From an uncultured Planctomycetota bacterium (GTDB lineage Bacteria > Planctomycetota > Planctomycetia > Isosphaerales > Isosphaeraceae), in NCBI GenBank assembly GCA_963823665.1, contig CAWGMQ010000008.1:1120001-1184000 (forward strand): a stretch of 64,000 bases of DNA. The letters run 5' to 3'. The notes under the pieces are model-generated. The model was not told where the DNA came from, did not search any database, and saw only the letters and a program-made list of their open reading frames with translations. Position numbers and translations under genes: made by a program. Shown piece after piece: positions 1-64,000 of the stretch (its first letter is position 1; every line of letters starts with the position of its first letter).

Positions 1-69
1 CGAAATTGATAGAGGCGGGGGGGGTTAGTTGCTCCCTGTCAAACACGTGCCGACTGATCCACCGGCCCG

Positions 70-3000
70 TCACTGGGGTTGAAGGACGCCCCCGCTGAAT
101 TCCACTCCCTTCATCTCCTCGCCCGGCGAGCTCTCCCACACCCACACCTTGCCGTCTGCCGATGCCGCGGCAAGCGCACTGCCGTCCGGGCTGAACGCAA
201 CGCCGTGGACACGGTCGCGCGGCCCGCGGATGACCAGCAGCTCGCGGCCGCGGGCGACGTCCCAGATGCGGACGGTCTGATCCAATCCCCCGGATGCCAG
301 CCGCGATCCATCCGGGCTGAACGCAATGCTCATCACAAAGTTCATGTGGCCCTCGAGCTTAAAGATCAATCGGCCGGTCGCGACATCCCAGAAGCCGATC
401 GTCCTGTCCGCTCCCGCGGCGGCGACTTTCGTGCCGTCGGGGCTTAGCGCCAGTGTGAACAGGGGACGCTCAAACTCTTTCAGGTTGAGGGTCGCCTCGC
501 CGGTCTCGGCGTTCCACACTCGCACGGAGCCATCCGCGCCCGAGGAGATCAGCCGCTTGTCGTCGGGACTGAACGCGATCGCGTGGATCGAGCCGGTGTG
601 CCCTGCGAGCGTGCGCAGGGGCACGCCGCTGGACGCGTTCCAGAGGCGGATCGTTCGCGCATCGCTTTGGGGCGGAGAAAACTTTCCGATCGGGGCCTGG
701 ACGATTTCAGGGGCATCGCCCCCGCCGGTCGCGATCGTTTTCCCGTCGTGACTGAACGCAACACTGGCAATGCCTTCGATATGATCGGAAATCACCAAAG
801 GCTCGGCGCCGCTCGTCAGGCTATGGACCCAAACCGACCGATCGCTACCGGCAAACGCGAGTCGCGCCCGGTGGGGTCATAGGCGAGTGCGAACGGGCTG
901 CCCATCGGAGTTTCGAGGGTTCGCTCGAGATTCCCCGATCGCAGACCCCAGAGCGCAACCGTCTCATCCGTGCCGGCGGCGGCAACCTGCGCTCCGTCCG
1001 GCCGAAAGGCGACTCCACCACGCCAGCGAACAAGAGGGGCATCGCCGTTAAAGCTCGTTTCCAGGTTCTTTCCTCGTACTTGCGCACGGAGAAACGCGCA
1101 CTCCTCGGTCGGATGCCAGGTCCCAGAGCTTTGATCGTCGCGTGCTGGCCGGCCGAGATCAGCTTGGTTCCATCATTGTTGAATGCGACCTCGAAAACCG
1201 GGTCCGTATGGCCCCGCAGGATGCCTGCGGGATTTCCATTGCGTGAATCCCAAAGACCGATTGGGCCGTCCTGGCTGCCGATCGCAAGTCCGTTTCCGTC
1301 GGGGCTGTAGGCGATCGCGTTCACTCGACTCGCGGCCGCGTGGAAGCTTGCTTCGTTCCCTGCCGGTGGATGCTTCCCAGATGCGCACATAGCGATCGGC
1401 GCCGCCGGATGCGATCAACTGGCCGCGCGGATCAAACGCGACGCACCACGCCCCGCCTTCATGTCCGCGGAAGATCACCGGCTTGCCGGAGTTGCTCTGC
1501 GAAATGTCCCAGACGCGCACGCTTCCGTCCTTGCCGGCAGCAGCAATCCGCTTGCCGTCGGGGCTCCAGGCAACGCCGAAGACTCCGCCGCATTCCGCGG
1601 CAATGACGAGCGAGGCACACCGGACTCGCGCTTGGCTTGATCGATTCGCGCGGCAAGATCCCAGATGCACACCTTGTCATCTTGTCCGGCCGAGGCGAGC
1701 CGATTGCCGTCGGGACTGAACGCGACGTCGGCGGCCCAGCCCTCGTGGGCGCGGAAGGCGTGATCGAGCCGCCCGGCGACGACGTTCCAGACCTTGACCT
1801 GCCCGTCCGATCCAGCCGTGGCCAGCCGAATTCCACGGCGATCGATTGCCGCGCCGAAGGAGGTGCCGTCGGGGCCGTGGAGCCGGCGGCTCCGCACGCC
1901 GTTGCCGGTATCCCACATCGAGCCGGAAGGAAGCTCCGACTCGACAGCGCCCGTCCCAGTTTCCCGGTCGAAAATCGCTGCGCGCAGAGGAACGCGGAGT
2001 GCCCGGTGATCGTCAGCATGTCGCCGTTCAGCCGGTTCTTGAGATAGCCCCACTCCCAGCCTCGTAGCCGCGGCGGGCATTTTTCCAGCTCGGCGGCGAT
2101 CAAACCCGGATCTTCGCGAGTCGGATCGGTGTTCGCCAGCAGACCGTCGATCGAGAGGATCTGCTTGGCGTAGCCTTCTTCCTCGGCTCGCAGCTTCTGG
2201 GCGTGCTCGTATACCGCCGCCTGCTCCGAGCGTTGCTGTTTTTCGCGAAGTTCCGTCGTGCTGATATATCCGCGAATCGCCGCTGCGCTGGCGAGCGCGG
2301 CAATACTCGCGAACAGAATGAGCGCCGCCGCCGCCGGCCGGCGGCGCACCCACTTCACCGCGCGCTCGAGGCGCGTCGCCGGCCGTGCCCGGATCGGTAG
2401 ATCCGCGAGCCAGCGCTCGAGGTCTTCCGCCAGCGCTTCGGCCGAATGGTAGCGCTTGAGCGGGTTCTTCTCGAGGCACTTGAGCACGATCGTCGCCAGG
2501 TCGCGATCGACCCCGGGATTCAGCGTGCTGGGATGTTCCGGATCTTGTTCGCGCACTAATCGCAGCGTTTCGAGCATTGTCTCGGCACGGAAGGGCGGGC
2601 GGCCGGTGAGCAGCTCGAACAGGATAGCCCCCAGGGCGTGAACGTCGGTCGCGGTCGTCACCGATTCGCGGCGTCCCTCGGCCTGCTCGGGTGCCATGTA
2701 ACTTGGCGTGGCGGCGATCGAGCCCGATTGGGTCAGCGCTGCCGCTTGCTCCTCGACCCGCTTGGCCAGGCCGAAATCGGTGACCAGCGGAACCAGCTCC
2801 TCGAGCGGCGAATCGCTGCGTCCCGAGAGCAGGATGTTTGCCGGTTTCAGATCGCGGTGCAGGATGCCTCGCTGATGCACGTAGTGCACGGCCCTGGCAA
2901 CCGTGGCGGTGAGCCGCGCGGCGGCACGCGGCGCCGATCGAAATCGCTCAACCTGCGCGGCCAGATTGCCGCCGTCCACGAGCTTCATGCTGAAGTAGTG

Positions 3001-3645
3001 GTGCCCGTCGTGCTCGCCGACTTCGTAAATCGGCACGATGTGCGGGTGATCCAGATGCGCGGCCGCTTCGGCCTCGAGCCGGAATCGCTGCAGATCGTCG
3101 GATGTCGCGAATCGCCCCGCGCGCACCATCTTGAGCGCGAGCGTGCGGTTCAAGCTAACCTGGCGGGCCTTGTAAACCACACCCATCCCGCCCTGCGCGA
3201 TCACCTCGATCAGCTCGTAATCACCAAAGTAGCTGATCCTTGCTTCGCGAGACTGGCGAGGGTCTGCGCCGAGCGCGATGCCTGACCCGTGCACGCCGGT
3301 GCGATCGAATTCGGCTTGAGCGGCGGAAAGCCCCGGAAACGGCACGGTTGCCGCACACCCGGGAGCATCCAGGTCGTCATCAAGCCCACCTTCGCGGCGA
3401 GTTTCAGTCCCCGTTGTTCCCTCGCGGAGAGGGGCGGTCAATCGCGACAGGTGGTCCTGGTTGGCGAAGAAGATGGAAAGCTCGTCGGCCAGATCCGGGT
3501 GATCGGCCTTGAGAGCAGCGCGATCAACGGGCGTGCCTGATTCGACCGCTTCGAGATAGGCCGCGATGACATCGTCCAGCCGTCCGTCGCTTGCTGCGGA
3601 CCGATCGCGATTCGGCTCGGACGAGTGCTTGGCGATTGCAGACAT
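70..3645 (-). CDS. Ser/Thr protein kinase with C-terminal WD40 repeats (split by several frameshifts)
   Basis: ORF 1459..3645 has [22 protein letters not shown] and TPSYMAPEQ followed by a TM segment. WD40 repeats (GH..V..VAFSPDG..LASG..D.TVRIWD) continue in ORFs 1475..2479, 1173..1670, 845..1390 and 70..798. Confidence 0.85.
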
Positions 3646-3660
3646 GACAGTAGCCCCGGT

Positions 3661-4254
3661 TCAGCGATCCAGGTTCTTTCGCAGCGATTTGAGCCCGCGG
3701 TGGAGCATTCCTGCGACCGCCGACTTGGTTGTGCCGAGCTCGAGCGCGATCTCGGCCAGCGGCCGCCCTTGCAAGTGATGAAGCTCGATCGCGCGGCGCT
3801 GACCGTCCGGCAGCGTCGCGAGTGATTCGGCCATCCTGAGCAATTCTTCCTGCCTGATCGCTTGCCGGCTGGGAGACGACTGCTCGGCAGCCAGCCACTG
3901 TTCGACGCGAGATGCCGATTGGTCGAGCGCCCGGTCGAGAGACCACTCGCGGCGAAAGTCGCGTTTGTGGGCAGTCAGCTTGCGGAGCACGTCCGCGAGA
4001 TTGTGGGAGAGGATCGAACGCAGCCATGCGGCGACCTCCGGGGCCGTCCGCGTCGGCCGCCGTTCCTCGAGCATGCCCTGGTGAGCTTCGAGCAGTGTTT
4101 GTTGAACGACGCCGGAGAGATCGACCTTGTCGCGCAGCCGCGGTGCGACCTCCAGGCGGGCAAGCAGATCCAGATAGGCGCGGAACCGCTCGAGCTGCTC
4201 CGGCCCGAGCGGCCCCTCCGCCAGTTCCTCGACGATTCGCGCTCTAGTCGTCAT
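3661..4254 (-). CDS. ECF sigma-70 factor (planctomycete kinase-associated type)
   Basis: Region 2 (FRAYLDLLAR..VDLSGVVQQTLLEAH..AAWLRSIL) and region 4 (LATLPDGQRRAIELHHLQGRPLAEIA..AVAGMLHRGLKSLR). ATG at 4254. Ends 15 bp before the kinase start. Confidence 0.88.
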   Translation of the reverse strand: MTTRARIVEELAEGPLGPEQLERFRAYLDLLARLEVAPRLRDKVDLSGVVQQTLLEAHQGMLEERRPTRTAPEVAAWLRSILSHNLADVLRKLTAHKRDFRREWSLDRALDQSASRVEQWLAAEQSSPSRQAIRQEELLRMAESLATLPDGQRRAIELHHLQGRPLAEIALELGTTKSAVAGMLHRGLKSLRKNLDR

Positions 4255-4294
4255 GAAGATCATTCTATCCAAGTGCTGCGGTTCGCGCGGCGGA

Positions 4295-6264
4295 TCAAAT
4301 CCCGGTCTTGGCAGAAGCCGGGGGCTCTGGCGCCGGGTTTGACGCGGCCTCCGGAGCGGCCTTTGTGATGATCGACCGCCACTCGGACATCGCGAGAGTC
4401 GGTTTGCCCTGTTCCTCGAGCAGGAACGCCAGCAGCATCCGCGCCGTTCGCTCACTGGAGCGATCGGTGCCGCCTTTCGCGGGCAGCGAGATCTGAGCAC
4501 GAAGCGAGCTTTCGACTGCCGCCAGACGGCCGCTTCGCAGGCGCAAGCGGCGTAGGCACGGCCGATCCACCAGTCTCGCATGCCGGGAATCTGCGACTCG
4601 AGGAACTCGGGCGCCAGGCTTCGAGCAGCCAGCTCAACCCGTCGTGCGTAGGCTTCCGCGGCCTTGGCGTCGTCGCCGCTTCCGTCGAGCGCGGTTGCTC
4701 TGATCTCGACGGCCGCGGGCGCATCCTCGATCTTCTGGCCCGGCGGCAACGGATAGGTAACAAGCGCCCTGAGCACGGCGTTTGCCTCTGACCTGGCCTC
4801 CTGATCCTGGCCCACCTGGCGCAGCAGTCGCGCCAGTTGTGCTCGAAGCGAGAGTGCGTTCGGGTCAAGCGGCTTGCCGTCGCCGGCGTTGTGGAGCGCG
4901 GCGCGGAGGTCGGTCACGAAGTCGGTGAGCAGCAGCTTGCCGCAAAGCGCTTTGACCTTCTCATCGCTGGTCGTCTTCGCGACGTGACGGACGATCGGCT
5001 CCAGAAAGCGGCCCTGGTCGTATAGAAAACGATAGGCTTTCGCGATTTCACTTGGTTTGCCTGAGGCAAAGCCGGCTATCGCCGCTTCGGCCTTCCGCTG
5101 GCGAGCGGCTGAGAGCATCTCCAGACGCCCCACCATCACACGTACGATCTTCCTGGGCGCGGGCTCGATGTTCATCGGGATGCAGTCGTCCGTCCACGAT
5201 TGCGGCAAGACAAACAGCACGCGAATTCCCTCGGTCTGGAAATAGCTGCTCTGCCAGGTGTTGACCATCGCCCGCGCCTCCTTGCTGAAAAGGCCACTGC
5301 CGGCAAGCCGCGCCGCCAGGTCGTCGCCGATCTTCCTGGTAAACTCCGCCAGAGGCATGGCTTTATCCATCGTCGGGATCACGCCGCTTGTGCTTTCCCC
5401 GGGCCGCATTTCAGCGCGGTAGGTGTAAGCGCCGCGGCCTCCTTCAACTCGCAAGACGAAGACGTCGCGCACGCCTTCGCTCACATCGACCTGAGGGTCG
5501 AGAGTCAGCGTACCGTCGCCGCTCTCCTCGATGCGCAGCGGCAGCCTCGCGGCGCCGAGCCCGCGGTAGAACAGGAACTTCTCGTATTCCTCAGCCGGCT
5601 TGGCCCGAGCGGCGTCGACCGTCTTGACGAACGCAGCATCAACCTCGCGGGCATGATTCCAGAGCGCGTCCGTGCTGGTCTGCGGCAGCATGCTGTTGAT
5701 TTCAGACGCCGTACCGCGCTGCTTGGTGCCGTTAGCGGGCATCGCGGACCTGGGAACGACTTCAGCAAACCAGCAGATACGCCCCCCTGCGAGCTTTCCC
5801 GCTTGCTCGGCCTGCGTGGCGAGACTCGGGACCACCAGCGCGGCCTGGGGATACCACTGGGTCCAGATCCCTTGGGGAAACCCGACTCCGACACGCACCT
5901 TCTGCTTTTCCTTGGTATAGAAATAGATGACCGGCGTTTCGCCCTTCAGGAACATCTGCGGCAGCTTGAGCTGATCGCGGCTCCGGCCGTGCACAAACGC
6001 GGGCAGAGCGTGCTCTTCGTGATACATCCCGTCCAGGGCCGTGCCATCTGCGCTGCTCATGCCCAGGAACGTGCCCCATTCGTGCACGACCAGGTCGCTG
6101 GTCTTCGCCAACGACGGCGTCTGCTTTTCATCTGGGTGCGGCAGCAGCGTTACACCCCGTACGCCGACAGAAACACAAATGCTTGCTGCAGCGGTTGTTA
6201 CGACAAGGAACACCGAACGCAGCAGCGCTCGCCCACATGAACTCGCAAATCGCATCGATCTCAT
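4295..6264 (-). CDS. Exported/membrane-anchored conserved hypothetical protein (frameshift near 4530)
   Basis: N-terminal hydrophobic segment and motifs VHEWGTF, ETPVIYFY, EKFLFYRGLG, KEARAMVNTW. The protein-like C-terminus continues in frame 4295..4570. Confidence 0.7.
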
Positions 6265-6655
6265 CGCAATGACCTCCGCCCTAGAGAGTTGCCCGCCGGC
6301 ACGTTGGAAGCTCGCCCGGAAGTCTTCCGGCGAGAATCACCTTCGTGTCGCTGTAAGGTTTCCCAGGGTATGAGGCGTATTATCGCCGCGGAGGGAGCGC
6401 GCCGCGGCCGCTTCGGCAAAGGGCGCGCGACCTGCCGATTGTGAAGTTTTCTGAATTCGCACCCCGATCATGCCGCCGGGAAAGTGCGAATTCCGATTCC
6501 CATCTTGTAAGGTGAGGCAGTCCGCGAAGGATCCTCGCGTCTGGTTTTTTTCGAGAGTTGCATCGGCCTGAGCGGTTCAGTCTGCCGCCTAAAACCTTGT
6601 AGCACGAACGAAGAAAGCCGGAGAAGAACCGGATTTCGTCACGGAGGATGAGATC

Positions 6656-7816
6656 ATGGATACAATATTTACACGGGCGCGAGGCGGGTCTCGCACGCAA
6701 GGTAGCGGGACGAAGGCGTGGTCGGGTCGTTCCGTGGAGACGCTCGAAGAGCGCCAGCTTCTCTCGAGCGGGATGGGGGTGGGATTGCTGGGCGGATTTG
6801 GGGCGGTCAAGGGGCGTGCGGCCGAGATGTCCTCGTTCCGCATGGGACGTCAGGGCGGTTTTTTCGGAGGTGGGTCTCTTGGGTTGGGCGGGGGTATGAG
6901 CAACCCCACTTTGCTGCTGACAGCGCCCCTTCTCGAGGGTGGGAGTGGTCAATCCGCGCCGCCGTCGCCGGCCGTGTTTTCGAACTCGGCTGTCCAGTCG
7001 GCGATGCAGACCCTGCAAACGGACTTGAAGACGGACATTCCCAGCGGGACCAAGCCGACCCACGCCTCAGTCGGCGCCCTCGAAGACGACCTGGACGCGA
7101 TCCGCAAGGGAACGCTTACCGGCAGTGCCGCGACGACCAAGATTCAGTCTGACCAGGCTGCGATACTTTCCAGCATGGGATTGACCGCTGCGCAGGTTTC
7201 GCAAATCCAGTCCGACCAGCAGGCGCTTCAGACGGCGATCTCGAATGCGAGTACGAGTACAAGTACAAGCACGACGGGCACGTCGACGGCGAGCACCTCA
7301 ACGACGACCAGCACGTCGACGGGTCCTTCATCGGCGGTTCAGACCGCCATGCAGACCTTGCAAACTGCCCTGCAAACCGACACGCCGAGCAACCCGACGA
7401 TCAGTCACGAGGCGATCGGACAGGTGCAGGATGATCTCGACGCGATCCGCAAGGGTACGCTGACCGGCAGCGCGGCGGTGACGCAAGTCCAGACTGATGC
7501 GGCAGCCGTGCTCACAAGCATGGGGTTGACCTCGACCCAGGTTTCGCAGATCCAGTCTGACCAGCAAGCGCTCGCGGCGGCGATTGCGGCCGATCCCAAT
7601 GCGCCGACGATGACAACCGGCGGCACGAGCTCGGCAACGCTGAGCACGCTCCAGTCGGTCTCGGCGTACCTTGTGGGGCTGCCGGGCATCTCGAGCTTCG
7701 GCCCGGGCGGCGGCATTGCAATCCGCGGCTTTGGGGCCGGAGGCATGGGACGCGGGGGCTTCGGGCAAGGAGGAGGCTTCGGGCCCGGAGGCGGGTCGGC
7801 CATGATGTGGCGATAA
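6656..7816 (+). CDS. Putative extracellular protein with planctomycete ETLEERQLLS motif and two ~85-aa helical repeats containing LTxxQ
   Basis: GGAGG SD upstream. RSVETLEERQLLS near the N-terminus. Duplicated unit SAVQ.AMQTLQT..DDLDAIRKGTLTGSAA..MGLT..QVSQIQSDQQAL separated by a Ser/Thr linker. Gly-rich ends. Confidence 0.75.
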   Translation: MDTIFTRARGGSRTQGSGTKAWSGRSVETLEERQLLSSGMGVGLLGGFGAVKGRAAEMSSFRMGRQGGFFGGGSLGLGGGMSNPTLLLTAPLLEGGSGQSAPPSPAVFSNSAVQSAMQTLQTDLKTDIPSGTKPTHASVGALEDDLDAIRKGTLTGSAATTKIQSDQAAILSSMGLTAAQVSQIQSDQQALQTAISNASTSTSTSTTGTSTASTSTTTSTSTGPSSAVQTAMQTLQTALQTDTPSNPTISHEAIGQVQDDLDAIRKGTLTGSAAVTQVQTDAAAVLTSMGLTSTQVSQIQSDQQALAAAIAADPNAPTMTTGGTSSATLSTLQSVSAYLVGLPGISSFGPGGGIAIRGFGAGGMGRGGFGQGGGFGPGGGSAMMWR

Positions 7817-7831
7817 CGATCGATGCGAGCC

Positions 7832-7861
7832 CGCTCGGGGGGCCGTCGCGTCCCCCGAGCG
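7832..7861. repeat. GC-rich hairpin between the repeat protein and the response regulator
   Basis: CGCTCGGGGG ... CCCCCGAGCG perfect 10-bp stem with no U-tract. Confidence 0.45.
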
Positions 7862-7898
7862 AGTTGCAAGAATCCGAACCTTCTACGAGTCGACCGCA

Positions 7899-8687
7899 AT
7901 GAATTTTGAAGACACCTTGGCGACCCCGTGCATCGCCGACAATCGACCGATTAACGGCGACGAGCTTCAACCCTCCTCGACCGAGCCCCAGCTCTCTGTT
8001 CTCTTGATTGAAGACGACGTCGAGCTTTGCGAACTGATGCGCGAGTTCTTCGCCGCGCGCGGGATCCGCATCGAGGCGATCCACGACGGCCGGCGCGGAC
8101 TGGCGCAGGCCTTTGCCGTATCCTATGATTTGATATTGCTTGACGTGATGTTGCCGGGGCTGGACGGGTTTGAAGTTCTGCGGCAAGTGCGCCGTCGCAG
8201 CGCGGTGCCGATCATCATGCTGACCGCTCGAACAGATAAGGTCGATCGGATCGCGGGGCTTGATTCCGGCGCCGACGACTATCTGCCCAAGCCGTTTGAT
8301 CCCGAGGAGCTGACGGCCCGGATGCGCGCGGTGCTGCGGTGCGCGGGAGGGATGGGGCGCGCGGGCGCGGACGCCATCGAGGTGAACGGTGTCAAGCTCT
8401 CTGCGGGCACGCGCGAAGTCTGGGCCGACGGCAAGCCAATCGAGCTGACAACGATCGAGTTTGATATCCTGGACCTGATCGCTCGCGCCGCCGGCCGTGT
8501 CGTGTCGCGCCACGAGCTGACTGCCGCGATCCACCAGCGGCCGATTTCGCCGCTTGATCGCTCGCTCGATGTCCACGTCAGCCACATTCGCAAGAAACTG
8601 GGCGGGCTCGGGGAGCTCATCCGCACCGTGCGGGGAGTAGGTTATCTGTTCCGGGCCGAGCTGCTCGATTCCAACGAGACCCGCTGA
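7899..8687 (+). CDS. OmpR/CpxR-family response regulator
   Basis: IEDD, LDVMLPGLDG, IIMLTAR, GADDYLPKPF, and winged helix DRSLDVHVSHIRKKL..IRTVRGVGY. Confidence 0.93.
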   Translation: MNFEDTLATPCIADNRPINGDELQPSSTEPQLSVLLIEDDVELCELMREFFAARGIRIEAIHDGRRGLAQAFAVSYDLILLDVMLPGLDGFEVLRQVRRRSAVPIIMLTARTDKVDRIAGLDSGADDYLPKPFDPEELTARMRAVLRCAGGMGRAGADAIEVNGVKLSAGTREVWADGKPIELTTIEFDILDLIARAAGRVVSRHELTAAIHQRPISPLDRSLDVHVSHIRKKLGGLGELIRTVRGVGYLFRAELLDSNETR

Positions 8688-10018
8688 TGAAGATCCGGGT
8701 GAGGTCGATCTTCACAAAAATCGTGGGTTGGGCCGTTGCTACGGTGGTGATTTCGCTGGTTGGGTTCGTCGTGACCTCGGCGTTCGTCTCAGCCCGGATT
8801 TCAGGGCGAAGCGCCACGTCGCCGCGGCTCTCCATGATGTATCTGGACGATGCCCGCCGCGCCTTTCAGGAAGGGGGCGCCAGAAGGCTCGACACCTTCC
8901 TGAAGCGGCTCAACGAGCACACCGAGTCGGAGCACTATCTCACCGACGGACGGGGCGTCGACCTGGTGACCGGCGAAGACAGATCGGCGCTCCGGATGTC
9001 TGACCCGTCAACCTACCGCTCGCCGGGATTGCCGTACTTGCCACGGAGCGAGACGTCGGTTCGAGTGCGCCGGTCGCGCGACGGCCGATTTCGCCTGATC
9101 ACGATTGTGCCGCCGACCGCCCATTTCGACCCGTGGGAGTCGCTGTGGTACTTTCTCTGGCTGCCGCTGGCGATCGCCGTGCTTTGTTACGTGCTGGCGG
9201 TGCACCTGGCCTCACCGCTGCGAAATCTCCGGAAGGTGGTCGAGCGGTTCGGCCGCGGCGACCTGGGAGCACGGTCCGAGCTCTCGCGGAGAGACGAGAT
9301 CGGCGAGCTGGCGCGCGCCTTCAACCTGATGGCCGGCCAGATCACGACGCTGCTGGCAGCGGAGCGGCGATTGCTTCAGGACGTCTCCCACGAGCTGCGA
9401 TCGCCACTGGCCCGGCTGGGCTTCGCCGTCGAGCTGGCCAAGACCAGCCCGGATCGCGAGCAGGCACTCGGCCGAATTCGCCAGGAAGCCGACCGCCTCG
9501 CACACCTGGTCGACGAGCTGCTTCAGCTCACGCGAGCGGAAGGCGACCCGGCCGCCCGGGTACACGAAGAGGTCGATCTACGCGAGCTGCTGCACGAGGT
9601 CGTCGCCAGTTGCGAGCTCGAAGCCGAGATGCAGGGCTGCCACCTGGATTCGAAGATTGACACGGCCGCCGTGCTGACCGGTGATTCCGAGCTGTTGCAG
9701 CGCGCCTGCGACAACGTGCTCCACAACGCCATCCGGCATGCCCCGAAGGGAACGGCGGTCGCGGTTGAGCTTTTGACTCACGATCACCGAATCACGATCT
9801 CGTTCCGCGACCACGGTCCCGGCGTTCCCGCCGATGAGCTTTCCGAGATCTTCAGACCTTTCTACCGCGTTGAATCCGACCGTGGCCGCGCCAGCGGCGG
9901 AGTCGGCCTGGGGCTGGCGATTGCCAGCCGTGCCGTCGAGCTCCACCAGGGCAAGATCACGGCCCGGAACGCCAACCCCGGGCTCCTGGTCGAGATCGAG
10001 CTGCCGACGGGACAGTGA
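8687..10018 (+). CDS. CpxA-like sensor histidine kinase (2 TM, HAMP)
   Basis: HAMP (RRDEIGELARAFN), H-box DVSHELRSPLARL, N-box NVLHNAIRH, G-boxes DHGPGV and GGVGLGLAI. TGATG overlap with the regulator. Confidence 0.93.
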   Translation: MKIRVRSIFTKIVGWAVATVVISLVGFVVTSAFVSARISGRSATSPRLSMMYLDDARRAFQEGGARRLDTFLKRLNEHTESEHYLTDGRGVDLVTGEDRSALRMSDPSTYRSPGLPYLPRSETSVRVRRSRDGRFRLITIVPPTAHFDPWESLWYFLWLPLAIAVLCYVLAVHLASPLRNLRKVVERFGRGDLGARSELSRRDEIGELARAFNLMAGQITTLLAAERRLLQDVSHELRSPLARLGFAVELAKTSPDREQALGRIRQEADRLAHLVDELLQLTRAEGDPAARVHEEVDLRELLHEVVASCELEAEMQGCHLDSKIDTAAVLTGDSELLQRACDNVLHNAIRHAPKGTAVAVELLTHDHRITISFRDHGPGVPADELSEIFRPFYRVESDRGRASGGVGLGLAIASRAVELHQGKITARNANPGLLVEIELPTGQ

Positions 10019-10080
10019 GCCCGGTGCCGTGCCGGAGCATGGCGCCGACTCCGCAGAAGCCGGTGGCCGCGGTTCTGGCG

Positions 10081-10527
10081 TTATCGTGGCCGCGCTGGGC
10101 GGTCGGTGTCGACGATCAGCCGGTTGCCGGCGATCTCCTCCCAGGCGAAGAACTTGAAATTCTGGCGCCCTTCGCGGCCGGGTTTGCCGTCTTGACAGAC
10201 AAAAAGGCCCCGAGGAAACTTCGTTGACGTGGCGACGTTCGTCAGTTCGATCCCGTCGGTTTGCCCTGGCTTCGCGATCGTGCCGGCCACCGGGTCGATG
10301 GTCGTCACGAACGCGTTTGAGCCGTCACGACGATAGACGAGAAACGTGTTCGCACCCTGGCTCGATGCGATCAAGTAGCCGCTGGACCGGGCTGCGTAAT
10401 AGATCGTCAACCCCTCGACGTCCGCGGCCAGGCCGTTTTCTCCCACACGGGCGACCAAGGTGCGGTCTTGGCCGTCGCCCGGCTCGGCGCCGAAACGCCA
10501 GATCCCGACTTTTTCTTCGCCGACATC
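10081..10527 (-). pseudogene. 5'-truncated beta-propeller phytase remnant
   Basis: VGEEKVGIWRFGAEP..ADVEGLTIYY..YLIASSQG..TDGIEL..FPRGLFVCQDG..QNFKFFAWEEI. In-frame stops lie immediately upstream, so only the C-terminal ~150 aa remain. Confidence 0.75.
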
Positions 10528-10801
10528 AGCCGCTCAACGTCAAACAGCACCACACAAGCATCTCGAGCCCGATCGGCCGCCGCAAGTTCACCATCGGGCA
10601 GTACCTCGCTCGAAACCAGCGTCCACAGTGATCCGTCGCACACGCGGCTTGCAATCGATCGCTCGAATCGACTACACCCCCTCGCAAGCGAAACTTTCAT
10701 TCTATGTCTCGATGTTCAGCCGTGATGAAGCAACCGAGAAGTTTTGGGTAAACCGTTCCCGTTGGGTCGGCCCATTCAGTCCAAACGCAAGCCTCGCGCC
10801 C

Positions 10802-10849
10802 TTGACGACGAGCCAAACCTACGCAATGATACGTACGCAGTTGGTGGTA
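10802..10849 (+). promoter_or_regulatory. Putative sigma-70 promoter overlapped by BlaI-type operator(s)
   Basis: TTGACG (10802) - 17 nt - AATGAT (10825). TACG-N8-CGTA at 10820-10835 and TACG-N8-GGTA at 10834-10849. Confidence 0.45.
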
Positions 10850-10874
10850 GGGGGAAAACACGGGGGGCGCAGAG

Positions 10875-11303
10875 ATGGCTGGACGGAAGGGCCTGGCGAT
10901 CACGGAGCGGCAGTTCGAGGTGCTTCGGGTGCTCTGGGGGCACGGGCCGCAGACGGTTCGCGGGTTGATGGTGCTTCTTCCCCGGGGAGACAGGCAGCCG
11001 TACACCACGGTGCTGGGGCTGTTGCAGGGGATGGAGAAGGCCGGGCTGGTCGATCATGAGAAAGACGGAATCACGCATCGCTATCGGCCTGTTGTCTCGC
11101 GTGAGGAAGGCACCGGCAACTTGCTCTCTGACTTCCTGGCGCGGTTCTTCCATGGATCGGCCGAGCAGTTGGTGCTTGGGCTGGTCGATGCGCAGGAACT
11201 GGCTCCTGATGACCTGCGGGCGATCGAGGCCAAGCTGGCGGATCAAGACTCGCGAGCAAATGGGACCAGGACTGCGCCTGCGAAAAAGAGGAAGGCGCGA
11301 TGA
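10875..11303 (+). CDS. BlaI/MecI/CopY family repressor
   Basis: ITERQFEVLRVLW..YTTVLGLLQGMEKAGLV..RYRPVVSRE..FFHGSAEQLVLGL. Confidence 0.92.
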   Translation: MAGRKGLAITERQFEVLRVLWGHGPQTVRGLMVLLPRGDRQPYTTVLGLLQGMEKAGLVDHEKDGITHRYRPVVSREEGTGNLLSDFLARFFHGSAEQLVLGLVDAQELAPDDLRAIEAKLADQDSRANGTRTAPAKKRKAR

Positions 11304-13951
11304 CACAATTCACTGACGACTGGGTCATTCCCTGGCTTGCGCTGCTTTGTGAATGGTCGATTCGCTGGGGCGTTCTGCTCGCGCTTCTCGCCGCGTGGTT
11401 CGCGGTGCATCCTCCGCGACGGGCCGCTGCACGCCATGTTCTCTGCTGGGCTGCTCTCGTGGCGGGGTTGCTGATTCCGGTTGCGCCGCGGTGGGGAGGA
11501 CTCCCGGTACCGAGGTGGAACATTGGAGCGCGGGAGGCAAGCGAGCCACCGATCCGAACTGTGAGCCTGCCGCAGATGCGGCAGGTTCAATCCGCTCGGC
11601 CCGCGATCGCGTCACAGGCATCTGATTTGTCGAACACTCCATTGCCGGTTGCTTCCGTTCATGCGACGTCAGTCTCGTTCAGTGGATTTCAGCTTGCGGC
11701 ACTGGCGATGGCTTCGGCGTGGGCATTCGGCGTCCTGATGTTGCTCATCCGTCTGGCCGGCGGCTGGCTGATGCTGGTGAGATTTAGCCGCGGGGCGGCC
11801 GAGATCGACGGGGAGTGTGACGCAATCTTCCTTGAGTGCACGGCAGCGATCGGGCTCTCTCGAGCCGTCCGGCTCGTCGCTCATCGTGCGATCGGCTCGC
11901 CGGTGGCATTTGGCTGCCTGGGTCCGCGAATCCTCGTACCGGCAGATTGGGCTAGCTGGCCTGAGGCACAGCGTCGCGCTTGTCTGCTCCATGAGCTGAC
12001 ACACCTCAAACGGCGGGATGACTGGTCCAAGCTGGCTCAGGAGCTGATTTCGGTTTTCTTCTTCTTCCATCCCCTGGTGCGCTGGCTGATCGCACGGCTC
12101 GACCGCGAACGCGAGTTGCTCTGCGACGAGGCGGTGGTTGCGCTGGGTACGGAGCCGGCGGGCTATGCTCGCATGCTGCTGGAAATGGCCAGACGGCCTG
12201 AACGAATCCTGGCGCTTCCCTCACGCGTTCCTTCCGCATTAATTCCCTTTGTAGGTCGCCGAACCGTCGCGATTCGCATCTCGCGACTGCTGGAGGATGA
12301 TATGTCGAATACGCTCTCTCGATCGTCGTTGTGTCGGTCGCTAATCCTGGGAGTTCTGGCGGCCATTGTTTCGCTCGCTGTGACGGGCGTTCGAATTCGC
12401 GCCGTGGAGCCGCAGGCGAGTGGGTCAATCGAAACGGGGGTTCTCACCCGCAAGATCGAGGGCCTGATCCTCGACCCCGATGGCAAACCGGCAGCCGACG
12501 CCACCGTGGTGGCGTGGATCGCCTATGCCGAGAAGAAGAGTCGCTCCGTGCTACGCAGCGATCAGAGCGGCAATTTCAGCTATTCGTTCCCCGATGGACC
12601 CGGCGTGATTCACTTCATTGCCTACAAGGAAGGTCTCGCACCCGGATTCCGGCAACAACCGATCGAAATGCTACACCAGGGCGATCGCCGTGACGGCAAA
12701 CTCGGTAGGATCAGCCGGTTCACAGCGATCGTCGTGGACAACGAGGGCAAGCCATTTCGTGATTCCAAGATCCGCGTCGAAGGGGTCGCGCATGTCAGTT
12801 CGAAGACGGACGGATCTCAGACCACGATCAGCTCGTCGTACGACTGGATCAGGCGCGAGATTCTCGCCGGAAGCCCGCTCGAGGGACTCCTTGAGACGAC
12901 AACCAACGCGGACGGCTCGTTCGTCTTCACGATGCTCGAGGAAGATTGCGGTCTCATGCTCGGCGCCGTCTCCGCTGACGGCCGCGGGTTTCGGATCAGG
13001 TCCAGGCGCCACTCGACGAATTCCGTCCACCGAGGAATTGAGCAAGAAGGATTCGTCATCGCGGAAGCCGGCGAAAAAGCTGAACTCGTCGCAATCCCTG
13101 AAGCTCGCGTCTCGGGCCGCGTCGTGACTTCACTCCCAGGCGTGCGCGTGGCGGGCCTGAAGGTGAGCTTCCAGTCCCCACACGTTTATCCCGGAATGAC
13201 CAATGTTTCGCCCGAGCACGTGTTGACCGACGCGGACGGACGGTTCAGCTTCACCGGTCTGAACGAAGGCTCGGTCAACATCTTCGTGGGGGGAAAGGGC
13301 GAAGAGGATTGGACCTATCGGGCAGCCAAGGACGTTCTTCTTACACCCGGTGAGACCTCACGCGTGACGATCGAGCTGATCCGAGGCGTCGTCGTCGAGG
13401 GAGCCGTCGTCGTCAAGGAGACCAATCAGCCGGCCCGAGGATTCACCGTCGGGGTCATCGGGCCGCTCCGTCCGAGCACGGGCGCGGCGACGACGAGGGT
13501 CAAGACCGACGGGCGCGGCCGCTACCGCGTGCGCCTGCCATCCGGCGAGACCGAGTTCTACGTCCCCGGTCCGGTGTTCGGAAAGATATCGCGCCTCACC
13601 ATTCCCATCCCCGAGGATCGCGCGACCTTCGAGATGCCCGTCATCTCCGTGGAGACCGACCCGACGATCCACGCAAAGGTGCTCGATGCCGATGGCCAGC
13701 CCTTCCCGGGTGCAACGGTTCTTGGCATCGACAAGAACGACGTGCTCGAGCCGTTTCTGGGCGCCGAGTACGTGACAGACGTTCGCGGCCGGTTCGTCCT
13801 GCCGAGTGAAGTGTACAAGCGAGCGGCAACCGGCAACCAAACCCGGCTCCGCATCCGCCTGCCCGACGGCGCCGAGCAAACCGCCATCATCTCCTTCGAA
13901 CCGGACAACTCGGTAGTTGTCCGGCTTGACCGAAGTCGCCAAGATCTCTAG
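11300..13951 (+). CDS. BlaR1-like M56 peptidase with carboxypeptidase-regulatory-like Ig repeats
   Basis: TM segments, HELTHLKRRD, FFFHPLVRW, ERELLCDE. C-terminal G.V.D.DG.P..GA.V / TDADGRF repeats. ATGA overlap with the BlaI gene. Confidence 0.9.
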   Translation: MTQFTDDWVIPWLALLCEWSIRWGVLLALLAAWFAVHPPRRAAARHVLCWAALVAGLLIPVAPRWGGLPVPRWNIGAREASEPPIRTVSLPQMRQVQSARPAIASQASDLSNTPLPVASVHATSVSFSGFQLAALAMASAWAFGVLMLLIRLAGGWLMLVRFSRGAAEIDGECDAIFLECTAAIGLSRAVRLVAHRAIGSPVAFGCLGPRILVPADWASWPEAQRRACLLHELTHLKRRDDWSKLAQELISVFFFFHPLVRWLIARLDRERELLCDEAVVALGTEPAGYARMLLEMARRPERILALPSRVPSALIPFVGRRTVAIRISRLLEDDMSNTLSRSSLCRSLILGVLAAIVSLAVTGVRIRAVEPQASGSIETGVLTRKIEGLILDPDGKPAADATVVAWIAYAEKKSRSVLRSDQSGNFSYSFPDGPGVIHFIAYKEGLAPGFRQQPIEMLHQGDRRDGKLGRISRFTAIVVDNEGKPFRDSKIRVEGVAHVSSKTDGSQTTISSSYDWIRREILAGSPLEGLLETTTNADGSFVFTMLEEDCGLMLGAVSADGRGFRIRSRRHSTNSVHRGIEQEGFVIAEAGEKAELVAIPEARVSGRVVTSLPGVRVAGLKVSFQSPHVYPGMTNVSPEHVLTDADGRFSFTGLNEGSVNIFVGGKGEEDWTYRAAKDVLLTPGETSRVTIELIRGVVVEGAVVVKETNQPARGFTVGVIGPLRPSTGAATTRVKTDGRGRYRVRLPSGETEFYVPGPVFGKISRLTIPIPEDRATFEMPVISVETDPTIHAKVLDADGQPFPGATVLGIDKNDVLEPFLGAEYVTDVRGRFVLPSEVYKRAATGNQTRLRIRLPDGAEQTAIISFEPDNSVVVRLDRSRQDL

Positions 13952-14091
13952 GGGAAATCCTTGCCCGATGGCCGATTGAGGGGGTACAGTTGGCAACAGA
14001 GACTTTGTCTCGGATGGCGCGCGAATTCGAGTTGCGCGGTTTGGGTTCGGATCGAGGCAATCCACTCGCACCCGGGGAGGCGTAATCGATC

Positions 14092-14805
14092 GTGGCTACG
14101 GTGTCAACCGGCTCGGTGCTGCTGGGGGATGAAAACGGGATGCCACCGCTTGAGGCGGGCGACCGGCTGACTCGCGCCGAGTTCGAGCGGCGGTACCTTG
14201 CAGCGCCGCAGGTAAAGAAGGCGGAGCTGCTCGAAGGGGTCGTCTACATGCCCTCACCGGTCCGGCTGCGCCGCCACGGACGCCCACACGCCCACTTGCT
14301 TGCCTGGCTGGTGCTGTACGAGGCGGGCACCATAGACGTATACGTGGGAGATAACGCCAGTACGCGCCTGGACCTGGACAACGAGCCCCAGCCGGACGCG
14401 ATCCTGCTTCTGGACCCGCTCAAGGGCGGTCAGGCTCGCATCGGGCCTGACGACTACGTCGAAGGCGCACCCGAGCTCGTCGCCGAGATCGCGTCGAGCA
14501 GCGTCAGCTATGATCTCGACGTGAAATTGAAGGTCTATCGCCGAAGCGGTGTGAAGGAGTACATCGTCTGGCGCGTCCTGGATCGCCAGATCGACTGGTT
14601 CTGCCTCAGAGACGGACAGTACGAACGAATGTCGCTGGATGATGCAGGCCTCTACAAGAGTGAGGTCTTTCCCGGCCTGTGGCTCGACGCGGCGGCCTTG
14701 GTGCAAGGCGATATCAAGACCGTCGTCGCCGCGCTCAATCGCGGTCTGGAAAGCGTCGAGCACGCCGGCTTCCTCGCCCGTTTGCAGTCACCCACCGGCG
14801 AGTGA
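14092..14805 (+). CDS. Uma2 family endonuclease
   Basis: KAELLEGVVYMPSP, EPQPD, GAPELVAEIA, KLKVYRRSGVKEYIVW. Confidence 0.92.
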   Translation: MATVSTGSVLLGDENGMPPLEAGDRLTRAEFERRYLAAPQVKKAELLEGVVYMPSPVRLRRHGRPHAHLLAWLVLYEAGTIDVYVGDNASTRLDLDNEPQPDAILLLDPLKGGQARIGPDDYVEGAPELVAEIASSSVSYDLDVKLKVYRRSGVKEYIVWRVLDRQIDWFCLRDGQYERMSLDDAGLYKSEVFPGLWLDAAALVQGDIKTVVAALNRGLESVEHAGFLARLQSPTGE

Positions 14806-14819
14806 CCGTCTCGAGTATC

Positions 14820-15930
14820 ATGCGCGAGCTCACTGCCCAGAACGCCGCCGAGTATCTCCGGGATTCCGGGCGAGTTCCTGGTGGCTTATCGATCAAGGTC
14901 CGTGAGCTGACTGGCGGCGTGTCCAATATCGTGCTCGCGCGGATATCTCCGGGCGCCCGCCGATCGTGATCAAACAATGCCGCGAGCGGCTGCGCGTGGC
15001 CATGGAATGGCACGCACGGCTGGAACGCATCTGGACCGAGCAGGCGGCGATGGAGCGGCTGGGTGCCATTCTGCCCGCGGGCACTGTTCCGCTCGTCGTA
15101 TTCGAAGACCGACCGAATTACCTTTTCGCCATGACATGCGCCCCAGACGATGCGGTCACCTGGAAGTCGCAGTTGATGGGCGGAACGCTTGATCCGGAAA
15201 TCGCCGTTCGATTGGGGATCATCCTGGCCATGATCCACGACAAGGCTCCGGGGCAACCGTCACTCACGGCGCAACTTTCGCGGAGCGAAAGGCGACAATG
15301 GACAATCCACGACACGGCTGCGGCGGGACCGTCACTCACGGGCATCCTCGCCGACACAAGCCTCTTCGACGAGCTTCGGGTCGACCCTTACTATCGGACC
15401 ATCGCGCGGGCGCATCGCCGATTTGAAACCACAGATTGATGCACTGATCGCCGCGATGGATCGGCCGGTTAAGGAGCGGACACTGGTGCTCGGGCGACTT
15501 CAGCCCCAAGAACATCCTGGTGCATCAACACGGGCTCATTTTGCTTGATTTCGAATGTGCCCATGCGGGCGACGCGGCATTCGACCTGGGGTTCTTTCTC
15601 ACGCATCTTCTGCTCAAGCGAATTCGTGCCGAGGCGATCGACCACCGACTGGCGCCGGAGATATACGGGCTCGCGACCACGTTCCTGGACACGTACCTGG
15701 ATCGACGCGTCATGGACGCAACGGCGCGCGCCGATTTGACGCATCGCAGCCATCGTGCATACGGCGGCTTGCTGCCTGGCCCGCGTGGATGGCAAGAGCC
15801 CAGTGGAATATCTCGACGTAGCGGGCCCAGGCCACGGCGCGTGCATTCGCCCGGGAGTCTCTTCGCACCGAGCCACGGACATGGGATGCTTTACTCGAGC
15901 AGCTCGACGAGGCAATCAAGAGGACGAACG
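14820..15930 (+). CDS. APH / methylthioribose-kinase-like phosphotransferase (multiple frameshifts; 3' end approximate)
   Basis: ELTGGVSNIV, IKQ.RERLRVAMEW, FDELRVDPYY, GDFSPKNILV (read across a frameshift), LLDFECAHAGDAAFDLGFFLTHL, LARVDGKSPVEYL, spread over ORFs 14966..15439, 15520.. and 15755.. Confidence 0.75.
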
Positions 15931-15931
15931 C

Positions 15932-17280
<1,349 letters not shown>

Positions 17281-17318
17281 CTCAGCCTGCTGTTCGGCAC
17301 TACTGGGCGATGAACGAC

Positions 17319-17457
17319 GTGGGTCAGGCTTTCAGGCTGACAGAGTGCGGAAGTCGGTTTTCCAAACGGTCAGCTTTGCGGCGCAATGAGTGAGAGAATC
17401 GTCAGGCTAAAGCCTGACCTACTTTGGCCAAAATCGTCAGGCTGAAGCCTGACCTAC
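17319..17457. repeat. Cluster of three GTAG-type REP palindromes
   Basis: GTGGGTCAGGCTTTCAGGCTGAC (17319, forward, degenerate), GTCAGGCTAAAGCCTGACCTAC (17401-17422) and GTCAGGCTGAAGCCTGACCTAC (17436-17457). The latter two read GTAG+palindrome on the minus strand. Confidence 0.8.
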
Positions 17458-17470
17458 TCGGGAGCTCGTC

Positions 17471-19294
17471 ATGGACGCGAGTGCATCCGCTGGTTACCTC
17501 CGCGACATGCACACCCTGTTTGACGCGGGCACGGTCAGCGGATTAACCGACCGGCAGCTCTTGCAGCGGTTCACGGGCGAGCGAGGCGCATCGGGTGACG
17601 CGGCATTTGAAGCGCTCGTGCTGCGGCACGGGCCGATGGTCATGCGGGTTTGCCGCAACGCGCTCGGGCAGGAACAAGCCGATCTCCACGACGCATTTCA
17701 GGCGACGTTTCTCGTGCTCGTTCGAAAGTGCAATTCGATTCGCAGGCTGGACTCGGTGGGAAGCTGGCTTTTCGGGGTGGCGACGCGGGTGGCTCGCCGC
17801 GCTCGAGTGGAAGCGGCTCGGCGACGCTCGGCCGAACTCCGGGGTGGGCTGCGAATCGCGGTGACCGCCGATCGTGGGGGTGATTCTACCGACATCCACG
17901 ACCTCGGGCCGCTGTTACAGGCTGAGGTCGAGCGGCTGCCGGAGCGGCTTCGGGCCGTGGTGATCTTGTGTTACTGGGAGGGGCTCACGCACGAGCAAGC
18001 GGCGGCGCGGCTCGGTTGCCCGCTGGGCACGGTGCGCAGCCGGGTGGCGCGGGCTCGTGGGTTGCTCCAACGCCGGCTTTCGCGGCGAGGACTCGAACCG
18101 GTGGCCGGAGTGATGCTCGCGGTCTTTGACTCGCCGGCTTTCTTGAAGGCGACTGCACTCGAGATTCCCGGCTCACTCGTCAACTCGACTGTCCAGATCG
18201 GCACGCAGGCCGCGACGGGCGCCTCGCTTGCACAGCTTACGTCACCTTTCATTGCGTCTCTGGTCCGAAACATTATCGGGAGCATGTTCATGACGAACGT
18301 GAAGACGATCGCTGCGTGTCTGTTGTTGATTGGTGCGGGTGCTTATGGTCTCACCCTTGCCGCACCCCAGGCCCAGCGCACCTCGCGGCCGAGACCGACA
18401 TCAGATGGCCCGCGGCGCCCCGCCGCCGGGAAATCCAAAGCTCAGCCCGCGCTGGAAGCTCTCGGCGACTATGTGGTTGAGCCTCCCGACACCTTGCTGA
18501 TCGAAGTCCTGGAAGCGCTGTCGGGACGGCCCATCTCGGGCGAGCGCCTGGTGCGGCCGGACGGCAAGATCTCGCTTGGATTCTACGGGGAGATCTATGT
18601 TGCAGGCCTGACGCTGGCGGAAATCAAAGAGAAGGTCATTCTTCACCTCAAACAATTCATCGGCCCACAAAAACTGGGGTTGGTCGCTCCACCATCGGAG
18701 GTCCGTGAGGGCGAGTTCAATTCCAGGATGGAAGCGGGGAAGCCCATCGCCCCGCGGGATTCGAACCTAGTGTTCGTTGAATTGGCGAAGTCCAACAGCA
18801 AGTTTTATTACCTTCAAGGGGCGTTTGTCATACCCGGCCGCGTGCCGGTGACGGGACGGGAGCGGATTCTCGACGCCGTCAACAAGGCGGGAGGTCTCGC
18901 TCCCGAGGCAGACAGCAATCAGGTCTTCCTTTACCGCGTGGGCTCGAACGAAGGGCGCCTCAAGACACTGAAAATCGACATCGATCAGATCACCTTGGGC
19001 GATGACCTGTCGACGAACTACCAGCTCATCCCCGGTGACCGGTTGGTCGTCCGACGGCGAGCAGGCAGCCTTCCGGAAACGGAAGAGAAGCTGGCGGAGC
19101 CGTCGGAGGAGGTCGCACCGCAGCCGTCTCGTCCTGACGGCGATTCCGACCGGCCGCAAGCGACGGACGACTCAGCGAGCAAAGCCGCGCCGGGCGGTGT
19201 CATCGAAACCCTGCACCGATTTGACAAGCGATTGGGCGAAGTCGAGCGCAAGCTCGGTTTGATTCTCGAGGCACTTGGATCCACGCGGCGTTAA
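17471..19294 (+). CDS. ECF sigma factor - TM - polysaccharide export (Wza-like Poly_export+SLBB) fusion, copy 1
   Basis: Sigma: [72 protein letters not shown]. Then [53 protein letters not shown]. Confidence 0.88.
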   Translation: MDASASAGYLRDMHTLFDAGTVSGLTDRQLLQRFTGERGASGDAAFEALVLRHGPMVMRVCRNALGQEQADLHDAFQATFLVLVRKCNSIRRLDSVGSWLFGVATRVARRARVEAARRRSAELRGGLRIAVTADRGGDSTDIHDLGPLLQAEVERLPERLRAVVILCYWEGLTHEQAAARLGCPLGTVRSRVARARGLLQRRLSRRGLEPVAGVMLAVFDSPAFLKATALEIPGSLVNSTVQIGTQAATGASLAQLTSPFIASLVRNIIGSMFMTNVKTIAACLLLIGAGAYGLTLAAPQAQRTSRPRPTSDGPRRPAAGKSKAQPALEALGDYVVEPPDTLLIEVLEALSGRPISGERLVRPDGKISLGFYGEIYVAGLTLAEIKEKVILHLKQFIGPQKLGLVAPPSEVREGEFNSRMEAGKPIAPRDSNLVFVELAKSNSKFYYLQGAFVIPGRVPVTGRERILDAVNKAGGLAPEADSNQVFLYRVGSNEGRLKTLKIDIDQITLGDDLSTNYQLIPGDRLVVRRRAGSLPETEEKLAEPSEEVAPQPSRPDGDSDRPQATDDSASKAAPGGVIETLHRFDKRLGEVERKLGLILEALGSTRR

Positions 19295-19325
19295 CCACGG
19301 GCGAAGCGCGGAGAAGGAGCGAGCG

Positions 19326-21272
19326 ATGCCGGGAACTGCACCAACTGACTACCTCCGCGACATGCACACGCTCTTCGACGCGGGCACAGTCAGCGGACTA
19401 ACCGACCGCCAGCTCTTGCAGCGGTTCACGGGCGAGCGAGGCCCGTCGGCTGAGGCGGCCTTTGAAGCGCTCGTGCTCCGGCATGGGCCGATGGTCATGC
19501 GGGTTTGCCGCAACGCATTGGGACAGGAGCAGGCGGAAATCCAGGATGCGTTCCAGGCGACGTTTCTCGTGCTCGTCCGAAAGTGCAAGTCGATTCGCCG
19601 GCTGGACTCGGTGGGGAGCTGGCTCTTCGGGGTGGCGACGCGGGTGGCTCGCCGCGCTCGGGTGGAAGCGGCCCGGCGGCGCTCGGCCGAACTTCAGGGC
19701 GGGCTGCGAATCGCGGCGACCGCTGATCGTGGGAGTGATTGCACCGACATCCAGGATCTCGGGCCGCTGTTACAGGCCGAGGTCGAGCGGCTGCCGGAAC
19801 GCCTTCGAGCCGTGGTGATTTTGTGCTACTGGGAGGGCCTCACGCACGAGCAAGCGGCGGCGCGGCTGGGCTGCCCACTGGGTACGGTGCGCAGCCGGGT
19901 GGCGCGTGCTCGCGGTCTGCTTCATCGCCGGCTCTCGCGGCAGGGACTCGAGCCGGTGGCCGGCGTGATGCTCGCGGCGATTGACTCGCCGGCGTTCTTG
20001 AAGGCGGGAGCTTTGGAGATTCCCGGCTCACTCGTCAGCTCGACTGTCCTGATCGCGAAGCAGGCGGCGGCTGGGGCCTCGCTCGCACAGCTCACGTCAC
20101 CTTCCATTGCGTCTCTAGTCCAAAAAGTCATTGGGAGCATGTTCATGACGAAAGTGAAGTCGATCGTTGCGTGTTTCTTGTTGATCGGTGCGGGTGCTTA
20201 TGGGCTCACGCTGGCGGCGCCCCAGGCCCAGCAGCGCACCCGGAGGGCGGCACCGGCGTCCGACGCCTCGCGGCGGCCGGCAGCCGTGAAATCGAAGGCT
20301 CAGCCCCCGCTTCGCGTGATGAGCGAGTACGTTGTCGAGCCACCAGACCTCCTGTTGGTTGAGGTGCTGGAAGCGCTGCCGGGTCGGCCCATTTCGGGCG
20401 AGCGCCTGGTGCGGCCGGACGGCAAGATCTCACTCGGGTTTTACGGCGATGTGTACGTCGCTGGTCTGAGCGTACCGCAAGTCAAGGAGAAGATCATTCT
20501 GCATCTCAGAAAATACCTGCCGGATTCGCAACTGGGCCTGGTTGTCGAGGATGAGGCAGAAGAGGAGGCGCCTGCGGTGGCGGCGCCATCCGAGCGAACG
20601 AACCCTTTTGAGCAGAGCCCTCCGCCACAGTCGAAATCCGAAAAAAGGAAATCCACGGATCCGACTCCGCCCGTCCCGTCCAGCGAGCGCAAGACCCGCA
20701 TCGAACCGAAGGATAGCGACCGCGTCTTCGTCGATGTCACGGCCTACAACAGCAAGGTTTACTATACTCAGGGGGAGGTATTCACGACCGGACGCCTTCC
20801 CATCACGGGACGAGAGAGAGTACTCGACGCGATCGATTTTGCCGGCGGCTTGACGCCGGATGCCGACCACGAGCAAGTCTTCCTCTACAGACAGCCTGCC
20901 GACGGAGGTCCGGTACACACCTTGAAGATCGACATCGACGAGATCATGCTCGGGGATGACGTTTCGACCAATTATCAGCTCGATCCCGGAGACCGGCTGG
21001 TCGTTCGGAGACGTGAGAATCCCGTTCGTGAACAGCAAGGATCCGCGCCGCGACCATCGACGACCACTTCGCGGCCGATCGGCGAACAGCTCCACTTCAA
21101 CCGCGAGACAGATACCTTGGACAAACCGGCGGGGCCAGAGCCGAGACGACTGGATAGCCGTGGAGAGAACCCTGCGTTACTTCGGCTCGAGAGACGAATG
21201 ACGGATCTCGAGCAGAAGCTCGATCGGAAGCTGGACCTGATCCTGGAGGCGATTGGGAAACCGGCGCGTTAG
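19326..21272 (+). CDS. ECF sigma - TM - Wza-like fusion, copy 2
   Basis: Same architecture as copy 1. AAGGAG SD before ATG 19326. Confidence 0.88.
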
Positions 21273-21347
21273 GTTGTCTTTCGCGGGTCACTGCGGAAGT
21301 TGGGTTGCTTGAGGGTCAGCTTTGCGACGCGGCAGAATGAGAAAATC

Positions 21348-21369
21348 GTCAGGCTAAAGCCTGACCTAC
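21348..21369. repeat. GTAG-type REP palindrome, same family as 17401-17422
   Basis: GTCAGGCTAAAGCCTGACCTAC, identical to the 17401 copy, 12 bp before the copy-3 start. Confidence 0.8.
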
Positions 21370-21381
21370 TGGGAACTCCTG

Positions 21382-23205
21382 ATGAACGCCAGCGCATCCG
21401 GCGGCTACCTCCGCGACATGCACACGCTTTTCGATGGGGGCACGGTTAGCGGATTATCGGACCGGCAGCTCTTGCAGCGGTTCACGGGCGAGCAAGGCGC
21501 ATCGGCTGAGGCGGCCTTTGAAGCGCTCGTGCTGCGGCACGGGCCGATGGTGATGCGGGTTTGCCGCAATGCACTGGGGCAGGAGCAGGCGGAAATCCAT
21601 GATGCGTTCCAGGCGACTTTTCTCGTGCTCGTTCGAAAGTGCAAGTCGATTCGGCGGCTAGACTCGGTGGGGAGCTGGCTCTTCGGGGTCGCGACGCGTG
21701 TGGCTCGCCGCGCTCGGGTGGAAGCGGCTCGGCGGCGCTCGGCCGAACTCCGGGGTGGGCTGCGCATCGCGGCAACTGCTGAACATAGGAGTGATCATCC
21801 CTCCGACATCCAGGATCTCGGGCCGCTGTTACAGGCTGAGGTCGAGCGGCTGCCGGACCGGCTTCGGGCCGTCGTGATACTGTGCTACTGGGAGGGACTC
21901 ACGCACGAGCAAGCGGCGGCGCGGCTGGGCTGCCCGCTGGGGACGGTGCGCAGCCGGGTGGCGCGGGCTCGGGGCGTGCTCCATCGCCGGCTTTCGCGGC
22001 GGGGACTCGAGCCGGTGGCCGGTGTGATGCTTGCGGCGTTTGAGTCGCCGGCCTTTTTGAAGGCGGGTGCGCTGGAGATTCCCGCTGCGCTCGTCAACTC
22101 GACCGTCCAGATCGCCGAGCAGGCGGCCGGCGGGTCGCTCGCTCAACTCGCCTCTCCGTCGATCATCGCCCTCGTGCGGAAAGTCATCGGGAGCATGTTC
22201 ATGGCAAAATTGAGAACGGTTGCTTTTTCCATGTTGCTGATCGGGGCAGGGGCATATGGGCTCACGCTGGCCGTGGCCCAGATCGAGGGCATGCGCAGGA
22301 GCCGGCGCGATCCCGCATTCATGTTTACGTCCGCGAACTCGAAAGCTCAGCCGCCGTGGAAGGTGATCGATGAATACGTGGTCGATCCGCCTGACCTCAT
22401 ACTCGTCGAGCTGCTCGAAGGCCTTCCCGGCCGCCCAATTTCGGGCGAGCGGCTGGTGCGACCCGACGGCAAGATCTCTCTGGGGTGGTACGGCGATGTC
22501 TACGTTGCCGGTCTCACCGTGTTGCAAATCAAGGAAAAGATCGTCCTTCACCTTCGCAAGTTCCTGCACGACGAACAACTGGGCCTGATCAAGGCGGACG
22601 ATGAGACCGGAGAGTTGATGACAGATGCCAACGGTGAGCCCATCCTCCTCGATCCCAAGGAATCCGACCGCGTGTTTGTGGATGTGACAGCCTATAACAG
22701 CAAGAACTACTACGTGCAGGGAGAATTCGCGACGCTGGGAAAACTGCCGATCACGGGACAGGAGCGAGTGCTCGACGCCATCAGTTATTCGAACGGCCTG
22801 ACCTCAAGCGCTGACCACGACCAAGTCTTCCTGTACCGACAGCCTGCCGATGGCGGGCCGGCGCAAACCTTGAAGATCGATGTTGACCAGATCATGCTCG
22901 GTGACGACCTTTCCACCAACTATCAGCTTCTACCCGGCGACAGGCTGGTGGCGCGGACTCGCGGGGGCGACACGCGTGAACCTGAACACCCGGCGCCGCG
23001 AAAATCGCCCCTCGAATCGAAGGCCGCGCCTGACTCTGACCCGATACGGCGTTCAGACACTTCAGGAAAACCAGCAACACCGGACGCCGGTAGACCGCCA
23101 AGAGGTTCAGAGAGCCCTCCGCTCCTGCGTCTCGAGAAGCGCGTCGCGGACATGGAGCGAAAGCTAGACCAGATTCTCGAGTCGCTGCGTGCCCAGGCTC
23201 ATTGA
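21382..23205 (+). CDS. ECF sigma - TM - Wza-like fusion, copy 3
   Basis: Same architecture, with C-terminal [17 protein letters not shown]. Confidence 0.88.
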
Positions 23206-23250
23206 CCCAGAACGTGTGCAGCAGACGGAACTGAATCGTTTGACGGGAAT

Positions 23251-24219
23251 ATGCCGATGGCCAAGCTCCGGACGATTGCAGCCTGTTTCGTGGTTGTGGC
23301 CGCGTATTCGTACGGCGTGCGCTCCGCGTCGCCCCAAGACGAGGGCGCGAAAGCCGTATCAAAACCAACGGACGAAGCCACCGAGCGGACGAAAAGAGAC
23401 CCGCCTCCGCCATTCGCACTGCGAGATGACTATGTCGTCGAGCCGCCTGATCTGATTTTCGTGTCGCTCGAGGGAGGGCTTCCCGGAAGGCCCCTCGCCG
23501 GCGAACGCCTCGTGTGCCCCAATGGCAAGATCGCGCTGGCATGGTACGGCTACGTGGATGCCGCCGGGCTTACCGTCGTCGAGATCAAGGAGAAGATCAT
23601 CGCTCGACTCCAGAAGTTCCTACGGGACGAGCAACTCGGACTGGTCGAACTCGACGCGAGTGGCGAGCCCATCGTCGATGCCACAACCGGAAGGCCAAAA
23701 CGTATCGCTCCCAGAGACTCCAAAAAGGTCCGGGTTGAGATCACGCGATGCAACAGTAAGGTCTTCTACGTCCTGGGCGAAGTGCAGTCACCTGGGCGAT
23801 TCGCTCTGACCGGCTCAGAGAGGATACTCGACGCGATTGCCGACGCCGACGGGCCAACTCATGCCGCGAATCTCGATCGCGTCCTGCTTTATCGTGCGAA
23901 TTCTGAAGGCAAGCCCGAGTGCACCACGATCGACGTGAATCAGCTCAAACGTGGCAAGTTTCCGGCAACCAACCGTCCACTCAAGGCCGGCGACCGGTTG
24001 GTCGTCTCCCGCCGTTCGTCAGAAGCGGTGCCGATCCAGCGGGACAAATCTCGTGCTCGCCCCCAACCCGCTGTTGCCGCTGCGTCGCAAAACAAGGATG
24101 GCGAATACCAACGCGCGGGCACGGAAGACGCGTCGTTACAGCGCCTTGAGCAGCGAATGAAAGCGCTCGACCACAAACTCGACCTTGTCCTCGAGGCGAT
24201 TCGAAAGCGGGTTCGATAG
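23251..24219 (+). CDS. Sigma-less Wza-like (Poly_export+SLBB) protein with signal peptide, copy 4
   Basis: MAKLRTIAACFVVVAA signal-like N-terminus, YVVEPPD..AAGLTVVEIKEKI..VFYVLGEVQSPGRF..LKAGDRLVV, C-terminal LEQRMKALDHKLDLVLE. Confidence 0.88.
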   Translation: MPMAKLRTIAACFVVVAAYSYGVRSASPQDEGAKAVSKPTDEATERTKRDPPPPFALRDDYVVEPPDLIFVSLEGGLPGRPLAGERLVCPNGKIALAWYGYVDAAGLTVVEIKEKIIARLQKFLRDEQLGLVELDASGEPIVDATTGRPKRIAPRDSKKVRVEITRCNSKVFYVLGEVQSPGRFALTGSERILDAIADADGPTHAANLDRVLLYRANSEGKPECTTIDVNQLKRGKFPATNRPLKAGDRLVVSRRSSEAVPIQRDKSRARPQPAVAAASQNKDGEYQRAGTEDASLQRLEQRMKALDHKLDLVLEAIRKRVR

Positions 24220-24281
24220 CAATTCGCGAACCCTCGTTGTTCGCTGGTCGCGCCGGCCACGTTTGCAAGTGTCGGAGCGTT

Positions 24282-24475
24282 GCGTTAATTGCGTTTACGT
24301 GGAAGACTGCCGGATCTCCGGTTACGAAAGCCTGATCCCGACGATTGAGCTGCCGGACTCGAACGATCGCCACGTGCTAGCAGCGGCGATCGTCGGCGAA
24401 GCGCATCTGATCATCACGTTCAACCGCGCGGCGACCGCTGCCTCTTTCAGTTGCCTTCTCACGTCGTTACATTAG
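24282..24475 (+). pseudogene. PIN-domain protein remnant
   Basis: VEDCRISGYESLIPTIELPDSNDRHVLAAAIVGEAHLIITFN, with no N-terminus or credible start. Confidence 0.65.
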
Positions 24476-24538
24476 TTGCGCCGAAAGGGGTCGTGCCGGG
24501 CTGCGCGGGAGGTTCCTGTACGGGGAGAAGCGATCACC

Positions 24539-25411
24539 ATGCGCTGGGCAACAGTTGCAACCGAAGAGGGGCCAAGGGTTTGCGGTGTGATCGGAGGTGA
24601 GTATGTCGACGTGAACTCGGCCGATCCGGAAATGCCGACGACGCTGCGCGGGCTTTTGAAGCTGGGGCCGGGGTGGCAGCGGAAGGCCTGGGATGCGCTG
24701 AACCGCGGAGTTGTGCGGCATGAGCCGGCGCGTGTCCGCCACCTGGCTCCGGTGCCGGACCCGCAAAAGATCATTTGCATCGGGCTGAATTATCGCGATC
24801 ATGCTGCGGAGAGCGGAGTTGCGCCGCCGGATGAGCCGGTGATGTTCAGTAAATACTCCAGTGCCTTGATTGGCGACGGCGAGATGATTATCCTTCCATC
24901 TGTCAGCGAGCAGGTGGACTATGAGGCAGAGCTTGTCGTTGTGATCGGCCGAAGCGGACGGCACATCCCACGCGAGCGGGCTTTCGAGCATGTTGGCGGT
25001 TACGCGGTCGGGCACGATGTCTCGGCGCGCGACTGGCAGCTCAACAAGCCTGGCAAGCAGTGGATGGCCGGGAAGACCTTCGACACGTTCGCGCCTGTGG
25101 GGCCGGTGCTGGTAACACCGGACGAAGTTCCCGATCCCCACAAACTCGGCATCCGGCTGCGCCTCAACGGGCAGACGATGCAGGAGTCCAGTACCAGCCA
25201 GCTTATCTTTGGAGTGGACGAGCTGATCGCTTACGTGTCGCAGGTCTTCACACTTGAACCAGGCGACTTGATCTTCACAGGAACCCCGCCGGGAGTGGGC
25301 ATGGCGAGAAAACCCCCGGTGTGGCTCAAGCACGGAGACCGTGTCGAAGTCGAGATCGATCATCTGGGAACGTTGCGAAATTCGGTCGCCGCAGAAACTA
25401 TCACCAATTGA
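24539..25411 (+). CDS. Fumarylacetoacetate hydrolase family protein
   Basis: KIICIGLNYRDHA, VDYEAEL, HDVSARDWQ, GKTFDTFAPVGP, LEPGDLIFTGTPPGVG. Confidence 0.93.
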   Translation: MRWATVATEEGPRVCGVIGGEYVDVNSADPEMPTTLRGLLKLGPGWQRKAWDALNRGVVRHEPARVRHLAPVPDPQKIICIGLNYRDHAAESGVAPPDEPVMFSKYSSALIGDGEMIILPSVSEQVDYEAELVVVIGRSGRHIPRERAFEHVGGYAVGHDVSARDWQLNKPGKQWMAGKTFDTFAPVGPVLVTPDEVPDPHKLGIRLRLNGQTMQESSTSQLIFGVDELIAYVSQVFTLEPGDLIFTGTPPGVGMARKPPVWLKHGDRVEVEIDHLGTLRNSVAAETITN

Positions 25412-25502
25412 CCCGCCGAAATCGAGAATCGGCCTTCCTCAGAGAAGTCAGCTTAAGATAAAATTACGATGTCATCCCAGCCCGGACTGAAGGAGCGCCA
25501 CG

Positions 25503-26126
25503 ATGAGCATTGCGTCCGAGAAGCCGCAGCTTTCGGGATATGGACAGCCCACCTGGGATGTCGCCAGGCTCTTCCCCGCCCAGGGGTGCTGGACCGAGGA
25601 AGATTACCTCGAGCTCAAACCGAATCGCTGGGTGGAGTTCTCGCACGGGTTCGTTGAATTCCTGGCGACTCCGACGCTCTCACACCAGCTTGCGGCGCTC
25701 TATCTTTATCGCACCCTCGAGACGTTTGTCTCGACTCGTGAGCTGGGCACTGCACTCGCCGGGCCTTATCGGGTGCGCCTGTGGGAAGGCAAGTACCGTG
25801 AGCCCGACGTGCTGTTCGTGGCCGGCAAGCACGCATCACGCCTGACCGAGAATTACTGCAAAGGGGCCGACCTCGTGATGGAGGTCGTGAGCGACGGCGA
25901 GGAGAGCCACCGGCTCGACCGTGAGACGAAGCGCGATGAGTACGCCAAGGCCCGCATTCCGGAATACTGGATCGTTGACCCCGAGCAGGCCAGGATCACC
26001 GTGCTGATCCTCGACGGCCGGTCATATCGAGAGCTCGGCGAATACTCGCGCGGCGAGACAGCCCAATCCAGGTTGATTCCCGGGTTTTGCGTCGACGTGA
26101 CCTCGGCGATCAACGCCAAGCGGTGA
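25503..26126 (+). CDS. Uma2 family endonuclease
   Basis: WTEEDYL, YREPDVLFV, GADLVMEVVS, KRDEYAKARIPEYWIVDP. Confidence 0.92.
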   Translation: MSIASEKPQLSGYGQPTWDVARLFPAQGCWTEEDYLELKPNRWVEFSHGFVEFLATPTLSHQLAALYLYRTLETFVSTRELGTALAGPYRVRLWEGKYREPDVLFVAGKHASRLTENYCKGADLVMEVVSDGEESHRLDRETKRDEYAKARIPEYWIVDPEQARITVLILDGRSYRELGEYSRGETAQSRLIPGFCVDVTSAINAKR

Positions 26127-26143
26127 GCCGTGAGCGCGGGGTT

Positions 26144-26360
26144 CTCGGGGATGACGCCCCGAGCCATACGGTGCCGCCCCCTACGGGGGCTCTGATTCTG
26201 GCGCGGGCATCCCGACGTCTCGGGGTTCACACCCCGAGCTTTATGATGCCGCCCCCTGCGGGGGCTCTGATTTTGGCGCGGGCATTTCGACGTCTCGGGG
26301 TTCACACCCCGAGCTTTATGATGCCGCCCCCTACGGGGGCTTTGATCCTCGCGCGGGCAT
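26144..26360. repeat. Three tandem 75-bp double-hairpin REP-like units between convergent genes
   Basis: Units start at 26144, 26219 and 26294. Each contains CTCGGGG..CCCCGAG and GCCCCC..GGGGGC. Confidence 0.85.
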
Positions 26361-26361
26361 C

Positions 26362-27331
26362 TCACCTGGGTGGATCAGCGGGCGGCTCTTGCTCGCGTCT
26401 GGCTCTGCCGACGGTCGCGGGCTTGGGGCGGGGGGTTCCGGGTGGGGCCATCGCCAGGCTCAAGCGGTTTGAGAGCTGGTGAGCCTGCGCGAAGTCTGGC
26501 GCGAGTCGCATTGCCTCCCGGGCCGCGGTGAGTGCATCTGCCGTTTTGTGGTGGGCCTCGAACGCGAGCGCCAGATGGTAATAAATATCCGCGCGGCCGG
26601 GCAGCGCGGATCGCGTGCTGAAGATCGGTGACTGCCGAATCGGTGTGCCCGAGCGCCAGTTGCGCGCGGCCCCGCAGGAACCGCGCCTCACCGTCGTCAG
26701 CAGCCATCTCCAGCACGCGGTCCAATCGTGAGAGCGCCTGCTCGGGCTGGTTGCGCGAGAGCTGAATGGCGGCGATGCAGCGGCTGGCCTGGGCATGGTT
26801 GGGCTCGCACTCGAGCGCCCTGAAGTATTCGGCCAGGGCCGGGTCGATCTGGCCCATGATCTGGAGCACGCTGCCGAGCGAGAAGTGCGCCTGAGTGCGA
26901 TGAGGGTCGATCTCGATCGCGGTCTCGAACCGTTTGCGGGCTGACTCTGCGTCGCCCTCGAGCGTCTCGACCTGGCCCAGCCCGATGACGGCATCCACAT
27001 AATCGGGATCGATCTTGAGGGCACGACTGAAGCAATCCTTCGCTTCAGCCAGACGGCCGTCGAGGAGGTAGACCGCACCGAGGCGCTGTTGAGCAACCGC
27101 CGAGGCCGGCGTGCGGGCGACTTGCTGCTCGAGCGCGGCCTCGGCCGCGGCGACGTCTCCATGATCGATCGCCGTCTGAGCGTGCTCGATCACCTGCTGC
27201 GCCTGCGCGGCCTCTTCCGGAGTCGGCGTGGGTCTGTCAGACCATCGGCGCAGCCCGACCCAGTTGCACCCGGCCTGAGCCGCGAGCAGCGAGAGCAAAA
27301 CCGCCCATTCGGCGAAAAAACCGCGCCGCAT
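26362..27331 (-). CDS. TPR-repeat lipoprotein (frameshift near 26605)
   Basis: LLSLLAAQAGC lipobox-like signal and serial TPRs. The C-terminus (ADIYYHLALAFEA..) is in frame 26362..27162. Confidence 0.8.
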
Positions 27332-27502
27332 GGTCAACTGGTCCCTTCCCTGGGACTTCGACGCTCGTACCAACCTCCGCCAACTCGACATGCAGCCGTA
27401 CTTTACGTCAAGTTGCCGAGGTGGTCAATGTGGGTTGGGATGGACTGCAGGGTAAGGCGAATCGAACTATCTAATGACGGATGAGAGACTTACGGCAATG
27501 AA

Positions 27503-27551
27503 GTGCCAAGGGCTGAAGCCCGTGGCTATTGACCTGGGCCCCGTTGGGGCC
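27503..27551. repeat. 49-bp double-hairpin repeat, copy 1
   Basis: GTGCCAAGGGCTGAAGCCCGTGGCTATTGACCTGGGCCCCGTTGGGGCC, 48/49 identical to 33450-33498. Confidence 0.85.
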
Positions 27552-27809
27552 CTCGTCGATGCCGGTCGCGACTGGGTTCAGACCAATGATTGTCCGACAC
27601 CGAGAAACCGCGGGCGGAGACCGTGAAAAGATCCACAAATGGACGGCTGGCCATTGAAGCCGCCCGAAGCGTCAAGGTGTAATCGCGGTTTCTGTCACAA
27701 TCCCTCGCCAAACAGCCATCTTCCTGGAAACGAGTTTTGGCCAGGTCGGCTCGAGAGGCTGGATTGAGCGACGAGCAGTCGATGGATCAGCAACGAACGG
27801 GGCGATGCC

Positions 27810-30800
27810 ATGAGCGAGCACCTCAGCGATCATCTGAGCGGACTTGACGTCGACGTCATCCGTCACATCGACGCCGCGTGCCGCCGTTTTGAGGGCGACT
27901 GGCGTGAGGGCCGGCAACCGAGCGTCGAGGACTATCTGGTTGAGGTACCCGAAGAAGGCCGGAAGGCGGCGCGCGGTGAGCTCGAGGCGCTGCGCGCGAG
28001 CTAGAGGAGAACAAAACTCTGCCTGGCGGGCCGGTTTCGTCGGTGCACGAGGACGAGACGGTGCCGCCCCGGGCGGCTCAGACGGTGGACCTCGGATCGT
28101 CGGCGCCGCCGTCGTCTGCTCGGACACAACCGGCGCGCATCCGCTACTTTGGCGATTACGAGATTATTCGCGAGCTGGCTCGCGGCGGTATGGGTGTCGT
28201 GTTCGAGGCGCGGCAGGTGAGCCTCAACCGTAAGGTCGCGCTCAAAATGATCCTCGCGGGACAGCTTGCGGAGGAGACCGACGTCAAGCGATTCCACACC
28301 GAGGCCGAAGCGGCGGCGAACCTCGACCATCCGGGCATCGTGCCGATCTTCGAAGTTGGGCAGCACGAGAGCCAGCATTACTTTTCCATGGGATTCGTCG
28401 AAGGGCAAAGCCTCGCCGGGCGCCTGGCCGGAGGGCCACTCCCGCCGCGGCAGGCCGCGGAGCTGATCCGGCGCGTGAGCGATGCCATCGAATATGCCCA
28501 CCAACACGGTGTGATCCATCGCGACCTCAAGCCGGCCAACATCCTGCTCGACGCGCAGGGCAACCCGAGAGTCACCGACTTTGGACTGGCAAAGAAGGTC
28601 CAGGGCGATAGCGGACTCACGGGATCGGGCCAGATCATGGGAACGCCGAGCTATATGCCGCCGGAGCAGGCCGGGGGCAAGCGAGGCGACGTGGGCCCGG
28701 CTGCGGACGTGTATGCGCTCGGGGCCACGCTTTACGCCTTGTTGATTGGCCGGCCGCCGTTTCAGGCGGCCACGGCGATGGACACGGTCATCCAGGTGTT
28801 GAGCGAAGAGGCGGTCCCGCCGCGGCGGCTGAATGCGGCGATTCCGCTCGATCTGGAAACGATCTGCCTGAAATGTCTGGAAAAGGAGCCTGCGCGGCGC
28901 TACGCGAGCGCGGCGGCGCTCGGCGCGGAGCTGGGCCGGTTTCTCTCAGGCGAGCCGATCCTGGCGCGGCCGGTCGGCGCGCCGAGCGGCTGTGGCGCTG
29001 GTGCCGGCGGAATCCGGTCGTTGCCGGACTGGGTGCCTCCGTGGCGGCGCTGCTTCTGTTTGTCGCCGCGGCCGGGGCGGTTGTGGCCGTCAGGCTTGCT
29101 CATCTCCGCGATATCGCGGAGATGAAAGCGAGCGATGCGCGCAAGGCGCAGGCCCAGGCCGAGCTTGCCCACCAGGGCGAAGCGGCCCGTCGGCTCGAGG
29201 CGGAGGCGGCCGGCTATGACGCCAGCACCAAGGCCCTGGCCGCAGATCAGGCACTCGTCCAATCGTATCTCAGCCAGGCCGAGAATCTGCGCAACCTCGC
29301 GCAACCCGGCCGGCGCGACAAGGCAATCGATCTCCTCAAGCGAGCCGCGGGCTTGAAGCACGACACGGACAGTCTCGCCGCCAAGCTCGGAGCCGACACC
29401 GCCGGACGGCGGACCGCCATGGTGCAGTTCTGGCGCGACGAGCGCCCTCGATTGCGGAGCGAGGCCACGCGCTGGATTGGCGAGTCGTCGTTGAAGCTTG
29501 TATTCGACGCGCGCTTCCCCGTCGTCATGCGGTCTCCGCGCGGTGGAAATTACACCGTCGTGCCGTCTCGCGCCTGCCTGGCGACGAGCGACGATGGAAA
29601 ATGGCTGGCGTTCTACCACGTCGGATTTGAAGGAACGGATCCGACGCCCGCCAAATTCGTGGAGATCATCAAGACGGATACCGGCGAAGTGCGCCGCACG
29701 CTGAAGGTCGGCGCGCACAACACGCTCAGCCGGATGAGCGCTCTGGCCTTTGATGCGAACGATGAAGACTTGCTGGTGGCCAGGATCGAGCCTGACTTCA
29801 ACAAGCACCGGCTGGTGTGCATCGTCGAGCGATGGTCGCGCGTCTCGGGCGAGTTCAAGGGAACCACGACCTTGCCGGTTTCGGATACCGGCCCACAAGA
29901 CCTGTCGCCCGGCCCGACGGGCGGCCGGCTGGTCTTCGGTCTCGACCGGCGAGCTTTGCTATCGATACCCAGCTTGCCCGACAAGCGGTCGACGGTGTGG
30001 AACGTGACCACCGCGAAGCCGATGCGCGACTTTGACAAAGACTTTACACCGGAGGCGTTTTTCCCGGGTGGCAATCGTGTCATCGGCACGATGGGATCGG
30101 AGATCAGCATACGCGATGTGGTGACCGGCAACGTGATCAAACACTGGCCTATGCCGGATGGACTGGTCTCGATTCTGGGAAATCTGCGAACCGCGCCGCG
30201 CATGGAGATTCCCTATGCCACCCAGCCTGACGCACAAAGCCTGTGGGTCAGCCCCGACGGCTCGATCGTGGCCGTGATCGGCCAGCGTCCCAGCTCAGAG
30301 AATCGCTTGAATCACACGCAATTGCCTCGAATGATCTACCTGTTCGACGCCGAGACGACGCAGGTGCGCGTGCGCATTCCGGTCCCCGACTTCCCGTCGA
30401 GCGGTTTGCAGACCGGCCCGGCTCCGGTGCTGGCCTTTGACAGCACGAGCCGCCTGCTGGCGGTGGCGACCGGCAAGAGCCTGTCGATGTTCTCGATCCC
30501 GGAGGGCACGCTGTTGATCTCGGAGGCGACGCCGCCGATGGGCATTCCGGCTGCCAGCCCCGCGGTGGCGACGCCGGACTGGGCGTCGACGATCCCGATC
30601 GGCCTACTTTTCGCCGCAGGCGCGAGCCGGCTGTTCGCGGGCGCGCATTTGCCCGATCTAACCGGCTCATCGCGCAGCCCTTCGGCCGCCGCTCAGCTTG
30701 TCGGGCAGGGGGTACAATCCTGGGACCTGACGCTGCCCAAAGTCAGAATCGAGGACTACTCTCATGATGGGGCAGTGCGGGCGGTGAAGCTCGACGCGCG

Positions 30801-33355
30801 AACGAGAGTCATGACCTCCGCCGGTGACGATCGGACCATCCGGGTCCGCGACCGAGGGGGTCGCCTCCGTTGGTCGGTTGGGTATCCAGGGCAGGGTAGC
30901 GCGTTCTCTGGATTCGCTGCGACGGATCAGGGGCAGAAACCCTGCGGCAGCGGCGCGTTCGATCCGACGGGCGGTGCGTTCTTCACGTTTCTTCCCGACC
31001 GCGTCGACATCTGGGATTCAGCCACGGCCGAGCGGCGAGCTTCCTTCTCTTCGATCCTTGCCGTGAGCGCCGATCGCCGGTACGTGGTGGTGCCATGGGC
31101 CGAGGGCCCCGCGCCGGCGCGAGCTCAGAGTCCATGATGTGTCGAAAAACGCCACGGCCCTGTCCATCCCCTTGGAGCAACAGCCCCTGATCGAGAGATT
31201 CAACGCGTCGGGATTTCAGGGAATGACGCAGGTCTTCCCGCGGGCGTCGTTCAGTCCCGACGCCCATTTCGTGATCGTCGGTGAGCGAGCGATTCCCGGG
31301 CGGCCAACTGAAAAGCCGGTCCTCCGGATTGGCGACCTGGCGGCGGGGCGTGTTGTTGCGACGCTGCCGGGAGGGGGATACGACTGGGCAGTCGGGCCGG
31401 CGAGCAAGGTGCTCGTGATGCCAGTTGTGGAAGGCGACCACGCGGTGTTTCGCGCATATGAGCTGGCCACCGGTCGACCGATCAGTGAATTCACGAGCCC
31501 GACTGCCGGTTTCTCGCCCGCTCCTCTCAATTACCGCGAGAGTCTTTCCTCCTGGATCAGTTCGGACGATCGCAAGATGGTGGTGAGGCTCGCGAAGGGG
31601 GCCTATCCGCGACAAGAAGTGAGCTTATGCCTCTGGACGTTTGCGGACAATCAGACCATCGCGATTCCCATCGACGGCGACTGGGAGGCGAGAGCGATGC
31701 CTACCGAACAGTGGATGTATCTCAATCAAGATGCGACGCGGCTGCTCATTTCGGGATCGAAGAAAACCGGTTCGAACAGTGCGCAGCCTGTTGTCGAGCT
31801 ATGGGATCTCACCGAGCGCCGGCGGTTGATGTCGACCGCCGACGCTGGGCCCAAGCTCACGATCGGCGTGCCCAGGCTGATTTACCATCGCGGGCAGAAC
31901 GCATTCACGACGTGCCACGACCCCGCGTCAAGCCCGGAGCGCATCGGAGCCATCCTGTGGGAGACCGCGACCGGCAAGGTCATCGGCCGCTACAAGGCCG
32001 TTCTCCCGGAACAATCAGAAGATGGCGACTACCTCAAGGTGAGCTACCAGGGTCCCGAATCGCTGATCTCGCTCAAGACGCACGAAGTCCGCACGTTTTC
32101 CAAGGTACGATTTCACATGATTCTTGGCGTACCCGGGCGGCGGACCGCCGTCACGAGCCCGAGCGTGGTGATCGGGGGGTCCGGCGGTTCGTTGTTTGAT
32201 GTCACGCTGACCGATCTCGAGACCGGTCGCACGCGGGCTGTGCTGCACGATCAAGAGGTGCTCACCGGCGCCTTCACGCCGGACGGCAAGCGGCTCGCGA
32301 CGCTCTCGCGGCAAACGCCGTACGCACTGAACGTATGGGACGTCGAGACCGGCAAGGCCGTGCGCTCGGTGCCGTTGCCTAACGCCCTCTACAGCCTCCG
32401 CTCGAGCCTGGGCAGGTTTACCCAGCAGGGCACGAACGTCACCGATGTTCATTTCACACTGGATGGCAAGAAGCTCTCGCTCAATCTGAATGACCGGTTC
32501 CGCGTGCTGGAAGTCGAGAGCGGCCGGATGGTCGCGATCGACCGGCCCGGCCACCGGGCCACGATCCGCGCGGTGGATTCCAGCAGCGACGGTGCACTCG
32601 TCGTCTCGGCGGGCGACGATGCGTCTGTCTGCCTGTGGGATGGCGCCGACGGTCGCTTTCTCGCGATGCTCGAGGAAGAAAGCGAGCCGATCGCGGCGGT
32701 GAGCTTCAGCTCGGGGGCGCGGCACCTCGCGGTGCGCACGCAAAGCGGTCGTGTGCGACTCTGGAAACTGGACCGAGCGGAGGCAAGCGGGCGAATCCGT
32801 GTGAATGCAACGCCGGTGTGGAATACAACCTCGCTGGGCCCGGCCGCCGGCGCCCCGGCGACTTCGGGGCCGGTTTTTGTTGCCGAGGGAGGGCCGGTCG
32901 CGTTTGGCGTCGCGGACGGAACGATCGCTCTACGCGACACGGCGGACGGGAGCGTCAAGCGTATGCTCAAACCCGAGTCTGGGCAGACTGGTGTGACGGC
33001 CCTGAGCTTGCAGCCTGGTGGGAGCCGCCTGGCCGGGGCAGACGCAAGCGGGGTCATACGCATCTGGGACCTATCCACGGAAACACCGCCCGCGCGACTT
33101 GCCACCGAGGGAGGCGAGATCCGAGCGCTCGCGTTCGGGGGGAATACGCTTGCCGTCGCGGGCCGGTACGTCGAGCTGTGGGATGTCGACGCAGGAGTAC
33201 CGATTGTGCGGCTGGAAGCCGACGTGCGCAAGGTTTCTTGCATTGATCTTTCCGCAGATGGTCGAACCCTGGCGTGGGGAGACGATCGGAAGCTCACTTG
33301 CCGGGATGTTCAGGAGCTGCGGCGACTGATGGGGGAGATTGAGCTGGGTTGGTAG
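27810..33355 (+). CDS. Large Ser/Thr kinase with beta-propeller/WD40 C-terminus (frameshifts near 28000, 28980 and 31120)
   Basis: N-terminal [16 protein letters not shown]. Kinase [33 protein letters not shown], then WD40-like repeats in ORFs 28873..31137 and 31139..33355. Confidence 0.82.
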
Positions 33356-33449
33356 GGTGATCAACGAGAAGACAAGCGTCGGGATTTGAGGTTGGAGGTG
33401 GGCGGTCTGGGCAACGCGGGTGCGGACGAGAAGAGGACGTGTTTTCAGG

Positions 33450-33498
33450 GTGCCAAGGGCTGAAGCCCGTGGCTATTGACCTGGGCTCCGTTGGGGCC
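33450..33498. repeat. 49-bp double-hairpin repeat, copy 2 (overlaps the DsbA stop)
   Basis: Same orientation as 27503-27551, with one C/T difference. Confidence 0.85.
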
Positions 33499-34123
33499 GA
33501 GCGGTTGTGAACGCATCGAGGAACGCATCTGGCGGCTGTGCGCCCGACAGCGTGAGCTCGTTGTTGATGATGAAGAAGGGAACGCCGCTGACTCGATGCC
33601 GCCGAGACAGGTCGTCGGCTTCCTTGATTGCGTTCATCCCTACCTGGCTGTTCAGCGTGGATTCGGCGAGTTGCCGATCCAGCCCTGCTTCAGCGATCAC
33701 GTCGATGAGTGTCTGGCGATTGCTGATGTCTCTGCCGTCGGTGAAATAGGCTTGGAAGAAGGAGTCAACGACGGCGTTTTGACAGCCAAGCTGGCCGGCA
33801 AGCCAGATAAGCCGGTGGGCATCCACGGTGTTCGGTGTTCGATCAATCCGGTCAAAGGCTAAGCGGATGCCTTCGGTTTCCCCGACCGCAACCACCTTCG
33901 CGTCAAGCTCCAGCGACCGCTCCCAACTGCCGAACTTTCTGATGCGATACTCCTTGCGGCTGATGCCTCCGATCGGCATCGTCGGATTGAGCTGGAATGG
34001 GTGCCAGCGAACTTGAATCTCGTGCTGGCCTTCAGAGGCGACGATCGCCTTCTCGAGCCGCTTCTTGCCGATGTAGCACCAAGGGCAGATGACGTCGGAG
34101 ATCACGTCGATCGTGAGATTCAT
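33473..34123 (-). CDS. DsbA/FrnE family oxidoreductase
   Basis: MNLTIDVISDVICPWCYIGKKRL, WHPFQLNP, NTVDAHRL, VSGVPFFII, SGAQP. Confidence 0.9.
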   Translation of the reverse strand: MNLTIDVISDVICPWCYIGKKRLEKAIVASEGQHEIQVRWHPFQLNPTMPIGGISRKEYRIRKFGSWERSLELDAKVVAVGETEGIRLAFDRIDRTPNTVDAHRLIWLAGQLGCQNAVVDSFFQAYFTDGRDISNRQTLIDVIAEAGLDRQLAESTLNSQVGMNAIKEADDLSRRHRVSGVPFFIINNELTLSGAQPPDAFLDAFTTARPQRSPGQ

Positions 34124-34163
34124 GACGACTTTCGTCTCGAAATAGTCTCTACTCCGCTTCAAT

Positions 34164-35573
34164 TTACAAGATGGCGTGGATGACTTCGCCCCGGCTGATC
34201 GGGTGGGGTCGGCCGAGCGGGTCGTTGACCTCAGTTTGCGGGGCATATCCCAGGCAGTGAAAGATGGTCGCCGACAAGTCCTCGGGGCGGACTCGTCCCT
34301 CGGCGGGGTATGCTCCAATCCGGTCTGACGAGCCGTAGACCTGGCCGCCTCTGACACCGCCTCCGGCCAGAGAGACCGAGAATACCGAGCCCCAGTGGCC
34401 GCGACCGTTACCCTCCAGGCGAGGGGTGCGACCGAACTCGGCCATGCACACGACCAGCGTCTCCTCCAGTAGTCCACGGCGGTCCAAGTCCTCAAGCAAT
34501 GCCGAGTAGGCCTGATCCGTGGGGGGTACGAGCACCTCCTTGAGCCGTGATGATTCCTTGGTGTGGCTATCCCAGCAGGGGTTGGCCGGGGGCTCGTCGG
34601 GGCCTCGATACCAGTTCACTTGCACCAGCCGGACGCCGGCCTCCACCAGACGGCGCGCCAGGAGCACACCTCGGCCGAACGGGGATGCTCCGTAGCGATC
34701 CCGGTTCAGCAGGGGCTCTTCCTCCAGGCGGAATGCCTGGCGGGCCTGGCCGGAGCCGAGGAGATCGAACGCTCGACGTGCCTGCTCATCAAACGGCCCG
34801 GTCGACACCCTGAAATCGAGGGTCTCGAGCCCGCGCTGGATTCGCCCCAGAAGGCTTTTCCGCCGGTCCAAGCGACTCGGGTCAATGTTGTCAGGTAGGT
34901 CGATCTCCTGGATCGTGTATCCGGCAGCGTTCAGTTTGGCGGTCAAGAGCCAGGGGTCGGATGTTCGCCCCAGGAACCCTGCATCCTGGCCCGGCCAGAC
35001 ACTCCCATCGGTGTTGAAGATTCGGTGTGGGAGGGTGATGGAAGGTGGCAACCCGCCGCGGGCCTTGCTGATCCCGCGGAGCAGTCCGCCGATGCTGGGC
35101 GCGTCGTTCGGTGCCCCCGGATTGGCATTCTCGAAGTTCATGGGCTGGTGGGGCCGCCCCGTGAGCATATAATAGCCGCTGGAAGAGTGGGCGTTGTCAC
35201 TCGTTGAGACAGCTCGAAGAATGCAGAGCTTGCTGGCAACCAAAGCGGTATGAGGCAACAACTCGGAGATCGACAAGCCGGGCACCGTCGTGGCGATGGG
35301 GCGGAAATCACCTCGGACTTCGGCGGGAGCGTCTGGCTTGGGGTCCCAGGTCGAGTGCTGGCTCGGGCCGCCCATCAAGAACAAGAGGATGCAGGATTTC
35401 GCCCGGCCGAATGTGGAGATGCCTGTCGTTGGTCCAGTTGCCGTGGCTTCCGTCCTTAGCAGGTCGGAAAGGTTCAAACCCGCGCCGAGGAGACCCACGC
35501 CGCCGATGCGCATCACCTCACGTCGGTTCCATCCATCGCAGAGACGTGCGCCGGGGCCGAACAGACTGAGCAT
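34164..35573 (-). CDS. DUF1501 family protein
   Basis: Tat-like RREVMRIG, GGPSQHSTWDPKP, LLARRLVEAGV, WDSH, EFGRTP, GRGHW, AGGGVRGG. Confidence 0.9.
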   Translation of the reverse strand: MLSLFGPGARLCDGWNRREVMRIGGVGLLGAGLNLSDLLRTEATATGPTTGISTFGRAKSCILLFLMGGPSQHSTWDPKPDAPAEVRGDFRPIATTVPGLSISELLPHTALVASKLCILRAVSTSDNAHSSSGYYMLTGRPHQPMNFENANPGAPNDAPSIGGLLRGISKARGGLPPSITLPHRIFNTDGSVWPGQDAGFLGRTSDPWLLTAKLNAAGYTIQEIDLPDNIDPSRLDRRKSLLGRIQRGLETLDFRVSTGPFDEQARRAFDLLGSGQARQAFRLEEEPLLNRDRYGASPFGRGVLLARRLVEAGVRLVQVNWYRGPDEPPANPCWDSHTKESSRLKEVLVPPTDQAYSALLEDLDRRGLLEETLVVCMAEFGRTPRLEGNGRGHWGSVFSVSLAGGGVRGGQVYGSSDRIGAYPAEGRVRPEDLSATIFHCLGYAPQTEVNDPLGRPHPISRGEVIHAIL

Positions 35574-35677
35574 CAGAGCCCCGGTTAGAGAAGGGTCCGA
35601 GGGATGTAAAATAGTTGTTGAACAAAGCTGACTTTAACGAGATTCAGGGCTCACCACAAGGCTTTGAGGATTCACGT

Positions 35678-36424
35678 TTATACCGCAAGATCGTCCACGG
35701 ACTTGCCACGCCTCCGTCTTGGGAGCCCTTGGCACTGCTCGACCATTCGATTTACCCAAAGCAGTTTTTGCTTCTGCAACGAAGGCAATGGATGAAGGAA
35801 CTTGTTCGTCGTCCCTTCTTTCAGCAGCCCCCTGATCGTCTTGTTCCTGGCGATTTTCGATATACAGCGTTCAATCAGTGGGTCTAGCTTCGGGCTCACT
35901 CCCCAGGCACGAATCACGGGAATGGTCTTGTGCGTGGTGAGTTTCAGAGCCAGTTCATGCTGTCGTCGAGATGAAAAAACAGAATGCGAATCGAACGGGA
36001 CTTCTTCCTCTAGTTGCTTGAACTGCTTGAAGAATACGCCGCTCAGGGAGCATCGCAAGTCTGATAGGTTCAGAACTCTGACATGATGCCATTCGCAGCA
36101 GTGCATAACTCGCATCACTTGATATTGAGTCGTATCGGGTTTCGTCGGAACCAACGAGATAATCAATTCATGGATTGCCTCGCCACGGATGTGGTTGGTT
36201 ACGTCGATTAGCGGTCGGGATGAGCCGGGATTCATCATGACGAATACAGCATCGGGCTTTCTGCTGGAAAGCACCGAAATTCTCTCTGGAGCATGGGGTT
36301 TCTCGACGATTTCCAGAACGCTTCTGCAATGAACAACTTTGTTTCGTGCGACTTCGACCGAGTAGAAGTGGCCGAATACACCATACTTGTCTTTCAATTC
36401 GTGTGCTGGAATGAACCGAACCAT
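35678..36424 (-). CDS. Hypothetical protein, DUF1643-like, lower GC
   Basis: VFVMMNPGSS, VLNL, RAWG and HPL motifs. Visibly AT-richer than its neighbours. Confidence 0.55.
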   Translation of the reverse strand: MVRFIPAHELKDKYGVFGHFYSVEVARNKVVHCRSVLEIVEKPHAPERISVLSSRKPDAVFVMMNPGSSRPLIDVTNHIRGEAIHELIISLVPTKPDTTQYQVMRVMHCCEWHHVRVLNLSDLRCSLSGVFFKQFKQLEEEVPFDSHSVFSSRRQHELALKLTTHKTIPVIRAWGVSPKLDPLIERCISKIARNKTIRGLLKEGTTNKFLHPLPSLQKQKLLWVNRMVEQCQGLPRRRRGKSVDDLAV

Positions 36425-36653
36425 CGGTTGCCCCTTGGCGTTTTGCCTTCTCGTCGATCCCGCTGAACCAAAGACGCCAGATCGAACATCTGCGGCCTGA
36501 AGAGCGAACTACCATTCGGCGACCTTTGTGGCCGTGCGGCAGGGCAGTGGTCCGAACGACTATCATAACGCGGAAGCCGACCCCTAGCGGCGTTGATCAG
36601 CTTTCCCGGATCGTCTAACCTCGATGACGGTTCTTAGGAGGAGCGAGGCCCGC

Positions 36654-37550
36654 ATGCCAGGCGACGAGGTTGAACAAGAGGAAACGACTCCCCCACCGAC
36701 TGAGATCGAGGCAGTCGGCGGCGCCACCAAGCCGATTTCGAGACGACGGCGACTGCTCGTCCGGGCGCTCATTGTTGTAGTTGCCCTTGTCGTCGCCTGG
36801 CTGCTACTGGCTTACTTGATACTCCCGGCGCTCTGGCGGCATTACGAGCACCATCCCGCCCTTGAGAACGTCCCTAAAACGACCTTGACGGCTCAAGGTA
36901 TTCCCGGCGATCCGCTCAACGTTGGTCTGATCGGGACTGAAGCGGAGTTGATCCATGCGATTCACGGCGCCGGCTGGGACGACGCGGATCCGGTTACAGT
37001 GAGGTCGAGCATCCGGATCGCCGGCAGCGTGCTTCGAGACCGACCCTACGTCGGTGCGCCTGTGAGCAGGCTGTTCTTGTTCGGACGCAAGCAAGACCTC
37101 GCCTTCGAGAAGCCGGCCGGCAAGAGCGCGAGTCATCGCCACCACGTCCGGTTCTGGAAGTCCACGGAGTACGGACGGGGGGGCGTGCCCCTGTGGATCG
37201 GCGCGGTCACGTATGACCGGAGCGTCGGCTTGAGCCACCGCACGGGCCAGATCACCCATCACATCGCGGCGGACATCGACTCCGAGCGGGACGGGCTCGT
37301 CGCCGACCTGGTGAAGAACGGTTGGCTGACGGTGGAGTTTCAGGTCACCGGCGTCGGGGCAACGCTCCTGGGTCGAAACGGTGGCGGTGATCGGTACTAC
37401 ACGGACGGAGAACTGACCATCGGCGTGCTCGCCAAGAATCAGACTCGGGACACAATGCCGAACCGGCTGGAGAACCCCGCCCCGATCCAGATCAAGGAAC
37501 AGTTGTGGTCAGCGATCCGCCAGCTTATGCAATCGCTGCCGGGGCAATGA
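36654..37550 (+). CDS. LssY C-terminal domain membrane protein
   Basis: N-terminal TM, GDPLNVGLIG, GRKQDLAFEK, RHHVRFW, WIGAVTYD, ITHHIAADIDSERD, NGGGDRYYTDG. Confidence 0.8.
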   Translation: MPGDEVEQEETTPPPTEIEAVGGATKPISRRRRLLVRALIVVVALVVAWLLLAYLILPALWRHYEHHPALENVPKTTLTAQGIPGDPLNVGLIGTEAELIHAIHGAGWDDADPVTVRSSIRIAGSVLRDRPYVGAPVSRLFLFGRKQDLAFEKPAGKSASHRHHVRFWKSTEYGRGGVPLWIGAVTYDRSVGLSHRTGQITHHIAADIDSERDGLVADLVKNGWLTVEFQVTGVGATLLGRNGGGDRYYTDGELTIGVLAKNQTRDTMPNRLENPAPIQIKEQLWSAIRQLMQSLPGQ

Positions 37551-38035
37551 CTCACGGTGGATAATGAGGTGAGCCACCAGGCCCACGGAGCACTTGGATA
37601 CGAGGAAACCGCTCGCCTCGTCCTCTTCAAGAAGAACCTGGACTGAATGATTCCAGAGCATTGTGATCCTACCGGCGTGGATGCCGGTACGGCGGACGGG
37701 ACTTGAGCGGTTTCACCACGGCGGCCTGGGCGGGCGGCAACGCGATGCGGAAACCGCTTGAGCTAGCCAGGGAGAACAGGTCCGTCGGGCGAAGCGCGAT
37801 CGACTGTTCTGCTCGGCCGCGCACCAGTCGCGAGAGCGGGCCCGCGGGGAGCTTCGCAACTGGCTTGCTCTGGAATTCCCGCCGAGGATGAGACGTCCGA
37901 AGTTCGTCATTGCGGGCGTGCTCGGCTCGGGCAGCCCGGCGAGAGGGTCGGGCATCACGGCCGCCCTGGTCACCGGTGCGGGGCCTGGCGCCCGAGCCGA
38001 TGGCAGCGGAGCAACGCCGGGCGACGCGGCACCGG

Positions 38036-38659
38036 TCAACCTTCGGGACAACCAAATCGGATCGCGGCCCGCTGCAAGAACTGCATCCGGATCTTCTCCC
38101 AGATTCTTCGGACCATGTACTTCGACCAGGGCTCGCCGGTCTTGGCGGCGAGCTCGTCGGCAATGGTCTGCTCCGTGTCTCCATCGAGCTTGCCGCGCAA
38201 GACGAGACATTCCACGTCGTCGTGCGGGACTTCGTTCAGAAGTTGCAGGACCTCGAGCGCCTCGGCCTGAGATTCCTCCGCGGCGAGCAAATCCAGAGCC
38301 TGGCCCTGTGAGTCATCCGGGGCTTCCAGGTCCAGGGCGATCCGCTCCCGCGCCCTTGACTCAACCAGGGCCTTGCGGCTCCTGTCCACGTACTTGCGGT
38401 AGGCAACCGTGACGAGCAAGTCCTCGAAGTCTTTCCAGGTCTTCAATTCCTGGAGCTGTTTTTCCTTGAGGCGACGGTAGACCGTGCGCACGGCGGACGA
38501 GGCCGCGTCTTCCGGCGTGTACCAGCGGATGCGCTCGCCGAACTTACGCCTGGCGGCCTGGACCACGTTGGGTAGGATCTTCTCATAAACTCGCGCAAAC
38601 ATTTGTTCGTCGCTAGCGTTCAGCGTGCCTTTCAGGTCTTCAAACAGGCCGTCCGACAT
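38036..38659 (-). CDS. Divergent ECF-type sigma factor, head-to-head with a kinase
   Basis: PEDAASSAVRTVYRRL..LLVTVAYRK, LRGKLDGDTEQTIADEL..VRRIWEKIR. Confidence 0.65.
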   Translation of the reverse strand: MSDGLFEDLKGTLNASDEQMFARVYEKILPNVVQAARRKFGERIRWYTPEDAASSAVRTVYRRLKEKQLQELKTWKDFEDLLVTVAYRKYVDRSRKALVESRARERIALDLEAPDDSQGQALDLLAAEESQAEALEVLQLLNEVPHDDVECLVLRGKLDGDTEQTIADELAAKTGEPWSKYMVRRIWEKIRMQFLQRAAIRFGCPEG

Positions 38660-38824
38660 CGCTCTCACCCCGGCGATCTCGATTTCCAGTCCGAGTCTCT
38701 TGTGGCCCTCTATCTCATTGCTTTTCCGATTACTTTCATAACAAGATCGTGTAAGCCGACCCAGCGGTGCGCGAAATCGGTTTCCGATGGACATGAATCC
38801 ACTGGCATCCTCTGGAGAGAACCG

Positions 38825-41800
38825 ATGAGGTCCTTACCCGGCGAGCTGGAATTGAGTGATGGCCGCGACGAGGACGCGGCATGGGCGCTCGCCCTGCGGT
38901 TTCAGAAAGAATGGAACCCACGACTCGTGCTCGATGAATATCTCGACGAACTTCCGCCCGGGAGCGAAGCTCGCAGGATTGCGGTGGTCCATTTATGCCA
39001 GATCGATCTGGAATTGCGGTGGAACCAGGGCCAGAAGCCGCGGGCCGACGAGTACTTCGGACGCCTAACTCGCGAGCGGGGCGACGACCGGGTCGCGACC
39101 ATGGAGCTGATCCAGTCGGAGTACCAGCACCGCCGCGAACATTTCCAGAGGGAGTGCCTGCGGGTCCTGGATGAGCGCGAAGTGCTTCGGAAAGAGAGCG
39201 CCCGGTTGTTGATCGAATCGTTTTGCCAGGGGTATCCGGTTTATGGCGAAGAACTGGCCGTGCAATTAAAGCGCACTTTCCCGATACCGCCCCTGGCAGA
39301 GCCGACCGAGCGGTTCCAGGTCTTGCGGGAATATGAAAGCGGCGGGCTCGGGGTCATCTCTCTGGCTCGCGATCAAGAGCTGCACCGTGATGTCGCGCTC
39401 AAGAGAATCAAGGACCAGAACTGCGACGATCCCGAGAGTCGGAGGCGATTCCTCCTCGAAGCGGAAACTACGGGAAACCTCGAGCATCCGGGGATCGTGC
39501 CGGTCTATGGTCTAGGCTACGATCGGGATGGCAGCCCGTTTTACGCCATGCGATTCATCCAGGGCACGCGCCTCAAGGACGAGATCACACGGTTCCACGA
39601 GGCAACCGGCAGAGCGGACCGCGGTCCTGGTGAGCGCACGCTCGAGCTGCATAAACTGCTCCGCCGGATTCTGGACGTCTGCAATACGGTGTCGTACGCG
39701 CACAGCCGAGGTCTCGTGCACCGCGACTTGAAGCCGGGCAACATCATGTTGGGCCTTTACGGGGAGACGCTCGTCCTCGACTGGGGCCTGGTCAAAGTGA
39801 TCGGGCGTCAAGATTCCCCGAGCACTGGGAAGAAGAACTCGCTTTCGGGCTTGCACTCGTCCGATTCCGACGGGACGTTGATCGGGACGGTGCTCGGCAC
39901 CGTTGTGAACATGAGCCCCGAGCAAGCCACGGGCGACCTCGAGGCAATCGGCCCCGCCAGCGACGTCTACAGCCTGGGCACGATCCTCTACTGCCTGCTC
40001 ACAGGCCGCGAGCCATTCGAGGGGAAGTCAGAGGAAATACTCGAGAAGGTGAAGCGTGGCGATTACCCACCGCCTCGTGAAATTGACCGCAGTGTGCCGC
40101 CGGCGCTGGCCGCTATTTGCAAGCGCGCGATGGCGCTAAGACCTGATGATCGCTATGAAAGCGTGCGCACTCTGGCAGAAGACATTGAACATTGGCTTGC
40201 CGACGAGCCGGTCTCGGCCTGGCACGAACCGTTGAAAGCCCAGGCGCGGCGATGGGCGCGGCGTAATCGCGCTGCCGCCACAGGAGTAGCCGCGGCAGCG
40301 ATTGCGGGGGTGATGGGGCTCTTCACCGTGCTGGCCGTGCAGACCCGGGCGTACACGGAGCTCATGCAGGCCAACCTGAACCTCAAGCTGGCCAACCACC
40401 AGGTCCAATCCGCCCGCGATCGCGCCGAAAACCACCTCGAGCTGGCGCTGCGGGCCATTGAACACTTCCATCGGTCGGTGAGCCAAAACCTCGACGTCCA
40501 GAACCGCCCGGACCTGCAATCCCTGCGGCGTGAGTTGCTGGAGGCGCCGCTGAAGTTTTACGCCGAGCTGAAAAGCGACCTCTCCGCGAATGCCGATGAT
40601 CGACCCGAACCGGCGCTCCAGTACGCCCAGGCCATCATGGGCCTCGCGGCGATCACCGCCTTAGTCGGATCGGAGCCCGACGCCGTCGCGGCGTATCAAG
40701 ATGCGATTGGAGTCCTCGAGCGACTTTCAGGTTCAGGCCAACAGCCGACCGTGGACCGGGCCCGGCGGATCATGGCACTTGCGTATATGAATCTGGCGGT
40801 ACTCGAGGGGGCGGCGAGCAAGACCGCTCGGGCGTTGGCTAGCAGCGAGCGGTCGCGCGACCTCTATCGGAGATTGGTCGCGGACCATCCTGCCGATCAA
40901 GCTTATCAGTTCGGGCTGGCGCAAGTCGAAAACATTTGTGGTCAGAACCTACGCGATGAACGACGAAATGATGAGGCTCTTGCAACCTACACGCAGGCCC
41001 GGGATCGTGTTCGGGCGCTGGTGGCCGCGCATCCGGCGACGAACGAGTATCGCTCTTTGCTTGCCCTGGTTTTGACCAAACTGGGCGTGCTCGCTCGCGC
41101 GAAAGACCAGATCGCGGAAGCCAAGCAAAGCTACGAGGAAGCCATTACTCTTTTCGAGGTTCTGATCCGCGATCAGCCGGAAAACGTCAAGCATCGTCGC
41201 GGGCTGGCGAGCGTGTCGTACAATCTGGGAACCCTGTACGGAATCAATCTGCCCGGGCCTTCCAAGGCGAAGCATTACCTGGAAAAGGCTCGAGATTTAC
41301 AACAGGCACTGGTCACGGAGCACTCGTCCGTCGGCGAGTATCAGGCCGACCTGGCCAAGACGTTCGGCCAGATCGGCGCCGTGTTCAGGTATCACGTGCC
41401 GCCGGAGGTGTCGCTGGCGAGCTTCGAGCGCGCGAGAGAATTGCTCGAGGGGCTGGCGCGTGAGCACCCCACGGTTACCCGATACCGTAGCGACCTCGCC
41501 ATGACGCAGTACAACATCGGCGAACGGCAGCTTGTCGCCAAGCGCCCTGCAGAGGCCTTGATGAGCTTCGACCGGGCCCTCACACTCTCTGAGCCATTGA
41601 TCCTTGAGTCTCCGAAAAATGTACTCCTGAAGCAACAATTGTTCGAAGTTCTCAAGGATCGCGGTTCCGCCCTGGCTGCGCTCAAACGGTTTCAGGAATC
41701 GGCGGAAGCCTACGAGCGGGCGATCTCGGTCGCACGCGAGGCATACGACGGTTCCGCCAGCAACTTATTCCGACGAGAGGTCGGGGGGAAACGATCACTG

Positions 41801-42183
41801 CGCATGAAGAGCTCATCAAGATATGGCGCGCGCTCGATCAGCCGGAGAAGGCGCTGCAAGTGATGTGTTCGGCTTGCAAGTTCATCGAGAATTTCCCCTC
41901 TCTCGAACCGAAGGACTGGCTATCGCTCGCGGCCCTCTACTCCCAGGCAAGCGGCGAGATCGGCCGGCGAAGCTTTATCCCATCGGCCGCCGACGCGGCA
42001 AGACAAGAGGCTTATGCCGGCGGCGCGATCGCGGCGTTGCGCCGCTTCGTGGCGACCGGCTACGCAACCTTCGATCGATTGCGCAACAACCCGGCCTTCG
42101 ACCCCCTCCGCGGCCGCGCCGATTTTCAGGGTTTGATGATGGACCTCGCCATGCCCGTCGAACCGTTTGGTTCAAATCGGTGA
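38825..42183 (+). CDS. Ser/Thr kinase with TPR C-terminus (frameshifts near 41780-41860)
   Basis: GGLGVI, RDVALK, HRDLKPGN, DWGL, MSPEQ, then TM and TPR-like repeats. Typical tail (PAFDPLRGRADFQGLMMDLAMPVEPF) in ORF 41860..42183. Confidence 0.85.
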
Positions 42184-42353
42184 GGTCCAGGTCGAAAGGT
42201 TGTTGCGGGAAGATACGCCAACGGTTTTTGGTTCGCTGTACAGGGGCGTTGCGGTAAGCTGAAGACGACGAGGCTCTGAAGGTGTTCTGGAGCGCACGAC
42301 CGACTTCCCAGATACAAGCCTGGCAACCACCAAGAATCAGGAGGCTCGGTACC

Positions 42354-43031
42354 ATGCCTTCACCGGAGGAGAGAAGTGCGACCACCGTTGTGATGGAGAT
42401 GGAGCCCGGCCGGATCTATGTGAAGATCGCCGAGCCCAAGCCCGAACCAGACCGGATCGAAATGTTGCTCCGTCTGACCATCGAGCAATGGTTTAACGCC
42501 CATCCACAATTCGTGATCGACAAGGCAGAAGCGGTCACCGATCACGGCGTAATGCAGGGAATTCATGTCTGGTATCACGTCAACGATCGCCAGCCTGAGC
42601 CAGTGAATCCTGAACCTCCACAGCAGGTGATTTCGCTTGCTGTTGAAGTGCATATCCAGGTTTTCCGGCAGCTCCCGATGGAACACATCGAGGCAGTCGT
42701 TGACGAAGCGGTCGAGATCTGGCGTTCACATCAGGATGGGCATGGCACGATGGTCGTGATCAGCCCTCGCCGAATCGCCGTCGTCCTCGACAAACAGGCA
42801 AACCGTGGAGCTGTGGTCCCAGTCGAATTGATCTATCCTGCCATTCTGGATGCGACGAAATCGAGCGTTCAATCGTGGCTGGAGGCACCGCCCAATCGGT
42901 TTCTCGTGGTCCAGATAGCTGGAAGCTGGTTCGTGTTCCACAAGAGCGAAACACAGAAGAGCAAGGTCGTCGATCCGCCCTTCCTGCGCTCCAACATGAG
43001 TTACGACACCGGACCACGACCTACAGAATGA
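42354..43031 (+). CDS. Hypothetical protein
   Basis: AGGAGG SD upstream and a 225-aa ORF of protein-like composition. Confidence 0.6.
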   Translation: MPSPEERSATTVVMEMEPGRIYVKIAEPKPEPDRIEMLLRLTIEQWFNAHPQFVIDKAEAVTDHGVMQGIHVWYHVNDRQPEPVNPEPPQQVISLAVEVHIQVFRQLPMEHIEAVVDEAVEIWRSHQDGHGTMVVISPRRIAVVLDKQANRGAVVPVELIYPAILDATKSSVQSWLEAPPNRFLVVQIAGSWFVFHKSETQKSKVVDPPFLRSNMSYDTGPRPTE

Positions 43032-43251
43032 TTTACCCATCGAGGTCTGGATGCTTGTGGTTGCCCATCAAATTGACGCCGATGGTGGTGATCCTCGTCG
43101 ATCCCGCTGGACCGGAGGATCTGGACGATCCAGAAGTCCTTCACCTTGACGAAAGCTGAGCAGTCCGGATCGGCTCTCGTGTGATGTGGCTGGGAAATCT
43201 CCAGGGTTCGGTCAAAGATCGAGAATACGTCCATGCCGGAGGGGGAGAGCC

Positions 43252-44001
43252 ATGTCCAAGAAGAGGATTTCACGAAACGCTCCGTGCCCATGCGGCAGTG
43301 GCAAGAAGTACAAGAATTGCTGCTATGGGAAGGGATTCGAGTGGGTCGAGGGCGAGGATGGAGCGGTTGGCAAGTCCATTCCCATGACCGAGGAAATTAC
43401 CGAGGTCTTTCAGCAACTTCGGCAAACCTTCATCGACAAGCACGGCCGGGAGCCCGAGCCAGATGAATTGCTCTTCACGGACCTGCCTCACCTGGAGCAT
43501 CTGGAGGCCATGATGATCGGAGACTTGAAGTCAGCCGGTCTAGACCCGGCCCTCATCTATGCTTTCGAGAAGACCGGCAGGCTCGTCTCGGAAGAGAACC
43601 AGCACTTGATTCCAGAGAAGGACCTGGAGGAATGGAGATCAGCCGTCGAGGAATACCGGAGGGAGCATTCAAAGCGACAGAGACCCATGAAGTTCCCAAC
43701 GGGAACCATGGCCTTTTACGGTCCCGATGATAAGACCACGACCAAGATTGCCGCAGGTGTGTTCACAGCAGAGAATTCCAAAGCGATTATCAAGCGTTGG
43801 GTTGCTACCGACGTGACGACCAACCCAAAGATCCAGCGGGAGATCGAGGAGTTCTTCAAAGAGCACGGGGTCAAGTCGGTCGCAATGAGCGATGGAAACA
43901 TGGGTTGCCCGCACGAGGAGGGAGAGGATTTCCCCGATGGCGAAGACTGTCCGTTTTGTCCTTTTTGGAAGGGGAAACAGGGAAGCAATCAGTGGTTCTG
44001 A
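43252..44001 (+). CDS. SEC-C motif protein with C-terminal Cys/His cluster
   Basis: RNAPCPCGSGKKYKNCC at the N-terminus and GCPHEEGEDFPDGEDCPFCPFW at the C-terminus. Confidence 0.8.
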   Translation: MSKKRISRNAPCPCGSGKKYKNCCYGKGFEWVEGEDGAVGKSIPMTEEITEVFQQLRQTFIDKHGREPEPDELLFTDLPHLEHLEAMMIGDLKSAGLDPALIYAFEKTGRLVSEENQHLIPEKDLEEWRSAVEEYRREHSKRQRPMKFPTGTMAFYGPDDKTTTKIAAGVFTAENSKAIIKRWVATDVTTNPKIQREIEEFFKEHGVKSVAMSDGNMGCPHEEGEDFPDGEDCPFCPFWKGKQGSNQWF

Positions 44002-44070
44002 GATCAAACCCGTCACGTGAACTTGCTTCCGATGTTCCTCACAGTAGATCCGTTGGAAAGATTTTGAGAC

Positions 44071-44382
44071 TTGAGCGTGCAAACGAAGAGAATCAAAATC
44101 ATTCCAGCCCTGCATGGCAAGCTGACTCGTGACGGGAAACTCAGCGAGCCGGATATCTACTACATTTTGGAGAAATGGCTGGAGCGTCATCCTTCGTTCA
44201 AAGGCAGGGAGAACGAGATCCGAATCGTCAGGGGTCGATGGACCCTCCCTGAAGGCATCAGAACCGAGGTCGTCTCAGTCTCTGTCATGGAACACAAGGA
44301 CATCGCCGGTTATGATCCCGCTCAGGATCGTGACTTGTACGAATACTATCTGGCGGAAGAGGGATACTACCAGGAGCTGTAG
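44071..44382 (+). CDS. Small hypothetical protein
   Basis: ~100-aa ORF of protein-like composition, start uncertain. Confidence 0.5.
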   Translation: MSVQTKRIKIIPALHGKLTRDGKLSEPDIYYILEKWLERHPSFKGRENEIRIVRGRWTLPEGIRTEVVSVSVMEHKDIAGYDPAQDRDLYEYYLAEEGYYQEL

Positions 44383-44579
44383 ACGACGGCGTTGTTAGAC
44401 CTGGCTGGTTCTCAGAATCGACACGGTTCAGCCTAGGCCACTCGAATCTTGCCCAGAACACCCCCTCAAGTCCATCTCGAACTCAATCCCCATGATCGGC
44501 GGTCGGCTGAAAAACCAACGGACGCCAAGAGCCCGCGCAGTACCGATCCTTCTCAGAATCACGTCCGGGAGGATTCTCT

Positions 44580-44880
44580 CCAGATCGACGAACAGCCCCC
44601 AGTCCTCAAGAATCTTTGAGCACCCAGCGTTGAACTCGGCAAAGCCGCTGAAGGTGCACGGACGGGGCGATCATAGTTCGATCCCACAAAGAGCTGCTTT
44701 GGGGCGTCTCGAATCTTTGAGGTAATTCTCGATCAGATCAAACATTCGGCGATAGGCAATGGGATGACGAAACGTGACATGGGCAATCTCGAATCCCGGT
44801 GCCGAGACGACCCCGCATGAATAGGGAGAAATGCCGGGAAGGAACAGGTAGTCACCTTGGGGATGAGGAATCAATGGCAT
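44580..44880 (-). pseudogene. CnbZ-like (2-amino-5-chloromuconate deaminase family) pseudogene
   Basis: GDYLFLPGISPYSCGVVSAPGFEI..ALCGIEL*SPRPCTFSGFAEFN..LEDWGLF. TGA at 44671-44673 sits where ELRSP is expected, and the similarity fades near 44580. Confidence 0.6.
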
Positions 44881-44899
44881 GAGACGGCTCCGTGGATGT

Positions 44900-45062
44900 T
44901 CAATGTCGCCTCTTCTTGAGGGCGCTTAGCGCAACGTCTATCATAACGCCCAACCCGACTCCCACGGCGTAGCAGGCAAGGTCGCTCCAAAGAAACCCAA
45001 AGCCCAGGATCAGCCCACCCAGGGTTGTTCGGCGGATCGAATCGATCCAGGGAGCGAGCTGT
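44900..45062 (-). pseudogene. DUF2809-like membrane protein, C-terminal remnant
   Basis: APWIDSIRRTTLGGLILGFGFLWSDLACYAVG. The 5' part is replaced by the divergent gene starting at 45065. Confidence 0.55.
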
Positions 45063-45064
45063 TG

Positions 45065-45823
45065 ATGGTTCCGACAAGAAAGACCCTGGTTTGTTTCCTC
45101 CTCATTGGGATCTCCGTCTGGGGCGTCCTCTCGACCACGGCGATAACCATCTTCATCTTGTCGAACGATCAAGACCCTGACCACCGTGCCATCATCAAGA
45201 TGGGCGTCGGCTTGATCCTCATCTGGTGCGTCCTGGGCGGGCTGGTCATGTGGGGGCTCAGGGACCGCTTCGTCCGTTGGGCGACCCGCATCTCCCTGGG
45301 CTGGCGAACCCGATTCGTGTTGCTCTGCATTGCTTTTGCCATGCTTGAAGAGGCGGTGACAACCGGCTTGACCAACATGGCACCTATGCTCGGAGCGGTC
45401 ACGGACGCTGCTCGGATCACGGTCTCCAAGAACTATTTCGTGGTGGTCTTCACGAACAGTGTGATCGTGTTCGTCCCGCTGTTTCTCTGTTGGGCCTGGC
45501 TGCTATCCCGCTACGATTTCCGCCCGATCGAAGTCTTACTTTTGTTCGGGCTGACTGGGACGCTCGCCGAGACCATCACCTTCGGTCCTCAGAACTTGAT
45601 CCAGGTCGGGATGTGGGTCTGGGTCTATGGGTTGATGGCGTACCTGCCCGCCTGCACGGTGCCCGAGGAACGAGGGACAAAGGTCGCCAGGTGGTGGCAT
45701 TGGCTGATGGCGGTTTTCTTGCCCCTTGTGTTTATCATCCCATTAGTCTTGTGGCTGGTCTGGAAGGCGGCAACCACGGCGTGGAACTTCTTGACGAGGA
45801 AGCGACCAACCGGTGGTGAATGA
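45065..45823 (+). CDS. Multi-pass membrane protein
   Basis: About seven hydrophobic segments. Confidence 0.7.
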   Translation: MVPTRKTLVCFLLIGISVWGVLSTTAITIFILSNDQDPDHRAIIKMGVGLILIWCVLGGLVMWGLRDRFVRWATRISLGWRTRFVLLCIAFAMLEEAVTTGLTNMAPMLGAVTDAARITVSKNYFVVVFTNSVIVFVPLFLCWAWLLSRYDFRPIEVLLLFGLTGTLAETITFGPQNLIQVGMWVWVYGLMAYLPACTVPEERGTKVARWWHWLMAVFLPLVFIIPLVLWLVWKAATTAWNFLTRKRPTGGE

Positions 45824-45966
45824 CGCATGTCAGGGGCTCATCGCGGAGATAATTGATCTTGGGAGGCGACGCTCGTGTCTTGCATGATTGACGCAAGAGA
45901 TCAGGGGTCGGCAGAATTGGGGCAACCGCCGATCCCAGACCATCAACGAGACAGGAGGACCCGCCG

Positions 45967-47382
45967 ATGAAGAAGAATGTCCTGACGATCACACTGCTGA
46001 CGCTCTCCCTCGTTGTTTGCCTCGACAGAGCAAGCCTCTGTGCTGACGACGGCTGGGTGGCGCTATTCGACGGCAAGACACTCGACGGGTGGACGGTTAA
46101 TGGCGGGACCGCTTCGTACAAGGTGGAGGACGGAGTCATCGTCGGCACGACCGTCGAGGGCAGCCCGAATACATTTCTGTGCAAGGGGGACTACAAGGAC
46201 TTCGTGCTCGAGCTCGAGGTCAAGTGCGACCCCCGGCTCAACTCGGGTGTTCAGGTCCGAAGCCATGTCTATCAGAAGGACGACCCAAACCCGGAGAACA
46301 GCAAGAGGGCCGGCGTCGTCTACGGCCCACAGTGCGAGATCGCCCGCAAAGAGACCGGGACGGCGGGGCGGTTCTACGATGAAGGACGACGGGGCAAGTG
46401 GCTCGCCGAGATCAAGCCCGAGGCCAAGGATGCGTTCCGGGACGATGACTGGAACCAGTACAAGATCGTCGTCCAGGGGAATCGCTATCGGTCGTGGATC
46501 AACGGGATCGCCGCCTCCGACTTCACCGATGCTGTCGACACCAGCGGCTTGATCGGTCTTCAGGTCCACGGCATCCCCAAGGATCAGGGGCCATATCAGG
46601 TGCGCTGGCGGGACGTCCGGATCAAGGAATTGAAACCGGGGGAGGAGGTGTCATCGGCCGAACCGCTGGAGGGTTTCAAGGCGATCTTCAACGGACGTGA
46701 CCTCACCGGCTGGGAGGGGAGTCCGAAGTACTGGTCGGTTGAGGATGGCTGCCTTACGGGCAAGGCGGACGGCACGCTCAAGTTCAACCGCTTCCTCACC
46801 TGGCGGGGTGGCACCGTCAAAAACTTTGCGCTGCGGGTGAAGGTCAAGGTCTCGCCCACCGGCAACAGCGGCCTACAATACCGTGGGACCGAGCGGCCCG
46901 ACCTGGGCGAATCGGTCGTCACCGGCTACCAGTGCGACGTTGTGCCCAACAGGCCCGACTACAACGGCATGCTCTACGAGGAGCGGGGCCGCCGCATTTT
47001 GGCTCACACGGGCGAGCAGGTCGTGATCGACCCGATGGGGCAGCCGTGGGTGGTCGGACAGTTCCCGCTCAAGGTGTTTCCACCCGACGCGTGGCATGAC
47101 TACCGGGTGCTGGCCGAGGGGAATCATTACCGACACTGGATCGATGGGCACATGACGGTGGATGTCATTGATCTCGACGAGAAGGGGCGGAAGCTCGACG
47201 GTGTTCTTGCGGTTCAGGTTCACGTCGGGCCGCCGATGACGATCCAGTACAAAGACTTTTTGTTGAAGGCGTTGCCTGACGACTTGCCGCTCTTGACTCT
47301 TGAGCACGCACTCAACCCGCCGGACGCTCGCAAGGTCGCGCCGCAGGGTCAGGACCCGCCGAGGAAGCCGGATGCGGAGTGA
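45967..47382 (+). CDS. Secreted tandem DUF1080 (3-keto-disaccharide hydrolase-like) protein
   Basis: Signal peptide and two domains LFDGKTLDGW..NSGVQVR..IGLQVH / IFNGRDLTGW..NSGLQYR..LAVQVH. AGGAGG SD. Confidence 0.9.
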   Translation: MKKNVLTITLLTLSLVVCLDRASLCADDGWVALFDGKTLDGWTVNGGTASYKVEDGVIVGTTVEGSPNTFLCKGDYKDFVLELEVKCDPRLNSGVQVRSHVYQKDDPNPENSKRAGVVYGPQCEIARKETGTAGRFYDEGRRGKWLAEIKPEAKDAFRDDDWNQYKIVVQGNRYRSWINGIAASDFTDAVDTSGLIGLQVHGIPKDQGPYQVRWRDVRIKELKPGEEVSSAEPLEGFKAIFNGRDLTGWEGSPKYWSVEDGCLTGKADGTLKFNRFLTWRGGTVKNFALRVKVKVSPTGNSGLQYRGTERPDLGESVVTGYQCDVVPNRPDYNGMLYEERGRRILAHTGEQVVIDPMGQPWVVGQFPLKVFPPDAWHDYRVLAEGNHYRHWIDGHMTVDVIDLDEKGRKLDGVLAVQVHVGPPMTIQYKDFLLKALPDDLPLLTLEHALNPPDARKVAPQGQDPPRKPDAE

Positions 47383-47400
47383 GCTGTCGTGCGGTGCAGG

Positions 47401-47559
47401 CGTGACCGGATCGGCCGGCGGCTCAAACTGGCTGATCCGGAGGACAACGCCCGGCTTTCTCGGACGCTCATGCAGTTCGATCGGATCGAGGCGGAAACGG
47501 CCCGCCTGCGGAAGTATCTGCTGGCGTACAAGTTCCGGACAGATAAGTTGAACCGGTGA
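47401..47559 (+). pseudogene. Unassigned C-terminal gene remnant
   Basis: RDRIGRRLKLADPEDNARLSRTLMQFDRIEAETARLRKYLLAYKFRTDKLNR* reads as protein-like but has no clear start. Confidence 0.35.
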
Positions 47560-47723
47560 GTATGTCGAGGGACTCGGTCTCTCCCTCATGATGGGGATCG
47601 TCTCATAGGTGTGAGTGGAAACGGCACGTTCAGCCTGGGGCGGATCCGAGAGTAAGAGGAACATGATGCTTCGTATGGACCATGCCACAGTCTAAATCCT
47701 CCATCTCAACGGAGATCCACCGC

Positions 47724-48584
47724 GTGGAGTTTAACCGCTTCGACGTTTCGGCCAAGGAATTGATCTGGGACGACCCTGCCGCGTGGCTGTATCGGCTGGG
47801 CATCGGGCCGCCAGGACCGGTCACTGTCGTCGACTCGGACGTTACCACTCTGACCGCGGCCGCTGACAAGGTGATACACGTGGGCGGAGCGCAGCCGTAC
47901 CTGGTGAATTTCGAGGTCCAATCGAGTAATCAGACGGACCTGGTTGAGACCACCTGGTTTCGGCACGCAGCGATCTTCCACCGGCACCGATTGCCGGTGC
48001 TAACCGTCATTGTTCTACTTCGTCGCGACGCAAATTCGCGGAGCCTGACGGGATGCTTTGAAATTCGTCTACCAGACGGCTGGCTTACGAATCAGTATAA
48101 TTATCGGGTGGTCCGAATCTGGCAGGAAGATGCGGAGTCGTATTTGGCCGCCGGGGTCAACTTGGTGCCGCTCGTCCCGCTGACCGACGTCCCGGAGAAC
48201 GGGCTGCGGGGCGTGGTGCAGCGGATGGCCGATCGGATCAATGCTGAGCCCGAGCCGCGGGCAGCGATGCTCTGGACCGCGACGTATCTGCTCATGGGAT
48301 TACGCTTCTCGAACGAATTTGCGTCTCAGTTGCTGGAAGGAGTGCAGAATATGCAGGAATCGACGACATACCAAGCGATCTTGAAAGAGGGCCACGAAAA
48401 GGGGCGCATGAGCGAAGCACAGCGGTTGCTCATGATGCTGGGTGAGGCTCGGTTTGGAGAACCGGACGGAGCAGTCAAGGGAGCGATCGAGACGACAAAG
48501 GATCTAGAACGACTGGAGCGGTTGACCAGGCGGGTCATTGATACGAGCGTCCAGGACTGGAACGGCCTGCTGGGAACGCGCTGA
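47724..48584 (+). CDS. Rpn/YhgA-like PD-(D/E)XK nuclease family protein, copy 1
   Basis: FDVSAKELI..ADKVIHV..LVNFEVQS..YRVVRIW..LVPLVPL..MQESTTYQAILKEG..DLERLERL. Confidence 0.7.
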   Translation: MEFNRFDVSAKELIWDDPAAWLYRLGIGPPGPVTVVDSDVTTLTAAADKVIHVGGAQPYLVNFEVQSSNQTDLVETTWFRHAAIFHRHRLPVLTVIVLLRRDANSRSLTGCFEIRLPDGWLTNQYNYRVVRIWQEDAESYLAAGVNLVPLVPLTDVPENGLRGVVQRMADRINAEPEPRAAMLWTATYLLMGLRFSNEFASQLLEGVQNMQESTTYQAILKEGHEKGRMSEAQRLLMMLGEARFGEPDGAVKGAIETTKDLERLERLTRRVIDTSVQDWNGLLGTR

Positions 48585-48603
48585 CTTTGCTGAACCTCAG
48601 GGT

Positions 48604-48720
48604 CTTAAGCGGTTAAGGGAGGAAGCCGACGAACTTTTTTGGTAGATTCATCGTTTTGAGACAGGTTCGATGGGGAACCGGCCTTTCATCATGGTCCAGT
48701 GATCAGGCTCTCCGCGGGGA
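48604..48720 (+). promoter_or_regulatory. Orphan copy of the kinase leader (sigma 3' stub + 29-bp motif)
   Basis: Encodes LKRLREEADELFW* (48604-48645), followed by ACAGGTTCGATGGGGAACCGGCCTTTCAT (48661-48689). No kinase follows. Confidence 0.7.
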
Positions 48721-48795
48721 ATTTTGTTGGTAGCCTCAGTGAAGTAGCTCAGGAATCGCGGATTTCACATCGATTATCTTGGGCACGCACGATTG

Positions 48796-49281
48796 ATGGC
48801 GACCGCGAAGACCAATGCCGTGAGACTGCTCGATACGCTGGGCGTCCGCTATGAGCTGCGGTCTTACGACGTCGATCCCGACGACCTCGCCGCGGAGTCC
48901 GTCGCCCAGAGGATCGGGATGCCTCCGGAGCAAGTGTTCAAGACTCTAGTCGCCAGGGGCGACAAGCACGGGGTTTGCCTTGCCGTCGTGCCGGGTAACT
49001 GCGAGCTTGATCTCAAGGCCCTGGCGAAGTGCACTTGTGACAAGAGAATTGAAACGGTGCTGCTCAAGGAGGTTGAACCCCTGACGGGCTACATCCGGGG
49101 CGGCGTGACGGCGCTGGCTTGCAAGAAAGCGTACCCGGTTTATCTTGATGAGACGGCACAGTTGTTCGAGGTGATTTCGATCTCGGGGGGGATGCGGGGA
49201 CTGCAGATCTTGCTCGCGCCTGGGGATTACATCCGAGCTGTGAATGCTCAACTGGTCTCTATCGCCAAAGGCAAGGAATAG
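48796..49281 (+). CDS. ybaK: Cys-tRNA(Pro) deacylase
   Basis: KTNAVRLLD, QVFKTLV, LDLKALA, TGYIRGGVTAL, ISGGMRGLQI. Confidence 0.9.
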   Translation: MATAKTNAVRLLDTLGVRYELRSYDVDPDDLAAESVAQRIGMPPEQVFKTLVARGDKHGVCLAVVPGNCELDLKALAKCTCDKRIETVLLKEVEPLTGYIRGGVTALACKKAYPVYLDETAQLFEVISISGGMRGLQILLAPGDYIRAVNAQLVSIAKGKE

Positions 49282-49556
49282 GTCGGGAATTTCAGCCCGA
49301 TTCGACCTCAAGGGCGCGTGCTGCTCGCGCCGAGATGTGGCGGAGTTCTGACAAGATTCTGCTTCCGCGCTCGAAGGCGAGGTCGCGAAGCTCGAGCATG
49401 GGATCACTCGTTCGAGCGTGCAGCAATAATCCCAGGATTGGATTACCAATCGAAGCGTGAGCCGAACTGGCTTTAGTAGACGGCTGCAATTCTCCTCGCA
49501 TCCGGATATCATGATCGGACAAAACGAGAGTCAGGAACATTACCGGGTCATCGCCC

Positions 49557-50138
49557 GTGAATCCGACTTCGCTTAGCTTGCTCGATCGACTCAAGGTCGC
49601 ACGTCCGGACGCGTCCGACTGGAATCGGTTGCACGCTATCTATCTGCCACTGATACAGAGATGGCTCGGTCGTGTTCCTGGCCTGGGAGACGAGTCGGCT
49701 GATGTGGCCCAAGAGGTTCTTGTAGTCGTTTTCCGTGAAATCCCGCGGTTCGACAGGCAGCGTGAGGGGTCGTTCCGAGCTTGGCTTCGGCAAGTGACGG
49801 TGAACAAGATTCGAAACTACTGCAGAAAGCGTCACCGCCGACCCACCGTGGGGCTCGACCCCGCCGATGGATTTCTCGAGCGATTGTCCGACCCGAACGA
49901 CGATCTTGCTCGCGAGTGGGATCGAGATCACGATAAGCACGTCGTTCAAAGGATATTGGCCGTCGTGCAGCCGGACTTTGCTCCGGCCACGTGGCAGGCG
50001 TTCCAACGTTTCGGCATCGATGGTGTGCCGGCCGGACGTGTCGCCGAAGAATTGGGCATTTCCGAGAACGCGGTCATTCTCGCGAAATCGCGCGTTCTCA
50101 AACGGTTGAGGGAGGAAGCCGGCGACCTGTTGTGGTAG
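49557..50138 (+). CDS. ECF sigma-70 factor (kinase-associated)
   Basis: TSLSLLDRL..W..L..IYLPLI..DVAQEV..GSFRAWLRQVTVN..TWQAF..VAEELGISENAVILAKSRVLKRLREE. Confidence 0.92.
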   Translation: MNPTSLSLLDRLKVARPDASDWNRLHAIYLPLIQRWLGRVPGLGDESADVAQEVLVVVFREIPRFDRQREGSFRAWLRQVTVNKIRNYCRKRHRRPTVGLDPADGFLERLSDPNDDLAREWDRDHDKHVVQRILAVVQPDFAPATWQAFQRFGIDGVPAGRVAEELGISENAVILAKSRVLKRLREEAGDLLW

Positions 50139-50223
50139 CTTTCAGTTTTCGGGACAGGTTCGGGGCGGAGCCAGCCTTTCATTATCAGGAATCATCATTC
50201 GACAGGTCTCCGGAGACCGCCAG
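50139..50223 (+). promoter_or_regulatory. Native kinase leader with conserved 29-bp motif
   Basis: ACAGGTTCGGGGCGGAGCCAGCCTTTCAT at 50154-50182, 41 nt before the ATG. Confidence 0.65.
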
Positions 50224-52881
50224 ATGGACGCCCATCAAGACGAGCATCCGACTGACCAGATTCTGAGCTCATTTGGCTTGGGCAAGCTTGACGCCGCTTT
50301 CGCGGAGGCAGTCAGCAAGCACCTGGAGCAGTGCCCAGACTGTCGCAAGCGGGTTGCTGAGATGTCGGCGGACAGCTTCCTGGAAAACGTCCGGCGCGTC
50401 CAGAATCCTGCCGATGGTTCGACTGTCGGCTATTCGCTCCTCGGCCGCACGCCGAGCGCCGGAGGCGAGATCGTCTCGGTGCCGCCTCCGTCTGGCACGC
50501 TCCCACCGGGCCTGGCTAACCACCCCGATTATGAGATCAAGCGGGAACTGGGCCGAGGTGGGATGGGTGTGGTCTATCTGGCCCACAACAAACTGATGGG
50601 CCGCGACGAGGTGCTGAAGGTGATGAGCCGGCATCTCGTGGAGCGGCCCGGGGTGCTAGAGCGCTTCCTGCGCGAGATTCGAGTCGTTGCCCGGCTTCGA
50701 CACCCGAACATCGTGACGGCGTACCACGCCACTCGACTGGGGGAGAGTATCGTCTTCGCGATGGAGTATGTCGAGGGTCTCGACCTGTCCAAGATGGTCA
50801 AGGCCAAGGGTGCTATGCCGGTTGCTTACGGGTGCAACTTCGTCTATCAGGCGGCACTGGGACTCCAGCACGCTCATGAGGAAGGGCTCGTCCACCGCGA
50901 CGTCAAGCCGGGCAACTTGATGCTCACTTGGAGGGGGGACAAGGTGGTTGTCAAGGTCCTCGATTTTGGTCTGGCGAAGGCGAGCCGCGAGGAGCACGTC
51001 GACGGCGCACTGACCTCCACGGGGCAAGCGTTGGGCACGCCCGACTATATTGCGCCTGAGCAAATCCGCGACGCCATGAGTGCTGACATCCGCTCCGACA
51101 TTTACAGTCTTGGTGGAACGCTCTATTACCTTTTATCCGGCCGCCCGCCATTCCGGGCGAATTCGCTTTACGACATCTATCGGGCGCACATCTCCCAGGA
51201 CGCCGACCCGTTGAATTTCGTGCGTCCGGAGGTGCCGGCGGAGCTAGCAGCCCTTGTGGCCAAGATGATGGCGAAGGAACCGGGCCGACGGTTCCAGACC
51301 CCTGGAGAAGTCGCACAAGCGCTCACGCCGTTTTTCAAGAAGGGAACTGTGGCGTTCAAGGTTCCCAAAATGGACGTGTCCCAGGACAGTCACTCCACGG
51401 ATATTGAGCCGGAGCTCGAGGCGGTCACGGAGCCGATTCCGTCGATGGCGGTCGCTGGAAGCCCGGCTCCAGGAGCAGAGAGCGCGGTCCAACGAACTGT
51501 TCCGGAGTCCCAGTGGGAGAATTTGATCGAGGTTCGGGATGCCGAAAGCGCCGTCGACTCGACGGTCCCAAGCTCGCCAAGGGGGTGGCCGCCGTCCGTC
51601 TCTTTGCCGGCATCGATCACGGCTGCCCTTTTGGGCCTGATCGTGGTTGGGGTCAATGTCATTGCGTACAGAGCTCCGGACGCCGCGCCAAGAGTCGCGG
51701 TCGTTGGGCCCAATCTGGCGGGCGACGGGACCTCGCGCGAACGCGCCGATGCGATACCCGCGCCACCGCCGGGTGCCACGCCGGGCGTGCCGTCGGAGGC
51801 GAGGCCCAAGCCTTCGACCGAGGGCGGGGGCGGTGAGACTACAGCCGAGTCCAGTCGTTCGGGCGGCGCCAACTCGTCGGATCGCGCCGGCGAGACGACC
51901 GCGAGGCCACCGGAAGCCGAGTCGAGAGTGGCGTCGCGTCCGAAGCCCGCGCCTCCGGTCGACGCGAAGGGAAGCAACAGTGCCGAATATCACGATCCGC
52001 TGGCCAAAGGGAATGCGGCCGACAATGCCAATGTAACGCCGAGCCCGCCGCCGAAAGCCAAACCGAAGATCGTTTCGTACGCAAATCTCAAGCGATCAGT
52101 CATCAACACAATCGAAATGCAGTTCGTTCTGATTCCTGACGGAGAGTTTACGATGGGCTCGGAACGTGGGCAAGGTGACGCGGACGAACACCCTCCGCAC
52201 AAGGTCCGGATCACTCGGCCGTTCTACCTTGGGGTTCATGAGTTGACCCAGCGCCAATACGACGCCGTGATGGGGCGCAATCCCAGCTATTTTTCACGGA
52301 ACGGTAAGGGCAAGCAACACATCGCGGTTGGGCAGTCAACCGAGGAGCAGCCCGTTGAGTGGGTATCCTGGCTCGACGCCGTGGCATTCTGCAATGAGCT
52401 CAGTAAGAAGGAGCATCGGAAGGAGTTCTATGACGTCGTGGGTGCGACAGTAACGATTCCATCCTGGGACGCCGATGGTTATCGGCTGCCCACGGAGGCC
52501 GAATGGGAGTACGCGGCAGGTCGGGATCCGGGGAATGTTAGTGAATACGCCTGGCATCGCGCCCCTAAAGAGAACCCCTGGAGTGTCACCCAAATAGTGG
52601 GCCGGAAGCCGCCGAACGGACTCGGCCTCCATGACATGTTGGGTAACGTACGGGAGTGGTGCTGGGACGCTTACGACGCCAGCTATTACAAGAACAAGCA
52701 ATATCCAATGGAGGACCCGCACGGCCCGGATGTTGACTTGGCCGAGCTTCGTGTCGTCCGCGGCGGGGGCTGCGATAGCGAACCGCGCTACTGCCGGTCG
52801 GCGAAGCGCACTGGTATCGTGCCGGATCGCCCGCGGCGGGACGTGGGCTTGCGGGTGGCCTGCGGCCCGTCGTGGCGCTAG
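50224..52881 (+). CDS. zf-HC2 anti-sigma finger - Ser/Thr kinase - TM - FGE-sulfatase (C-lectin fold) protein
   Basis: HLEQCPDC, GRGGMGVVY, HRDVKPGN, DFGLAK, GTPDYIAPEQ, then IPDGEFTMGS, YRLPTEAEWEYA, GLHDMLGNVREW, RVVRGG..GLRVA. Confidence 0.92.
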   Translation: MDAHQDEHPTDQILSSFGLGKLDAAFAEAVSKHLEQCPDCRKRVAEMSADSFLENVRRVQNPADGSTVGYSLLGRTPSAGGEIVSVPPPSGTLPPGLANHPDYEIKRELGRGGMGVVYLAHNKLMGRDEVLKVMSRHLVERPGVLERFLREIRVVARLRHPNIVTAYHATRLGESIVFAMEYVEGLDLSKMVKAKGAMPVAYGCNFVYQAALGLQHAHEEGLVHRDVKPGNLMLTWRGDKVVVKVLDFGLAKASREEHVDGALTSTGQALGTPDYIAPEQIRDAMSADIRSDIYSLGGTLYYLLSGRPPFRANSLYDIYRAHISQDADPLNFVRPEVPAELAALVAKMMAKEPGRRFQTPGEVAQALTPFFKKGTVAFKVPKMDVSQDSHSTDIEPELEAVTEPIPSMAVAGSPAPGAESAVQRTVPESQWENLIEVRDAESAVDSTVPSSPRGWPPSVSLPASITAALLGLIVVGVNVIAYRAPDAAPRVAVVGPNLAGDGTSRERADAIPAPPPGATPGVPSEARPKPSTEGGGGETTAESSRSGGANSSDRAGETTARPPEAESRVASRPKPAPPVDAKGSNSAEYHDPLAKGNAADNANVTPSPPPKAKPKIVSYANLKRSVINTIEMQFVLIPDGEFTMGSERGQGDADEHPPHKVRITRPFYLGVHELTQRQYDAVMGRNPSYFSRNGKGKQHIAVGQSTEEQPVEWVSWLDAVAFCNELSKKEHRKEFYDVVGATVTIPSWDADGYRLPTEAEWEYAAGRDPGNVSEYAWHRAPKENPWSVTQIVGRKPPNGLGLHDMLGNVREWCWDAYDASYYKNKQYPMEDPHGPDVDLAELRVVRGGGCDSEPRYCRSAKRTGIVPDRPRRDVGLRVACGPSWR

Positions 52882-53214
52882 GCCCGGGGTGCACCGAGGG
52901 GCTGAGTGGTTTCCTGGTCAACGGTTGTTGACACGCTCGCGCAGCGGGTGAGGCGCGCCGGTTTTTGTTGCGTTGAATCGGGAGGGAGGCGAGACGGCGA
53001 GCGAGCTGACGTATTCCTAACTTGAACGATTCGGCGGACTAACGAATCTGTTTGAGTTCGAGCTCAGGAAAGGCCCTACGATCACCGACGCCGGCGCCGC
53101 AGATTTGCGATTTCTGCCACGGCGCCGGTCACTATGGCTGCACAGTACCGCCGTTGGCGACTCGGGGGATTTTGCCGCTTCCGGTGGGGACCGCAGCCTT
53201 TGGAGATCTAATGC

Positions 53215-54099
53215 GTGGAGTTTAACCGCTTCGACGTTTCGGCCAAGGAATTGATCTGGGACGACCCTGCCGCGTGGCTGGATCGGCTGGGGATCGGACC
53301 GCCAGGACCGGTCGCGGTCGTCGACTCGGATATCACTACCCTGACAGCCGCTGCCGACAAGGTGATACACGTCGGTGGAGCGCAGCCGTACCTGGTCAAT
53401 TTCGAGGTCCAATCGAGTCATCAAACGGACTTGGTTGAGACCACCTGGTTTCGCCACGCGGCGCTCTTCCACCGCCACCGATTGCCGGTGCTGACCGTCA
53501 TGTTCCTGTTACGGCGCGACGCAAATTCGCCGAGCCTCACGGGACGCTTCGAAATTCGTCTACCAGACGGCTGGATTACCAATCAGTATAATTACCGCGT
53601 GGTCCGAATCTGGCAGGAAGACTCGGAGTCCTACTTGGCCGCCGGGGTGAACTTGGTGCCGCTCGTCCCGCTGACCGACGTCCCGGAAAACGGTCTTCCG
53701 GGCGTGGTGCGGCGGATGGCCGATCGGATCAATGCTGAGCCTGAGCCGCGCGCAGCGATGCTCTGGACCGCGACGTATCTGCTCATGGGATTACGCTTCT
53801 CGAACGATTTTGCGTCTCAGTTGCTGGAAGGAGTGCAAAATATGCAGGAATCGACCACCTACCAAGCCATCCTGAAAGAAGGCCGCAAAGAGGGCCGTGA
53901 CGAAGGCCTCATCGAGGGCCGCGTGAGCGAAGCTCAGCGCCTGCTGCTGATGCTGGGTGAGGCTCGTTTTGGGGAACCGGACGGAGCAGCCAGGGGAACG
54001 ATCGAGGCGACACAGGATTTGGAACGGCTGGAGCGGTTGACCAGGCGGGTAATCGATGCGAGCGTGCAGGACTGGAACGGCCTGCTGGGCGCGTCTTGA
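53215..54099 (+). CDS. Rpn/YhgA-like nuclease family protein, copy 2
   Basis: Near-identical to copy 1, with an 8-aa longer EG-repeat (EGRKEGRDEGLIEGR). Confidence 0.7.
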   Translation: MEFNRFDVSAKELIWDDPAAWLDRLGIGPPGPVAVVDSDITTLTAAADKVIHVGGAQPYLVNFEVQSSHQTDLVETTWFRHAALFHRHRLPVLTVMFLLRRDANSPSLTGRFEIRLPDGWITNQYNYRVVRIWQEDSESYLAAGVNLVPLVPLTDVPENGLPGVVRRMADRINAEPEPRAAMLWTATYLLMGLRFSNDFASQLLEGVQNMQESTTYQAILKEGRKEGRDEGLIEGRVSEAQRLLLMLGEARFGEPDGAARGTIEATQDLERLERLTRRVIDASVQDWNGLLGAS

Positions 54100-54121
54100 T
54101 CTCGCTGGATTTCGGGCCGGA

Positions 54122-54246
54122 AAATGGTTACGGGAGGAGACTGGCGAACTTTTTTGGTAAATTCCGTTTTTTCGCAACAGGTTCGATGGGGAACCGGCCT
54201 TTCATCATCTGAAACAATCAGTTGCCCGGTCCGCGGAGACCGCCCG
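54122..54246 (+). promoter_or_regulatory. Kinase leader copy (sigma 3' stub + 29-bp motif)
   Basis: KWLREETGELFW* (54122-54160). Motif at 54177-54205 is identical to 48661-48689 and lies 41 nt before the ATG. Confidence 0.7.
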
Positions 54247-57200
54247 ATGGACGCTCATCCAGCCTCGCATCCGACCGATCAGACGCTGAGCTCATACGGC
54301 TTGGGCAAGCTCGACAACGCCTCGGCTGTGGCGATTAACGAGCATCTGGAGCAGTGCGCGGATTGTCGGCAACGGGTCTCCGCGATTTCGGCTGATAGCT
54401 TCTTGGAACGGGTGAGGGACGGTCGGAAGCCTTCGGGGAATACGACGTTCGGCGAGTCGCTACCTGGCGGGGCGCGAGGCCACAAGGTCGAAATCGCCCC
54501 GGCTCCGCCGCCGGCGAGCACACTTCCGCCCGGGCTGGCCGACCACTCCGATTACGAGATCAGGCGGGAACTTGGCCGGGGCGGGATGGGTGTGGTCTAT
54601 CTGGCACACAACAAGCTGATGGGGCGTGACGAGGTGCTCAAGGTGATGGGGCGGCAGATCATGGAGCGGCCCGAGGTGCTGGACCGCTTCCGCCGCGAGA
54701 TTCGTGCCGTCGCCAAGCTCCGCCACCCGAACATCGTCACGGCGTACCACGCGTTTCGGCTGGATGAGAGTATCGTCTTCGCGATGGAATTTGTCGACGG
54801 TCTCGACCTGTCGCGGATGGTCAAGGCGAAAGGTGCGCTGCTGGTTGCTCATGCGTGCAACTTCGTCTATCAGGCGGCGCTGGGGCTCCAGCATGCCCAT
54901 GAGGAAGGACTTGTGCACCGGGACATCAAGCCGGGTAACCTGATGTACTCGAGCAAGGGCAGCAAGGCGACGATCAAGATCCTGGACTTCGGACTCGCGA
55001 AGGCGACCCGCGAGCAGAAGGTTGACAGCGCGTTGACCTCGGAAGGACAGGCCTTGGGCACGCCCGACTTCATCGCTCCTGAGCAGATTCTCGACGCCCA
55101 GAGTGCCGACATCCGGGCTGACATTTATAGTCTGGGCGGCACGCTGTTTTACCTTTTGACCGGCCGGCCGCCGTTCCAGGCGAATTCGCTCTACGACATG
55201 TACCAGGCCCACATCTCCAGGGACGCCGACCCGCTGAATCTCGTGCGGCCGGAGGTGCCGGCCGAGCTGGCGGCGCTTGTGGCTAAGATGATGGCGAAGG
55301 AGCCAGGTAAGCGGTTTCAGACACCGCGCAAAGTTGCGGAGGCGCTCACGCCTTCTTTTAAGAGGGAAAGCACGGCGTCGAAAGGCGGTAGGATGAAGGT
55401 GCTGGACGCCGTTCAGGCGGAGCCGGGTCAGCGGAGCGGCAGAGCGGGCCCCGCGCCGACTCAGTCGGGGCAAGATAGCGCACTCCTGCTGCCCCAGGCA
55501 ACGGATGCGGCCGACCCTCACGTCCCGACGCCGCCGTCGGAAGGCGTGATCGAGCTCCGGGATAGGGAGACTTCGACGTCATCTGTGCCGCGATTGATGT
55601 ATGCATCAAGCTTACGGGGTCGGCCTCGTTGGGTCTGGCTGGCGGTCGCGGCGACGCTGATCTCTGCCCTGTTCGGTGCCTGGTGGGCCGCCGACGCTCT
55701 GGGTGCGAAAAAACCGCACGGCATCATCGAGCTTCGCAACCTTCCGAAGGACGCCGAAGTCTCTGTCGACGGCGAGCCGATCCCAGTTCACCGGCCAGGC
55801 GGTGCGGGAATTGCGGAGATCCCAGCCAGGGTGGGCAAGCGGAAAGTTACATTCAAGAAGGGCGGTTTCGAGACCACTGGCGACGAAGTGGTCGTCAGCA
55901 AGGCCGGCGAGCGAATTCGACTCGACGTTCGGCTTATCCCCGTCAGGTCTACTTCGCGCACGGCCCAACAGCAGCCGGTTGAAGCTCCGACGATCACGAA
56001 GTCGGGACCTGGCACGCGCGGAACGACACCGTTGCCGGTAGTAACGCTCGTGCTTGGTGACTGGACGGTTGTCGGAGACGAGCTCATACAGTCAGACGAT
56101 CGCAATCACGCCGAAATCGCATTCGGTAACAACGCGTGGTCAGAGTACGATTTGACGTTGGACGTCAACAAAGTCAAAGGCAGCGGCCACGGAATCGGAG
56201 TTCAGTTCTATCGGTTGAACTCCGCCACGTTCTGTTGGTTCGGCCTTGGTGTATTCCAAAACAAGGGCTGTGAGCTGTATTTCCAACTCAATGGAAGAAA
56301 CATGGGAAGGAAGGGGGACACTAACGAAGACAATTGGAGTTCCCAGGGAATCGACGTGAATCGGTGGTACTCAGTCAAAATTGAGGTCCGGAAGGAGGCG
56401 GTGAAGGCTTATCTGAATGACTGCTTGCTCTTTAAGGAGTCTCACTCAGCGTTCTCTCGCGGGCGCGTGGGCTTACGCACAATGAACGTCCAGGCCAAGT
56501 TTCGTCGAATCAAGGTGACCGATCCCGATGGCAGGTTACTCTTCGAAAGTTATCCGACCTTTGGGACCGCGCCGGGCTTCATTGGACTGTCCACGGACGC
56601 TCGTGAAACGGTCGAGCTCAGGGATGAGGATCCCGGGGATGATCTCAGCGATCTCAACGAACGGGCTTGGTCGCTGGCTACGGATGCGGATCGGTCGCAA
56701 CGTGACGGAGGCGAGGCCGTCGAGCTTGCGACCCGCGCGTGCCGTGGGAGCGCGTTCGAGCACGCGATGTACCTGGACACGCTCGCTGCCGCGTACGCCG
56801 AGGTTGGAAACTTCGAGGAAGCCGTGAGGTGGCAGAAACAAGCGATCGAACGGGAGGGCCAGGGCCGGTACAGCAAAGAATATCGAGAGAGGCTTGGGCT
56901 TTACACTCGGAAGATACCCTATCACCAGGGCGAGACTGTTCCAGCGGAAGACGAACCTGTCGCTGCTGCTGAGGCCCTCCAGACGAAGGTTGACGAAAAC
57001 GGCGCGAACGCGAATGGCGGTTCTGCCACAGCTCGCGACCAGTCCTTGCGAGGGGCTAAGGAGGAGGCAGGTAGGAATATGCCGAGGGGCGAACGGCGCG
57101 AAGAGGGCTTCGTGAGGCTGTTTAACGGCAAGAACCAGGATGGCTGGACGAATGCGCTGCCTGGCAACGGTTCTACCTGGGGGGTAACTGATGATGGCAT

Positions 57201-57711
57201 CTTGGAAGGACGCGGCGAACCCGGACCCGGTAACACGGCGATTTTGGTCTCTGACCGAAAGAGCCTCACGAACTTTGTGCTGCGGGTGAGAGTGCGTTTC
57301 CTCGGAGAAGGAGGTGGCCATATTGTGGTTCGCCAGAGTGGCGCTGAAGATCCGAAACGCGGTTACCACGTTCAAGCTTTCGGATCGGGCAATTATCCCA
57401 TTTGCCGAATCGGTCGGTACATCGACGGCCCATCGGCTGACATGGGCGCCAAACCGCAGCCGGTCGCCTTCCAGGATGATCAGTGGAAGACAATCGAGAT
57501 CATCGCGATTGAGAACGAGATCGCCGCGTCGGTGCTCGGAACGGGATGGCGTGACTCGAATGTCGACTTGGACGCAATGTACAGATCAGGAAGCATCGCC
57601 GTAACCTGTTGGGGGCATATCCAGATCAAGGAAATACTGCTCAGGGAGCTTCCGGACGGCTCAGTTTCAAAGACGCCATCCAGGCGAAAAACTGTGAAGA
57701 CGAGGAATTAG
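54247..57711 (+). CDS. zf-HC2 - Ser/Thr kinase - TM - PEGA-like / DUF1080-like / TPR / DUF1080-like protein
   Basis: HLEQCADC, kinase motifs, TM WVWLAVAATLISALFGAWW, TPR YLDTLAAAYAEVGNFEEAVRWQ, and GFVRLFNGKNQDGW. Confidence 0.9.
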   Translation: MDAHPASHPTDQTLSSYGLGKLDNASAVAINEHLEQCADCRQRVSAISADSFLERVRDGRKPSGNTTFGESLPGGARGHKVEIAPAPPPASTLPPGLADHSDYEIRRELGRGGMGVVYLAHNKLMGRDEVLKVMGRQIMERPEVLDRFRREIRAVAKLRHPNIVTAYHAFRLDESIVFAMEFVDGLDLSRMVKAKGALLVAHACNFVYQAALGLQHAHEEGLVHRDIKPGNLMYSSKGSKATIKILDFGLAKATREQKVDSALTSEGQALGTPDFIAPEQILDAQSADIRADIYSLGGTLFYLLTGRPPFQANSLYDMYQAHISRDADPLNLVRPEVPAELAALVAKMMAKEPGKRFQTPRKVAEALTPSFKRESTASKGGRMKVLDAVQAEPGQRSGRAGPAPTQSGQDSALLLPQATDAADPHVPTPPSEGVIELRDRETSTSSVPRLMYASSLRGRPRWVWLAVAATLISALFGAWWAADALGAKKPHGIIELRNLPKDAEVSVDGEPIPVHRPGGAGIAEIPARVGKRKVTFKKGGFETTGDEVVVSKAGERIRLDVRLIPVRSTSRTAQQQPVEAPTITKSGPGTRGTTPLPVVTLVLGDWTVVGDELIQSDDRNHAEIAFGNNAWSEYDLTLDVNKVKGSGHGIGVQFYRLNSATFCWFGLGVFQNKGCELYFQLNGRNMGRKGDTNEDNWSSQGIDVNRWYSVKIEVRKEAVKAYLNDCLLFKESHSAFSRGRVGLRTMNVQAKFRRIKVTDPDGRLLFESYPTFGTAPGFIGLSTDARETVELRDEDPGDDLSDLNERAWSLATDADRSQRDGGEAVELATRACRGSAFEHAMYLDTLAAAYAEVGNFEEAVRWQKQAIEREGQGRYSKEYRERLGLYTRKIPYHQGETVPAEDEPVAAAEALQTKVDENGANANGGSATARDQSLRGAKEEAGRNMPRGERREEGFVRLFNGKNQDGWTNALPGNGSTWGVTDDGILEGRGEPGPGNTAILVSDRKSLTNFVLRVRVRFLGEGGGHIVVRQSGAEDPKRGYHVQAFGSGNYPICRIGRYIDGPSADMGAKPQPVAFQDDQWKTIEIIAIENEIAASVLGTGWRDSNVDLDAMYRSGSIAVTCWGHIQIKEILLRELPDGSVSKTPSRRKTVKTRN

Positions 57712-57785
57712 CGTGCTCCGAGAATTGCCGCGAATCCAAAGAACGCGGCTCCGATCGAACTCCCATCATGCGGGAAGCAGAGCCC

Positions 57786-58748
57786 ATGACTCAGCCACCG
57801 AGGTCGATTCATCCGAAGCCTGCTGTCGAAGGTTCCGCGGCTTCGAGCGAGCCAGATATGAACGTGACCGGAGGGCATCCGACAATGCAACAACCGGTGG
57901 ATCGTGCGGGCACCGTTCTGGAGACTGACGAGGACGTTAGGCAGGCGCTCTTGTCTATTCACAAGGGCGGACAAAGAGCCCGGCCGACCGCCCCTGAAGT
58001 GCAAGCAACAACCCCGGCGGCATTCAGCCAGAGCGTGGGGCGCGCGGCTGTCGCGTTCCGGCCGACTATCCGGCCACCCGTGGCTCTGCTGACTGTGTGC
58101 GACGACGGCAAGACCACCGGCGAGGTCATCCGCATCCGCGAGCATCGGTTCATCATCGGCCGAACCGACGGGGATCTTCGCATCCCGATCGACGGCCGGA
58201 TCTCGAGCCGGCACGTCGAGATCACTCACCAGGTCGTGGGCGGCATGCACCGTTGGGTCGTTACTGACCTGCAAAGCACTCACGGTTTGTTCGTCCGCGT
58301 CAGCAAGACGGCGCTGGTTGACCAGGCCGAGTTCCTGGTCGGCGGAGGGCGGTATCGGTTTGATGCCATGCAGATTGATCCCGCTGCAACCACCGGGTTT
58401 GGTCCGGCCGGTTCTGCATCCGACGAGACTGGTGGCTGGAGCGAAGGCGCGAGTCCCATTCGCCCGCCTGCCTTGACCGAGTTGCTCGGCTCGGAGATCG
58501 GCAATCGCGTGCTTCTGGTCAAACCTGAATACTGGATTGGCTCTGATTCCGGGTGCACGATTTGCCGGCCGGATGACCCGTTCTGCGAACCGCAGCACGT
58601 CAAAGTCTACCGGAAGTCAAAGGGCGCATGGCACGCGGAGCACAACAAAACCACTAACGGTCTTTGGCTGCGAATGGCCCAAGTCACCGTCGAGGCGAGA
58701 GTCCAGTTTCAGATCGGGGAACAGCGGTTCGAGCTCAAGCTGAATTGA
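57786..58748 (+). CDS. Double FHA domain protein
   Basis: FIIGR..ISSRH..DLQSTHG. A second, degenerate FHA: WIGSD..EPQH..TTNGLW..FQIGEQRF. Confidence 0.8.
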   Translation: MTQPPRSIHPKPAVEGSAASSEPDMNVTGGHPTMQQPVDRAGTVLETDEDVRQALLSIHKGGQRARPTAPEVQATTPAAFSQSVGRAAVAFRPTIRPPVALLTVCDDGKTTGEVIRIREHRFIIGRTDGDLRIPIDGRISSRHVEITHQVVGGMHRWVVTDLQSTHGLFVRVSKTALVDQAEFLVGGGRYRFDAMQIDPAATTGFGPAGSASDETGGWSEGASPIRPPALTELLGSEIGNRVLLVKPEYWIGSDSGCTICRPDDPFCEPQHVKVYRKSKGAWHAEHNKTTNGLWLRMAQVTVEARVQFQIGEQRFELKLN

Positions 58749-58793
58749 TGGCCCATTCTCGCGAGTCAGGACGTCTTTGAAGGAACTGTCGTT

Positions 58794-59780
58794 ATGGTAC
58801 GAGCATTCTTGCCAGCCGCGCTTGTCATCTCCGTCCTGGCGACCGGCGCGCGGGCGCAGTACACGTGGATCGGCCCTGGCTCGACGCCGCAGGGCGATTA
58901 CCTGAGAGGCGTCGGAATCGCGGCTTATGGCTTGGGTGTTTACAACGAACGAACGGCCGTCGCCGATCAGATCAACGCGAATACGCTGATTATGTTGAAC
59001 GAATATATGTGGAACGTCGCCAAGAACGAGAACCTCGAGAACGCCGCGCACCGGGCCGCTGTTCGGGCCAAGCACGCCGAAGACTACAAGAAGATCCAGG
59101 ATCGAATTCAAAACGACCCCGAATCGATAGACGTGCTGGACGGCAGTGCCCTGAATACCAAGCTGTGGGAGCTACTGGATCCGAAGGTTTCTGAATCCAC
59201 GTCGCGTCATGCGAACGTGCCGCTCGACGCAGACATCATCCGTCGCGTGCCGTTCAAACTCGCTGAGAAAGGCGAGACATTTTCCATGAGGCGGCTCTCG
59301 CTCAAGGGCAAGAAGAAATGGGCCGTGGCGTTTCAGGACCCTGGTTTCGCCAGCCTCTGCCGGGCGTACGAGCTGGCCGTTGACAATGCTCTGGAGTTGG
59401 CGATTGAAGGGAAGATGAAGGAGAGCGCCATCGCGGACGTCGAGAAGGCCGTCGAGAACCTTGAGGATAAGCTGCGGGCGACACCCCAACTGTTCGAATT
59501 GAGACGCCAGAGCGAGGCCAGCGAGGCCAGGGCACAGCTCGATCGTCTCCGCAAAACGGCGCGGCTCTTCATGTCGCTGCCGATCCAGCGGGTGTTCGGA
59601 GAAGTCGATAGCTACCATGGCACGACCGTCGATGATTTCAGGCTCTTCATGCGACGGCACAACTTGACGTTCGCTCGCGCGGATTCGCCTGACGAGAGAA
59701 TCCTCTATTTTCAACTCTACACCGCCCTACTCGAGCAACGTAACAAGGTTACGGGCTCGGAGAAGGCACCGATGAAATGA
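58794..59780 (+). CDS. Secreted helical hypothetical protein
   Basis: Signal peptide (..VLATGARA-Q), STPQGDYLRG motif and coiled-coil-like segments. Confidence 0.75.
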   Translation: MVRAFLPAALVISVLATGARAQYTWIGPGSTPQGDYLRGVGIAAYGLGVYNERTAVADQINANTLIMLNEYMWNVAKNENLENAAHRAAVRAKHAEDYKKIQDRIQNDPESIDVLDGSALNTKLWELLDPKVSESTSRHANVPLDADIIRRVPFKLAEKGETFSMRRLSLKGKKKWAVAFQDPGFASLCRAYELAVDNALELAIEGKMKESAIADVEKAVENLEDKLRATPQLFELRRQSEASEARAQLDRLRKTARLFMSLPIQRVFGEVDSYHGTTVDDFRLFMRRHNLTFARADSPDERILYFQLYTALLEQRNKVTGSEKAPMK

Positions 59781-59801
59781 CCCGGGGAGGGTTCTCTCGC
59801 C

Positions 59802-60956
59802 ATGGTCCGGTACAGCGTTATTGGATCTGTGTTTTGTATGTTCCTCGCCGGTTCCGTGTGGCTCGTTCAAGACAAAGGGCGAACATACCGTGAATCCCTG
59901 GACAGGGCGAGGCGCTCGCCGACCGCGGCAGAGGCTGCACCGCCTGCTCAGAATTCGGAAGTCGAGGTCGCCGAGGCTGTGAATGCGGCCAAGGGGCCCG
60001 CGCAGCCTCTGCCGGAAGGTCCGCCGGCGAAGAACATTGTCGTCACGAAGGCACCCTCGGCCGCTGAGCGAGAGGAGCGAAAAACCACTCCCTCGGAGAA
60101 GCCCGCGGCTACCGCGTCTCCGTCACCGGCAATCCCGCCTGGGCGTGCGGTCAAGACGTCGACGCCCGCACCCTCTGACGGCAAAGCTCTCGCCGCCGGC
60201 ATCTCGCGATGGAAGAGCGATCCGCTGTGGGGCCAGCCCTACTTGACCAAGTCGTGGAAACTGGATGATTTCACAACTCAGGACGAGAAGCAGCTTGGCG
60301 AACAGTTCAACAGTTTGATCTTGCAGTTGAATCCACTAGACGCAGGATCGGGGTTGAGACGCGTCAAGGAGGCGGCAGCTTCGCTCGAGCCATTCTTGCG
60401 GAAGGATATCAAGTATCAGTTCTTCGTCCTGAATTCCGATGTGGTCAATGCCTTTTCCCATCCGGGCGGATACATCTACGTGACCCGGAAACTTCTGGAC
60501 ATGATCCCCGATGAGGAAGAGCGCGTGCTCGAGTTTGTGGTTGGCCACGAGATTGCTCATGTCGAGCTTCGACATGCTCTGGCGTGTCTCCGAGATCGGG
60601 ACGTCCGGAGCTTCAGTGAAGGTACGTTGCAGAAGCTTTACTTCTTGATCATCCCGTATGGCTACCCGGATGACCTCGAATATGCTGCTGATGCGTGGAT
60701 CTATCAGCGGATGAAACATCTCGATCGGTCTGAGCACGACTGCCTGAAGTTTCTGCGTACACTCGACCAATACGCGAGAGCGAAGGGTTTTGAGAACGGG
60801 CGCGGGAAGCCGCAGGACCTGATGAAGGAGGAGCGCGGCGAGCTGGAGGGCATTCGCGGGATTTCACCCATCGACGATCACGTGCGCTCGCATCCGGCTG
60901 CTTATGACCGCCTGAGCCATTTGAAGGCGCTCAGGGGGCAGGCTTTGGGGAAATGA
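59802..60956 (+). CDS. M48 family metallopeptidase, membrane-anchored
   Basis: VNAFSHPGGYIYVT, GHEIAHVELRH, EYAAD, SHPAAYDR. N-terminal TM and a Pro/Ala linker. Confidence 0.88.
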   Translation: MVRYSVIGSVFCMFLAGSVWLVQDKGRTYRESLDRARRSPTAAEAAPPAQNSEVEVAEAVNAAKGPAQPLPEGPPAKNIVVTKAPSAAEREERKTTPSEKPAATASPSPAIPPGRAVKTSTPAPSDGKALAAGISRWKSDPLWGQPYLTKSWKLDDFTTQDEKQLGEQFNSLILQLNPLDAGSGLRRVKEAAASLEPFLRKDIKYQFFVLNSDVVNAFSHPGGYIYVTRKLLDMIPDEEERVLEFVVGHEIAHVELRHALACLRDRDVRSFSEGTLQKLYFLIIPYGYPDDLEYAADAWIYQRMKHLDRSEHDCLKFLRTLDQYARAKGFENGRGKPQDLMKEERGELEGIRGISPIDDHVRSHPAAYDRLSHLKALRGQALGK

Positions 60957-62316
60957 AAACGGCCAGCGAGGTGAGGCTGATCAGCATGGCTGCAAGAGCC
61001 AGCGCGTCAGCCTCTGGGCCCATCCGCTCGGTCTTGGCCGGGAAGAAGCGCTCGGCCATGTCGACCACCGGTGTTGATCGAGTACTGGCCGCCAGTGGTG
61101 GCTGCGAGGTGGCGTGTGTGTCAGTTTCCAGCAACAACAGGCCCTCGAAAGCCCAGCGCGAAGGAATGACGCAAGTCGCCATCCTGGCCGCCGCGTTCAA
61201 ACGCGGCAGCGGCCAGATACAGCCACCGCCGGCGATCATCAGCGAGACGGCGAGCGCCAGCGCCGCTGCTGCCCACTTCGGCCTGCGGACCATTCTCGAC
61301 GCGAACAGCCCGAGCGAGAGTCCCACTGCCGAAGCCAGGACCGACATACCGAACATCGCCAGCCAAGGTCCGCGCAGGTCGCATCCCCAGTGGACAATCG
61401 CCAGCAACACGGCGCACTGAGCGATGCACAGGGCGATCACGATCGAGAGCGTGGAGGTAAGGGAAGCGAGCGCACTTGAACTCGTCGCACCTTTGCGGGG
61501 AACAACCAATCGGCCGGACGCGACGCTCCATGCGGCAAGGGAAGCGCCCAACCAGATCGCTGCCAGACCCAGTGCAAAGGTCGTGCCCGCGATCCATTGA
61601 GCGACGGAGTCCAGACTCTTGGCGTTGGGCTCCATCGCGGGCGGGCGGCCAGCAATCGCAACGATCAAGACGGCGATCGTCGCCGACTGTGCGAGCAGGG
61701 CGGGCGCCCAGCGGTCGAGCAGGTTTGGTGGAACCTGGAATTTCGCAGTGACTGGCTCCGTCCGCGACTCGATTCTTGGGCTCGGTTGTGCGGGCGAAAA
61801 AACATGATCGGGCGCGACCTCCGCGGTCATTAGTTGAGCCGCCGTCACCGTGAGCGATCCGAAGGAGACGACGTCCCCTTCGGTCAAGGGAATCGGCTGC
61901 TTCGCCTTGTGATCGGGTGTGTTGACGAATGTTCCATTGGACGATCCCAGATCCTCGATCAGCGTTTGAGTACGGGAGATGATGATCCGAGCGTGGTGGC
62001 TGGAAACCCTCGGATCGTCGATGACAATGTCGTTGTCGGTGCTGCGGCCAATTCGGATGACCCTCGCGGCAGCCGGGGTTTCGGCGGCCGGCCAGGGCAT
62101 GCGGACGGTGGCGCCCAACGTTACGACATCCTGTGGCGTGACGCGAGTCTTCGACTTGATCCGTTCTCCATTGACATACGTGCCGTTCGACGCGCCCAAG
62201 TCTTCGACGACGTAGCCGCCAGCGATCTCGGAGAGGCGGCAGTGGCGGCTTGAGACTGTGGGCTGCGCGACGACGAGGTCGCAATCGGCGTCGGTCCCAA
62301 TGATCCAGGTCCGCAT
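60931..62316 (-). CDS. FHA-FHA - ABC-2-type membrane domain protein lacking an ATPase domain
   Basis: VSSRH..DLGASNGTYVNG and IGRSTDND..VSSHHA..DLGSSNGTFVN, then about six TM segments ending IPSRWAFEGLL. No Walker A/B. Confidence 0.8.
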   Translation of the reverse strand: MRTWIIGTDADCDLVVAQPTVSSRHCRLSEIAGGYVVEDLGASNGTYVNGERIKSKTRVTPQDVVTLGATVRMPWPAAETPAAARVIRIGRSTDNDIVIDDPRVSSHHARIIISRTQTLIEDLGSSNGTFVNTPDHKAKQPIPLTEGDVVSFGSLTVTAAQLMTAEVAPDHVFSPAQPSPRIESRTEPVTAKFQVPPNLLDRWAPALLAQSATIAVLIVAIAGRPPAMEPNAKSLDSVAQWIAGTTFALGLAAIWLGASLAAWSVASGRLVVPRKGATSSSALASLTSTLSIVIALCIAQCAVLLAIVHWGCDLRGPWLAMFGMSVLASAVGLSLGLFASRMVRRPKWAAAALALAVSLMIAGGGCIWPLPRLNAAARMATCVIPSRWAFEGLLLLETDTHATSQPPLAASTRSTPVVDMAERFFPAKTERMGPEADALALAAMLISLTSLAVFISPKPAP

Positions 62317-62440
62317 GGCTCGTACCTTGAGCAAGCACTACAGGCACCGTCGTCAGCATTGTCATGGCGCCAGCGCCCCATTATCGTGATGGTTGTCGTT
62401 GGTGCAAACTGTTAGAGGCGCGATTCTGAGGAAATGTTGG

Positions 62441-62570
62441 GTTCTAAATCGGTTCAGCGAGGAAGGCGGGGCCTTTTTTTGTTAGATTCCTTTTTTCGCG
62501 ACAGGTTCGAAGCGGAACCGGCCTCTCATGTTCAGTTCCAATTATTCGACCGGTCCCCGGAGACCGCCCG
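62441..62570 (+). promoter_or_regulatory. Kinase leader copy (decayed sigma 3' stub + 29-bp motif)
   Basis: VLNRFSEEGGAFFC* (62441-62485). ACAGGTTCGAAGCGGAACCGGCCTCTCAT at 62501-62529, 41 nt before the ATG. Confidence 0.7.
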
Positions 62571-64000
62571 ATGGACGCTCATCCAACCTTGCATCCGACC
62601 GATCAGACGCTGAGCTCGTACGGACTCGGTAAGCTCGATGACCGGTCGGCAGACGTAGTGAACAAACATTTGGAGCAGTGCCCGGATTGTCGGAAACGGG
62701 TTTCCGAAATGTCGGCTGATAGTTTCCTAGAACGGGTCCGGGATGGACAGGAGCCTTCGGGCGATACGACGTTCGGCCAGTCGCTGCTTGGTGGGGCGCA
62801 GAGCGACAAGGGCGAGAGCCCTCAGGCCCCGCCTCCGGCAAGCACCCTTCCACCCGGCCTGGCTGAACATCCCGATTACGAGATCAAGCGAGAGCTCGGC
62901 CGTGGCGGGATGGGCGTGGTCTATCTGGCCCACAACAAAATGATGGGGCGCGACGAGGTGCTGAAGGTGATGAGCCGACAGATCATGGAGCGCCCCGGAG
63001 TGCTCGAACGATTTCTCCGCGAGATCCGGGTCGTGGCCAGGCTTCGGCACCCCAACATCGTGACGGCGTACCACGCCACGCGACTGCGCGAAAGTTTCGT
63101 GTTTGCGATGGAGTATGTCGAGGGTCTCGACCTGTCGAAAATGGTCAAGGCCAAGGGCGCAATGCCCGTCGCTCACGCGTGCAATTTCGTTTATCAGGCG
63201 GCGCTCGGGCTCCAGCACGCGCATGATGAAGGACTCGTCCACCGCGACATCAAGCCAGGCAACCTGATGCTCTCTCGAAAGGGAGGCAAGGCGATTGTCA
63301 AGGTCCTCGATTTCGGTCTGGCGAAGGCGACTCGCGAGGAGAAGGTCGACGACGCGTTGACCTCCGAAGGTCAGGCTCTAGGCACGCCCGACTATATTGC
63401 GCCCGAGCAAATCCTCGACGCGATGAGTGCTGATATCCGCGCCGACATCTACAGTCTCGGTGGCACGCTCTATTACCTTTTGGCCGGCCGCCCGCCGTTC
63501 CAGGCGAATTCGCTGTACGACATGTACCAGGCTCACATTTCGCGTGATGCCGACCTGCTGAACTTCGTACGCGCGGAGGTACCGTCAGAACTGGCGGCGC
63601 TCGTCGCTAAGATGATGGCGAAGGAGCCGGTGCGGCGGTTTCAGACCCCAGCGGACGTCGCTCGAGCACTTGCTCCATTCTTCAAGAGGGACGCGTTGCT
63701 TCCGGCGCCTCAGACGTTTGAGAAATCCCGCTCGATGCCCGAAGTCGAACCGAAGCTGGATTCTCGCCCGGGCGCCACGCCGGGGCATTCCGCTGCTCGG
63801 GCTGCGGTCTCACGCCCGCGAGAAGACGCGGCACCGAAGCAGCGCGACGGCAACGTGGCGTGGGAAAGGTTGATTCAGATCGCGGACGATGAACCGCTCA
63901 TCGAGCTGGAAATACCCAAGCCGGCGAAGTCAGCAGCCAGGAATGTACCGAGCAGGAGGCAGCCGGGCGAGGAATGGCGCGTGGCACTTGCGGCCGCCGC
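62571..64000 (+). CDS. zf-HC2 - Ser/Thr kinase, third paralog (runs off the window end; absent from the ORF track)
   Basis: MDAHPTLHPTDQTLSSYGLGKLD..HLEQCPDC..GRGGMGVVY..HRDIKPGN..DFGLAK..GTPDYIAPEQ, read directly from the sequence. Confidence 0.9.
   Translation, partial: MDAHPTLHPTDQTLSSYGLGKLDDRSADVVNKHLEQCPDCRKRVSEMSADSFLERVRDGQEPSGDTTFGQSLLGGAQSDKGESPQAPPPASTLPPGLAEHPDYEIKRELGRGGMGVVYLAHNKMMGRDEVLKVMSRQIMERPGVLERFLREIRVVARLRHPNIVTAYHATRLRESFVFAMEYVEGLDLSKMVKAKGAMPVAHACNFVYQAALGLQHAHDEGLVHRDIKPGNLMLSRKGGKAIVKVLDFGLAKATREEKVDDALTSEGQALGTPDYIAPEQILDAMSADIRADIYSLGGTLYYLLAGRPPFQANSLYDMYQAHISRDADLLNFVRAEVPSELAALVAKMMAKEPVRRFQTPADVARALAPFFKRDALLPAPQTFEKSRSMPEVEPKLDSRPGATPGHSAARAAVSRPREDAAPKQRDGNVAWERLIQIADDEPLIELEIPKPAKSAARNVPSRRQPGEEWRVALAAA

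Follow-up and report, generated by a model that had tools for sequence, protein, structure and literature searches.

Three consecutive genes in a 64,000-nucleotide stretch of Isosphaeraceae DNA (the window) each join an ECF sigma factor to an OPX-type polysaccharide-export module. This raises the question of whether such proteins serve transport or regulation, and how an export protein could come to control a sigma factor.

Sigma chassis and OPX cargo

The array comprises four intact ORFs on one strand.

17471..19294, + strand: ORF1, ECF57 sigma, linker, signal/TM segment, OPX D1-D2 and coiled coil, 607 aa
19326..21272, + strand: ORF2, architecture as in ORF1, 648 aa, D1 with a longer insert
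21382..23205, + strand: ORF3, architecture as in ORF1, 607 aa
21526..21972, + strand: sigma2-sigma4 of ORF3, including the ECF57 cysteine pair C61/C168
22369..22944, + strand: Poly_export and single SLBB of ORF3 (Wza D1-D2-like), without outer-membrane helix
23116..23199, + strand: terminal coiled-coil helix of ORF3, in place of the Wza-type helix
23251..24219, + strand: ORF4, without sigma; signal peptide, OPX D1-D2 and coiled coil, 322 aa

The start of ORF2 was taken as the ATG at 19326, which is preceded by AAGGAG (the ORF finder's own start was TTG 19275). Above the curated Pfam cut-off, ORF1-3 match Sigma70_r2 (residues 49-116), Sigma70_r4_2 (149-197), Poly_export (about 330-403) and one SLBB_2 (about 441-560), and ORF4 matches Poly_export and SLBB_2 and nothing else, which confirms the three sigma-export fusions and sigma-less fourth gene described in the first-pass annotation. 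The hydrophobic segment and terminal coiled coil reported there were also recovered, the former by hydropathy as a single segment in each fusion (residues about 272-300) preceded by an amphipathic helix, the latter as a helix at 579-606 in the AF2 model (pLDDT 78.9). The segment aligns to the N-terminal signal peptide of ORF4, whose hydrophobic stretch is below the 19-residue hydropathy threshold. The top Foldseek matches of the model are Wza structures (E 3e-11). The export module amounts to D1-D2 with a single SLBB, lacking D3 and a Wza-type C-terminal helix.

The fusion is not an assembly artefact, since a sigma domain is also present in 91 of the 120 best-matching relatives of the export module in the database, the cultured species Aquisphaera insulae (L137) carries the fusion in a single frame, and contigs from three soil runs match parts of the array genes with 99-100% identity and without a listed indel. 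One of these contigs crosses sigma4, the linker and the internal ATG (18052-18318); none covers the whole array, and they may represent the source sample itself.

For the sigma part the fusions use a known chassis, planctomycete ECF57, which has at least 150 matches in the source genome with many unrelated cargos. The fusions contain sigma2 and sigma4 only (Pfam), as ECF57 requires, their sigma domains form a clade with a support of 99, and C61 (sigma2) and C168 (sigma4) are invariant in sets of 69 and 83 sequences. They share with the ECF57 group, as far as it is described by Jogler 2012 (as cited) and Casas-Pastor 2021 (PMC7826278), the planctomycete origin, the cysteine pair, the membrane-linked C-terminal extension and a proposed release from the membrane. 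They differ in carrying OPX D1-D2 rather than a WD40 or homeodomain-like cargo, and perhaps in having, by hydropathy, one hydrophobic segment against about two TM helices, the latter figure being a group average. The fusion is common but patchy, being found in 16 of the 48 Isosphaeraceae genomes, and in the genome survey its full span is restricted to this family; named relatives are Isosphaeraceae or Planctomycetota records except for two labelled Kuenenia, which hold the resident OPX only. A second, independent OPX capture occurred in a distant sigma clade (L133). The tandem array, whose significance was at first overstated, is a local duplication only, found in G000 and the same-genus genome G029; elsewhere a single copy is usual, and other ECF57 arrays with different cargos are present in the same genome.

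The cargo is derived from the resident lipoprotein OPX of the Isosphaeraceae, to which the ORF3 module is 67% identical. In a quick tree the resident proteins form one group apart from the fusions, and on this basis recent recapture of the whole module from each genome's OPX was rejected; the fusions evolve faster than the residents. Class 1 OPX (Wza and the resident proteins) share the Poly_export and SLBB fold, and about 78% of that class have a lipoprotein signal, whereas a lipobox was found in none of the 41 fusion junctions. The fusions also lack the outer-membrane helix (Wza_C) and D3: the resident OPX retains a C-terminal helix, weakly aligned to that of Wza, and in the fusions a linker and coiled coil take the place of this Wza-type helix, making up 70-85 residues after the last SLBB with the coiled coil at the end. 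Without lipobox and outer-membrane helix the cargo cannot be a pore. The absence of these elements bears out the proposal of a one-component, membrane-linked regulator that is sensory rather than transporting. The coiled coil is not exclusive to OPX fusions, since its strict pattern also matches 2 of 54 other ECF57 proteins, and it was rejected as a cargo-specific feature. Class 3 OPX (WzaB/EpsY; Saidi 2022) likewise consist of periplasmic D1-D2 without Wza_C or GfcC (Foldseek E 4e-9), but have little or nothing beyond the last SLBB; the donor here is of class 1, and there is no conserved export-gene neighbourhood.

Pfam matches to wzc, wzy or glycosyltransferase were absent from the 26 other window proteins scanned, as previously noted for the adjacent genes. 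A kinase-model search of the genome located a Wzc-type gene in an export locus without an OPX of its own; GNVR and Wzz models gave no match in the genome. Among the gene clusters of 38 loci, inspected with no dedicated model, no conserved neighbour was recognised as a partner beta-barrel porin.

Poly_export and SLBB each already have a column in a table of extensions to planctomycete ECF sigmas that was published earlier (PMC7671368 supplement). The duplication and gene sequestration described there (Pinto and da Fonseca 2020, PMC7671368) likewise involve a conserved sigma and extensions of many origins; here the capture is old, retained and matched to the host donor, and a linker-RBS-ATG-signal block moves with the sigma.

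Predicted internal start and promoter

Signals predicted within and upstream of the fusion genes are as follows.

17275..17303, + strand: predicted autoregulatory ECF promoter, -35 GGATAG (17275-17280), -10 GGCACTAC (17296-17303), overlapping the enolase stop codon
17388..17458, strand not assigned: two palindromic repeats (family D9) between promoter and ORF1; third copy at 21335-21370
18279..18367, + strand: ORF1 internal Shine-Dalgarno GGAG (18279), in-frame ATG (18290) and Sec/SPI-like signal peptide
20134..20222, + strand: ORF2 internal GGAG (20134), ATG (20145) and signal peptide
21152..21180, + strand: weak copy of the promoter motif in the 3' end of ORF2, possibly for ORF3; a loose match outside the strict tally
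22190..22278, + strand: ORF3 internal GGAG (22190), ATG (22201) and signal peptide

Three features escaped the first-pass annotation: the predicted internal start with its ribosome-binding site, a signal peptide of the cleavable type, and the promoter through which the genes would regulate themselves. In 35 of the 41 junctions GGAG lies 11 nt 5' of an in-frame start that opens a Sec-type signal peptide, against 5.8 expected under synonymous recoding, and it is missing at this position in the other six; an ATG occurs at the internal site or one codon on in 38. The arginine codon at the GGAG is AGG in 15/20, ranking first of 52 Arg columns (median 3%). Anti-SD pairing at the junctions is -6.6 versus -2.6+-0.3 kcal/mol, and at 47 control positions the excess is never below -0.85. 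The same motif at equal spacing precedes true starts in these bacteria (40/44 and 27/32), and the 16S anti-SD is canonical in all three kin genes examined by Rfam search. No 16S gene was found in the source assembly, and an apparent altered 16S tail proved to be coding DNA. The Ser AGY codon was dropped as SD evidence, three other Ser columns being likewise 100% AGY. Both elements lie two codons further upstream in 52 distant ECF57 genes (ATG in 44/52; pairing at the shifted site -5.85 versus -4.38+-0.30), and SD and ATG have thus moved as a pair between clades.

The junction signal peptide differs from the lipoprotein signal of the donor and is therefore a part of the chassis rather than of the captured gene; an A-x-A-like site is present in 40 of the 41 junctions. 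Sigma-less genes starting exactly at the internal site, ORF4 among them, lie beside 10 of 35 fusion loci and nest among the fusions in a quick tree. ORF4, whose start is likely 23257, is the counterpart of the predicted short product on a separate gene. The internal SD may cause ribosome pausing instead of initiation, and the internal Met may be retained because the protein needs it; judging from these sequence patterns, each gene is likely to give rise to a membrane-tethered regulator and, from the predicted internal start, to a second product, the secreted copy.

The motif GGATAG-N16-GCAYT was found upstream of 31/35 fusion genes, 9/14 sister-clade genes and 0/52 distant ECF57 genes, and its genome-wide counts are at the control (chance) level. 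In ORF1 the D9 repeats, which we take to be REP-like, displace it to -196. It was not found before resident OPX genes (0/72 loci, duplicates counted and one mismatch allowed) or in the 20-kb Wzc locus. As a sequence motif it is clade-specific, and its clear targets in exact-match scans, which degenerate targets would escape, are the clade's own genes and not export genes. Each fusion gene is thus predicted to switch itself on, which we consider likely. By comparison, the ECF57 group text in the Casas-Pastor 2021 supplement (PMC7826278) describes promoters as not conserved and mentions no second product; a clade-level promoter motif and a predicted internal start emerged from the present analysis.

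Matching of D1 to the host OPX

On average, the D1 of a fusion ranks its own genome's resident OPX 3.5 of 23 by identity, and fusion and own OPX share 1329 matches versus 1238+-9 when permuted, an excess that persists when the comparison stays inside genera, or when each genus is represented by a single genome. The source genome was represented in this test by ORF3, the best of three, and the result stands without G066 and G029. Within the array the identity of D1 to the resident OPX is graded, from 47/68 in ORF1, which is the most diverged and does not track the resident protein (rank 20 of 23), to 58/68 in ORF2 and 63/68 in ORF3. Within genera, 38 changes in D1 are parallel and 2 opposite, compared with 12 and 8 in the remainder; many of the parallel changes are conservative. 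Tracking is limited to D1 and its insert, excluding D2, and the excess peaks at the loop following the equivalent of Wza Y155, a Wzc-contact residue (PMC12881504); Wza D99/E102 lie outside the alignments used. Tracking of the membrane-fusion cargo in the sister clade is weak (mean rank 3.4 of 10 versus 5.5, from 9 cargos, one resident being frameshifted).

One genome contains a 107-nt fusion tract identical to its resident OPX. With this exception, pervasive recent gene conversion is not seen, four-fold sites giving 0.49 for own and 0.46 for other genomes. Even between members of one genus, synonymous sites have reached saturation (0.57), so that selection and gene conversion are inseparable for D1, and the tracking may be a by-product of the latter.

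The link to the export machine proposed in the first-pass annotation holds in that D1 tracks the genome's own OPX, but not in the promoter's clear targets. The full form of that proposal, in which a single full-length product joins the outer-membrane OPX octamer, senses export and has its sigma govern exopolysaccharide genes, agrees with the retained D1-D2 fold, the matched D1 and the lack of nearby transport genes. We consider it unlikely, as the promoter motif is absent from the resident OPX and Wzc loci searched, the internal start is left unexplained, and D2 does not share in the tracking.

A proposed self-regulated sensor and decoy

The reading that we favour, with somewhat better than even confidence, is an autoregulated one-gene cassette with two products, a tethered sigma with its bait and a secreted decoy engaging the export machine of the host. 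A membrane segment resembling a signal peptide connects the ECF57 sigma to a pore-less version of the resident OPX, which would be exposed in the periplasm as bait. The sigma-linker model is compact (pTM 0.84) and lies closer to sigmas bound by an anti-sigma (rmsd 7-9 A) than to those bound to polymerase (27-28 A); AF2 may collapse two-domain sigmas whatever their state, and the linker helices (214-277) were barely probed by the fold search. On this model the tethered sigma is likely self-inhibited. D1 would bind the partner of the resident OPX, most likely the periplasmic arm of a Wzc-type co-polymerase, or unassembled OPX subunits. Altered binding could make the A-x-A site accessible to signal peptidase, in the manner of RsiV, after which an RseP-type protease would release the sigma, as for IutY; the freed sigma would transcribe its own gene, raising both products, and the decoy from the predicted internal start, likely secreted, would tune or dampen export. 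The array would then supply three sigmas of near-identical specificity, with baits graded in their match to the host OPX, and a decoy-only gene.

In the accounts that serve as working analogues here, the Pseudomonas putida sigma/anti-sigma fusion IutY (PMC8999054) is a tethered sigma freed by proteolysis, and RsiV (PMC6066255) has signal peptidase as its first protease. Neither is described there with an internal start or host-protein bait, and the fusions lack the FecR/TonB partner of IutY. The stretch after the signal peptide is variable and of low AF2 confidence, unlike the conserved protective helices of RsiV, and cleavage may thus be constitutive. Signal peptidase would in that case always release the OPX copy, the sigma stub being freed or degraded, GGAG acting as a pause site before the membrane segment, and the true input of a self-amplifying secretion cassette being redox, through the invariant cysteine pair. 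The near-universal A-x-A-like site, the missing lipobox, the invariant cysteines and the lack of a conserved protective element after the site suit this alternative, which is nevertheless improbable given that SD and ATG shift jointly between clades at the spacing of real starts and that sigma-less genes begin at the identical site. Least probable is a chance capture that serves no sensory purpose (Pinto and da Fonseca 2020), in which a sigma cassette came down on an exported gene in the course of duplication and the copy persists by drift and occasional conversion: the many unrelated cargos, patchy occurrence, recent conversion tract and faster evolution of the fusions fit it, but in-frame retention across many genera with promoter, SD and D1-D2 conserved, the second capture in a distant sigma clade and the chassis-derived junction signals argue against it.

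What is new here, as read from sequence, is the internal SD and start with its shifted version in distant ECF57, the clade-specific promoter and the tracking of the cell's own OPX by D1. A hallmark of these planctomycetes, so far unexplained, is that each genome encodes hundreds of ECF57 sigmas, for which the published group descriptions give no anti-sigma gene, conserved promoter or characterised mechanism. It is possible, and we suggest it only tentatively, that ECF57 genes are generally one-gene signal-response cassettes in which promoter, self-inhibited sigma, internal RBS and signal peptide travel as one block, each producing a secreted effector as well as a tethered sensor and regulating mainly itself; the baits of this clade would be truncated host envelope machines (OPX, membrane-fusion protein) matched by gene conversion and selection. 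A common internal start and a self-directed promoter would explain ECF57 function without neighbour genes. Monitoring envelope machines through a sensor that is copied from one of the host's export proteins and stays matched to it would be unusual, and the OPX fusions may offer a way into the study of polysaccharide export by abundant soil bacteria.

Architecture, chassis and distribution of the fusions

The first-pass annotation described three consecutive intact ORFs joining an ECF sigma factor to a polysaccharide-export module, and a fourth gene with the module; all four are present and unbroken:

17471-19294, ORF1, sigma-OPX fusion
19326-21272, ORF2, sigma-OPX fusion
21382-23205, ORF3, sigma-OPX fusion
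23251-24219, ORF4, sigma-less copy of the module

The Pfam scan it had proposed identified Sigma70_r2, Sigma70_r4_2, Poly_export (D1) and a single SLBB_2 (D2) in each of ORF1-ORF3, and only Poly_export and SLBB_2 in ORF4, all over the Pfam cut-offs. The AF2 model of ORF3 (pLDDT 78.9, alignment of 69 sequences) matches D1-D2 of Wza (7xff; E 3e-11) and class 3 WzaB (E 4e-9), with ECF sigmas as a separate structural match. Frameshifts split genes neighbouring the array; the fusion as an assembly artefact is nevertheless rejected, because 91 of the best 120 among 1402 export-module relatives (short lipoprotein OPX being left out by a length filter) carry a sigma domain, with 23 starting in the linker or signal and 6 having neither, and because contigs from three soil runs agree with the fusion genes over the covered pieces. 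In the window, an enolase, a phosphotransferase-like gene and a kinase-WD40 gene (14735-17280 and 28043-33355) are broken across frames, likely by assembly indels.

In the survey of the architecture, 16 of the 48 other genomes of the family have the fusion in one frame and two more have it split or partial; none stands among the matches listed for the remaining families of the class (152 genomes, seven candidates scored in each). The fusion is in frame at 35 of the 39 candidate loci examined, with a sigma-less OPX gene neighbouring 10 and another ECF57 gene 11; the same-genus genome G029 also has a 3+1 array, which is frameshifted. The sigma-OPX fusion is thus real, widespread and a variant of ECF57. 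Additional inserted domains occur in the fusions L133:4072-6702 and L055:7131-9566, the former being an independent capture in a distant sigma clade, without the Shine-Dalgarno (SD) sequence and promoter.

The chassis, consisting of sigma, linker and signal/transmembrane segment, is the already known ECF57: the cysteine pair given as the hallmark of this group in the PMC7826278 supplement is invariant in the aligned fusions and relatives. Chassis residues 1-295 are matched at least 150 times in the 16.5-Mb source genome, where 150 out of 331 candidates were scored and some of the matches represent one half of a split gene; the cargos among 48 scanned sigmas (chassis matches and neighbours) include CarboxypepD_reg, WD40, thioredoxin, HlyD, peptidase M16 and unknowns. 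Pinto and da Fonseca (PMC7671368) name sigma duplication and gene sequestration as the source of extension diversity, and Poly_export and SLBB are columns in the ECF extension table there. The tandem array of fusions, although real, is ordinary and of minor importance, since the same genome has ECF57 arrays of five and three genes. These (L165, G000:C8:1630-1649 kb; L173, C8:383-392 kb) have their own -35 hexamer per cluster, GGATAC and GGAACT.

We found no publication on the fusion, the ECF57 mechanism or internal starts in sigma genes, and none of these appears in the accessible parts of PMC8567305 or the OPX class preprint (10.1101/2022.02.11.480155); the ECF-classifying supplements of Jogler 2012 and Wiegand 2020 may list the architecture. 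Elsewhere in the window lie a BlaI-type repressor with a BlaR1/M56 peptidase-CarboxypepD_reg fusion (10875-13951), another regulator chassis with exported cargo, and an 867-aa ORF (3661-6264, minus strand) adjoining a Ser/Thr kinase gene, whose sole Pfam match is a C-terminal sigma-70 region 4 (810-861).

Predicted internal start and promoter

After removal of three (two wrong-frame, one unaligned), the 115 aligned ECF57 junction frames fell into 41 OPX fusions, 52 distant paralogs, 51 of them from the source genome, and a sister-clade set of 19, in which 15 frames have truncated membrane-fusion-protein cargo and 2 are frameshifted OPX fusions. GGAG begins 11 nt upstream of the signal-peptide Met in 35 of 41 fusions (5.8 expected) and in 18 of 19 sister-clade frames (3.1 expected); the kin sequences are non-independent, but the column-wise and positional controls have the same ancestry. 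Arg, Trp and Gly interchange at the site with NGG retained, and 15 of the 20 Arg codons there are the rare AGG, the top of 52 Arg columns; Ser codons were rejected as SD evidence, being uninformative. Anti-SD pairing at the fusion start is -6.6 vs -2.6 ± 0.3. In the distant paralogs the signal matches an ATG two codons upstream (present in 44/52; pairing -5.85 vs -4.38 ± 0.30), and GGA accounts for 67% of Gly codons at the SD site vs 9-23% at six other Gly-rich positions. Genuine gene starts have the same motif and spacing, and the 16S tails of kin are canonical. The sigma-less genes, including ORF4, start at the internal site, some with the last linker residues of the fusion still readable upstream. 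Each fusion gene probably yields two products, one full-length and one from the predicted internal start.

Sister ECF57 genes (L159 and L160, G000:C8:1264883 and C8:157148; L217; L212) carry a truncated copy of a resident membrane-fusion protein (38-49% identity) and an internal SD as in the OPX fusions; a sigma-less signal-peptide version exists too.

Of the 35 fusions, 31 have the motif GGATAG-N16-GCAYT upstream, as do 9 of the 14 sister genes; none of the 52 distant ECF57 genes does. The sigmas of the first two groups form one clade (46 rows, FastTree support 99). Distant paralogs, among 27 matches listed, often have a similar -10 and differing -35 hexamers that track sigma clusters. The exact motif occurs four times in the source genome (control 4), twice ahead of clade genes and twice within unrelated coding frames; totals over 46 genomes are at control level, none of 72 resident OPX genes (duplicates included) is preceded by it, and it was not found in the Wzc locus. 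Autoregulation by this predicted promoter is probable. Within the window the strict motif stands only ahead of ORF1 (17275), and the spacing of 31, 109 and 45 nt between consecutive ORFs suggests that ORF1-ORF4 form a single operon.

Relation of the fused module to its resident counterpart

The module was matched in all 121 family genomes searched. Most family genomes have a conserved resident lipoprotein OPX (in the source genome, G000:C4:177463) with a lipobox, D1, a single SLBB and an amphipathic tail whose alignment to the Wza pore helix is weak. In contrast, the lipobox is absent from all 41 fusion junctions, 40 of which have an A-x-A-like site, and a coiled coil stands where the pore helix would be. 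Both outer-membrane anchors are thus lost in the fusion, which, judged by its sequence, cannot form a pore. A Wzc-type gene lies within a glycosyltransferase/exosortase locus without OPX, and its probable partner is therefore the resident OPX.

The resident OPX lies apart from the Wzc locus, in a neighbourhood (L009:5839-9727; G000:C4:175-179 kb) that is conserved at 19-23 of 23 loci and comprises two unknown proteins of exported type, a DSP-type phosphatase and a GTPase. Three more OPX-like genes of the source genome (L010:7609-8331, L011:7488-8324 and L012:7147-8583) encode a membrane protein limited to D1, a short lipoprotein, and a secreted form that likewise has host-specific residues in D1.

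The fused D1 resembles the resident OPX of its own genome, with a mean identity rank of 3.5 of 23 (24 fusions). Rare resident residues recur in the own fusion in 25/78 vs 129/1722 cases, and D1 matches number 1329 vs 1238 ± 9 when permuted (23 genomes, ORF3 representing the source genome); ORF1 D1 does not track the resident OPX. Matching in D1 is also significant inside genera and when a single genome represents each genus; in the rest of the module it does not reach significance inside genera (p 0.09). Within-genus changes are 38 parallel vs 2 opposite in D1 and 12 vs 8 beyond it, from overlapping pairs. The excess is highest in a family-specific insert directly after the position aligned to Wza Y155, a Wzc contact according to PMC12881504. 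Against host matching of the bait stand the behaviour of ORF1, the saturation of synonymous sites, and a 107-nt tract in genome G066 that is identical between the fused module (L029:7789-9747) and the resident OPX (L067:6032-7330); on this sequence evidence it is a recent gene conversion from resident to fusion, which is therefore at least one vehicle of D1 matching. A role of the fused D1-D2 as bait is somewhat favoured.

Proposed mechanism

The model of sigma plus linker (pTM 0.84) lies within an rmsd of 7-9 Å of anti-sigma-bound forms and 27-28 Å from polymerase-bound forms. The linker may keep sigma closed, and the bait would contact free OPX or the arm of Wzc. Cleavage by signal peptidase and then by an intramembrane protease could release sigma, by analogy with RsiV for the first step (PMC6066255) and IutY for proteolytic release (PMC8999054). 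Released sigma would boost its own transcript and so supply more secreted decoy. This scheme as a whole, from closed sigma through two-step cleavage to self-amplification and decoy, stands slightly better than even. The core of the finding is the predicted internal start, the predicted promoter directed at the gene itself, and a bait matched to the host. A sigma factor with its own gene as the clear target would be sensible if the same gene also encodes the effector.
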